A stretch of DNA of 44,019 nucleotides from Candidatus Bruticola sp. (GTDB lineage: Bacteria > Vulcanimicrobiota > Xenobia > Xenobiales > Xenobiaceae), in the NCBI GenBank assembly GCA_051874735.1, contig JBJEGD010000002.1:140434-184452 (forward strand), given 5' to 3'. The first letter of the stretch is position 1, and the number at the start of each line of letters is the position of its first letter. The translations under genes and the position numbers were made by a program. The notes below the pieces were generated by a model. The model searched no databases. It was not told where the DNA came from and saw nothing but the letters and a program-made list of their open reading frames with translations. Positions 1 to 44,019 of this stretch are shown piece after piece.

Positions 1-287
1 GGTCTTCGTCTGGCAGCTCAAGCTACACTAAACCCACCATACCTTCGTCTGGCAGTTCAAGCTACACCAGACCCGGCAGGTCTTCGTCTGGCAGCTCAAG
101 CTACACCAGGCCCAGCAGGCCTTCGTCTAGTAGTTCCAGCTACACCAGGCCCAGCAGGCCTTCATCTGATAGATCCAACTACAGTAGGCCTAGCAGATCT
201 TCATCTAGTAGCTCCAGCTACTCTAGACCCAGCAGATCTTCGTCTAACAGACCTTCTTCAGATAGAAAAGGCAGACACGAAGACTAA
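1..287 (+). CDS. 3' end of a gene (partial) with a Ser/Arg-rich 13-aa tandem-repeat tail
   Basis: Frame from position 3 is open to TAA at 285-287: SSSGSSSYTKPTI-PSSGSSSYTRPGR-SSSGSSSYTRPSR-...-DRKGRHED*. A terminator follows. Confidence 0.75.
   Translation, partial: SSSGSSSYTKPTIPSSGSSSYTRPGRSSSGSSSYTRPSRPSSSSSSYTRPSRPSSDRSNYSRPSRSSSSSSSYSRPSRSSSNRPSSDRKGRHED
3..245 (+). repeat. About 6 degenerate 39-bp coding tandem repeats
   Basis: Unit tcttcgtctggcagctcaagctacaccaggcccagcagg recurs with in-frame substitutions. Confidence 0.9.
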
Positions 288-330
288 CGATCAAATATAA
301 TTTGCTTATATTCAGCAAATGTACTTAAAT

Positions 331-373
331 AAGCGAGAACTGCTTAACTGCGCAGTACTCGCTTGTTTGTTTT
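331..373 (+). terminator. Rho-independent terminator
   Basis: aagcgagaactgc ... gcagtactcgctt stem followed by gtttgtttt. Confidence 0.7.
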
Positions 374-446
374 GCATACAAGATGAAACAAAATGCAACT
401 ATTCAGCTTATAGCAAACAAACACTCAAGAAAGGAAAGGCTGATGT

Positions 447-1826
447 ATGGTATTTGCTCAACGCAATAGCAGAAAAACACTGTTAAGCTTAATTGCCTGC
501 CTGATAATTTCAGTTTGGCTGCCCTGGGCAGCTCAAGCCTCTAGCTATTCTAACCAGGAACTCGATAAAATTTTAGCTCCTATAGCCCTCTACCCTGACA
601 GCTTATTAGGGAACGTTTTAGCAGCCTCAACTTATCCTGATCAGTTAATAGAAGCAGACAGCTGGGCTTCTCAACATCACTACGACAAGGCCTCTGATAC
701 TTTAAACAGTGTAGCTAATAAAACATGGGATGAAAGCATCAAATCGCTTCTCTTAACACCTGAAGTTATTGCGATGATGGTCAACGATTTAACTTGGACA
801 GATAAATTGGCCCAAGCTTTCACTACTCAGCAGACTGAGCTCTGCAACTCTGTACAGAGATTGCGTCGCCAAGCAAAAAGTAATGGTGTTTTAGAAACAA
901 ATGACCAGGTGAAAGTAGTAGAGCAGAATAACGTTATTTCCATCGGGTCCGCTCAAAGCGATATAATTGCTGTCCCTCAATATTCGACATTAGTTTGTAC
1001 ACAAACATTCGATCCACTTGATACTTTTTTAAAAACAGCTTTAGTCTGGGGAACTGTGCGCACCTTAGATGCAGTATTTTTCGGTAGCTACTGGGATTGG
1101 CATGCGCATAACATTTATATAGGTCCCGGATATAATCATTTTTACTGGAACGGAGCTCCAACCGCCTGGTATCCTCATCCTCCAGTGCCGCCTCCTCCTC
1201 CACATCGAGATCCTCACCATCCGGCTCCTGCACCTTACGTACCAAGAATGCATCCCAGCCACAATCCTCCCCCACCTCATTATATAAGTAAGCAGAAGCT
1301 GTATCAGGATCGCCGTCCAGGTCAATATTACCATGACAAAAAACACCCAGAACCAGCTCCCTCGGCAACTCCAAATCGACCTGCGATTAAAGGAAATCCT
1401 AATTACCATTCTCCCGCTCACATAAACCAAAATACACACAGTAAGCAAACAAATGCTAATCAAGATGAACGGCCCAACTTTACTAACCGTCATTCATCTT
1501 TGCCCCAAGCAGATACTAAACACACAGGCGATCACAAAGCGCCTCATAACCTGAATCAGGATGCCAGACAGCAGGTGCAACATAAACAAAACCAAGAAGC
1601 TAGACAACAGCAGCACAATCTGAATCAGGACGCCAAACAGCAAGTGCAGCAGAAACAAAACCAAGAAGCTAGACAACAGCAGCACGGCCTGAATCAGGAT
1701 GCCAGACAGCAGGTGCAGCGGAAACAAAGCCAGGAAGCTAGGCAACGGCGACTGCAAAGACCGACTCAACCTAGTAGCAGCCCAAATAGAGAACCTAGCA
1801 CCAGATTGTCACGGCATAAAAGGTAG
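447..1826 (+). CDS. DUF3300 domain-containing secreted protein with Pro/His-rich and Gln-rich disordered tail
   Basis: Signal peptide; family motif LAPIALYPDSLLGNVLAASTYP...WDESIKSL...WTDKLAQAF...VQRLRRQA. Confidence 0.85.
   Translation: MVFAQRNSRKTLLSLIACLIISVWLPWAAQASSYSNQELDKILAPIALYPDSLLGNVLAASTYPDQLIEADSWASQHHYDKASDTLNSVANKTWDESIKSLLLTPEVIAMMVNDLTWTDKLAQAFTTQQTELCNSVQRLRRQAKSNGVLETNDQVKVVEQNNVISIGSAQSDIIAVPQYSTLVCTQTFDPLDTFLKTALVWGTVRTLDAVFFGSYWDWHAHNIYIGPGYNHFYWNGAPTAWYPHPPVPPPPPHRDPHHPAPAPYVPRMHPSHNPPPPHYISKQKLYQDRRPGQYYHDKKHPEPAPSATPNRPAIKGNPNYHSPAHINQNTHSKQTNANQDERPNFTNRHSSLPQADTKHTGDHKAPHNLNQDARQQVQHKQNQEARQQQHNLNQDAKQQVQQKQNQEARQQQHGLNQDARQQVQRKQSQEARQRRLQRPTQPSSSPNREPSTRLSRHKR
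1545..1751 (+). repeat. 3 x 69-bp (23 aa) coding repeat HNLNQDARQQVQHKQNQEARQQQ
   Basis: Three consecutive near-identical copies in DNA and protein. Confidence 0.9.
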
Positions 1827-1993
1827 CCGCAGCTTTGTCCGCAGCAGAGATATACAAAAGCTTATCTAGGCTGCGGGCAGGGGAAAAAGGCTAAACTTCT
1901 AAAAGTACAGGCGTTTTAAAACAAGATAATGTTATTTGCCCCCATCGTAGATCACATCAAATCAGATGGGGGTGGGATTGTGAAACCACTATT

Positions 1994-3442
1994 ATGAATA
2001 CTACCACTGTAATTAGGCATTTTTTAGGCGCATTTCTATTGTTTGGTACCATGGTTTGGGGCGCAGCCTCAGGTACTTTAAGCGTTAGAGCAGCTGACGA
2101 TCAGACCCCTATTTTGAAGCGCGAGCTCTATTCTATAGTTAAAAATGCTAAAATAGACGAAAAAACTAAAGTAGGCGTCTATATTAAAGTATTGGAAAAC
2201 GGCCGAGTGGTCTTTTCCTCTGATGGTAATACTCCTTTAGTTCCGGCTTCCAATCTGAAGATTATGACCACAGCTGCCGCTTTAAGTATGTTAGGTCCTA
2301 ATTACCGCTTAAAAACTGAATTGCGCGGTCCTTTACCTAATAGCAACGGCCAAATTGAAGGGAATCTCTATCTGCGAGGCGACGGAGATCCTACTACAAC
2401 TCCTCCTTACGATCAGCCCTGTACTTCACCCTATTCTAAATTTATCGCCAATCTGAAAGCAGCTCAAGTTAGAGAAATTACTGGAGATCTGGTAGCAGAT
2501 GACTCCGCTTTCGATCGCAATTTTCTTCCTGAAGGCTGGCTAGAACATTACCGCCTCGACGCCTTCTCTGCGCCAGTAGGCGGTTTATCTCTCAACGGTA
2601 ATCTTATAGAAGTAGTAGTTTCTCCTTTAGGCTGTTATTTAGAACCGGCCTGTTCCACTATGTCTATAGAAAGCCAATATAGCAACAGCTACGATACCGC
2701 CGTGGAGCGCCCTAAAGGCAGCAATATAGTTAAAGTCTTAGGTGGCACACCAAGCGGTGAGATACGCCGTCAAATTTGTGTAGAGAACCCACCGCTTTTC
2801 AGTATAGGTGTATTCAAAAAACTTTTAGACAAAGAAAATATAGTTGTCCGAGGCAAGGTTCGTTTAATTGAGCCATCTGGAGAGGCAGCTTTGGTTAATA
2901 ACCTGCCCCGTTACGGTCTCCATCTATCACTGCCGATTTCGACAATTATCCAAGAAACTAACCACGAAAGTGATAATCTTTTTGCCGAACACCTTTATCG
3001 TTCTATAGGTCAGCTAACATCTGGTCAAGGCAGTGCTGAAAGCGGCATGCAAGCGTGCCGACAATTTCTTGAAGCCAACAATATAAACAGCAGCGGGTTA
3101 AAAATGGTAGATGGATGTGGACTTTCTGCTAAAAATAGAATTTCCCCTAACCAGCTAGCCAGCGTACTAGACGCCATGGATCGCAGTTACTATCGCAGCT
3201 GGTATAAGGAAAGTTTACCTCACAGCGGACGTGGCACTCTGCGCGGACGCTTGGGTGATGTAGAACTTCGAGCTAAAACTGGCACTTTAGATCATGACTC
3301 TTCTTTAACTGGCTATATTATTACCGCCGCAGGTCAAGAGCTAGTCTTCTCTGTCATTGTCAACGATGCCCCAATCTGGATTGCAGTTGATACACAAAAT
3401 AAAATAGCGCAGACTTTAGGTAGCTGGGACAGACGTCTTTAA
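1994..3442 (+). CDS. dacB: D-alanyl-D-alanine carboxypeptidase/endopeptidase (PBP4, peptidase S13)
   Basis: SxxK (PASNLK), SxN (ESDN) and KTG (AKTGTL) motifs; GNLYLRGDGDP; DGCGLS; N-terminal signal. Confidence 0.92.
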   Translation: MNTTTVIRHFLGAFLLFGTMVWGAASGTLSVRAADDQTPILKRELYSIVKNAKIDEKTKVGVYIKVLENGRVVFSSDGNTPLVPASNLKIMTTAAALSMLGPNYRLKTELRGPLPNSNGQIEGNLYLRGDGDPTTTPPYDQPCTSPYSKFIANLKAAQVREITGDLVADDSAFDRNFLPEGWLEHYRLDAFSAPVGGLSLNGNLIEVVVSPLGCYLEPACSTMSIESQYSNSYDTAVERPKGSNIVKVLGGTPSGEIRRQICVENPPLFSIGVFKKLLDKENIVVRGKVRLIEPSGEAALVNNLPRYGLHLSLPISTIIQETNHESDNLFAEHLYRSIGQLTSGQGSAESGMQACRQFLEANNINSSGLKMVDGCGLSAKNRISPNQLASVLDAMDRSYYRSWYKESLPHSGRGTLRGRLGDVELRAKTGTLDHDSSLTGYIITAAGQELVFSVIVNDAPIWIAVDTQNKIAQTLGSWDRRL

Positions 3443-3473
3443 TCTAGTACTTAATTGCTCCCCCGCTTTATAT

Positions 3474-3514
3474 AAAAAAACAGGCTACCGTATAAGAACG
3501 GCCGCCTGTTTTTT
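3474..3514. terminator. Bidirectional terminator between convergent dacB and xdhC-like genes
   Basis: aaaaaaacaggc ... gcctgtttttt. Confidence 0.8.
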
Positions 3515-3532
3515 AGAATTTTTCAGCTAACC

Positions 3533-4717
3533 TTAACTTTTATGGGCTAATTTGGCACTAGAATCATGATTCAAACTTATTTCCTGTCCCCTACCGTGGT
3601 TAAAGGTGCTGACTATTTCTGCCATTATCGCTACAGCAATCTCTTCCGGAGTTTCACCTCCTAAATCGAGACCTATAGGAGCATGAACTCGCGACAGCCA
3701 CTCAGAAGAGACACCATCTGCCAGCAAATGCTCCATAATAATACGCGTACGCCGTTTGCTGCCAATCATACCTAAATAGCCTAAATCTTTGCCTATCAGG
3801 CAGCGAAGACATTCTTCGTCGTGTTTATGACCGCGAGTCACTAAAACTACAGCACAATTATCATCCAGGCAAGGTTCTAAATCGGCAAAGAATTCACTGA
3901 AAGGCTTAGAAATAACCTCGATTCCTTCGGCAAAAAGACTAGGATCGGCATATAAAGGACGATCATCGTTAACAGTAACTGCGAAACCGCACATCTTGCC
4001 AATAGCGGCTACAGGACGAGAAACATGGCCGGCTCCGGCAATATACAAACGTTTAGAAGGCGCGATTAACTCAGCAAAAACTTCTACTTGTCCATCTTTA
4101 TAGGGAAGCAAACGACATAAAGAGGCGCCACTATCCAGCACTTCCTCAGCCAAATTACGCAAAAGCGCAACAAAACTTTCATCGCCCGCATCTGACCGTT
4201 CAGCCTGTATACCATGACCAGGCCTATACAACCAGCGCCAACCAAGCTGCGGTTCTTCCTTTGAAGTAACTGGAACAGCGGAGACGGCCGTCCGATTATG
4301 TGAGCCTAAACAAACAATACTGACAACAGCTTCACCTGCATCGAGCAGATAGGTGAGCAGATTCTCAGCGATTTCAACCTTAGCAGGTTGGTCTTTAAAA
4401 GTTTCTACTAAAACTAAAAGACGTCCCCCGCAGATCATGGCCTCACCACCATCTTTCTGCACATCGCCAGTGTAAGCCAAATTAACATTCAGCAAAGCGT
4501 TGCCACCTTTACGGGCGGCATTTTTTGCTTCCTGCCAAGCCTCAGCCTCAGGACATCCGCCTCCTATAGTACCGACAACTTTTCCGCTGCTGTCAACTAA
4601 CATTTTAGCTCCGGCGCCTCGAGGCGTCGAACCGTAAGTACGAACTACAGTTACCAGCGAAAAAGATTCCTGACTGTGCAAATAGCTGCGCCAACGCTGA
4701 TAAAGTATACTGCTCAC
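3533..4717 (-). CDS. XdhC/CoxI family molybdoenzyme accessory protein
   Basis: GSTPRGAGAKM...GTIGGGCPE...MICGG; GAGHV; VTRGH..D; YLGMIGSKRR; HAPIGLDLGGETPEEIAVAIMAE. Confidence 0.92.
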   Translation of the reverse strand: MSSILYQRWRSYLHSQESFSLVTVVRTYGSTPRGAGAKMLVDSSGKVVGTIGGGCPEAEAWQEAKNAARKGGNALLNVNLAYTGDVQKDGGEAMICGGRLLVLVETFKDQPAKVEIAENLLTYLLDAGEAVVSIVCLGSHNRTAVSAVPVTSKEEPQLGWRWLYRPGHGIQAERSDAGDESFVALLRNLAEEVLDSGASLCRLLPYKDGQVEVFAELIAPSKRLYIAGAGHVSRPVAAIGKMCGFAVTVNDDRPLYADPSLFAEGIEVISKPFSEFFADLEPCLDDNCAVVLVTRGHKHDEECLRCLIGKDLGYLGMIGSKRRTRIIMEHLLADGVSSEWLSRVHAPIGLDLGGETPEEIAVAIMAEIVSTFNHGRGQEISLNHDSSAKLAHKS

Positions 4718-4764
4718 CTAACCGCTCCTTATGTAGAAAAGCCTGTAATGTAATAAAAAAATAG

Positions 4765-5331
4765 CTATTCCTGAGCGCCCGATTGCCCATTCTCCTGCTT
4801 CGGAGCCTCTACATCTGCGACCATCTCATTAGAACAAGATTGAGATAGCTCGACAACTGCTGCCGCTGACGCGCAGTCAGCACAACTTTTAGGCTGAGCA
4901 GGCCAAATACGGCTCAAATCATCAGCTAAGGCCAGATAATTACCGTTATAACAGACTTCTAAAAACTCTCCAATAACGGCGCCATCGGCTTTTACTTTTT
5001 GATGCTCAGGAAGAGCAGCCACACACTTACAAAACTCTTTAACAACCCGAGGCGCTAACTTAGCAGACTGAGTAGCCAGAGAGCCTACTCCCTCCACATA
5101 AGACCAGCTTTTGGCCTCTCCCCAAGCCGCCATCACGGAAGCAGACAAACTTGGGTCTATAGAATGTAAAAAAATCCAAGTTTTTTGCTCGTTGTTTAAA
5201 CTTTCCAGAGAGGGTACGTCAGAGAATTTTTCACAGCTGTAAAGAATTAACATAGCCACAATCAGCGGCAGCAGGGCCAGCAAAACTCCGAAAGGAGTCT
5301 GCAGCCCGAAAACAGTACAAAATACAAGCAT
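4765..5331 (-). CDS. Hypothetical membrane-anchored protein
   Basis: N-terminal hydrophobic segment; start overlaps the upstream stop at 5331. Confidence 0.65.
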   Translation of the reverse strand: MLVFCTVFGLQTPFGVLLALLPLIVAMLILYSCEKFSDVPSLESLNNEQKTWIFLHSIDPSLSASVMAAWGEAKSWSYVEGVGSLATQSAKLAPRVVKEFCKCVAALPEHQKVKADGAVIGEFLEVCYNGNYLALADDLSRIWPAQPKSCADCASAAAVVELSQSCSNEMVADVEAPKQENGQSGAQE

Positions 5332-6422
5332 TACTTAGTACCAGGACGCTCTTTAAGCGTCATTCTAGGATGCTCAAGATGTTTAGGATTGTCAGGATTA
5401 ACGCCTCTGGACATAGCTATATAGAACATCATAAACTGAGCTACAGGCAGCATCAGCAGTACGCGCGCAATTTCGCTAACTCCAGATTTGAGCTCTAAAA
5501 GTTCATCGCAGCGCGTCATCAAGTCGTTGGCTCCATCTTCAGCTATAATCAACCGATGCGATCTGGTGATAGCCAAATCAGCCATAACTCTCTCTTCTAC
5601 AGCTCTAAATGAATTCGAAACCATGCCTACTACCAAAGTTTGGTTTGTAGAATACCCATAATAGCCATGACGGTACTCAATAAAGTAATTGCTCGTGCTG
5701 GGCAAACCGGCAATTCTAGAGACTAAGTAAGCCGCTTCTTGAGCTACTCCATAAAAGGGGCCAGAGCCCAGAAAAGCCACATTGCTGAGCTTATCCATCA
5801 TAACAACCTGCTGAGCTCGAACTTGCCAATCTTTTAAATGTGCTCCTAAAATGTCAGGCAGAGCCTCCAGCTCTTTAAGCAACACCTGCTTACCGCAAAG
5901 CCAACCGACTAAGTTCATGCAAGCTAAAAGCATACCACTAGCCTGCAACACTGGCACCTTCAAATTGCTTTTAAGCGATGGGAAAGTTATTGAAGTAAGA
6001 GACAAACCAGCTTCCAAAGAGGCGCTATCACCAGCTTCAAAAGAAATAATCTGAGCTTTAGGATCGAGCTGCTTCAGTTTCTCAATTCCCCAGCCTAATT
6101 CCTGAGCTATATCAGGAGAGGAAATAGCCACAACTAAGGTACGAATACGGGCGTCGTAGGGAGGACGTCGTCCAAACATAATCTCGCTGGGAGTTACGGC
6201 TAATGAGTTTAAGCCGGATACCAAATGAGTTATCTTGGCAGCAGAGACAGCAATATTATAAAAGTCTGAAGTAGCCGTATAAACTACTTGTCCAAAGTTC
6301 TGTCTGCGGATCCACTCAATCATGGAAGCGCTGTTAGAGGCCATTGTATCTAAAATGCCGCGCCACACTTTGGGCTGTTCCTGCATTTCATTAAAGAAAA
6401 TGGAACCTTTTCTATAAAGCAT
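5331..6422 (-). CDS. Double SIS domain protein (GlmS-isomerase/AgaS-like), catalytically divergent
   Basis: EMQEQP start; FLGSGPFYGVAQE; EYRHG; Q..M..IAMSRGVNPDNPKHL; no glutaminase domain. Confidence 0.8.
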   Translation of the reverse strand: MLYRKGSIFFNEMQEQPKVWRGILDTMASNSASMIEWIRRQNFGQVVYTATSDFYNIAVSAAKITHLVSGLNSLAVTPSEIMFGRRPPYDARIRTLVVAISSPDIAQELGWGIEKLKQLDPKAQIISFEAGDSASLEAGLSLTSITFPSLKSNLKVPVLQASGMLLACMNLVGWLCGKQVLLKELEALPDILGAHLKDWQVRAQQVVMMDKLSNVAFLGSGPFYGVAQEAAYLVSRIAGLPSTSNYFIEYRHGYYGYSTNQTLVVGMVSNSFRAVEERVMADLAITRSHRLIIAEDGANDLMTRCDELLELKSGVSEIARVLLMLPVAQFMMFYIAMSRGVNPDNPKHLEHPRMTLKERPGTK

Positions 6423-6514
6423 TGTATCCTCTCATTTCCAATCGATCGTCAACTAACTCCCAGCTATAGGAACGATCGTTTCTTATTATATGCTCTTCGG
6501 TCGTATCCAGCATT

Positions 6515-8233
6515 TTACAGCAGACTCTCCAAAGCGCAAACCTGAGTGCCGGTAAAGTATCTAGACAGAATTTGGAGATAATTTTGACCACGCTTAGCCA
6601 TGCCAATAGATCCCCATTGACACATGCCGACTCCATGTCCCCAGCCTTGCCCTGAAATAACAATACATCCGGGTTCAGGCTTCAATTCGGCAGCTGAGCC
6701 TTCCGACTTGGAGCTTACAGTACTCTCTTCCGCTTCTAACAGATTCAAAACCTGCCCAAAAACGGGAACTTCCTCTTGAGATTGTTGTTTATCAGACTCT
6801 GCTTGAATATAAACACCACTGACAACAACAAACTTGGTAGAAGGCAGAGGACGATAGTAGCCGGAAGCGTCTTTAAAACGCATAGCCGAACGTATAGAAC
6901 TGTATTCCAAAATTTTGGAAGCTCCATTTTGGAAATGGACGCACAGTTTGGAAACACGCCCGGAAGGCCCTTGCTCTACAATTTCTAAGCCAGACACAGG
7001 CCCGAGTTTTTTCCCGAAATATTCGCTAAGCTCCTGCCCTAACTCTACTTCACTCCAACGTGCCTGCCAAGAATAATAACTAGAGGCGGCACAATCCACT
7101 CCCCCTTCTTCATCGATACAATCAACACCGACTAAATAAGGTGCCGAGGCTGCGCCATAAATATAAAGCGGACTCTCAGTATGTCCTCCACAGGCAGAAT
7201 GATAAAGAGTCTGACCGGCCAAAGTCCCATTATAAGCAAGTACTTGACCAACAGTATCTAATATGGCCCGATCAGACTGGATCGTTTCTGCTAAAGCTCC
7301 TCCGTAAACTTGGGAGTTAGTACTACAATCGACATCCCAGGACTTATCAGAACACCGACGCGCCCACGCGTAAGTACGCGCAGCTACAGCTTGAGCTTTC
7401 ATAGCTTCCGGAGCACTGCACAGCAATTCTTTAGGTATAACTCCGCGCAAGTAATCTTCCAAAGCCAGACAATTCACTAGATATAGAATGCCCGAACGGC
7501 GTTCAACTCTAATGCATCCTCTGTAAGCAGAAGCTCCAACCTGCAGAATGCTCCCTGAAGCACAGCTTACAATTTCCGAGTCAGCTCCACTCTGCCCCAG
7601 TTCGACACTTCTCTTATCTGTAGCACAACCGTCAATAACTAAACCTGCTCCTCCTTTATATGAAGGAGGACAAAAGGATGGAGAAGGTTCAGTTTTAAAA
7701 CCAATGGTGACAGGTCCGCGCCCTTGGTAGATTAACACTCTTATGGGATGAGACAGATCTTCTAACTGGGCTATATGTAAGTTGCTGAAAGAGTAACTCG
7801 GCACCTTCGGCGACTTAGCCGCCTGTTTTTCTAAATCAGTTGTAGATTTTTCAGAAGTGACGCCATTATTATTTAAAGTTGAAAAACAAGATTCAGACTC
7901 TAGCGGGATTATTACACTGGACGGTTCGGGAGCAGCCATATGCTCAGCCGCTTTTTTCTCAGTTTTAGAGATAGAACGACGGGAATAGCGCAATTTATGG
8001 CGGCTGCGGCGGCTCGACGCCGCAGCCGCAGTTTTAGCTTCGGCTGATAAACCGTCATCGCTATTAAACTGAGCAGCAGGTGTAGGTGAAGGTTGGGGAG
8101 ATTGGGCTGCTTCCAACGGAATGACGCTAAAAAACAGCACCAACAGCAACACAGGTCCCAGCGACTTCCATAACCTAAAATCAGCCCATTCGCTAAAAGC
8201 CGAACTATTCGTAATAATTGACTTTATCTTCAT
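6515..8233 (-). CDS. SpoIID/LytB domain protein (lytic transglycosylase-like)
   Basis: YRG...VN...LEDYLRGVIPKE...EAMKAQAVAARTY; SQVYGG; YHSACGGHTE; GQGWGHGVGMCQWG. Confidence 0.9.
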   Translation of the reverse strand: MKIKSIITNSSAFSEWADFRLWKSLGPVLLLVLFFSVIPLEAAQSPQPSPTPAAQFNSDDGLSAEAKTAAAASSRRSRHKLRYSRRSISKTEKKAAEHMAAPEPSSVIIPLESESCFSTLNNNGVTSEKSTTDLEKQAAKSPKVPSYSFSNLHIAQLEDLSHPIRVLIYQGRGPVTIGFKTEPSPSFCPPSYKGGAGLVIDGCATDKRSVELGQSGADSEIVSCASGSILQVGASAYRGCIRVERRSGILYLVNCLALEDYLRGVIPKELLCSAPEAMKAQAVAARTYAWARRCSDKSWDVDCSTNSQVYGGALAETIQSDRAILDTVGQVLAYNGTLAGQTLYHSACGGHTESPLYIYGAASAPYLVGVDCIDEEGGVDCAASSYYSWQARWSEVELGQELSEYFGKKLGPVSGLEIVEQGPSGRVSKLCVHFQNGASKILEYSSIRSAMRFKDASGYYRPLPSTKFVVVSGVYIQAESDKQQSQEEVPVFGQVLNLLEAEESTVSSKSEGSAAELKPEPGCIVISGQGWGHGVGMCQWGSIGMAKRGQNYLQILSRYFTGTQVCALESLL

Positions 8234-10394
8234 CCACGTAGCCGCTGCTGCTGCCCTTACTAAAATCGGGAATAACCGTCTGGGGAGGATTAGAACGATC
8301 TGCAGGGGCGTTAGGAATTATTTCTCCACTTTCAGTGCGATTGATAAACTCTGGCTGTTTCGGACTTTCCGCAGCATAATTATCACCGTTTTCTTCGACT
8401 GCAGCTTCATTGCTATTAGCCTCTTCTTCTGGCCAACTCTCCCTCTGATCGTACCCACCTTCTTCAAACTCTGGGTTATAATCGCCCTCAGAATAATAAT
8501 TGTAAGTAGCCTCATCTGCCGGAACTTCTGACTCTACCTCCACAGCAGGGGCAACGTTCTTGACGACCTTAGGGGTTAACTGTTCTAAAGAGCGCAATTT
8601 TTTGACAGGTTGGGCAGAAGGCTGTTTAGGCTTAACCTCCTTTTCTGATTTACCTTCAGACCGGGACAAAGGATCGAATACACATCTAAAACCGGAATTA
8701 GCTAAGCGTCCCTGTTCGGGGAGTACACCGTGTTCCTGAGTAAGCACACACTCAACAGCGCTGTCACTGCGTGATCCTCCTTTAATAACTTTGGTCAAAG
8801 GGGTATATTCAGCAGCAGCTCCGTAAGGGATAAACCAAGTATCGACCCATTCCCACACGTTGCCGGCCATATCTTCAACCCCATAGGGAGAAGCACCGCG
8901 AGGGAAAGTGCCCACTTCAGAAGTGTTGGTTAGACCACTCTCCACACAGTTAAACCGGGTATAATCGGGTTCCCTTCCGCCCCAAGGATACAAGCGCAGA
9001 TCTCCTCCGCGGGCCGCCTTTTCCCACTCATTGGCTGTAGGCAGCCGTTTGCCAGCCCAGCGAGCATAAGCCTCACAATCGTAAAAAGAAACTCTGATTA
9101 CCGGATGGTCAAGGCGATCATCTGAAGCGGCCTCTTCCCAATTTCCTTGAGCTTTGTAGCCAGTAGCTTCCACAAATTTTTTAAACTGGCGATTGGTAAC
9201 TTCGTATCTATCTATGTAAAAAGCCGGCAGCTCCACCACAAAAGGACGAGCCGCTGAACCAGCTGCTGGCACTGGACCACTATAGTAAGGCCCCGCCGGT
9301 ATTAAAATCATAGGAGCTCCATCTTTAGGTGAAACCCATGACTGGGGCAAATTTTCTAAAGTAGGAGCAGGACGCCCCAGATCTTTGGCTATAGGAGCCG
9401 CTTTTTCATCGTTACTAACTACACCGCTATAAAAAAGCAAACTACCCACACAGAGAGTTCCTATTAAAGGTAGGGCTACCATAGCCACAACAGACCAATC
9501 AACATTTTTTAAAGCTTGCTTAAGAGCTCCAGCACTTTGGGCTACAGAAGCAGCCACCGGATCAGCGTCGTCAGCATATTCACTTTCTATAGCTAAAACA
9601 GCGGTTGATTTAGTTGCAGGAGGCTTAGCTAGCTGGATATTAACAGCAGCCGCGGCATACTCTTCAGAAGAGCTCCAGCGACGCTTTTTTTTCTTTTTCT
9701 TGAGCTGCTTTTCTTCTTGGCGTAAGCGATTAGCCCAGTCGCGAAAGTCAGGCAAAATATCGGAAGGTAAAGGACGCTCTCTAGGATCGGCTTCAAATAA
9801 ACGGCTGATCTGTTTATTAAGCCTACTGGATAGGGCCGGAATAGGCTCTAACTCGACATCGGGAATGAGCAAAGTCTGCGCATCGGCAGGCTGATGACCG
9901 CTCAGCAGATGATAAAGAGTCGCTCCCAATTGATAGTCGAGCACACCTGGGCCAATATCCCCTCTATTAACCTGTTCTGGAGCGCAGTAAGGAGAATGGC
10001 CTCGTTCTTCAAAACCAGGATCACAAAGTATAATTTTCTGCCCCTGTTTTATTAAATGTTCCGGACGCAGATCGCAAATTATAAACTCTGAAGGCACTGA
10101 AGAAAGCAGTTCGAGAATACGGCAGGCCGTCTCTGCATCAATAACTGGCTCCAAAGGCGCACCCTCAATCCAGGGACGAATGACAAAAATACGCCCTTCT
10201 TCCTCACAAACTGTGTAAGGGACAACCAGTCCTTTAATATCGCAGGAGCTCAATTCGTGAAGGCGCCTTTGAGCCTCTTCCAAGCTTATATGGCGCAGTT
10301 CCCGAATAGCCGCTAAACCGAACTTATCCGTTTTCCCATACCAAGTGCGCGGCCCCAAACTTTTCAGTTTAGGCAAAAGCGGCAAAATTTTCAC
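8205..10394 (-). CDS. Ser/Thr kinase-like domain + TM helix + FGE-sulfatase (SUMF1/EgtB/PvdO) domain protein
   Basis: DLRPEH, CDPG, YCAPEQ, DYQLGATLYHLLSG (kinase fold); TM segment; FYIDRYEVTN, HPVIRVS, RLPTANEWEKAARGG, MAGNVWEW, SGFRC. Confidence 0.85.
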   Translation of the reverse strand: MKILPLLPKLKSLGPRTWYGKTDKFGLAAIRELRHISLEEAQRRLHELSSCDIKGLVVPYTVCEEEGRIFVIRPWIEGAPLEPVIDAETACRILELLSSVPSEFIICDLRPEHLIKQGQKIILCDPGFEERGHSPYCAPEQVNRGDIGPGVLDYQLGATLYHLLSGHQPADAQTLLIPDVELEPIPALSSRLNKQISRLFEADPRERPLPSDILPDFRDWANRLRQEEKQLKKKKKKRRWSSSEEYAAAAVNIQLAKPPATKSTAVLAIESEYADDADPVAASVAQSAGALKQALKNVDWSVVAMVALPLIGTLCVGSLLFYSGVVSNDEKAAPIAKDLGRPAPTLENLPQSWVSPKDGAPMILIPAGPYYSGPVPAAGSAARPFVVELPAFYIDRYEVTNRQFKKFVEATGYKAQGNWEEAASDDRLDHPVIRVSFYDCEAYARWAGKRLPTANEWEKAARGGDLRLYPWGGREPDYTRFNCVESGLTNTSEVGTFPRGASPYGVEDMAGNVWEWVDTWFIPYGAAAEYTPLTKVIKGGSRSDSAVECVLTQEHGVLPEQGRLANSGFRCVFDPLSRSEGKSEKEVKPKQPSAQPVKKLRSLEQLTPKVVKNVAPAVEVESEVPADEATYNYYSEGDYNPEFEEGGYDQRESWPEEEANSNEAAVEENGDNYAAESPKQPEFINRTESGEIIPNAPADRSNPPQTVIPDFSKGSSSGYVDEDKVNYYE

Positions 10395-10804
10395 TATTTG
10401 TCATCTCCTCCCTCTGAATATGGCAGCTCTCTATCGCTGTCAGTTACACTTGGCTCAGCTTTAAGCGGTTCATCCCCTACAACTGCACTCAGCAAAGCTG
10501 CCAAACCGTCATCTTTGATGACGTCTAAATTTTCTATATCAGGCAAGCCGATAAACTGTTCGTTTACTTTAAGACAATCTGAACTCCACGGTTCCCAGTA
10601 AGGACAAACTTCTTTTTTCGTATCTTCTACTGTCTCCTTGACAGGAGCCATTAAATACTCTTCATGGCGGAACACATTCAACCTAGAGCAATGAAACAGA
10701 GAGTACTCTGTATCAAGAATTTCATCTATTTCTAAACCTTGATCGACAGTATCTAAATAACGACATAAAGCACAAACTTTCCATTTATCTTGAGTCATAA
10801 ACAC
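10394..10804 (-). CDS. Small Cys-rich acidic hypothetical protein (possible metal-binding)
   Basis: CALCRY...FHCSRL...CPYWEP; stop overlaps the next gene's start at 10394. Confidence 0.65.
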   Translation of the reverse strand: MFMTQDKWKVCALCRYLDTVDQGLEIDEILDTEYSLFHCSRLNVFRHEEYLMAPVKETVEDTKKEVCPYWEPWSSDCLKVNEQFIGLPDIENLDVIKDDGLAALLSAVVGDEPLKAEPSVTDSDRELPYSEGGDDK

Positions 10805-10894
10805 CTTTGCCTTAACCTAAAGAATATTTAATGTAAAAAAAAACAGCTCCCTCATCTAAAGCAAACTAAAGACGGGAGCCCTATAAATTCAGTT

Positions 10895-11803
10895 TTATTC
10901 AACAGGAAGTGGATGTTCAACTTGCGCAGCTGCTGATGCCGATGGCTGTTTTAGCTCCGCTTCAGACCGTTTTGCATCTTTTGCTGGAGTATCTGTCGGA
11001 GCAACAAGATTGGCAGCGGCAGATTTTTCTGAACCATTTGCAGCAGATTCCGTTATCTTAGATTCTGCAGCTGCTGACGGAACTGAGTAAGCCAATTTGT
11101 CTGCTACAGCTGTCAAGGCTTCAGCATGTTTTATAAATCCAGAACGAAAGCGCCCAAAACTAAAAGTGGCAGCGATATCGTAGAACTTGCTAAAAACAGA
11201 TTCCAGCGTTTGCTCGTTAAGTTCAGGATTATGTTTAAGCTGTTCAGCTGAAGGTTTATAGTCAATAGCCGATCCCAACAGAACATAGCCAAATCTTTCT
11301 TCTTGATCGTCCTTGACAGGTTCAACAAAAAACCAAGCTTTGCTATAAACTTTTAGTCCATCCTTTACTTGAGTGAAGCATACCCACGGAGCGGCCTCAT
11401 CGGCCCCTTCTTCGATGTTGTCAACTCCCTGAAGTTCACTGCGCAACTTCCCGATCTGAGCTTTAGCAAACTCACTAGCTCCAACTGTGGGACTGTCTAT
11501 TTTATTCTTAGTCAGGACGACATTACTCCTGAAACGATTTCCGTCAGGCAGCTCTATCAAAGGCGCCAAAGCTGTAACTATAGTGTTGCCTATGCCTCGG
11601 CGCAGTTCCCAAAATTGGTCTTCTCCTGAAACTTCTGCCGAACGAACTACCAAAGGAACAGTAAAGGAAACGCCATCTTCACAGAAACGTCCGATCTGAG
11701 CACTGTAGTGCGTTGACTGGGAAGCGGGACCACAAGCCCATAAACCGGACAGCAAAAGCGTAGATACAGAAACAACAGCAAAGCGCTTCAAATTCAATAA
11801 CAT
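10895..11803 (-). CDS. Putative lipoprotein of unknown function
   Basis: Signal peptide ending LWA-C; RBS-like aaggga upstream; Ala-rich tail. Confidence 0.65.
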   Translation of the reverse strand: MLLNLKRFAVVSVSTLLLSGLWACGPASQSTHYSAQIGRFCEDGVSFTVPLVVRSAEVSGEDQFWELRRGIGNTIVTALAPLIELPDGNRFRSNVVLTKNKIDSPTVGASEFAKAQIGKLRSELQGVDNIEEGADEAAPWVCFTQVKDGLKVYSKAWFFVEPVKDDQEERFGYVLLGSAIDYKPSAEQLKHNPELNEQTLESVFSKFYDIAATFSFGRFRSGFIKHAEALTAVADKLAYSVPSAAAESKITESAANGSEKSAAANLVAPTDTPAKDAKRSEAELKQPSASAAAQVEHPLPVE

Positions 11804-11877
11804 ATCATTCCCTTTTGTCTTAAGAGCTTTCTATCCCTCCTCTGAAGATCTAAAAGCTCTATTTGCAACGCAGCTAG

Positions 11878-11913
11878 AAAAAAAAATGAGGCGAACCACG
11901 TCGGCCCGTCTCA
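11878..11913 (-). terminator. efp terminator
   Basis: Minus strand tgagacg...cgcctca followed by a T-run. Confidence 0.7.
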
Positions 11914-11961
11914 CTCTTCCAGCTGCGCATTCTTCAACAGTACAACCGCAGCGAACTGTTA

Positions 11962-12519
11962 TTATAAGCGGCGCAGATACTCACCGGAGCGGGTATCAAC
12001 CTGTACCTTAGTACCAATTTCCACAAATAAAGGAACATTAATTACGGCACCAGTCTCCAAAGTAGCCGGCTTAGTGGCGCCAGTAGCAGTATCACCTTTA
12101 AATCCGGGCTCAGTCTGAGTGACTACCAGCTCAACGAAGTTAGGCACTTCAACACCGATAGGAATATCATTGTGCAAAGCGACATCTACTTCCATGCCAT
12201 CTTTGAGCCAACGCTTCTGATCGCCGAGCAGCTCGGAATCGATGGCTAAATCTTCGTAGCTCTCCAAGTCCATGAAGTGATACATATCGCCATCGACATA
12301 AGTGAACTGCATTTTGCGACGATCGATATGAGCCCGCATAATTTTTTCACCGCCGCGGAACGTTTTCTCGATAACGTAACCGGTTTTGATGTTTTTAATC
12401 TTAGAACGGACAAAAGCGGCGCCTTTGCCGGGTTTCACGTGCAAGAATTCGACTATCTGATAGAGGTCACCGTCAATTTCAACCGTTAAGCCGGTACGAA
12501 AATCGTTAACCGAGATCAT
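11962..12519 (-). CDS. efp: Translation elongation factor P
   Basis: MISVNDFRTG...HVKPGKGAAFVR...PGFKGDTATG..KPATLETG...VDTRSGEY; start placed at ATG 12519 after a GGAGGA RBS. Confidence 0.98.
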   Translation of the reverse strand: MISVNDFRTGLTVEIDGDLYQIVEFLHVKPGKGAAFVRSKIKNIKTGYVIEKTFRGGEKIMRAHIDRRKMQFTYVDGDMYHFMDLESYEDLAIDSELLGDQKRWLKDGMEVDVALHNDIPIGVEVPNFVELVVTQTEPGFKGDTATGATKPATLETGAVINVPLFVEIGTKVQVDTRSGEYLRRL

Positions 12520-12829
12520 AAAGTTCCTCCGCTGGATAAGATATATTTGCAAAAATTAACCTCGAACCATTCGGACTGCATGATATAATACCTGCCTAAG
12601 AAGAGGCTAAACAGCAAATTTTACGAAATAGAATATGCTGTTTTATTGGGCGACACAGATATAAAGCATAACTAATATTTACTTAATGCGCTGTGCAAAA
12701 AACAATTTTATTTTAATTAAGATATATAGGACAACTTCTATACTACCTGTATCCCAAAGCTGGGAGATTACAGCGAAACGGCTCAAGAAAAGCGCTAAGA
12801 AAATACCAGACGTTCCAATACGCGCCAAG

Positions 12830-14068
12830 TTACAGACGCCCATCCCAGTTTAAGTCTACGTTTAAATAGTAGGAAGTGCGAGGCATACTGCCACGCAGAG
12901 GATGGCGTCCTTGCCCAGTTATTAGCTTTTCTTCACCAGGAAGCAGACTGCCGATATTCTCAGTTTTGGTAATCAACTTCTGACCACTACTATCAGTAAC
13001 GCAAAGAATCACACTTATATTTTTAGCTTCTACTTTCGATCGGTTAACGATAGTAACCGAATAGTCCATGTTTCCGTTACCGTAATTAGCGCTAACTTTG
13101 GGCATAGTATAAGCCACAAAAGGCAGAACTTGAGAGACTGACGAAGCAGATGCTTGAGCCTTTTGTTCCTGAGCTTCGATCTTAGGCTTAACCTCAACAG
13201 CCTTTTGCTGAGCCTCTTTAACCTTTTTTACAGCCCTAGGTTTAGCTTTAGGATAAGATGCTGATTCTGACGCCGATTTTGTATTTTCAACATTAGTACG
13301 AGTTTGAACAGTTTTGCGATAGGTTGAACTTTGCAGTAGAGCAATGTCATTATCGAATTCGCTGGGAAAATCTCCTTCAGCAGAGTAAGAGACGCGACGG
13401 CGCTTTACTCCATTGGAACTGGCCTTTTTACTGGCAGCCGCTTTCTTTTTAGTTAAAGCCTTCTTTTGAGCCTCTTCAGCCTCTTGTTGCTTACGTTTAA
13501 TTTTTTCCGCACGGCGAGCAGCCAACACTTGTTCAGCCACCTGAACTTGCGCCGTTTTTTCAGCTTTAAGTTCTTCAGCTGCCAGCCGATCTTGGCGGTT
13601 AATGGAACGAGGCGCAGTAATATCAATAATACCTGTAACCGGATAACTCTTAACCGTAAACCCAAGTCTTTCAGATATAAGACGAATAGGAACCCACATT
13701 TCGCCATCACGTATAACGTAAGGTACGGGAAAAACCATCTGTTCATGTTCAGCTTCAAAGACGCCCTCATTTTGAGAAGACGGCAGCCGATTGCGAACAG
13801 TCAGAGAAGAATCTATGTCGGCATAACTCATCGAGTCTGCTTCCGGCACAAAAATCAACCTTCCATCCTTATTGATAGCTAGCCCTGCACGCATAGCTTT
13901 CATAAAAGAGTATAGGGGTGCATATAAATTAGATTCAACATAAACAACCCGTTTAAAAGGTCTATTGCGCATATATACTTCATCAGCCCGCACTGGGGAA
14001 GCTGATAAACAGACTGCCGCAGCCAGACAAACGCATATTTTCGGGGTTAAACCAAAAGTTAAACGCAT
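12830..14068 (-). CDS. Secreted protein: copper-amine-oxidase-N-terminal-like domain, Lys/Ala-rich linker, C-terminal Ig-like (CARDB/FxLYD-like) domain
   Basis: Signal peptide (VRA/D); DGEMWVPIRLISERLGFTV; VTIVNRS...IGSLLPGEEK. Confidence 0.6.
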   Translation of the reverse strand: MRLTFGLTPKICVCLAAAVCLSASPVRADEVYMRNRPFKRVVYVESNLYAPLYSFMKAMRAGLAINKDGRLIFVPEADSMSYADIDSSLTVRNRLPSSQNEGVFEAEHEQMVFPVPYVIRDGEMWVPIRLISERLGFTVKSYPVTGIIDITAPRSINRQDRLAAEELKAEKTAQVQVAEQVLAARRAEKIKRKQQEAEEAQKKALTKKKAAASKKASSNGVKRRRVSYSAEGDFPSEFDNDIALLQSSTYRKTVQTRTNVENTKSASESASYPKAKPRAVKKVKEAQQKAVEVKPKIEAQEQKAQASASSVSQVLPFVAYTMPKVSANYGNGNMDYSVTIVNRSKVEAKNISVILCVTDSSGQKLITKTENIGSLLPGEEKLITGQGRHPLRGSMPRTSYYLNVDLNWDGRL

Positions 14069-14140
14069 TTTTACAGTGTAGCCTCTTTGCTGACAAAACT
14101 AATAAAACAGCGAAAAATTTTCCCCACAAATTTCGAATAG

Positions 14141-14193
14141 ACAGAAAAAAACAGTCTCGTTTGCTTCACAACCTAAAGACTGTTTTTTTTGTC
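14141..14193. terminator. Terminator hairpin with A/T tails on both sides
   Basis: aaaaaaacagtct ... agactgtttttttt. Confidence 0.75.
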
Positions 14194-14199
14194 AACCAT

Positions 14200-14535
14200 C
14201 TATTTAGCAAAAAGAGGGCGGTTCAGACGGTTTTTCAGGGCCACTTCACGCAATTCAGCATATTGACGCATTTTGCCAATCTGTTCCTGAAGTTCTTTGA
14301 CTTCTCCCTGCATAGCGGCAATATTCTGCTCAAGTTCTTTATCAGCTTCAGTAGTATCGCTCTTAGATTTTTGTCCGACAGCCTGAGCAGCTTTATCCGC
14401 CCAAGCTTCAATAACCTGAGGCGCTGCTCCAATCTCTTTGGCCAATTTCCCGACATCTTCTCCGGCCAGATAGCGAACAACTACGGCAGCTCGTTCTTCA
14501 TCGGTAAAAGTAGCATATTTAATATTTTTTTTCAC
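14200..14535 (-). CDS. Small HTH + coiled-coil protein resembling IS3-family OrfA
   Basis: FTDEERAAVV.RYLAGEDVGKLAKEIGAAPQVIEAW then heptad-rich C-terminus; GTG start with GAGGT RBS. Confidence 0.65.
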   Translation of the reverse strand: MKKNIKYATFTDEERAAVVVRYLAGEDVGKLAKEIGAAPQVIEAWADKAAQAVGQKSKSDTTEADKELEQNIAAMQGEVKELQEQIGKMRQYAELREVALKNRLNRPLFAK

Positions 14536-14629
14536 GATAAAACCTCAAAACACACAAAAACTGCAAGCAGCCTCTAAATTTCTATTAAGCAGCTTGCCTT
14601 TCCCCCCTTGATATAGCACATAAAGCTAT

Positions 14630-14717
14630 AAACGACAGAAGGGACTAATTCACTTTGGGATGGGAATGTCCTGAAACGACAGAAGGGACTAATTCACTTT
14701 GGGATGGGAATGTCCTG
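14630..14717. repeat. Perfect 44-bp tandem duplication
   Basis: aaacgacagaagggactaattcactttgggatgggaatgtcctg at 14630-14673 and 14674-14717. Confidence 0.97.
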
Positions 14718-14721
14718 AAAT

Positions 14722-14756
14722 AAAAAAAACAGGCACCTTCCGTAAGAAGCCTGTTC
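14722..14756 (-). terminator. tRNA operon terminator
   Basis: Minus strand aacaggc-ttcttacggaaggt-gcctgtt followed by a T-run. Confidence 0.85.
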
Positions 14757-14759
14757 TTT

Positions 14760-14834
14760 TGGTGGGTCGTACAGGACTCGAACCTGTGGCCACCTGATTA
14801 AAAGTCAGATGCTCTACCACTGAGCTAACGACCC
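14760..14834 (-). tRNA. tRNA-Lys(UUU)
   Basis: GGGTCGTTAGCTCAGTGGTAGAGCATCTGACTTTTAATCAGG...GTTCGAGTC...CGACCCACCA. Confidence 0.97.
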
Positions 14835-14869
14835 ATATCTCGTTCACAACTTTATAAAAGTGTTCGAGA

Positions 14870-14947
14870 TGGGGTGGATAGTGGGATTCGAACCCACGAC
14901 CTCCGGTTCCACAGACCGGCGCTCTAACCAACTGAGCTATATCCACC
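14870..14947 (-). tRNA. tRNA-His(GUG) with encoded G-1
   Basis: GGTGGATATAGCTCAGTTGGTTAGAGCGCCGGTCTGTGGAACCGG...GTTCGAATC...ATCCACCCCA. Confidence 0.97.
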
Positions 14948-14959
14948 ATATTATATTTT

Positions 14960-15035
<76 letters not shown>

Positions 15036-15066
15036 ATATACCTTATGCTATTCACCAGCGACACTC

Positions 15067-15144
15067 TGGTCGGAGCGGCCGGATTCGAACCGGCGACCCC
15101 TTGCTCCCAAAGCAAGTGCGCTATCCAGGCTGCGCTACGCTCCG
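15067..15144 (-). tRNA. tRNA-Pro(UGG)
   Basis: CGGAGCGTAGCGCAGCCTGGATAGCGCACTTGCTTTGGGAGCAAG...GTTCGAATC...GCTCCGACCA. Confidence 0.97.
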
Positions 15145-15167
15145 TCACAACCTTCCGGGCGAGAGCT

Positions 15168-15196
15168 ATTATAAGTGAGCAGCAATACTAAGTCAA
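15168..15196 (-). promoter_or_regulatory. Sigma70-type promoter of the tRNA operon
   Basis: Minus strand TTGACT-17 bp-TATAAT, with GC-rich discriminator downstream and A/T tracts upstream. Confidence 0.9.
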
Positions 15197-15566
15197 TACC
15201 CTTATAAAAAAAAATCCTTTTTTCTATTTCAGCTAAGATGGTAATAATCCGGTCAGGGCATCCTCTGCCTTACTAAACCTCCTGAATTATTTACCCCTGC
15301 TGCCCCACTGCTGTCCTTAAACTTTACCTATGAATATATAAGCATAGTGACACACTAAAAAATAAAGGAAGTTCAACCAACAATAACTCGATTTTTATAT
15401 AAGAAAAAAGATAATAGCCATTATCTATTAATTACGTACTTACAAAGAAAAAATTAGTAAATATACTATTTTAAACTTTACAAAAACTATAAAATAAGTT
15501 CTAATAAGCATTAAGACAGACATGGGTCTTATTAATCTTTAAACAACTGAAGAGGGAATATATATC

Positions 15567-17402
15567 ATGTCCATTAAGAAGAACACATATCTAAAGTTTG
15601 CCAGCGTTTCTATTGCACTACTTTTATCTGGGGTGGTAGCTGTAACCTCGTCCGGATGCAGCGAAGGCGATGTCGTCCATAATCATTACGCTACTACTTC
15701 CAACGGCGGAATAAGCTCAGATCCTTCGGATCCCTCAGATCCTTCATCCCCTTCAGATCCTGGCCAACTTTGGGGACGCACAGTTCTCATATCTATTGCG
15801 ACCGATACCCTACCTACAGAAGCAGTCACTGCTCAATATACTTACAGTGACAGCGCAGGCAATCCTATTAAACAGTCTCAACAGGCAACCATTGACCGCT
15901 CAGGGGCAACTAATTACACCATCACCGACGAATCTGCGCCCAGCCAAGCGGTCAAGATGATAATTGCTTACTACGACAAAGATGGTAATATTGTAGCTAT
16001 CGACGAGCGAGATATTACTTGGGACAGTGAAGAGACCGGTAGCGTCCAGAGCAGCGATCCCAAAGAGCTCAGCCGCACGGCCAAACTGGTTCTTACAGCA
16101 GACAAATACGTTTTGCGGCCTTCAGAACAAACACAGCTAACCTGCCTGTTAGTCAACGAGGACGGCAGCAGCGTCAACGTTACTAATTTAGCCGCTTTTA
16201 GCAACATTTACAGCGATGTCCTCAAAAGCGCCGGAGAAAACACCCGCGGTCTCTATAAGGCAGTTGGTCACAGCGGAGCACACGTCGGTGTAGCTGATAA
16301 AATTGCCGTCACAGCTTCTACCCCTGCAGGCGAGCAAACTGTATCTTTAGACAAACCCATTTACGTAACAGAGCAAAGCATTAATGGTTTTTATCTGACG
16401 CCAGGCACTATTGACGGACATCAAATTACTATTAATGACAACTCTACTCCTAATAATCCCGACGACGACTACTCTGTAGTTGTTTATCTGCCCAACGAAG
16501 TCAAAGGCGAATTTGTCCATCAAACTTTAAACCAAAAATGGGGCACCTTCACTAAATACGACGATTTAATAGAGAATTATGCCATAAACGAATTGCCTAT
16601 AGCCGCTATTGCAACCTTCAGCAGTGAAGAAGGCAAAGGTCCCTCTCCTACGGGACTCGATGTAACTGACAAAGTATCTTTCTCAGCTGAAGTTACTCAC
16701 GTTTGGGATGCGGACCTGGTTCCTACTGTTTCCATGAGAGACAACGTGGTCTTGCCCTGTTTTGACTATTCCAATGTCCAACCGTTTGACAGCATGAGTT
16801 CAGCAAGTACTGTAACCGTCACTGGTACTTATAAAGAAGGAGGTCTAGATACCTCATCAAGTTGTTTGGTCAAGATAGCACCAAGTTGGACAAAAACGGC
16901 TTTTGCCGTAAAGAGAGAAGATGGAACTTACAGAGCAATTGGCTATGAACTCGGTAAGTACGATTACGGTTCCTCAGAAAGTTCTCAAGCTGGTTATAAT
17001 ACCGGAGGCAAAACTTATCCCAATACAGTAGTCCAAAGAACCCTATACTTAAAGGGAGTAATATGCGCCCTGGGTAAAACCTTCTGCTGCGATATTCCGG
17101 AAGAGATACTGCCCAACGGCAAATATCCCAGTGCCTCCTCGGCTTCTTACGGAGCCTATGTCGACGAAACTATCCAACAGGTAGAATCGGGCAAAAACGA
17201 GTATCTCCTTAAAATAGCCTGGCAGACCACTAGTTCCGACAAGACCACCCCCAACCGTGTAAAGTTATCTTTGAATGTAGACAGCACCTATACCGAAGCC
17301 TGCCTGCCTTCATTCTCATTGGCCGAGTTCTTCTACATAGACTCCATTTTCTATAACAGTTATCCAACTGCTGCTCAGTACTTCGTAGATAACGACCAGT
17401 AA
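15567..17402 (+). CDS. Large surface lipoprotein, beta-rich (Ig-like); paralog of 38635..40251
   Basis: Signal peptide with SSG-C lipobox; SDP-repeat linker; Thr/Ser/Val-rich. Confidence 0.75.
   Translation: MSIKKNTYLKFASVSIALLLSGVVAVTSSGCSEGDVVHNHYATTSNGGISSDPSDPSDPSSPSDPGQLWGRTVLISIATDTLPTEAVTAQYTYSDSAGNPIKQSQQATIDRSGATNYTITDESAPSQAVKMIIAYYDKDGNIVAIDERDITWDSEETGSVQSSDPKELSRTAKLVLTADKYVLRPSEQTQLTCLLVNEDGSSVNVTNLAAFSNIYSDVLKSAGENTRGLYKAVGHSGAHVGVADKIAVTASTPAGEQTVSLDKPIYVTEQSINGFYLTPGTIDGHQITINDNSTPNNPDDDYSVVVYLPNEVKGEFVHQTLNQKWGTFTKYDDLIENYAINELPIAAIATFSSEEGKGPSPTGLDVTDKVSFSAEVTHVWDADLVPTVSMRDNVVLPCFDYSNVQPFDSMSSASTVTVTGTYKEGGLDTSSSCLVKIAPSWTKTAFAVKREDGTYRAIGYELGKYDYGSSESSQAGYNTGGKTYPNTVVQRTLYLKGVICALGKTFCCDIPEEILPNGKYPSASSASYGAYVDETIQQVESGKNEYLLKIAWQTTSSDKTTPNRVKLSLNVDSTYTEACLPSFSLAEFFYIDSIFYNSYPTAAQYFVDNDQ
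15717..15761 (+). repeat. 5 x 9-bp coding repeat (SDP SDP SDP SSP SDP linker)
   Basis: tcagatcct tcggatccc tcagatcct tcatcccct tcagatcct. Confidence 0.85.
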
Positions 17403-17455
17403 ATAGATACCGACCTCCCGCAAATACAATGTAAGATAAGTTGGTAATAACAAAA

Positions 17456-17491
17456 AAAAGCGGGGCACCGCATATGCGGTGCCCCGCTTTT
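17456..17491. terminator. Bidirectional terminator, a perfect 36-bp palindrome
   Basis: aaaagcggggcaccgcat|atgcggtgccccgctttt between convergent genes. Confidence 0.9.
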
Positions 17492-17497
17492 GGTCAT

Positions 17498-18298
17498 TTA
17501 AACGAGGAGTTTTAGACCGGCGATCTGTCCGGACGGTCTCCATGGCACACCAGGCTGATTTACTTTGCTGCGTTTTACAGCAAAAGTGCGTTGTTCTTCA
17601 CCGTAAAGCGGAGGGGGCGCCACCGAGTAAAAAGAGGTAAACTCAGTATCAGCTCCGGCTTCAGCCCAGCTTAACACCACACTGCGGCAAAAATAGACTT
17701 GAAAACCAGCCCTAATTAAGGCTGCGACAGAGCAGGGCAACTTAGAACAATCGGCCCCTTTAGCCCAATATTTGGCTATAACTTCCTCCGCTTTAGGAGA
17801 TTCCTTGTCTGGTTCTAAATATTGATAGCCGACTAACAAGCTAAAGCGTGCCGCTTCTAATGAGATGCAACTCTGTTCCTCCATAAACTTAGAGTACAAA
17901 CGATCGGCCCGTTCTAATATTTCTTCCTGCCAATCTTGGCATACGTCAGCTGACTCAAAACTTTGGAAAGCGCATAAACTCATATCGTAGACGCGCTCCC
18001 AACTGCTTTTCCAGGCTAGCGATTCCTCAATCTGTTTCATTTCAACTTCAGACAGTTGCTGGGTGGCTAACCAATCAACAAAACGGCGATTAACTAGCGA
18101 TCCCCGTTCAGCCAAACCGCAAATAGTGTACCATTCATGAGCTGGCAGACAAAAAAAGCCCTTCTCAGCATTAGGACAATCAGCCTCTTGAGCACAAACG
18201 CACACGAACTCGGCTCTGCTTTCTTCAAAGTCGGATCCACCTTCTACAAACCGACTTTCATAGCTGACATTTTTTTCAACAAATCGGGGGAAATTCAC
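17498..18298 (-). CDS. Hypothetical protein, probably co-transcribed with rapA
   Basis: 266-aa ORF starting 25 bp after the rapA stop; no family recognised. Confidence 0.6.
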   Translation of the reverse strand: MNFPRFVEKNVSYESRFVEGGSDFEESRAEFVCVCAQEADCPNAEKGFFCLPAHEWYTICGLAERGSLVNRRFVDWLATQQLSEVEMKQIEESLAWKSSWERVYDMSLCAFQSFESADVCQDWQEEILERADRLYSKFMEEQSCISLEAARFSLLVGYQYLEPDKESPKAEEVIAKYWAKGADCSKLPCSVAALIRAGFQVYFCRSVVLSWAEAGADTEFTSFYSVAPPPLYGEEQRTFAVKRSKVNQPGVPWRPSGQIAGLKLLV

Positions 18299-18323
18299 AA
18301 TTAGCGCATCCTGATCTCTTAAG

Positions 18324-21137
18324 TTAATTGCGTCCCGACTCCCCAGGTTCCATTACTACTAAGCGCACAGCATCGAGGCGGGGACTGGAATCGGCAATAG
18401 CTGAGTAAACAGTTTCATTTAAATCGTCCTGAGCCTCTATATCACTCTGAGAGACAGAAGGATTTACCTTGCTAAGTTCCTGAAGACGCAGTTTTTCACC
18501 TTCCAACTTGAATTTAGCCTTTTCCATAGCCTTATCGCGCATAGGCTTAACCATATTTTGCACCGCCTGCACGACCTTTTCTGTAAGAAGTTCAACCCTT
18601 TCTCCACACTTTTCCCAAAGCTTAATTACGCTGTTGGGTTTGATGCGCTTCAGACTTTCGTGGGAAGGTATTTCGCCTTTGTAAATATTGCCATTTAAAG
18701 TTACGTTAATCAAAATGGGCACCGGCGATAAGTACCGTCCTAATTCCAAATTGTCTTGACCAACGGCTTCAAAAATAAATAAAAATTGAATAATTACCCC
18801 GGCTTTAGGAGCAGATTTCCAATAGACAGCAGAAGCACTACCTTCAGTCCCATCTAAAGCAAATGATAAAATTTCCTTGACTAAGGGATGAGCTCCATTT
18901 AAATATTCAATCTCTTCGCGGGCTAAAGCTAACTGGCGATCGAAAGTAGCTAACATGCCGCCTTCGCGCAAACGAGACAGTGACTCAATTTGCATGTTCT
19001 TGCCGGGAGTGAGATGGTACAAACCGGAGGTGCTAAGCTCTTCTACGTTAATACCGAACCGCTCTAAAAGTTTTATAACCACATTTTCAATATCAAACTG
19101 CTTCGTTTCCGCTTCAATCAAAGAAGCCAGCTGACGGCCTCGTTCCTCGTTAAAAGAATTCAAATCGACTAAATAGTCGACATTATCTTCAGCCTTCTGT
19201 CTAAATTTCTTAGCCAATTCTAAAGATTGAGACAAAACACCCCTAAAATCGCCAGCTTCCAACAAAACTTTATCTAATTTGACTGCAACTGCAATTTCTT
19301 CTCCGCCTTCTACAGGACCAGCAAAAGAGCCTAAAATTTTATGCCAAGCAAATAGACGCTCTTCCGGCGTTCCTCTGAAATACATTATATAAACGTCGAC
19401 GGTATGAGTTTGTCCAATGCGATCTAAACGTCCGATACGCTGTTCCACAGTATCAGGACTCAAGGGTATATCCCAGAAAATCAGCGTGTGCGCAGCTTGA
19501 AAATTGCGTCCTTCGCTGCCTATTTCGCTACAAAGCAAAATATTAGCCCCTTCAGGATCGGTAAACCAAACGGCCTGCTTGTCGCGTTCAAATACAGTCA
19601 AACCTTCATGAAAAACAGCCGAATAAATACCGAAATTATCGCGCAACCTCTCATGCAGAGCTGACACTAGCTGCATGCGCTTAGCAATCAGCACAATTTT
19701 TTCTCCAGGATGCGATTTTATGTAAGATGCGATCCAGATAACACGCTGATCTTGACGCATCTGAGCAGCAGTCAGCTCTTTTAAACCGACAAAAACATTC
19801 TCGGCCACATTGCGGGAAAGTGGCACTGGATGAATGGAGCGTCCAGAAAACAGTGTAGACAACCGGTTGCGTCTGTTGCGGAAGAGTACCCTTCCTGGCC
19901 CATGGCGATCGATAAGAGCACTAAGCAAAGCATGACTGCAGTCTTTTAAATTATTATCGCTATCTAAATTATCTTTTAAGCTATCAGCCAAATGCTGCAC
20001 CTGCATATCGTTTGGGAAAGCCGCCGATATTGACTTCAGTGCCTCTAAAGTTAGGCTTTGGCGCTGTAAAGAATCGTTTTCCTGTAGAGAAGCACAAAGC
20101 TTCTTCGCCAGATCAGATCCGCGCTTCCACGCAGCTCGCTCCTCACAGTAATTGGAGAAATCGGTAAAACGCTTGGGATCTACTAAACGAAGCAAACCGA
20201 ATTCAGTTTCTAACCCGCTTTTAGAAGGAGTGGCAGTAAGCAAAAGAACGCTGGACGATTTATCTGCCAATTGGCGAACCGCTTCATAGGCGGTCTGCCC
20301 CTCATGCAAATGGTGAGCTTCGTCGACAATAAGCAGATCCCAATCGTACTTTAAAGCTTCATTTATTAACCCATCTTTTAAAGCTGTCCAAGGGGTAATA
20401 GCCCGGCGAGCGGACATGTAAGGATCGTCTTCTTCCAGAGCTTCGCTATCCACTAAACTAAACACTTCGTTAAAGCGGCGAGCCATCTCTGCCAACCACT
20501 GATGGGTCAAACTATCAGGCAGAACGATCAAAACTCGGGAAGCACGGCCACATTCACGCAATACGCTAAAAATACGTCCGGCCTCAATCGTTTTACCTAA
20601 GCCGACTTCATCGGACAGCAGAACGCGAGGGTTAATCATGGAACACACCCGCTCAGTAACATAAAGCTGATGAGGCAAAAGACTGGCTCTGGAAGCTCCC
20701 ATAAAGTAAGCTCCGGAACTCAACATTTTAGAACGCAATTTGTGAGCCGCTAAACGCAAAGGAAGATCTTCAGGATAGCCGACATTGCCATAGTACATGC
20801 GTCCCAAAGAGCTGGACAGAGGTACTTTGTCTTCCAAGTCGTCTTCCGACATAAACTGATCGCCATGCCAATATATTACTAAACCATTCTGCTGGCTCAG
20901 CCGCTCTATGCGAAAATGACGACCATCGCGAGCTACAGCCATTTGGCCAGGACGCAGAATAATGCGCCGCAGAGGAGCAGTCTTGATACTGTACAAACAC
21001 TCTTCAGATTTAGCCGGGAAATAAACTTTTAGCAAGCGATCTTCAATAACTTCTTCAACACATCCCAACCCCATCTGCGGATTTGACTCATTAATAATCC
21101 TCTGGCCCTTCACAAATTTATCTAATAGTTCAGACAT
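18324..21137 (-). CDS. rapA: RNA polymerase-associated SNF2-family ATPase RapA (HepA)
   Basis: GQR.....P.MGLG N-terminus; LLPHQL; LLSDEVGLGKTIEAG; DEAHH; LLLTATP; DRHGPGRVLFRN; CSEIGSEGRNFQ; EQRIGRLDRIGQ; RLDAVRLVV C-terminus. Confidence 0.92.
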   Translation of the reverse strand: MSELLDKFVKGQRIINESNPQMGLGCVEEVIEDRLLKVYFPAKSEECLYSIKTAPLRRIILRPGQMAVARDGRHFRIERLSQQNGLVIYWHGDQFMSEDDLEDKVPLSSSLGRMYYGNVGYPEDLPLRLAAHKLRSKMLSSGAYFMGASRASLLPHQLYVTERVCSMINPRVLLSDEVGLGKTIEAGRIFSVLRECGRASRVLIVLPDSLTHQWLAEMARRFNEVFSLVDSEALEEDDPYMSARRAITPWTALKDGLINEALKYDWDLLIVDEAHHLHEGQTAYEAVRQLADKSSSVLLLTATPSKSGLETEFGLLRLVDPKRFTDFSNYCEERAAWKRGSDLAKKLCASLQENDSLQRQSLTLEALKSISAAFPNDMQVQHLADSLKDNLDSDNNLKDCSHALLSALIDRHGPGRVLFRNRRNRLSTLFSGRSIHPVPLSRNVAENVFVGLKELTAAQMRQDQRVIWIASYIKSHPGEKIVLIAKRMQLVSALHERLRDNFGIYSAVFHEGLTVFERDKQAVWFTDPEGANILLCSEIGSEGRNFQAAHTLIFWDIPLSPDTVEQRIGRLDRIGQTHTVDVYIMYFRGTPEERLFAWHKILGSFAGPVEGGEEIAVAVKLDKVLLEAGDFRGVLSQSLELAKKFRQKAEDNVDYLVDLNSFNEERGRQLASLIEAETKQFDIENVVIKLLERFGINVEELSTSGLYHLTPGKNMQIESLSRLREGGMLATFDRQLALAREEIEYLNGAHPLVKEILSFALDGTEGSASAVYWKSAPKAGVIIQFLFIFEAVGQDNLELGRYLSPVPILINVTLNGNIYKGEIPSHESLKRIKPNSVIKLWEKCGERVELLTEKVVQAVQNMVKPMRDKAMEKAKFKLEGEKLRLQELSKVNPSVSQSDIEAQDDLNETVYSAIADSSPRLDAVRLVVMEPGESGRN

Positions 21138-21363
21138 ATTACTTCACCCAATAAAACACTATTATTCTGCGTTGTTTTAACCAAAAAAATAAGCATAGCG
21201 CCCCCTCCAGCCCCCCTACAGCCTAATCAAGCTAAGAAAACAAACAGCGCAGTCTATACCACTTTTTTAAGTTCTTTTCCTTTATACCGAGCCCACCCTA
21301 ACAGTATGCCCCAATACTTTTAACTAACTTCATTCCCAAACAACTCACCTAAGAATAACCAAC

Positions 21364-21412
21364 AAAAAAATCACAGACAGATTATTACGATCGAGCATAA
21401 CAATCTGTCTGT
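21364..21412 (-). terminator. OPT gene terminator
   Basis: acagacagatt ... aatctgtctgt inverted repeat with a T-run on the minus strand. Confidence 0.75.
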
Positions 21413-21452
21413 TGGACCTAAGCTTTATGTAACAACCTAATATCTATCAGCC

Positions 21453-23606
21453 CTACTCTCCCCCTTTACTTTCGGTTCCAGCCAGGCTGCTTCCCTCAGG
21501 TTCACAATCGTCCGCCCTAAATTCTTTAGTATAAGACTCATTAGCCCCAGTTACCTCAGATCTTTTACTATCAAAACAGGCCCAACTAAAGAGCGATCCT
21601 CCTAACAAGATAAAACATAAAGTGCCCAACAAATTGTAACCTGTCGGCCCCAAAATAGCATTAAGCGTTTTTTCTAGGCTAATACTGGCCAAGAAATTGG
21701 CAGCGGTATAATTTACACTACAAAGGGCAATTAACACCCCCGACAAAGCCCCTCCAGCTACTAAACCAGTAGCGAACAGGCTACCACTACTCAATTCATC
21801 ATTGGCAGACCTATTCTTGGTGATATTGTAGCTGTCGGCTAAACCGCGAACTAATCCGCCGACAAATATAGGCAAAGTTGTCGAAATTGGCAAATAGGCT
21901 CCCACAGCGAAAGATAGGGCGTTAACCCCGCAAAGTTCAAAAGTTAGCGCTAAAAATGCCCCTACCAAAACGAATTGCCAATCTAAATTAAAAGACAGCA
22001 AACCGCGAATCAGCGTGGCCATAAGTGTACCTTGTGGAGCCGGATACTGAGCAGTGCCAATAGCATGAGTTATACCTTGAGCCTGCATTTCTAAAGTAGG
22101 AGCATCTAAAACGTGAATAGTCCAGCCCACAGCAAAAGAAGAGACAATAGCACCAATAAACAAAGCGATTTGCTGATACTTAGGAGTAGCCCCTATCAAA
22201 TATCCGGTTTTCAGATCTTGACTAGTAGCTCCGGAAGTAGCGGCAGCAATACAGACTATACTTCCAACTACTAAGGCTAAAGGTTCGTAAAAATGGCCGG
22301 TCCAGCCTAATGAAATAAAAATCAGACAAGTTCCCATTATAGTAGCTATCGTCATACCTGATATAGGACTGGAGCTACTGCCTATTAAGCCGACAATCCG
22401 GCTAGAAACAGTCACAAAGAAAAAGCCGAAAATAACGATTAAAACAGCCAACACAATTTTACCTAAAAAAGTATGGGCTGGCAGAATAGGTAAAAAAGCG
22501 AGTACAGCGATTAATACAGCGCAGCCTATAAGCACAAAAGCCATCGAAAGATCGCGATCTGTGCGCCGTTTCTGCGACACTTCTTCCTTATTTTTTAATG
22601 ATTTTAAACTTGATAAGAAAGAAGAAAGGATGGTGGGAAAAGTTTTTAAAAGTGTTATGAAACCTCCGCAAGCTACGGCTCCGGCGCCTATTTGGCGCAC
22701 GTAAGCACGATAAATAGCCCCCGGCACATCACTAAAAGTGTGGGTAAGAGGATTCCAACCGCACGGTCCGCCCGCAGTCAGGAGATCGGGCATTTCCCCC
22801 AAATTAACCAGCTGCTGAGCTATGACCTCCATAGGCAGCAAAGTAGCTAGCAAGGGTATTAGGGCCAGCCAAGATAGCACTCCCCCAGCGACCATAACTC
22901 CAGATAAACGCGGTCCGACAATATAGCCTATACCTAAATATTCAGGAGTAATCTCTCCTCCCACATAAGCTGAAGGCCAAAATTTATTTTTCAAGGAAGT
23001 TATAAAGCAAGGAGTCTGCGCTATAAAGCGGATTCCTTTCTGCAGCAACGCATAAGCAAAAGCTGCAGCTACTCCCCAATAAGCATTTTTAGCGAACTCT
23101 CCCCCTTGGTCTCCAGCTATTAAAACTTGAGCACAAGCTGTGCCCTCAGGATACGGCAGCTTATCATGTTCCTGAACTATTAAATTGGGACGCAGCGGCA
23201 CCATCATAAGAGTACCCAGTAAACCGCCACATAAAGCTAGAATAAAAATTACCCAGTAATGAAAAAAAGAGGGGCCATCCGAACCAGCGCTCAAGAACAG
23301 AAAGCCCGGTAACGTGAAAATCACTCCTGAAGCGATAGACTCACTAGCGGAACCAGTCGTTTGGATAATGTTGTTTTCCAGAATAGTTGTTTTAAATAAA
23401 CGTCGACCACATGAAATCGCTAATACCGCAATAGGAATTGAAGCCGAAACTGTCATCCCCGCTTTCAAGGCTAAATAAACTGAAGCAGCACCAAACAGAG
23501 CGCCGAAAAAGACTCCCATAATTACAGCCCTGAAAGTAAATTCACGCATGTTCTGCTGCGGCTGTATATAAGGGGTAAATTCTGTGTTATCAATTTCAGA
23601 AGTCAA
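21453..23606 (-). CDS. OPT family oligopeptide / metal-chelate transporter
   Basis: EFTFRA; YLALKAGMTVSASIPIAV; LENNIIQT; LPYPEGTACA; QDLKTGYLIGATP; PAPQ. Confidence 0.93.
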   Translation of the reverse strand: MTSEIDNTEFTPYIQPQQNMREFTFRAVIMGVFFGALFGAASVYLALKAGMTVSASIPIAVLAISCGRRLFKTTILENNIIQTTGSASESIASGVIFTLPGFLFLSAGSDGPSFFHYWVIFILALCGGLLGTLMMVPLRPNLIVQEHDKLPYPEGTACAQVLIAGDQGGEFAKNAYWGVAAAFAYALLQKGIRFIAQTPCFITSLKNKFWPSAYVGGEITPEYLGIGYIVGPRLSGVMVAGGVLSWLALIPLLATLLPMEVIAQQLVNLGEMPDLLTAGGPCGWNPLTHTFSDVPGAIYRAYVRQIGAGAVACGGFITLLKTFPTILSSFLSSLKSLKNKEEVSQKRRTDRDLSMAFVLIGCAVLIAVLAFLPILPAHTFLGKIVLAVLIVIFGFFFVTVSSRIVGLIGSSSSPISGMTIATIMGTCLIFISLGWTGHFYEPLALVVGSIVCIAAATSGATSQDLKTGYLIGATPKYQQIALFIGAIVSSFAVGWTIHVLDAPTLEMQAQGITHAIGTAQYPAPQGTLMATLIRGLLSFNLDWQFVLVGAFLALTFELCGVNALSFAVGAYLPISTTLPIFVGGLVRGLADSYNITKNRSANDELSSGSLFATGLVAGGALSGVLIALCSVNYTAANFLASISLEKTLNAILGPTGYNLLGTLCFILLGGSLFSWACFDSKRSEVTGANESYTKEFRADDCEPEGSSLAGTESKGGE

Positions 23607-23744
23607 AGCACTATAAACCTATCTATATAAACCGAAAAAAATTTTTCCTACACTGTTGCTTATTAAGCAGCCTGCTGGACAGACAGCTTACAAACAAGTA
23701 GCTAAATTTGCCGAACAGCTGAACTTTTTTATATTCAGCCATAA

Positions 23745-24563
23745 TTAAAGCACACTAGATTGACGTCCCCTATTATGTTCTGAAAGCCCGTACTCTGTGC
23801 GCAAATCTTCTACCCTCCCCTGTATATCTTCAATGCGATCTTGAGTCAGCGGGTGAGTGCTAAGCAAAGAGTTCATAAACTGACTATCCCCCTTGCCGCT
23901 GTCATTTTTCTTCAAAATTTGTAAAGCTTCCACGCCGTAACCCGGATCGTAGCCGGCTTTGCACATAAGCAAAGTACCGCCGTTATCTGCTTCTTTTTCC
24001 TGCGATTGACTATAACGGTTGCCGATCACAAAATTGGTCATACCTACTAAGTTTGAAATTTGATTGCGGTTGCCGCCCCTAATTAAGCTAGTTAACAAAG
24101 CTCCCCCCAATTGCCCCATCATGGAACGCTCCAGTGCTTTTACAGAGTGGCGCTTTTCTACGTGAGTAATTTCATGTCCCAGCACAAAACTAAGCTGATT
24201 AAGGCTCATTACTTTACATATACCTTTAGTAACGTATATGTAGCCGCCAGGAAAAGCGAACGCATTTATTACATCTTGATTTAGAACTTTAAAACTGTAA
24301 GGTATACCTCGTTCACCGTACTTAACCAAACTCTGCCCCAAATTGTTTATTTGGGAAGCTAGCTGAGCATTTTGGACTAAACCGTATTTTTTTTCTATTT
24401 GCTGCGAAGACGACTTGCCTATCTGAATTTCTTGCTTAACAGAGATCATCGCAGCCCAAGCCGGAATAGTTAAGGCAAAGAGCAGCACTAACAAATACAC
24501 GCTCATTTTCTTTGTCTTGTTATTATTGAACATACCGGAAAACCTCTGCAAAATGAAAAACAT
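23745..24563 (-). CDS. M48 family zinc metallopeptidase (secreted)
   Basis: INAFAFPGGYIYV; GHEITHV (HExxH); YSQSQEKEAD; STHP...RI. True start is probably a downstream Met. Confidence 0.9.
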   Translation of the reverse strand: MFFILQRFSGMFNNNKTKKMSVYLLVLLFALTIPAWAAMISVKQEIQIGKSSSQQIEKKYGLVQNAQLASQINNLGQSLVKYGERGIPYSFKVLNQDVINAFAFPGGYIYVTKGICKVMSLNQLSFVLGHEITHVEKRHSVKALERSMMGQLGGALLTSLIRGGNRNQISNLVGMTNFVIGNRYSQSQEKEADNGGTLLMCKAGYDPGYGVEALQILKKNDSGKGDSQFMNSLLSTHPLTQDRIEDIQGRVEDLRTEYGLSEHNRGRQSSVL

Positions 24564-24576
24564 ATCTAAAGCAATT

Positions 24577-25398
24577 TTAACAGTTTACATTAGATCGTAT
24601 AAAGATTTTAGGAGGCACTTCAGCTATAATTTCTGCCTGAACCCGAAAAACTTGACTGATTAAACTCTTGGTCAACACCTGATCAGGCCGACCATCGGCG
24701 GCAATCTTACCTTTATTCAACACAATTAGCCGCGAACAGTACTGCGCCGCCAAATTTAAATCGTGCAGGACAGCTACTATCGTCAGTTGCCTCTCTTTGT
24801 TCAAACGCCAAACTAAATCCATAATTTCTATTTGAAAGCAGACGTCTAAATGGTTAGTTGGTTCATCTAAAAATAAAATAGAAGTTGATTGGGCTAAGGC
24901 TTGAGCTATGCGTACTCTCTGCACCTCGCCACCGGAAAGTTCTGAAATATACCGATCGGCTAAATGAAATGTAGCGGTATCCTGCATAGCTTGAATAACC
25001 GACTGAGCCCGAACCTGATAATTATTCCACATGCTATTGCGGGCGCAGCAGCCCATTTCTACAATCTCTTTACAAGTAAAATCCTGCCATACAGAAACAG
25101 TTTGAGGGACAAAAGCCAATTTCTGAGCGATTTGACGCCGCGACATGGTGCTGCAATCCACACCATACAGTAAAGCCTTGCCGCGATCTGCAGCTAGGAG
25201 TCCAGCCAAGATACGCAGCAAGGTGGATTTACCTGTACCGTTAGGGCCCAAAATACCGATAAATTCCCCTCTGTGCACCGTAAGCGACAGGTTGTCTAGA
25301 ACAGGAGCTCCTACTTTGTAGGCATAAGTTACCCCTTCTGCCCGTATTACAGCTGAATCAGTCATAGTATTTTCATATTTATCCATAAAAAAATACAC
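24577..25398 (-). CDS. Cobalamin/iron-chelate ABC transporter ATP-binding protein
   Basis: GPNGTGKS; LSGGEVQRV; LDEPTNHLD; VLHDLNLAAQYC. Confidence 0.92.
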   Translation of the reverse strand: MYFFMDKYENTMTDSAVIRAEGVTYAYKVGAPVLDNLSLTVHRGEFIGILGPNGTGKSTLLRILAGLLAADRGKALLYGVDCSTMSRRQIAQKLAFVPQTVSVWQDFTCKEIVEMGCCARNSMWNNYQVRAQSVIQAMQDTATFHLADRYISELSGGEVQRVRIAQALAQSTSILFLDEPTNHLDVCFQIEIMDLVWRLNKERQLTIVAVLHDLNLAAQYCSRLIVLNKGKIAADGRPDQVLTKSLISQVFRVQAEIIAEVPPKIFIRSNVNC

Positions 25399-25465
25399 AC
25401 CGTTATAACAAAAATAGTGCGCTGCGCCGTTAACGTGCGAAAATTTTTGCGTCTTACAAACTCTT

Positions 25466-26566
25466 TCAGTGACGTTCCCTTTTCAAAATAAAGAAAAAGA
25501 AGGGTGCTCCAACTAGAGCAGTAAGAACTCCCACTGGCAATTCCTGAGGAGCTATTATTGTTCTAGACATAGTATCGGCAATTACCAAAAAAGCGGCCCC
25601 ATTTATAGCGGCTACAGGTAAAAGCAATCGATGATCTGGTCCGGTAAAAAGGCGTGTCATATGAGGGACTACCAAGCCTAAAAAACCGATCATACCGGCC
25701 ACAGCCACTGAGGCAGCCGTCATCAGAGAACAAGCCACCACCACGGCTATTTTCAACGTTTCTGTGTTTACTCCCAACGATTTAGCATGTTCTTCTCCCA
25801 TGCAGAGCATGTTCATAGGTACGGCACACCACATAAGCACCACAAAACCTGCAGCCAGATAAGGAGCGGTCATAATAATCGAAGAAAAATCAGCTTGGTC
25901 AAGTGTTCCCATCATCCAGATGATAACTCGCTGCAGATCTTGTTTGGCAGCGCTCATCAGCAAACTTACCAATGCACTAGTAAAAGAACCGACTATAACT
26001 CCAGCTAATAGAAATGTTCCCACAGGGAGTCCTCTATCAGCTTTTGCCAAGCGGTAAACGGCTAGCATAGCTATGACAGCTCCTATGAAAGCCATAATAG
26101 GAACTGAAGGAAGATAAGGACTAAAATTGGGGATATGAAAAACTATCGCTAAAGTGGCACCTAAAGAAGCCCCTGAAGAAGTTCCTACTATGTACGGATC
26201 AGCTAGTGGATTGCGCAAGATAGCCTGAAATCCGCATCCAGCCAAAGACAAAGAAGCCCCTGAAAGCATAGCCAGCAAAATGCGCGGCCCACGCAGATCA
26301 AAAATAATAATGCGGCTGGCTTCTGGTAAACGTTCAGGATCGGTGAGCATCAAAACAAAGTCGGACCAAGGCAAAGCTACAGATCCGAAAAAAGAGGCAG
26401 CAGCTACAGCAATGAGCAATAAAACCACAGAAAGCGACAGAATACCAGCCGCCCTCCAGCCAGCATAGCGAAGACGGCGCAAGTAAACGGCTGTCATTCT
26501 TTCCCGACTTAATTCTGCTTCGTTAGGCAGCTGACTAAAGAGGTTCGGTGTCATAATCTTCCTCAA
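25466..26566 (-). CDS. Cobalamin/iron-chelate ABC transporter permease (BtuC/FecCD family)
   Basis: R.PR; QAILRNPLADPYIVGTSSGA; GEEHAKSLGV; IGFLGLVVPH; ELPVG. Confidence 0.93.
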   Translation of the reverse strand: MRKIMTPNLFSQLPNEAELSRERMTAVYLRRLRYAGWRAAGILSLSVVLLLIAVAAASFFGSVALPWSDFVLMLTDPERLPEASRIIIFDLRGPRILLAMLSGASLSLAGCGFQAILRNPLADPYIVGTSSGASLGATLAIVFHIPNFSPYLPSVPIMAFIGAVIAMLAVYRLAKADRGLPVGTFLLAGVIVGSFTSALVSLLMSAAKQDLQRVIIWMMGTLDQADFSSIIMTAPYLAAGFVVLMWCAVPMNMLCMGEEHAKSLGVNTETLKIAVVVACSLMTAASVAVAGMIGFLGLVVPHMTRLFTGPDHRLLLPVAAINGAAFLVIADTMSRTIIAPQELPVGVLTALVGAPFFFFILKRERH

Positions 26567-27524
26567 AATATTGATGCAGAAGTTCTACTCCTTGCAAAGA
26601 TCGCATAGTCGATCTGTGCAGCAAGCCAGAAGGGACATAATGAACGCGCCCAGATTGAACAGCCCGCAAAGAGGACCATCCTGGAAGCTGCTTTAAATCG
26701 GAAGCTGTATCGCAGCTCATAACTACTATATCAGGATCGCGACGCAGCAAATCTTCCATAGAGACTGAAGGATAAGACGCGCTCAAATCAGCATAGCAGT
26801 TGCTACCGCCAGCCATATTCAGCAACTCGTCGATAAAAGAACCGCGGCCTACAGTAGTAATCGGAGAGGGCCAAATAGCCAAAACAACTCTAGGACTCCA
26901 TTTTTTTCGGCTGTTTCGTTCAGAACATAACTGACGAAAAGCTGCTAATTGTTTCAGTAAGACAACCGCTTCTTTTTCCCGATCCAAAGCACGGCCCAGC
27001 ACGGGCAATACTGCGGCTAAATCATCTAAACTGTTGAGCTGCAGTTTCAACTGCTCAGCTTTTATTCTGCGCAAACGCTCAGCAGCTCCCGCAGGCAGCA
27101 ACCTATCATCGTATACAATTAAATCTGGAGCCGCAGCCGCAATGAGCTCAAAATTAGGATACATATCACCTACACTGGGAATATGTTTAACGGATGGAGG
27201 GTAGTCATCGTTATCGGTTACGCCTACCAGCAAATCCTCAGCTCCCAAATTACATATAGTTTCAGTAAGGCTGGGGGTAAGTGAAACGGTACGCTTAAAT
27301 CGGCAGCGTCCTTGGGTAGAGAATTCTTTATCCCATAAAGAAGCTCTAGCCGTACTTTTCAGGATTTTTCCGCTATTCCTGACTGAGTACATACAATAAA
27401 CGGTGCCGATAATAAGGGCCCAAATAAAAAAGGCCTCCCCTATCCAACTCCATGCCACCGTCTTCATACTAAACTTCTTCATAAGTGGGGGCTGTTTTTT
27501 ATGAGAACCTTTTCTTCCTTCCAT
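26535..27524 (-). CDS. BtuF-like helical-backbone substrate-binding protein
   Basis: VSLTPSLTETICNLGA..LLVGVT..DDYPP; GSFIDELLNMAGG.N; YPSVSMEDLLRRDPD; W..LRAV. Start codon uncertain. Confidence 0.85.
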   Translation of the reverse strand: MEGRKGSHKKQPPLMKKFSMKTVAWSWIGEAFFIWALIIGTVYCMYSVRNSGKILKSTARASLWDKEFSTQGRCRFKRTVSLTPSLTETICNLGAEDLLVGVTDNDDYPPSVKHIPSVGDMYPNFELIAAAAPDLIVYDDRLLPAGAAERLRRIKAEQLKLQLNSLDDLAAVLPVLGRALDREKEAVVLLKQLAAFRQLCSERNSRKKWSPRVVLAIWPSPITTVGRGSFIDELLNMAGGSNCYADLSASYPSVSMEDLLRRDPDIVVMSCDTASDLKQLPGWSSLRAVQSGRVHYVPSGLLHRSTMRSLQGVELLHQYFEEDYDTEPL

Positions 27525-27792
27525 TAAGCCTAAAGCCTACAAGGAAGAAAGCTTACGTTGTCGAAGGCGGGCAAGCCTTAGTGGGGGTGTCTTTTCTGTA
27601 GGCTGATTTCGGTTAGGCCGAACGATAGATGTATGCCTATTTTTTTGCAAAGTCGGCGATGTGCTGCACCTCATGCAAACGGCTGCAGCCAGCTCACTTA
27701 CACAGGTTACAAACCGGTGGTCAAGCTAAATGAGCCGACTCTTTTTGCCAGGTCTGCGCGCGCCAGACTGCTAGGAGTATAGTAAATAAATA

Positions 27793-29049
27793 ATGACAGA
27801 AGAATTAACTTCAAAAGAAGTAGCCCGCTTGTACAGAGACTACATTAATCCCGATTTGGCCAGAATGATGCGTATTACCGGCCTAGGCACCGTTGAAGAT
27901 CACGCTAAAGGTTCCTACGTATGGGATGTAAGCGGCAAAAAATATCTCGATATGGCCGGCGGCTACGGAGTATTCTGTGTAGGTCATTCTCATCCTCACG
28001 TTATTGCCGCCGTTGAAAAACAGCTCCACAAAATGTCCCTCTCAGCTAAAGTTTTCTTTACAGAGGCTCAGGCGCGTTTGGCTAAAAAACTAGCCGAAAT
28101 TACCCCCGGAGAGTTGCGCTATTCCTTCTTCTGCAACAGCGGCACTGAAGCTGTAGAAGGGGCCTTAAAAATAGCCCGTTTAGCTACCGGCCGCCCCGTT
28201 TTTGTGGCCATGCATAACGCTTTCCATGGCAAATCGACCGGTGGTTTAGCCGTTTCCGGCCGTCCGAATTACAGAACCCCCTTTGAGCCTCTCATGCCGG
28301 AAGTTCGCCACATTCCTTTTGGCGACGTCGACGCCTTGAGTGAGGCTATCGACGAGACCGTTTCAGCTGTGATTGTAGAACCGGTTCAGGGTGAGGGCGG
28401 CATCCACGTAGCTCCTGACGGCTACTTGCAGAAGATGCGTGAAATTTGCGATCAGCACGGAACTCTTTTAATTGCCGATGAAGTACAAACTGGCTTCGGC
28501 CGTACCGGCAAAATGTTCGCTGTAAACCATTGGAATATTGCTCCTGATATTTTGGTTGTAGCTAAAGCGCTCAGCGGCGGAATTCTACCTATAGGTGCTT
28601 TTATCGGCACTCCCAAGGTTTGGTCAGCTTTTAAAGGACGTCCCACCATTCACACTTCAACTTTCGGGGGCAGTCCTCTGGCCTGCACGGCAGGTTTAGC
28701 AACCCTTGAAGTTTATGAGCAGGAAGATCTCTGTCGAAAAGCGGCAGAAAGCGGCGCGTACTTTAAAACAAAATTAGAAGAATTAGCGGCTCAGTATCCT
28801 GATTTGGTTAAAGAAATACGCGGTTTAGGTTTACTTTTAGGCTTAGAATCTACCAAAGAGGAATATGCCGGTTCGCTTATTTCTGAGATGTCCCATAGAG
28901 GTGTCATAGCTGTTTATACTTTAAATCAGCCTAAAGTTATTCGTTTTGAGCCTGCTTTAGCTATAACTCGTGAAGATATAGATATATGCTTGAAAGCTCT
29001 AGCTGAATCACTGGCCCAAACTAGAGAGCTTTTTGCCGGGCGCACGTAA
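27793..29049 (+). CDS. Class-III PLP-dependent aminotransferase (PatA/PigE-like omega-transaminase)
   Basis: YLDMAGGYG...GHSHP; NSGTEAVEGALK; AFHGKS; EPVQGEGG; DEVQTGFGRTG; PLP Lys in VAKALSGG; HTSTFGG. Confidence 0.92.
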   Translation: MTEELTSKEVARLYRDYINPDLARMMRITGLGTVEDHAKGSYVWDVSGKKYLDMAGGYGVFCVGHSHPHVIAAVEKQLHKMSLSAKVFFTEAQARLAKKLAEITPGELRYSFFCNSGTEAVEGALKIARLATGRPVFVAMHNAFHGKSTGGLAVSGRPNYRTPFEPLMPEVRHIPFGDVDALSEAIDETVSAVIVEPVQGEGGIHVAPDGYLQKMREICDQHGTLLIADEVQTGFGRTGKMFAVNHWNIAPDILVVAKALSGGILPIGAFIGTPKVWSAFKGRPTIHTSTFGGSPLACTAGLATLEVYEQEDLCRKAAESGAYFKTKLEELAAQYPDLVKEIRGLGLLLGLESTKEEYAGSLISEMSHRGVIAVYTLNQPKVIRFEPALAITREDIDICLKALAESLAQTRELFAGRT

Positions 29050-29375
29050 AGAACTAGGAAGCTCGAGGATAGAATATCTCTTTCCTTCTTTCCATTGGTC
29101 CGTTTTTGGGGTGTGCTGAAGCTGATTTTCCGCAAGTAGCTCTGATTTTTATACACAATTGGCTTAAGAAAGTCCTACCCACAGAACATGGGGAGGTTAG
29201 GTCTGCGGCTGCCGACGGCTTTGCCTTTCAGGCATAGTTATATGATTAACGAAAGCGAAGCAGCTGCGGAAAAAATGAGGAGAGCGGCGCCTCTCCACAG
29301 CCGTCAGGTTTAGTAAAGCTGGCCCGGCGGTAGTTCGCTATCGTCCCAGTCCCAATAGCAGTAACCGGAGGAACT

Positions 29376-29816
29376 ATGACTTACGTAGTCCGCAGTATCG
29401 TCGCCCAAGGCGACCCCAAAGCCGCTTATGAGCTCGCCAAAGACATGGAAAGCTTTCCTAAATTTATGCCAGACGTCCAAAGCATAGAGGTAGTAAAACG
29501 CGGCGATCATATGACTATCACCGATTGGAGTACAGAAATTGACGGTACCGAGCTTATCTGGACGGAAGAAGATCATTTTGATGACGAAAATCTTACCATC
29601 ACTTACAAACTTATCGAAGGTGATTTAGATAAATTTGAAGGTCAATGGGTCTTTGAGCCGTGCGAAGAAGGCTGCAAAATAACCCTATCTGTCGATTTCG
29701 ATTTCGGTATTCCTGAGCTTATCCACCTTATAGGCGGTGTGCTGGAAATCAAAGTGACAGAGAACTCAGATATGATGCTCAACAGTTTAAAATCGCGCAT
29801 TGAAGGACAGGCTTAA
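29376..29816 (+). CDS. SRPBCC/START-fold (polyketide cyclase/dehydrase, CoQ10-binding-like) protein
   Basis: DMESFPKFMPDVQSIEV...WTEED...EGDLDKFEGQWVF; GGAGGA RBS. Confidence 0.88.
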   Translation: MTYVVRSIVAQGDPKAAYELAKDMESFPKFMPDVQSIEVVKRGDHMTITDWSTEIDGTELIWTEEDHFDDENLTITYKLIEGDLDKFEGQWVFEPCEEGCKITLSVDFDFGIPELIHLIGGVLEIKVTENSDMMLNSLKSRIEGQA

Positions 29817-29819
29817 CTA

Positions 29820-30929
29820 GTGAACCGTTTCGGCTTCTTAATACACCCTTTAGGAATGCGTGATATTATCCGCCATCTCCCCAATGTAGCGGGTAAGCGT
29901 GAACCTCTAGTAAAAAAAGTATTAGAGTGGACGCCTTCTTATCACGCTTCCCATATTACTGGCGTAACCTCAGCCTTTGACGGCAGCGAAATTGAAGGCG
30001 ATTTTTACACAGTGCCTCTTTTCCCCCAGCAAATTACTGGTCTAGATCGTCAGTTTGTTCTTGAACGCATTATTAGTGCTTGTCGACTAGCTCAAAACGA
30101 TGGAGCTCAAATAGTTGGTCTCGGAGGCTATACTTCTGTTGTTGGCTCAGCAGGCCTGACTGTAGCTAAAGAAATAGACATAGCCGTTACCAGCGGCAAT
30201 AGCTACACTGTAGCCACCGCTGTTGAAGGGGCCACATCTGCTTGTGAGCTTTTAGGTTTAGATCCATCTCGAGCGGTAGTAGCCGTAGTAGGTGCGACCG
30301 GTTCCATTGGCAGCGTCTGTTCGAAGATATTGGCCCAAAAGGGTGTAGGAACTCTAATTCTGCTGGGCCGCTCTGAACAGCGTTTAGCCAACGTTGCGGA
30401 AGACATACGCTCTCTTTACCCTAATACTGATATACAAATTTCTATAGATATGGGAGCTAATATTAGACGCTCCGATCTAGTCGTAAGCTGTACATCTTCA
30501 GGCGGTGATATTTTACAGCCATCTATTTTCAAATCAGGTTCAGTAATCTGCGACGTCGCCGTACCCCACGACGTCTGCCGCGAAGTAGCTCAGCTGCGAC
30601 CTGACGTCTTAGTCATTGAGGGAGGCGTCTGCGTAGCCCCTGGCAAGAATCCCCAATTCAATTTTGATTTTGGCTTCCCTGAAGGCATATGTTTAGCTTG
30701 CATGGCTGAAACCATGATTTTAACTATGGAAGGACGCTTCGAAGATTTTTCTATTGGCCGAGGTCTACAAATAGAGAAGGTGGAAGAGATCAGCCGTTTA
30801 GCTAAAAAACACGGCTTTAAACTGGCCGGATTCCGCGCTTTCGATGAGCCGATCACGGCTGAGCGCATTGAACAGGTCAAGACCTTATCCAAAGAATACA
30901 ACAAGGAGCAGCGCACTTTCCAGTTATGA
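29820..30929 (+). CDS. Fatty acyl-ACP reductase-like NAD(P)-dependent reductase (often auto-annotated as shikimate dehydrogenase)
   Basis: FGFLIHP N-terminus; GLGGYTSV; TSGNSYT; VAVVGATGSIG Rossmann motif; DVAVPHD; ACMAE with the putative catalytic Cys. Confidence 0.8.
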   Translation: MNRFGFLIHPLGMRDIIRHLPNVAGKREPLVKKVLEWTPSYHASHITGVTSAFDGSEIEGDFYTVPLFPQQITGLDRQFVLERIISACRLAQNDGAQIVGLGGYTSVVGSAGLTVAKEIDIAVTSGNSYTVATAVEGATSACELLGLDPSRAVVAVVGATGSIGSVCSKILAQKGVGTLILLGRSEQRLANVAEDIRSLYPNTDIQISIDMGANIRRSDLVVSCTSSGGDILQPSIFKSGSVICDVAVPHDVCREVAQLRPDVLVIEGGVCVAPGKNPQFNFDFGFPEGICLACMAETMILTMEGRFEDFSIGRGLQIEKVEEISRLAKKHGFKLAGFRAFDEPITAERIEQVKTLSKEYNKEQRTFQL

Positions 30930-31864
30930 CAGAGCAGACAGAAAGTAAAAAAATTAAACGTGTTGTAAGCGTCAGCATAGGCTCCTCAGCCCGCGACCAC
31001 AGTGTAACGACAGAACTTTTGAGCCAGACCTTTGAAATTTCTCGTCGCGGCACCGACGGAAATTTGCGCCGGGCGAAAGAACTTATCGGAGAGCTAGACG
31101 GACAAGTCGACGCTATAGGACTAGGTGGTCTTGACGTTTACTTATACAGCAAAACTAAACGCTACGCTCTGCGCGACGGCTTGAAACTTTTACAAATAGC
31201 CCAAAAGACTCCGGTAGTCGACGGCAGCGGTTTAAAAAACACTTTAGAGCGCGAAATTATTCACATGTTATCTTCAGATGCGCGCATTCCGCTCCGAGGC
31301 AGCAAAGTCTTGATGGTCTGCGCTCTCGATCGCTTTGGCATGGCTGGAGCTTTAGAAGAGGCCGGCTCCAAGGTAACTTATGGAGATCTTATCTTTTCTC
31401 TCGATCTCGATCAGCCTATCCTTAGCCTTGATGAATTAGCAGAAAGGGCTGACAAGTTATTGCCCGACTTCTGCAAAATGCCCATCAGTATGCTTTACCC
31501 TACAGGCCAAAGACAAAATGCAATTGAACCTTCTCCACTAACTGACAAATACTATCTCGACGCAGATATTATTGCAGGCGACTTCCTCTTCATACGCCGT
31601 CGTCTTCCCGATCAGTTGCAAGGCAAAATTATTATTACTAACACGGTTACCAAAGCGGATCTTGACGAATTGCGCAAACGTGGTGTAGCATATTTGGTCA
31701 CTACTACGCCTGAATTTAACGGACGCTCCTTCGGCACCAATGTGATGGAGGCCGTAATGCTGGCAATTTTAGGCAAAAAGTGGGAAGAAGTTAAACCGCA
31801 AGATTATCTCGATTTAATCAAGCGCCTCAACTTCCAACCACGCATTGTTAAGCTTCAAGATTAA
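30926..31864 (+). CDS. Conserved protein of unknown function (family often labelled 'quinate 5-dehydrogenase')
   Basis: KRVVSVSIGSSARDH; RRGTDG; DGQVDAIGLGG; VDGSGLKNTLER; GRSFGTNVMEA; ATGA overlap with the reductase. Confidence 0.7.
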   Translation: MTEQTESKKIKRVVSVSIGSSARDHSVTTELLSQTFEISRRGTDGNLRRAKELIGELDGQVDAIGLGGLDVYLYSKTKRYALRDGLKLLQIAQKTPVVDGSGLKNTLEREIIHMLSSDARIPLRGSKVLMVCALDRFGMAGALEEAGSKVTYGDLIFSLDLDQPILSLDELAERADKLLPDFCKMPISMLYPTGQRQNAIEPSPLTDKYYLDADIIAGDFLFIRRRLPDQLQGKIIITNTVTKADLDELRKRGVAYLVTTTPEFNGRSFGTNVMEAVMLAILGKKWEEVKPQDYLDLIKRLNFQPRIVKLQD

Positions 31865-31915
31865 TCTTCTCGTTTTCATGATAAACGTACTTAACGCTAT
31901 GCGCCGGAGGCAGAT

Positions 31916-32440
31916 ATGGCTAACGAAAAAACTAATTATTTAACTAGACAAGGACTGATTGAAGCCCAACAAAAACTTCAATACTTGAAAACAACGAAGC
32001 GTGAACAGATTGCCGAGCGCATTCGCGTAGCCCGTGAATTCGGCGATATTTCAGAAAACGCTGAATATGAAAGTGCCAAAGCTGAACAAGGTTTTGTCGA
32101 AGGTACTATTAGCGAACTTGAACGCGTGCTGCAAAACTACACCATTATTGGCGAATCTGCCGATGATGGCGGCGCCCAGCTCAGCGAAGTAAATTTGGGT
32201 ACTTTGGTTACCATAGTTAATATGGATCTCGATGAGAACGGTCAGGAGGAGCGCTACTCCTTGGAGTTGGTTGGTACTCGTGAGACCAATCCTCAGGGCG
32301 GCCGCATTTCCAACGAGTGTCCCTTAGGTGCAGCTTTGCTCCATCACGGCTTGGGGGATATAGTCGATGTGAAAACTCCTAGCGGCGTTATTTCTTGGAA
32401 AATTGAGAAGATTCAGCCTGTAGGAATCAAAAATGCCTAG
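31916..32440 (+). CDS. greA: Transcription elongation factor GreA
   Basis: AREFGDISENAEYESAK.EQ; RISNECPLGAALL; V.VKTPSG. Confidence 0.96.
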   Translation: MANEKTNYLTRQGLIEAQQKLQYLKTTKREQIAERIRVAREFGDISENAEYESAKAEQGFVEGTISELERVLQNYTIIGESADDGGAQLSEVNLGTLVTIVNMDLDENGQEERYSLELVGTRETNPQGGRISNECPLGAALLHHGLGDIVDVKTPSGVISWKIEKIQPVGIKNA

Positions 32441-32478
32441 TTTATATATCTAGGCTTGAATTCTTCCGCTTAATTTAG

Positions 32479-32528
32479 AGGTTCCGCCTTAAGCCGCATG
32501 CAGGCACCATGAGACGGAACCTTTTTTT
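32479..32528 (+). terminator. Terminator-like hairpin between greA and lysS
   Basis: aggttccg ... cggaacct followed by a T-run. Confidence 0.65.
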
Positions 32529-32562
32529 ATAACAGCTCATGTAAAACAGAGAGAGGTTATTA

Positions 32563-34533
32563 ATGAATCAGGAACATAAAAAAGATAAGCGTCAAGCTGT
32601 TCCAGAGCTCAGTTTGAGCGAACAGCAGGCAATCCGTATCCAACACTTAAAAGCTTTAGAAGAGCAGCACCTAAATCCTTACGGACACAGTTTTATCCGC
32701 ACTAAAAATGCAGCTTTTATTAAAGATAAATACAATTATTTAGAAAAAGAACAGGAATCGGAAGAAGAGGTTAGTTTAGCAGGCCGCATTACTGCCTGGC
32801 GAGGCCATGGTAAGGCTTCTTTCCTTGATCTGACCGATCTTTCTGATCGCATTCAGCTTTATTTCAAATACGATGTTTTAGGCGAAGAATCGTATCAACG
32901 CTTAAGTTTAGCCGATTTAGGTGATTTAATTACCGTCAGAGGCCCAATATTCCGCACTAGCCGGGGTGAACTTTCTATTAGGGTAAAAGAGTGGAGCGTA
33001 GCTGCTAAAAGCTTAATTCCACCGCCGGAAAAATTTCATGGTCTTACCGATGTGGAAGTGCGCTACAGGCAGCGTTATGCTGACTTAATAGCCAACAAAG
33101 ATGTACGCGAAGTTTTTGTCAAGCGCAGTCATATTGTTTCTACTATCCGTCGCTATTTAGATAATTTAGGGTTCTTAGAAGTAGAAACTCCCTGCATGTC
33201 TTCTGTAGCTGGCGGCGCTTCAGCGCGTCCTTTCATAACTCATCACAACGCTTTAAATGCGACTATGTATCTGCGCATTGCTACGGAGCTTCATTTGAAG
33301 CGCTGTATAGTAGGCGGCTTAGAAAAAGTTTACGAAATCGGGCGTATCTTCCGCAATGAAGGTCTGGACACCAAGCACAATCCTGAGTTTACCACTATTG
33401 AACTTTATGAGGCTTGGAGCGATTGTGCTGGTATGATGAGAATTACTGAAGGCATTATAGATACTTGCTGTCAGGAAGTTCTGCATACTCACAAAGTTAA
33501 CTTTAGAGGACATGAAATTGACTTGCGTCCTCCCTACCCGCGCCTAACCATGGATTCACTCTTCCAAAAATACGCAGGTATTTCTATTAAGGAGCTCAGA
33601 GAACCTGGACGCGCTAAAGCTAAAGCTTTAGAGCTGGGCATTAATTTAGGAAACAAAGAACATACCTTAGCCCATCTTATGGACAAAATCTTTGAAGCTA
33701 CTTGCGAAGAGCATTTAATTCAGCCAACTTTCGTTACTGAGCATCCCACTGAACTCTCTCCTTTAGCTAAGCGCAAAGACGACGATCCTACTCTTACTGA
33801 TCGTTTTGAACTTTTTGTTTGCGGCAGCGAGTTAGCTAATGCTTTCAGCGAAGTTAACGATCCCTTTGATCAGCGCAAACGTTTTGAGGAACAGCAGGCT
33901 CTGAAAAATCTCGACGAAGAAGCTCATCCTCTCGATGAAGACTTCCTTAATGCCCTTATGTACGGCATGCCCCCCACTGGCGGCTTAGGCTTGGGTATCG
34001 ATCGTTTAGTTATGCTCTTAACTGGTCAGAATTCTATTCGCGACGTCCTGCTATTCCCGACCATGAAACCTACAGATTCACCTAATAAGAGCGACAAACC
34101 TGAAACAATGACTCAGGATCTTTCAGTCAGCGAGCAGACGACTCCTACAAATGAAATCAATTTTTCCAACGTAGAAATTGAGCCGGCCTTCACTGAAATG
34201 GTTGATTTTGAAACTTTCTCCAAGTCAGACTTCCGAGCCGTTAAAGTGTTAGCTTGCGAAGCCGTAAAAAAATCTAAAAAACTCCTTAAGTTTACTCTCA
34301 ATGACGGCACCGACCAAGAGCGCACTATTTTAAGCGGTATTCATGCTTACTATGAGCCGGAAGAACTGGTCGGAAAAACTCTGCTGGCTATAACTAATTT
34401 ACCTCCTAAAACCATGATGGGCATAGAATCCTGCGGTATGCTGATTTCCGCTGTTCACCGTGAAAACGGCGAAGAGAAGCTACACCTGCTGATGCTCGAC
34501 GAGCATATTCCTGCTGGAGCTAAAATGCACTAA
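32563..34533 (+). CDS. lysS: Lysine--tRNA ligase (class II) with C-terminal Trbp111/MetG-like tRNA-binding domain
   Basis: RYRQRYADL; GGASARPFITHHN; FRNEGLDTKHNPEFT; YGMPPTGGLGLGIDRL; extra C-terminal OB domain RTILSGI...NLPP..MMGIESCGM. Confidence 0.97.
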   Translation: MNQEHKKDKRQAVPELSLSEQQAIRIQHLKALEEQHLNPYGHSFIRTKNAAFIKDKYNYLEKEQESEEEVSLAGRITAWRGHGKASFLDLTDLSDRIQLYFKYDVLGEESYQRLSLADLGDLITVRGPIFRTSRGELSIRVKEWSVAAKSLIPPPEKFHGLTDVEVRYRQRYADLIANKDVREVFVKRSHIVSTIRRYLDNLGFLEVETPCMSSVAGGASARPFITHHNALNATMYLRIATELHLKRCIVGGLEKVYEIGRIFRNEGLDTKHNPEFTTIELYEAWSDCAGMMRITEGIIDTCCQEVLHTHKVNFRGHEIDLRPPYPRLTMDSLFQKYAGISIKELREPGRAKAKALELGINLGNKEHTLAHLMDKIFEATCEEHLIQPTFVTEHPTELSPLAKRKDDDPTLTDRFELFVCGSELANAFSEVNDPFDQRKRFEEQQALKNLDEEAHPLDEDFLNALMYGMPPTGGLGLGIDRLVMLLTGQNSIRDVLLFPTMKPTDSPNKSDKPETMTQDLSVSEQTTPTNEINFSNVEIEPAFTEMVDFETFSKSDFRAVKVLACEAVKKSKKLLKFTLNDGTDQERTILSGIHAYYEPEELVGKTLLAITNLPPKTMMGIESCGMLISAVHRENGEEKLHLLMLDEHIPAGAKMH

Positions 34534-34557
34534 GCCCGCCATAATCAGAAATAAGAC

Positions 34558-34601
34558 AAAAAAACCGTCTGACTTCTTTCTAATGAAGCAGGCGGTTTTT
34601 T
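34558..34601 (+). terminator. lysS terminator
   Basis: aaaaccgtctg ... caggcggttttt. Confidence 0.8.
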
Positions 34602-34799
34602 ATATCCTGAACGGCGGATATTTTTATCTTTTAGCATATTGAAGCGACTTAGCTTACTAAAAAAACGATTTTAGCAAGAGGAAGTATTATATTTATGCTA
34701 ATCTGGGTAGTCAAAGAATCTGCTCCTACTCAATTATAGGAAAGATATTTGATATGTAGTAAGTAGAGAGTATATTTTATTAACCCGGATCCCCTATAT

Positions 34800-36131
34800 A
34801 TGAAAAAAAGCCCCTATATTATTTTATTGGCAGCACTACTAGTTGCCATTATTTTTTATGAAGTTCGGCCTTTATTTGCTTTTGGAATGTTCTTTCACGC
34901 AAGTTTGGCCTCTATGACACAGTCTAATATACTCTTTATGACCGCTTGCCTGGGGGGAGTTTGTGCATACTGGTTCTTGCTGCCGGTCAAAAAAGTTGAG
35001 CTTCTAATAGCTTTAGTTCTGGGGTTAGCTCTTGACGGTAGCTTAATCTGCTACCGATTAGCCCATGTTATAAACGATCCCCTAGAGGAACATTTGCTAT
35101 GTTTAGTCGATCTGGGACCGGGCCTTCTCGCGGGAGCTTCTTTAGCTATAATATGGAGAATTGTTCAGCATTATCGTCAAAAACAATTTGAAGAAGTAGG
35201 CAAATGCTTAGAAGTACTGGGCTTAGCTCTAGCTATGCCCGTTATCTTGAGCTTAGCTTCTGTAAAATGCGATCCTTACGTATACGATCCCCATTGTTAT
35301 GCGCTGGATTCTCTCTGGGGCACTCAAATTAGCTTTATTCTTTCTAAATTTTTGCGAAGTTCTTTACCCCTGCGTCTTTTTATGACGGCCATCTATGTAT
35401 ATTTATCACTTTACATGATGCTGGCGCAAATTATTGTTTATAAAGATAATGAACGGCTCGGACTTAAACATAGCCGCTTTTTGATTCCTGCCTTTTACTT
35501 TATTTTAATCGGTGTTTGCGGCAGCTTCATTTACGAATTTTTTCCTGTAGTCGGCGTAGATTTGTACTGCGGTCAAAACCGTTTTCCCGATGGTCCCTGG
35601 CCGACGGCTAACATGAATCCGGTTCCTATTGCCGCCCCTCCTCAATTTATCCGCAACGGCATGCCCAGTCTGCACTTAGCTTGGATTTTAGCTGTTTACT
35701 ACTCACTGTACCGAGCCAAGCCAATTTACCGCTACATAGCTTTAGGCTTAATATTTTTTACCGTATTGTCAACCTTCAGTGTCGGCTGCCACTACCTAAT
35801 CGATCTACTTATAAGCCTGCCCTTCTGTACAGCTTCCCTATCTGTAGTCATGACTGAAGCGCCTAAAAAACTGCGCCTGACTGCCTTTACTATTTGTACC
35901 GTTGCTACAGTAATTTGGCTGGTCTTATTTAAGTATAGCATAAACTCAGCTTTGGCATTCCCGGTCTTAACTAACATTCTACTGATTTTTACCGACATAA
36001 TTTCTCTATACTTAGCTAATCTTCTCTGCCGTTATTCAGCTAAGGAAGTGCAAAAAGCCATAGAGGCAGCTTCTACCAAGACTCAGCAAGTCAAACAAGA
36101 CCATCAAAACATTTCTATAAACGAAACATAA
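34800..36131 (+). CDS. Polytopic membrane PAP2-superfamily protein, Aur1/inositol-phosphorylceramide-synthase-like
   Basis: Many TM segments; RNGMPSLHLAW and GCHYLIDL (compare Aur1 PSLH and HYFVD). Confidence 0.8.
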   Translation: MKKSPYIILLAALLVAIIFYEVRPLFAFGMFFHASLASMTQSNILFMTACLGGVCAYWFLLPVKKVELLIALVLGLALDGSLICYRLAHVINDPLEEHLLCLVDLGPGLLAGASLAIIWRIVQHYRQKQFEEVGKCLEVLGLALAMPVILSLASVKCDPYVYDPHCYALDSLWGTQISFILSKFLRSSLPLRLFMTAIYVYLSLYMMLAQIIVYKDNERLGLKHSRFLIPAFYFILIGVCGSFIYEFFPVVGVDLYCGQNRFPDGPWPTANMNPVPIAAPPQFIRNGMPSLHLAWILAVYYSLYRAKPIYRYIALGLIFFTVLSTFSVGCHYLIDLLISLPFCTASLSVVMTEAPKKLRLTAFTICTVATVIWLVLFKYSINSALAFPVLTNILLIFTDIISLYLANLLCRYSAKEVQKAIEAASTKTQQVKQDHQNISINET

Positions 36132-36219
36132 AAAATTAAATCTAAACTAAATATGAACAATGCCCATAACCATTATTTTTTGCTTTCTATCGACACTTTA
36201 CTAAAAAAGCGAAATCAAC

Positions 36220-37560
36220 ATGAAGAAAAATCCTTACCTAATTTTGCTAGCTATTATAATTATGCTAGCCGTTTTATTTGAAATAGCTCCACTGTTTAAC
36301 CTACCTGTCCGCTTCCTCCATACAAGCTTAATAGGCGAAGCCTATTATAACCCTCTTTTTGGCACAGCCTGCCTAGGTGGCGCTTTAGCTTATTTGTTTC
36401 TGCTGCCTGTCAATAAAAAAGAACTCGCTATTTTTTCTATTTTGGGCTTAATTTTTGAAACCGCGCTTATAAAATGGAGGTTGTCCATTATAGGACCAGT
36501 CGGTCAAATTCTCCATATAGGTCCGGGCCTGCTTTCTGCTTATATCTTAGCGATAATATACCGTGCAGTAAGTCATTATCTCATACAACAAAAAGAAGAA
36601 CTTGTTTCCTCGCTGGAGGCGCTGTGCTTAGCAGCAGTCATGCCTATTATGCTGGGTTTAGGAGCCTCCATTTTGCGCTTTAATCCCTACGTTTACGATC
36701 CGCATTGTTACGCCCTTGATTCTTTATGGGGAGGACAGCCCAGTTTCATTATCAGCAAAGTTTTCAGCAGTACTTTAACTATACGATTAATTATGTATGC
36801 TGTTTACTTTTATCTATCTTTATATATGATAGGCGCTCAGATAATTGTCTTTCTCGAAAACAAGAGCCTCAAAATTGCCCACAGCAAACGCTTAATTCCA
36901 GCCTTTTTATTTATAGTTATCGCCATAGCCGGCAGCTGCCTGTATCATTTCTTCCCCGTAGTAGGCGTACAGGCTTACTGCGGCGCTTCTCGTTTTCCCA
37001 GCGGTCCCTGTCCTCCCGCCAACTTATCTCCTACTCCTATAGAAGCTCCACTATTTTTGGCTCGCAACGGCATGCCCAGCCTACACCTATCCTGGATTAT
37101 AGCGACATTTTTCTCACTCTACGGGGCCCAAATTGGCTGGCGCCGCATAGCCTTCGCTTTAACTGTACTCACAGCTATATCTACTTTTAGTGTGGGATAC
37201 CACTACCTTATCGATCTGATTATAGCCTTGCCGTTCTGCCTAGCAGCTACGGCCATTCCCTTAGTAGAAGTTCCAGCTAAATGGCGTTTAATAAGCGCTA
37301 TTTACGGCGCAACGACAGTAGTGTTTTGGTTAAGTCTGTTTAAATATAATATTACTTATTGTTTAAGTTCTCCCCGTCTAACCCTATCCGGCTTAACTTT
37401 AACCGCTTTAATATCCATCGCTCTAATAGCTAAACTATACAAAGAAGCACAACAAGCTTCGTCTGCTACACTCCAAAATACAGAAGAAATTAATCATCTT
37501 GAAAGCGATCAGCCTGTAGAAACGGCCGTTTTCTCAGAGAGCCACCCTCCAATTTCTTAA
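36220..37560 (+). CDS. Second Aur1/IPC-synthase-like PAP2 membrane protein (tandem paralog)
   Basis: RNGMPSLHLSW, GYHYLIDL; shares PYVYDPHCYALDSLWG with the upstream copy. Confidence 0.8.
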   Translation: MKKNPYLILLAIIIMLAVLFEIAPLFNLPVRFLHTSLIGEAYYNPLFGTACLGGALAYLFLLPVNKKELAIFSILGLIFETALIKWRLSIIGPVGQILHIGPGLLSAYILAIIYRAVSHYLIQQKEELVSSLEALCLAAVMPIMLGLGASILRFNPYVYDPHCYALDSLWGGQPSFIISKVFSSTLTIRLIMYAVYFYLSLYMIGAQIIVFLENKSLKIAHSKRLIPAFLFIVIAIAGSCLYHFFPVVGVQAYCGASRFPSGPCPPANLSPTPIEAPLFLARNGMPSLHLSWIIATFFSLYGAQIGWRRIAFALTVLTAISTFSVGYHYLIDLIIALPFCLAATAIPLVEVPAKWRLISAIYGATTVVFWLSLFKYNITYCLSSPRLTLSGLTLTALISIALIAKLYKEAQQASSATLQNTEEINHLESDQPVETAVFSESHPPIS

Positions 37561-37662
37561 AGCAGGTTAAACCCAAATATAGTAAAATAATCAAAGCAGC
37601 TGCAGGAACTTCTAAAAAAACTTTCTTCAACTAACTTTATAAAGTTAAGAAGGTGACAGATT

Positions 37663-38325
37663 TTGGCATTTTTTACTCATTATACAGATCCGAAAAAAAA
37701 GACACTCCAACTTATTGAAATTATTACAGCGATATTGAGTATCGCTGTACTGTTGTTTTTGCTTCCTCGTTCTCTCAACGATTACCGAAATTTCAAAACA
37801 GCAACTCAATTTCATGAAATGGGTCACGAACGCTTACATGCTAATGATAGCGAAGGGGCAATGCGCTGCTTTGAAACGGCAGTTCGTACTTATCCTTTAG
37901 AAAGCAGCTATATGGAAATAGCCAGCATTCATCACTTTAACGGCCAGCATGACAAAGAAATAGACGTTTACCGCGACGCTTTAAAAATTATAAAAAATAG
38001 CGTAGCCCTGCGTTATGCTCTGGCTGAAGCCTATTATCTCAAAGATAATTACGATCAGGCGATAATTGAACTGCAAATTGTTTTGGAGCTCGATCCTAGC
38101 AACGCTCAAGCTAAAGGGCTCATGGAGCGCTGCCGCAAATATAAGGCACATCCAGAGCAAAAAGGGCACCATAATCAAGCTGAAAATGATTCTGCTGATC
38201 ATCTTGAGTTGCTTAAAAGTGTTGAAGGCCGCCATCATAGCCATGAAAATCACACAGACCTTACCCACGCCTCCCCAGAAGCCCCACAGCATGGGGAAAC
38301 TTCAAGTGCCCCAGTTTCTAAATGA
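37663..38325 (+). CDS. Membrane-anchored TPR protein with His-rich tail
   Basis: N-terminal TM; LAEAYYLKDNYDQAIIELQIVLELDPSNAQA TPR; TTG start with AAGGTG RBS. Confidence 0.8.
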   Translation: MAFFTHYTDPKKKTLQLIEIITAILSIAVLLFLLPRSLNDYRNFKTATQFHEMGHERLHANDSEGAMRCFETAVRTYPLESSYMEIASIHHFNGQHDKEIDVYRDALKIIKNSVALRYALAEAYYLKDNYDQAIIELQIVLELDPSNAQAKGLMERCRKYKAHPEQKGHHNQAENDSADHLELLKSVEGRHHSHENHTDLTHASPEAPQHGETSSAPVSK

Positions 38326-38634
38326 CGTCTGCGCAGGCCTCGATATCCTTTGAAAGATAAACGCTGCAGACGGATTCCGATCTAAAGTCTTAAAAGGTAC
38401 AAAACTTATAACGTTGAAAGTACAGGGTCATTATCATTTTTTAGCTGCGGGACGCAATGCTTAATGTTCAGACGCTTTCTTAGAATAGTTCATCCTAGAT
38501 AGGCGGAAAGCTAGTGGCGCTGCACAAAGAGGCAAGCCTGAACAACAGAGTAGGCAATTCCTGCTCCCAAGCACGGCTCTCAAGTAATAGTGATCGTTTT
38601 AGTATCATGTGAAAGGATTCTTTCAAATAAAATT

Positions 38635-40251
38635 ATGGCAAAAAAGAACACGTTCGGTTTTATTGCTTTCACCGCTGCTGCCAGCCTTGGTTTAGCTATA
38701 ACTGCCGCCGGCTGCGGCACCCACAATGGTTCTTCCGAGCCGGCCCCCCTCGGAGGGAATAACAGCGTAATTTTCAATTACGCCTTAATGCCTAACCTGC
38801 GCACTGCTGTAGGAAGCGACATTACCAAAGTTCGTTACAGCTTTATCGACGAACAGGGTAAAATTGTAAAGACAACTGATGCCTACGAATTAAAACACAC
38901 TTCTAAAATAACCGAGCGCAATGTCGCAGTTCCTAATGTACCCAGTGTAGCTTACATAGTATCGGCTGCTTATTACGATGACTTAGGTTCTATCGTTGCA
39001 GTTGGTTTAAACAGTATTAATTGGAATTACGATTTAGTTCAAGCTGAAGTAGCCAACCCGCAAATAGCCGAATTTGAATATTTAAATACTGGTTTACAGG
39101 CCAGTTCATATGTTATTAAGCCTGAAGAAACCACCAGTCTGTCTCTGCCAGTCATGGCTACTGACGGCTCGAAAAATGTTGTTAATTTAATCGCTTTTGC
39201 CGATGTTACCGGTTTAGAAAATTATACCGATGTTTTAGAAAAATCCGCTACGGGCCATACTTATACAGGCGTCAGTTTCACCGGCGAACATGAAGGTATG
39301 GTTCCGGCTAATACTGTCAAAGCAGTTGTCCCTATTACGGGCGGGAATATAACTGCCGAACTTGACAATCCTATTTACGTTACTTCACAAACTATCACTT
39401 CTATAAAACTGGAACCGGATGATATTGAAGGTAAAGCTATTACTGTATACGATGCCGAAGCAGAAGTTCCTTACAGCAAAATTTTAACAGTAAAACCTTC
39501 TATTAAAAATGCTGATCTCAGCCAGAAGGTAGCCACCTTCCATCCAGTTGGCTCTAGCGATGATACCCCCGAAAACGTAGCTATCGGTACTCAATATTTT
39601 AAGGTAACTGCAATTTATAGCGATACTCCTAACCGAGGCCCCGTACCTGAAAATATCGATGTCACCCAAGGCTCAGTTTTCACCTTGGAGCAGGAATCTG
39701 ATATAGCTTCTGTTACCAAAAATAGAGTCGATATTGCTAAACAGGAGCTCGAGCCTTTAAGTGTCACTCCCATTTTAGTACACGCCTCTTTCAATAATGA
39801 CGGCAGACTTGCTGAGCCTATAACCGATAAGCATAGACTCGATGCTTATTACGGAGAGAGCAGCGTCGGTTTAACCTACGCTTCAAACTATGGTGATACT
39901 CTTATTGCCTCTATAAAAGCCCAGGATATACCGGAAGAAAGCGGACTCCTGCTTGATATGGTAGGAACTATAACTTACGTTAACGGCGATATCGACGCCG
40001 AAAAATATATGACTACTGACTGCTTCGTACTGCCTGCAGCGCTCATTTCCAAGTATCCTGAACTGGAAACTTACTGCCCGTCAGAAGTAGATAAGATTAG
40101 TATGAATGCTACAGTTGATAACCAGTACAGGCTGACTAAGAATGCAGAGTACGGCGATATAACAGAAACCCACGTCATCCGTTTAGTTAATGAGAGTGAG
40201 TATAAGGCTCTTGGACTGCCCGATTTCCTGCAAACTCAGATCGAACCCTAA
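38635..40251 (+). CDS. Large surface lipoprotein; paralog of 15567..17402
   Basis: MAKKNTF...AAG-C lipobox (start placed at ATG 38635); collinear motifs shared with the 15567 protein. Confidence 0.75.
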   Translation: MAKKNTFGFIAFTAAASLGLAITAAGCGTHNGSSEPAPLGGNNSVIFNYALMPNLRTAVGSDITKVRYSFIDEQGKIVKTTDAYELKHTSKITERNVAVPNVPSVAYIVSAAYYDDLGSIVAVGLNSINWNYDLVQAEVANPQIAEFEYLNTGLQASSYVIKPEETTSLSLPVMATDGSKNVVNLIAFADVTGLENYTDVLEKSATGHTYTGVSFTGEHEGMVPANTVKAVVPITGGNITAELDNPIYVTSQTITSIKLEPDDIEGKAITVYDAEAEVPYSKILTVKPSIKNADLSQKVATFHPVGSSDDTPENVAIGTQYFKVTAIYSDTPNRGPVPENIDVTQGSVFTLEQESDIASVTKNRVDIAKQELEPLSVTPILVHASFNNDGRLAEPITDKHRLDAYYGESSVGLTYASNYGDTLIASIKAQDIPEESGLLLDMVGTITYVNGDIDAEKYMTTDCFVLPAALISKYPELETYCPSEVDKISMNATVDNQYRLTKNAEYGDITETHVIRLVNESEYKALGLPDFLQTQIEP

Positions 40252-40291
40252 TAAGTAATTTTATAGTTTAGTTATTCTATGAAATGCACTT

Positions 40292-40335
40292 AAAATAAAT
40301 GGCCCGGACGTCAATCGTCCGGGCTATTTATTTTT
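40292..40335. terminator. Bidirectional terminator
   Basis: aaaataaatggcccggacg-tcaat-cgtccgggctatttatttt. Confidence 0.9.
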
Positions 40336-40387
40336 CTAGGGTAAGTAATCTGTATCGGAGCGAGCTTAACAAAAGACAATCAACAAT

Positions 40388-42067
40388 TTACAAACCAGCC
40401 CAGTTGCGTCTTTCAATAAAAGTACTCGGTTCGACAGTGAAGCCATTTTTCAGACGCATAGCTTCACGTTTAATAGAAGCTAAAATAACTGGTCCGCTTA
40501 TCATACCAACCATTTTAGTTAGTGAACCGAAATCACAAGAAAACTGCTGACGTAAATTATGAATACGTTCCTGCACATACTGATTTGACTCTTTAAAATA
40601 TTGCTCCATTGCCCAAAGAGCTCCGTAAGCATAGCGACGCACAGACGCAGAATCGTTTTCTAAACGGCGCAGTACCCTAGCATTATCGTAACTTCGGAAG
40701 TTCTTCCACCCTTTCCAAATGGTGTTGATAACTCTGAAAACACTGGGGCCGTTGACGTCGTAATCAGCTTGGAAAGCTCTCAACAAAAATTCTTCACTTT
40801 GCTCTGGAGTGATATACGGATGTCTAAAATTAAAGCGGTACTGACCGTGAATATCTGCTAAATTCACATCGTCGAGCATAGCCCCCTTCTCCATTTGTTC
40901 TTTAAACAGAGGTGTACCGGGCAAAGGAGTATAAAGCATAAATTGATGGAAATCAGTATTATGCTTTATGGCTCTGGCTATAACTTTATCAATATTTTCA
41001 GGTGTATGATTCTCTAAACCTATAATGCTGGAACCTAAAACTTTTACGCCCAGCTCCTGTAAGCGTCCGACAAACTCAACTGAGTCGCAGCCTTTGAGCT
41101 TAGCATACTGGCTATCTTCACCTTCCAGCCCCATCCAAAGCCAAGAAAGCCCCAACCGCAACAATTCATCCATAGAATACTGACGCAGAGCATTAGCAGA
41201 AGAAAAACAATAAAGTGACCAGGCTTTACCATCTCGCTCCATCAAATCGAGCAACTCCATAGCTCTGGGACGATTGAGCAGAAAATTTTCATCCATCATA
41301 AAGAAGGAGCTGGTACCAAGTCTCTTTTCAAAGCCGCACATCAAATTATACAATTCTTCGCCGCTGTCATAGAAAGTAACTGAATGGCCCTTTCCTCCAA
41401 AAAGAGCTGAAGTGGCGCAGAAGTTACATCCCATAGGGCAACCTACAGAAGTAATTACTGTCGCAGCGGTATCTTTAGTACTGGACTTTACATCAATACC
41501 AAAAAGACGGGTGCCGAAACCTGATACGATATCAGGATGAACAATTTTAGCAGTTTCATCTTCACCCAAAAAGTGACGGAACCAGCTCACCCCTTCTCCT
41601 TTGGCGACATAATCTGCTTCTATCATATTTTCCAAACCTGGAATGGAAGCTACATGACCGCCTACCACTATAATACTGCGCGGAGAATAAGTGCGCACCA
41701 GTTGGCACATACGGCGCACCTTCCCTACATTAGCTACAATGCCACTTATACCAACGATATCATAATCGCCAGTCTGCAGTTCGTGAATAAAACGCTCTTG
41801 AGTAGGGAAATCTAGCAATGTAGAAGGGGCAGAAATGTTTTGTTGGATAAACATAAGCCCCCAAGAACGGTGAAACATACGCAAAGAAAAAGGCCCTTGC
41901 ACTCTAGTTACCTGATTATGGTACAGTTCCATGGGATTGATCGCCCGGCTGCCAAAAGAATCATTTTGCGCATAAGGACCAAAAACAGAAGAGAATAAAA
42001 TTGTAGGTTGTCTGCGTCCGGTGCCTTTATACACGGGACGATCAACTTCGGCATTATGTGAACTCAT
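40388..42067 (-). CDS. B12-binding domain radical SAM protein
   Basis: DIVGIS...IVVGGH...GEG cobalamin-binding region; CPMGCNFC (CxxxCxxC); DENF; GLE; TPLPGTPL. Confidence 0.92.
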   Translation of the reverse strand: MSSHNAEVDRPVYKGTGRRQPTILFSSVFGPYAQNDSFGSRAINPMELYHNQVTRVQGPFSLRMFHRSWGLMFIQQNISAPSTLLDFPTQERFIHELQTGDYDIVGISGIVANVGKVRRMCQLVRTYSPRSIIVVGGHVASIPGLENMIEADYVAKGEGVSWFRHFLGEDETAKIVHPDIVSGFGTRLFGIDVKSSTKDTAATVITSVGCPMGCNFCATSALFGGKGHSVTFYDSGEELYNLMCGFEKRLGTSSFFMMDENFLLNRPRAMELLDLMERDGKAWSLYCFSSANALRQYSMDELLRLGLSWLWMGLEGEDSQYAKLKGCDSVEFVGRLQELGVKVLGSSIIGLENHTPENIDKVIARAIKHNTDFHQFMLYTPLPGTPLFKEQMEKGAMLDDVNLADIHGQYRFNFRHPYITPEQSEEFLLRAFQADYDVNGPSVFRVINTIWKGWKNFRSYDNARVLRRLENDSASVRRYAYGALWAMEQYFKESNQYVQERIHNLRQQFSCDFGSLTKMVGMISGPVILASIKREAMRLKNGFTVEPSTFIERRNWAGL

Positions 42068-42325
42068 TGTATCAACAATTCCCCTGTTTAAAAAATCTCA
42101 AATTTACTGTAACAACCGATATTACAAGTTACAAACATGTATCAACATGATAAGCGAATAAAATGCCAAGCTAAAAGATTACATTCGCATTTTAAGTAAT
42201 AAGGTAGTTCTTTCTGCTTTTAAATAATAAAACAACAAATGAGCAGAAAAAAGCCATTTTAACGCCCAATTTCGTAAGATAGCAAAGCAAACCTGCTGCG
42301 CGCCCTCCATAGGCTCAAGAAGAAT

Positions 42326-44019
42326 TTAATTTGTCAATAATTTTGCACCCTTAACTTCCTGAGCAGTAAATTCAGCCACAGTTGCCAAGATAGCTGCTCC
42401 GTACTTTTTTAATTTGACCAGTCCAACTCCAGATATTTGGGAAAGTTCTTCTAAAGTACGTGGACGCTGCTGAGCAATCAAAAGCAAAGAAGTATCATGC
42501 AGTACCATATAAGGAGCTAATTTTTCCTGACGAGCTAATTCCATACGTTTGCGCCGCAGTATTTCAAAAAGGGCACTAATTGCCTGAGTACTGACTCCAC
42601 CAGTAGATGAACTTGTTAAAGTATTTAAAACTGAACTCCCAGAGTTTTTGGGGCTTGGGGCGGATTTACGCAGCCTCCCAGATTTGATTTCTGGATCGAG
42701 GCGCAGCAACAGCTCAGTTTTACTGCCGTCTAATAATTCCCGACTGCGTTTCGTAAGCTTAACACTGCCGCAACCGACCATGTCAGTTTTTAAATATCCC
42801 GACGCTAAAAGCTGGCGAAATACGGAGGTCCACTGTTTTACGCTAAGCTCCTTGCCTATAGCATAGGTGCTGATTTTATCATGTCGGCGGGCTAAAATGC
42901 GCTCATTCTTACCTCCGCGCAGCACTTGAATTAAATAAGAAACTCCGTACATTTGGCCAGTACGATAAACACAAGAAAGAGCTTTTTGGGCGTAAACCAA
43001 ACCATTAGAAGCTTGAGGAGGATCGACACAATTGTCACAATGGCCACAATTGTGTTCCAATTGTTCTCCGAAATAACTTAGCAAAGCTCGTCTGCGGCAA
43101 GAGACCGTTTCACATATTCCCAATAAAGCCCGCAATCTGCGCCGTTCAATCGCTTTATGAGCTTCATCAGCTTCAGACTCTTCAATAAATTTTTGGCGCA
43201 ACACTATATCTTTAATGTTATAGGAGAGCCAAGCAGAAGCAGGAAGTCCATCCCGGCCAGCCCTGCCAGTTTCCTGGTAATAAGCCTCTACGCTGCTTGG
43301 CAGAGCAAAATGAGCCACGAAACGCACGTTCGGCTTATCTATACCCATACCGAAAGCTATGGTCGCGGCCATGATCACGCCTTCTTCTCTAAGAAAACGT
43401 GCCTGATTGGCAGCCCGCTCACTTTGAGTCATACCCGCATGATAAGGGAGAGCCTCATATCCCAAACTGCAAAGCCACTGAGCAGTCTCTTCAGTATCTT
43501 TACGACTCAAACAATAAACAATACCGGAATCTCCTCGATGCCTGCTCTCTATAAAATTTATGAAACGCTGCCTAGTTTCGCTTACCCCTTCAGACTGAGG
43601 ACAAATTGTATAAAATATGTTAGGACGATCGAAACTGGTAATAAAACGTCTAGCTCCCTTAAGCTCTAAATGACTGATAATATCCAGCCTTGTAGCCTCG
43701 TCGGCAGTAGCAGTTAAAGCTATCCACGGAACATGGGGAAAAAACTGGCGTAATTTCATCAGCTGCACATATTCAGGTCGAAAGTCATGCCCCCACTGCG
43801 ACACACAATGGGCTTCATCTATGGCTATTAAAGACAGCCGACAACTGCTGAGCATATTCAGAAAGCCATCCATAATAGCTCTTTCGGGAGACACATAAAG
43901 TAGATCTAACTCTCCGGCATAAATTTTTGCACAGACACGGCGGGCTTCTTCTGGCTCCAAAGAAGAATTTAAAAATGCAGCCCTCACGCCACTGCTAATT
44001 AAAGCATCTACCTGATCTT
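42326..44019 (-). CDS. recQ: ATP-dependent DNA helicase RecQ (5' end outside the window)
   Basis: DQVDAL...; [17 protein letters not shown]; LTATA; [15 protein letters not shown]; [12 protein letters not shown]; Zn-binding CRR...CGHCDNC; RQC and HRDC domains. Confidence 0.97.

Follow-up and report, generated by a model that had tools for sequence, protein, structure and literature searches.

A candidate housekeeping fatty-amine module with split PigE/TamH-like enzymes in Candidatus Bruticola

Four co-oriented genes preceding greA and lysS in Candidatus Bruticola probably form a housekeeping module that would convert an activated fatty acyl group to an aldehyde and then to an alkylamine for membrane lipids. 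The module comprises a predicted reductase (RED) and aminotransferase (AT) of the PigE/TamH kind, an SRPBCC protein, and a partner protein (UNK) whose modelled fold is that of acyl-ACP reductase (AAR). It may supply the missing genes for alkylamine-containing membrane lipids in Thermus, Deinococcus, and certain Firmicutes. New in this analysis are the RED fusions, the link to Deinococcota, and the fold of UNK.

The four-gene locus and its proteins

The window, that is, the whole 44,019-nucleotide stretch analysed, comes from an uncultured gut bacterium (Candidatus Bruticola sp.). Its ORF listing places four + strand genes at 27793-31864: AT (27793..29049, 418 aa), SRPBCC (29376..29816, 146 aa), RED (29820..30929, 369 aa, GTG start), and UNK (30926..31864, 312 aa). 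AT and the SRPBCC gene are 326 bp apart. A previous sequence-only reading had described the four genes as co-oriented and the last three as tightly coupled, and the DNA bears this out: the SRPBCC stop codon TAA (29814-29816) is followed by three bases and then by the RED GTG at 29820, and RED and UNK are joined by an ATGA overlap (30926-30929). On the same strand follow greA (31916..32440; Pfam GreA_GreB_N and GreA_GreB; NCBIfam GreA, 159 bits, above the cut-off) and lysS (32563..34533), which encodes a lysyl-tRNA synthetase with Pfam tRNA-synt_2, tRNA_anti-codon, and a C-terminal tRNA_bind domain. Both are kept neighbours that lie outside the proposed pathway. Among 86 distinct related loci, the RED/UNK pair is followed by greA or lysS in 70, and greA/lysS are absent from the flank in 9. 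The AT-SRPBCC-RED-UNK order is identical in 30 of these loci (beyond them, 2 of the 86 end before AT, the first gene of the order), and because of this recurrence the four-gene arrangement is not due to chance. Of 121 genomes from the bacterium's phylum, 118 have RED and 120 have UNK. As the earlier reading had proposed, the position next to greA-lysS is a housekeeping one, and the genes are nearly universal in the phylum.

RED displays the motifs FGFLIHP, GLGGYTS, TSGNSYT, VAVVGATGSIGS, and LACMAET. These line up with their counterparts in the solved acyl-ACP reductase 6jzu and in PigE 4ppm, in agreement with the AAR motif series recognized in the earlier reading. The NCBIfam PigE N-half matches RED over positions 2-363 (E 2.7e-63), and the AAR family TIGR04058 matches with E 1.3e-29 and 103.6 bits, the cut-off being 449.7. 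Compared with the PDB, the RED profile retrieved 4ppm (E 3.5e-58) and 6jzu (E 3.9e-40), with the Cys and GATGxIG aligned. The predicted catalytic residue is Cys294, within LACMAET; C294 and G158/G161/G164 are unchanged across 13 sequences. In these profile and PDB-profile comparisons RED groups with PigE-N and AAR, as had been claimed, and not with shikimate or amino-acid dehydrogenases. We classify it by homology as an NAD(P)H-dependent thioester reductase of the PigE-N/AAR type with a predicted catalytic Cys.

AT is assigned by its profile matches to the PigE-C/YgjG-type class-III (omega-type) aminotransferases (Pfam PF00202, 393 bits). Its best matches are the PigE C-half (positions 375-743, 423 bits, E 1.9e-126) and YgjG, which is consistent with the PigE-like transaminase postulated previously. 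The genome encodes a single other class-III aminotransferase. The small SRPBCC/START-fold protein matches the Pfam Polyketide_cyc families PF03364 (E 3e-18) and PF10604 (E 5.5e-13), and the SRPBCC fold binds hydrophobic ligands.

UNK has at least 7997 homologues. Pfam and NCBIfam searches with UNK returned no match, and a profile comparison between UNK and RED revealed no significant sequence relation. Its AF2 model (pLDDT 93.5) is closest to AAR 6jzq (Z 13.6) and to the carmabin TAD 9e4s (Z 13.0), with the next fold at Z 10.3. As modelled, UNK is an acyl-ACP-reductase fold minus the catalytic Cys and the GxGxxG motif, both of which are absent from its sequence.

Fusions, distribution, and the link to Deinococcota

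AT, SRPBCC, and UNK are each fused to RED in some other organism. Among the best 150 RED representatives there are 30 UNK-RED, 12 SRPBCC-RED, and 7 AT-RED fusions, and in one representative RED is fused to a PlsC-type acyltransferase. Moreover, both additional ~700-aa proteins tested have an UNK-like N-half, and two Clostridia-type genomes carry AT-RED ORFs of 976 and 898 aa. Across the 86 loci, RED adjoins UNK in 71, SRPBCC in 32, and AT in 31. UNK is missing from the RED-greA-lysS locus in 10 of the 86, and in the two of these tested it was found elsewhere in the genome; the same was true of both tested genomes in which the RED locus lacks UNK as well as greA-lysS. Pelosinus and Halonatronum, diderm Firmicutes in which the gene set had been expected, possess it divided into an AT-SRPBCC pair, with SRPBCC directly after AT, and an UNK-RED pair. 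The conserved core is RED plus UNK; AT and SRPBCC form a separate pair elsewhere in many Firmicutes genomes. Altogether, the shared loci and the fusions of the genes to one another substantiate the co-conservation of the four genes.

RED is widespread in a Clostridia-type sample (82 of 121 genomes), where 81 genomes have both RED and UNK, 1 has RED only, 9 have UNK only, and 30 have neither. It was also found in all 23 genomes searched of the Moorella family. Among the control genomes, TIGR04058 matched in T. thermophilus, D. radiodurans, Synechococcus, and M. jannaschii, and had no match in the other 10, E. coli and B. subtilis included. AT orthologues of 46-52% identity occur in five of five Firmicutes genomes, and matches of 50-51% in five of five Thermaceae genomes, one copy being interrupted by stops. 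All of these fit the family profile of AT itself, and all ten genomes carry RED.

Deinococcota are the classic producers of N-glyceroyl alkylamine lipids. All 71 Deinococcota genomes of the sample contain RED-like genes and UNK, so that, together with the Thermaceae AT, the components predicted for Thermus and Deinococcus are present, dispersed in the genome. Each of the six genomes examined carries RED joined to a paralogue of the acyltransferase PlsY. In Thermaceae, ORFs of ~635-670 aa have the PlsY paralogue (PF02660, E 1.6e-26) as their N-half and the RED homologue as their C-half. Deinococcota RED is only 35-38% identical to RED, and UNK and AT about 50%; because of this identity and the PlsY-fusion architecture, the orthology of RED is less secure than that of UNK or AT. 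In Thermus, the YgjG-like aminotransferase might alternatively act in polyamine metabolism. According to PMC9636437, the enzymes that make the third hydrophobic chain of the T. thermophilus phosphoglycolipid have yet to be identified. Outside Deinococcota, a table in PMC13274423 reports N-glyceroyl alkylamines in M. thermoacetica. It lists them, however, for only 1 of 7 Bacillota strains, which speaks against the lipid reading given how common the module is in the Clostridia-type sample. By its title, a study cited there (Bale et al., 2025) finds that N-glyceroyl alkylamine lipids dominate several Bacillota.

The proposed route and its alternatives

In the fatty-amine route that we favour, Cys294 of RED would accept the acyl group from a carrier, and NAD(P)H would reduce the thioester to a fatty aldehyde, a reaction like that of AAR, PigE-N, and the TamH reductase domain. 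The carrier would be acyl-ACP or possibly acyl-phosphate, since the PlsY-RED fusion in Deinococcota hints at the latter donor. By homology, AT would then act as a PLP-dependent omega-transaminase, turning the aldehyde into an alkylamine. Our inferences on which compound enters the route, where the product ends up, and what the two other proteins do are as follows. The SRPBCC protein may bind or pass on the hydrophobic aldehyde. UNK, a putative AAR-fold paralogue that would have lost the catalytic Cys and glycine-rich loop but retains many invariant polar residues, may work with RED as a subunit that docks the substrate or has a regulatory function, or may perform a further step. Distribution and literature suggest that the amine ends in membrane lipids of the N-glyceroyl alkylamine phosphoglycolipid type. 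Other pathway uses of RED and AT were considered and rejected: a profile search of this genome found no argC above the cut-off, and no aldehyde-deformylating oxygenase was found in it.

It is rather unlikely, in our judgement, that the same acyl-to-aldehyde-to-primary-amine chemistry acts on something other than a long-chain fatty acyl group or yields something other than a membrane lipid, for instance a signalling amine, a small metabolite, or a group that modifies proteins or the cell envelope. Only the reaction type is settled by homology with PigE and TamH, and the substrate of PigE itself is described as a branched keto-thioester (PMC8341465). Around the AT-SRPBCC pair and the AT-RED fusions no lipid genes were found, and the genes lie next to ones for transcription and translation (greA-lysS in this locus, efp in Thermus caliditerrae), although Meiothermus does not share the neighbourhood with efp. 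A lipid product is favoured by the fusions of RED to PlsY, to a PlsC-type acyltransferase, and to the hydrophobic-ligand SRPBCC fold, as well as by a gene distribution that fits the known alkylamine-lipid phyla. Alternatively, RED and UNK might provide the aldehyde for another lipid (a fatty alcohol, an ether, or other), AT being an unconnected transaminase for ornithine, putrescine, or acetylornithine whose upstream position in this phylum is accidental. The RED plus UNK core, with AT adjoining in fewer than half of the loci, agrees with this idea, as do the argD subfamily score of AT (410.2, cut-off 410.05) and its top NCBIfam match, putrescine aminotransferase NF008570. However, that match reaches 471 bits against the YgjG cut-off of 612, the genome has no argC above the cut-off, and both the AT-RED fusions and the AT matches in RED-bearing Firmicutes and Thermaceae make a chance association improbable.

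Conserved adjacency to lysS might suggest that RED is an aminoacyl-tRNA reductase akin to glutamyl-tRNA reductase (GluTR), acting for example on the Lys-tRNA from lysS, with AT as a GSA aminomutase-like partner; weak GluTR matches exist (NF000744, E 7e-14; PDB 1gpj, E 3.1e-5), and a GluTR-GSAM analogy has been made for PigE (PMC8341465). We consider this very improbable. The GluTR scores, 51.5 versus 429 and 42.6 versus 209.55 bits, are far under the cut-offs, the Pfam and PDB matches span the NAD domain only, and those to PigE and AAR are stronger by 20 to 50 orders of magnitude. Moreover, the PlsY, PlsC-type, and SRPBCC fusions indicate lipids, and greA/lysS are absent from the flank of the examined Deinococcota loci as well as of the nine loci mentioned above. 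We give almost no credence to the names in the source records (shikimate dehydrogenase, quinate 5-dehydrogenase) or to membership in a prodiginine or tambjamine pigment cluster. RED does match Pfam Shikimate_DH (E 3.2e-10), but within residues 150-260 only, the NAD domain, and reaches 21 bits in NCBIfam against a cut-off of 235. "Quinate 5-dehydrogenase" is a misnomer for UNK, which has no family match and whose model fits shikimate/quinate dehydrogenase folds with Z 8-9, versus 13.6 for AAR. As for pigments, the genes are near-universal throughout a phylum, and, in line with the earlier reading, the window ORFs that were scanned include no pigment genes.

Comparison with known systems

The proposed fatty-amine module resembles PigE of prodigiosin MAP biosynthesis (NF053554; PDB 4ppm), whose AAR-like N-half and whose C-half correspond to RED and AT, respectively, with a shared thioester-to-aldehyde-to-amine logic (PMC8341465). 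PigE is a single polypeptide of 837-861 aa from a Proteobacteria pigment gene cluster, whereas in Bruticola the two halves are encoded by individual genes in the opposite order, accompanied by SRPBCC and UNK at a housekeeping locus, and both halves score far under the 850 bits set as cut-off for PigE. TamH of tambjamine YP1 likewise combines an AAR-family reductase domain with an omega-transaminase and converts C12-ACP to the C12 amine (PMC9594044); the AT-RED fusions among RED relatives share its domain order. Unlike the module, TamH is a secondary-metabolism fusion enzyme that requires a dedicated carrier, TamA; in Bruticola the enzymes are split, two extra partner proteins are present, and no dedicated carrier gene lies nearby.

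A split acyl-ACP-to-aldehyde-to-dodecylamine route with stand-alone reductase and omega-transaminase has been described for TabQ/TabE/TabA of Streptomyces albus (tambjamine BE-18591; bioRxiv 10.1101/2025.08.11.669332). There, however, TabE belongs to the aldehyde-dehydrogenase/LuxC superfamily and not to the AAR family; it lies within a pigment cluster that includes an ACP of its own, and is without an SRPBCC or UNK partner. In GluTR-GSAM (HemA-HemL), a Cys-thioester reductase also passes its aldehyde to a class-III PLP enzyme, the basis of the PigE analogy (PMC8341465), but the substrate is glutamyl-tRNA and RED is far below the hemA cut-off (42.6 versus 209.55 bits). The carmabin TAD (9e4s/9e50) has an AAR-like fold with NAD bound near an invariant Cys (bioRxiv 10.1101/2024.10.28.620694); both the RED profile (E 9e-10) and the UNK model match it, but it occurs as a terminal domain of NRPS modules, and UNK has neither the Cys nor the nucleotide motif. 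Finally, cyanobacterial AAR (TIGR04058; 6jzu/6jzq) shares with RED the fold, GATGxIG, and the catalytic Cys in ACxAE, and its fold is common to UNK too. RED scores well below the AAR cut-off, and the aldehyde-deformylating oxygenase of the AAR-ADO pathway was not found here; the downstream enzyme is instead a transaminase, and the product would therefore be an amine rather than an alkane.

Gene cluster and identity of the reductase

Four co-oriented genes on the forward strand code for a class-III aminotransferase (AT; 27793-29049, 418 aa), a small START-fold protein (SRPBCC; 29376-29816, 146 aa), a thioester reductase of the PigE-N/acyl-ACP reductase (AAR) type (RED; 29820-30929, 369 aa, GTG start) and a partner protein (UNK; 30926-31864, 312 aa). 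Both the ORF list and the DNA, read directly, agree with this arrangement as it was first proposed, including the gap of 3 bases between SRPBCC and RED and the ATGA overlap between RED and UNK. Downstream of UNK, on the same strand, lie greA (31916-32440) and lysS (32563-34533). An Rfam scan of the locus detected no RNA family, and promoter- and terminator-like sites were no commoner than in shuffled sequence. Both statements hold for the 326-bp gap between AT and SRPBCC (29050-29375), in which an antisense ORF of 88 aa (29310-29576, reverse strand) is probably spurious. At one compared locus (L009), the tblastn matches of AT and SRPBCC are about 37 bp apart, versus 326 bp in the window. Among named relatives, a Candidatus Bruticola MAG is the nearest (protein identities of 93-95% over RED and AT), and this genus is placed in the Vulcanimicrobiota, class Xenobia.

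We found that RED matches the N-terminal half of the PigE model NF053554 (positions 2-363 of 837, E 2.7e-63, 214.6 bits) and the AAR model TIGR04058 (103.6 bits, E 1.3e-29), in both cases below the equivalog cut-off (850 and 449.7 bits, respectively). Moreover, a RED profile built from 13 sequences retrieved the solved structures of PigE (4ppm, 3.5e-58) and AAR (6jzu, 3.9e-40), with alignment at the GLGG(Y/F)TS, TSGN, GATGxIG and AC(M/F)AE motifs and at the catalytic Cys. In the profile alignment, LACMAET of RED faces ACFAEAM of 6jzu, and VAVVGATGSIGS faces VAVVGATGDIGS. RED has both the AAR catalytic Cys and the glycine-rich NAD(P)H motif, and its C294 is invariant among the 13 sequences; passages of PMC9594044 on the S. 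elongatus AAR describe C294 as the residue carrying the acyl group. These matches bear out the sequence-only reading, which had seen AAR-type rather than shikimate dehydrogenase motifs in this protein and had called for a comparison with AAR and PigE-N. The family comprises more than 3000 members: a HMMER scan of 1.84 billion representatives returned 3169 RED relatives at E <=1e-3, and 792 at <=1e-30. A plasmid search retrieved only PigE-like fusions from Proteobacteria, at about 31% identity.

AT is a class-III aminotransferase (PF00202, 393 bits versus a gathering score of 30.5). Its best models are the putrescine aminotransferase NF008570 (471.4 bits, cut-off 612) and the C-terminal half of PigE (423.5 bits, positions 375-743), the latter being the best match of the AT orthologues of Neomoorella and Carboxydothermus (533 and 492 bits). 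No PigE-type single polypeptide (>850 bits) is encoded here, RED and AT being separate genes. The SRPBCC protein belongs to the Polyketide_cyc/SRPBCC families, scoring 66.7 bits with PF03364 (versus 23.4) and 49.9 bits with PF10604 (versus 27.4).

Several other functions were weighed for these proteins. As a shikimate dehydrogenase, RED would be expected to match beyond its NAD domain; PF01488 covers only that domain (residues 150-260), and NF009201 gives 21 bits against a cut-off of 235. The glutamyl-tRNA reductase model TIGR01035 likewise touches only the NAD domain (42.6 versus 209.55 bits), and we rejected both assignments. We also rejected an AAR paired with an aldehyde-deformylating oxygenase: PF11266 has no match in the window's own genome, which is 92% complete, and the same search was positive in the Synechococcus control. 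AT stays below the cut-offs of the YgjG-type putrescine equivalogs (471.4 versus 612 bits for NF008570 and 405.7 versus 658.65 bits for TIGR03372), whereas the cut-off of the ArgD subfamily TIGR00707 is barely exceeded (410.2 versus 410.05 bits). The genome lacks an argC above cut-off (best 38.5 bits versus 233.6) and has only one class-III aminotransferase besides AT. Since neither an argC above cut-off nor an aldehyde-deformylating oxygenase is found and only one other such aminotransferase is present, other uses of the module are unlikely. Nor is this a prodiginine gene cluster: the neighbours in the window are ABC transporter, greA, lysS and PAP2 genes, and conservation of the locus extends over whole phyla.

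Other features of the window lie around the four genes. A tandem pair of PAP2_3 (PF14378) membrane proteins directly follows lysS on the forward strand (34800-36131 and 36220-37560). The first is only 49-80% identical in close relatives, in which the flanking genes are 84-96% identical, and it is absent from the flank of more distant loci. The pair may transfer lipid head groups; any link to the amine pathway is speculation. The lysS product carries a C-terminal tRNA_bind domain (PF01588, residues 558-654). This extension is maybe not general, as the tblastn matches in other loci stop near residue 505. The reverse strand holds a B12-binding radical SAM protein (40388-42067), an ORF of similar length (42326-43987) and a cluster of four tRNA genes (14763-15144).

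The partner protein UNK

UNK has at least 7997 homologues, carries the public name "quinate 5-dehydrogenase" and matched no Pfam or NCBIfam model. An AlphaFold2 model built from 41 sequences is of high confidence (pLDDT 93.5). Its closest folds are AAR (6jzq, Z 13.6 over 247 aligned residues) and, at Z 13.0, the terminal amidation domain of carmabin (9e4s), followed by glutamate dehydrogenases and binding proteins at Z <=10.3; these matches show UNK to have the AAR fold. The public name would make it a shikimate/quinate dehydrogenase, a function that we rejected on the basis of fold scores of 8.0-9.3, versus 13.6 to AAR, and of the absence of a family match. At the position of GxGxxG, UNK has an invariant DRFG, and the region matched by eye to the ACMAE of RED contains an invariant T-N...E; its polar pocket, too, is invariant. 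By sequence, the UNK profile found no solved structure at E <0.1, and hhalign against the RED profile aligned only a GLGG stretch (probability 0.5%, E 0.11). As the two profiles are not significantly related, the relation between UNK and RED is one of fold. On our reading, UNK is an AAR-fold paralogue of ancient origin in which the catalytic Cys is missing. Complex prediction for RED and UNK scored 0.13 and 0.01, where the mark is 0.32, and speaks neither for nor against an interaction. Some Clostridia and Carboxydothermus also have a second UNK paralogue, which gives a weaker match (E 1e-66 to 1e-105).

Conservation, fusions and distribution

The comparison covered 88 RED-centred loci of public genomes, of which 86 are distinct because two pairs represent the same contig. 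UNK lies beside RED in 71 of them, and greA or lysS (70 loci), SRPBCC (32) and AT (31) also recur in the flanks. The order UNK>RED>greA>lysS is found in 31 complete loci, mostly of Firmicutes (Neomoorella, Pelosinus, Halonatronum). The order AT>SRPBCC>RED>UNK(>greA>lysS) occurs in 30 loci, plus two cut off before AT, from Vulcanimicrobiota/Eremiobacterota and some unclassified MAGs. The conservation of the neighbourhood, which had been put forward as a check on the proposal, is clear for UNK and RED, whose order is reversed between the two architectures while their adjacency is kept, and extends to the four-gene order in 30 loci. All four tested genomes without UNK beside RED carry it elsewhere, and an AT orthologue with 46-52% identity is present elsewhere in the genome of five out of five Firmicutes with RED. 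In Pelosinus and Halonatronum, the SRPBCC orthologue directly follows AT. Because AT-SRPBCC lies apart from UNK-RED in these two genera, the four genes form two pairs, which are merged in the window's phylum. Where upstream genes were scanned in the Firmicutes loci, UNK-RED is preceded by coaX-dusB as well as a small HTH gene. A protein of about 176 aa lies between dusB and UNK/RED at three such loci (L029:6468-6998, L031:5545-6078 and L026:5527-6054), has an HTH_3 motif in two of them and may be a regulator.

To count fusions, we searched the 150 best of the 3169 RED relatives with the four window proteins (BLASTP). Among these representatives, 101 contain RED only, 30 are UNK-RED, 12 SRPBCC-RED and seven AT-RED proteins. 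The UNK-RED count is a minimum, since an UNK-like N-terminal half is present in both of the "RED only" proteins tested, each of about 700 aa (hhalign, probability 96%). Each of AT, SRPBCC and UNK is thus found in one polypeptide with RED in some organism. One representative fuses RED to a PlsC-type acyltransferase. In addition, two genomes of the Clostridia-type sample described below encode AT-RED ORFs (976 and 898 aa), and one of these genomes also carries UNK>RED>greA>lysS. Cluster members assign one AT-RED fusion to Chromobacterium and gave no taxonomy for the others; for UNK-RED, the Atlas points to Chloroflexota and Pseudomonadota. We found no further pathway genes beside the Firmicutes AT-SRPBCC pairs, the AT-RED fusions, or the AT and UNK genes of Thermaceae.

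In the window's own phylum, RED is present in 118 of 121 genomes (90 of the 91 of high quality) and UNK in 120. A Clostridia-type sample of 121 genomes, drawn from the phylum of a Fervidicella genome, has RED in 82 and UNK in 90: both occur in 81 genomes, UNK alone in nine and neither in 30, and the single genome with RED alone has it at a contig end. These Clostridia-type counts are descriptive only, because related genomes are not independent. All 23 genomes of the Neomoorella stamsii family have RED. In a control panel, TIGR04058 matched Synechococcus (over cut-off), Thermus thermophilus, Deinococcus radiodurans and Methanocaldococcus jannaschii, and none of the other 10 genomes, E. coli and B. 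subtilis among them; the M. jannaschii match is unexplained.

In the Deinococcota sample, RED-like proteins and UNK were each found in 71 of 71 genomes, the RED-like matches nearly always in open frames of about 550-720 aa; the orthology of RED is less certain here. The RED, UNK and AT genes are dispersed in these genomes. Five Thermaceae genomes, reached via the pTT27 RepA protein, all carry a RED homologue (35-38% identity) and a stand-alone UNK (E ~1e-125 versus the profile; about 50% identity by tblastn in the two genomes compared). The AT orthologue is intact in four of these genomes (50-51% identity); it has the same family profile as the window AT and scores far under the LysJ cut-off. 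In the three Thermaceae genomes inspected for its position, it lies upstream of RNase R. In Thermus caliditerrae (L207:8002-10017) and Meiothermus hypogaeus (L209:7418-9325), the RED homologue forms the C-terminal half of a longer ORF (671 and 635 aa, respectively), and a glycerol-3-phosphate acyltransferase domain of the PlsY type (PF02660, E 1.6e-26 and 9.3e-28) makes up the N-terminal half. UNK was considered for this N-terminal half in Thermus and discarded, as the UNK profile does not match and Pfam shows PlsY. The genomes concerned have three or four PlsY paralogues, and the divergent sequence of the fused one indicates that it is not the housekeeping PlsY.

A PNP_UDP_1 phosphorylase-family gene follows PlsY-RED at both loci, with an enoyl-CoA hydratase in between in Meiothermus. 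In two Thermus genomes, the contig with the AT orthologue also carries, about 7 kb further downstream, a second PlsY paralogue of divergent sequence (G127:C4:10571-11092, AT at 2693-3907; G128:C2:136303-136821, AT at 128335-129549). In Thermus parvatiensis RL, the RED-like (C1:1459854-1460890) and AT-like (C1:1121687-1122830) matches are interrupted by stops. We did not take this as co-loss, assembly errors being as likely as decay, since another aminotransferase is interrupted too.

A candidate route to alkylamine lipids

Phosphoglycolipids of Thermus and Deinococcus contain a long-chain alkylamine. The part of PMC9636437 (2022) dealing with the alkylamine-containing phosphoglycolipid of T. 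thermophilus states that the enzymes for the third hydrophobic chain "have not been identified". Sections of PMC13274423 report N-glyceroyl alkylamines in M. thermoacetica, citing Bale et al., and a table there lists them in only one of seven Bacillota strains. The literature searched, a scope outside which Bale et al. 2025 lies, names no genes for an alkylamine pathway.

Building on family membership at the superfamily level, the conserved catalytic residues, the co-conservation, the fusions and the distribution, we propose that RED would load an activated fatty acyl group onto Cys294 and, using NAD(P)H, reduce it to the aldehyde, which AT would convert to the alkylamine. The SRPBCC protein may handle the hydrophobic intermediate, and UNK may help RED or carry out a further step. 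The alkylamine would then enter lipids of the N-glyceroyl alkylamine type. The PlsY fusion, together with the known PlsY substrate, suggests acyl-phosphate as the acyl donor in Deinococcota. A role in EF-P modification was also considered, prompted by the position of UNK ahead of efp-accB-accC in the examined genome of Thermus caliditerrae. It was dropped because this adjacency is not kept in Meiothermus and the fusions point to lipids.

Taken together, the four proteins could be the missing route by which the alkylamine 'third chain' of N-glyceroyl alkylamine phosphoglycolipids is made, with these lipids being core beyond Deinococcota, UNK a subunit that RED needs, and acyl-phosphate the donor in Deinococcota; we advance this joint reading tentatively, as falling slightly short of an even chance. 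The module is far more widespread than the reported alkylamine lipids. If the lipid route holds, its distribution predicts these lipids as core membrane components of most Clostridia and Negativicutes, of Armatimonadota and Chloroflexota, and of the entire uncultured phylum Vulcanimicrobiota/Eremiobacterota, gut members included, an unexpected lipid class for many anaerobes and for an uncultured gut phylum. UNK would then be a new AAR-fold subunit, without catalytic Cys, required by the reductase. The module offers concrete candidate genes for the alkylamine chain, open to knock-out in the genetically tractable Thermus, a likely role for two very large uncharacterised or misnamed families (UNK, at least 7997 members; RED, more than 3000), and a natural split fatty-amine pathway for biocatalysis.

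The reaction logic of this candidate route is common to PigE and TamH. Passages of PMC8341465 describe the PigE N-domain as AAR-like, with thioester reduction preceding transamination, and those of PMC9594044 describe the TamH reductase domain as an AAR with catalytic Cys and the conversion of C12 acid to C12 amine by TamA and TamH. PigE is a single reductase-transaminase polypeptide, whereas RED and AT are two genes in the window. Similarly, TamH is a transaminase-AAR fusion, whereas both domains are separate genes here, although fused relatives exist. What is new with respect to both systems is the split, four-component form, with two partner families, the Cys-less AAR-fold protein and the dedicated SRPBCC protein, that are undescribed in the literature searched. 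Also new are the housekeeping context, the near-universality in Vulcanimicrobiota and Deinococcota, the fusions of PlsY and PlsC-type acyltransferases to RED, and the link to a lipid of unassigned biosynthesis.
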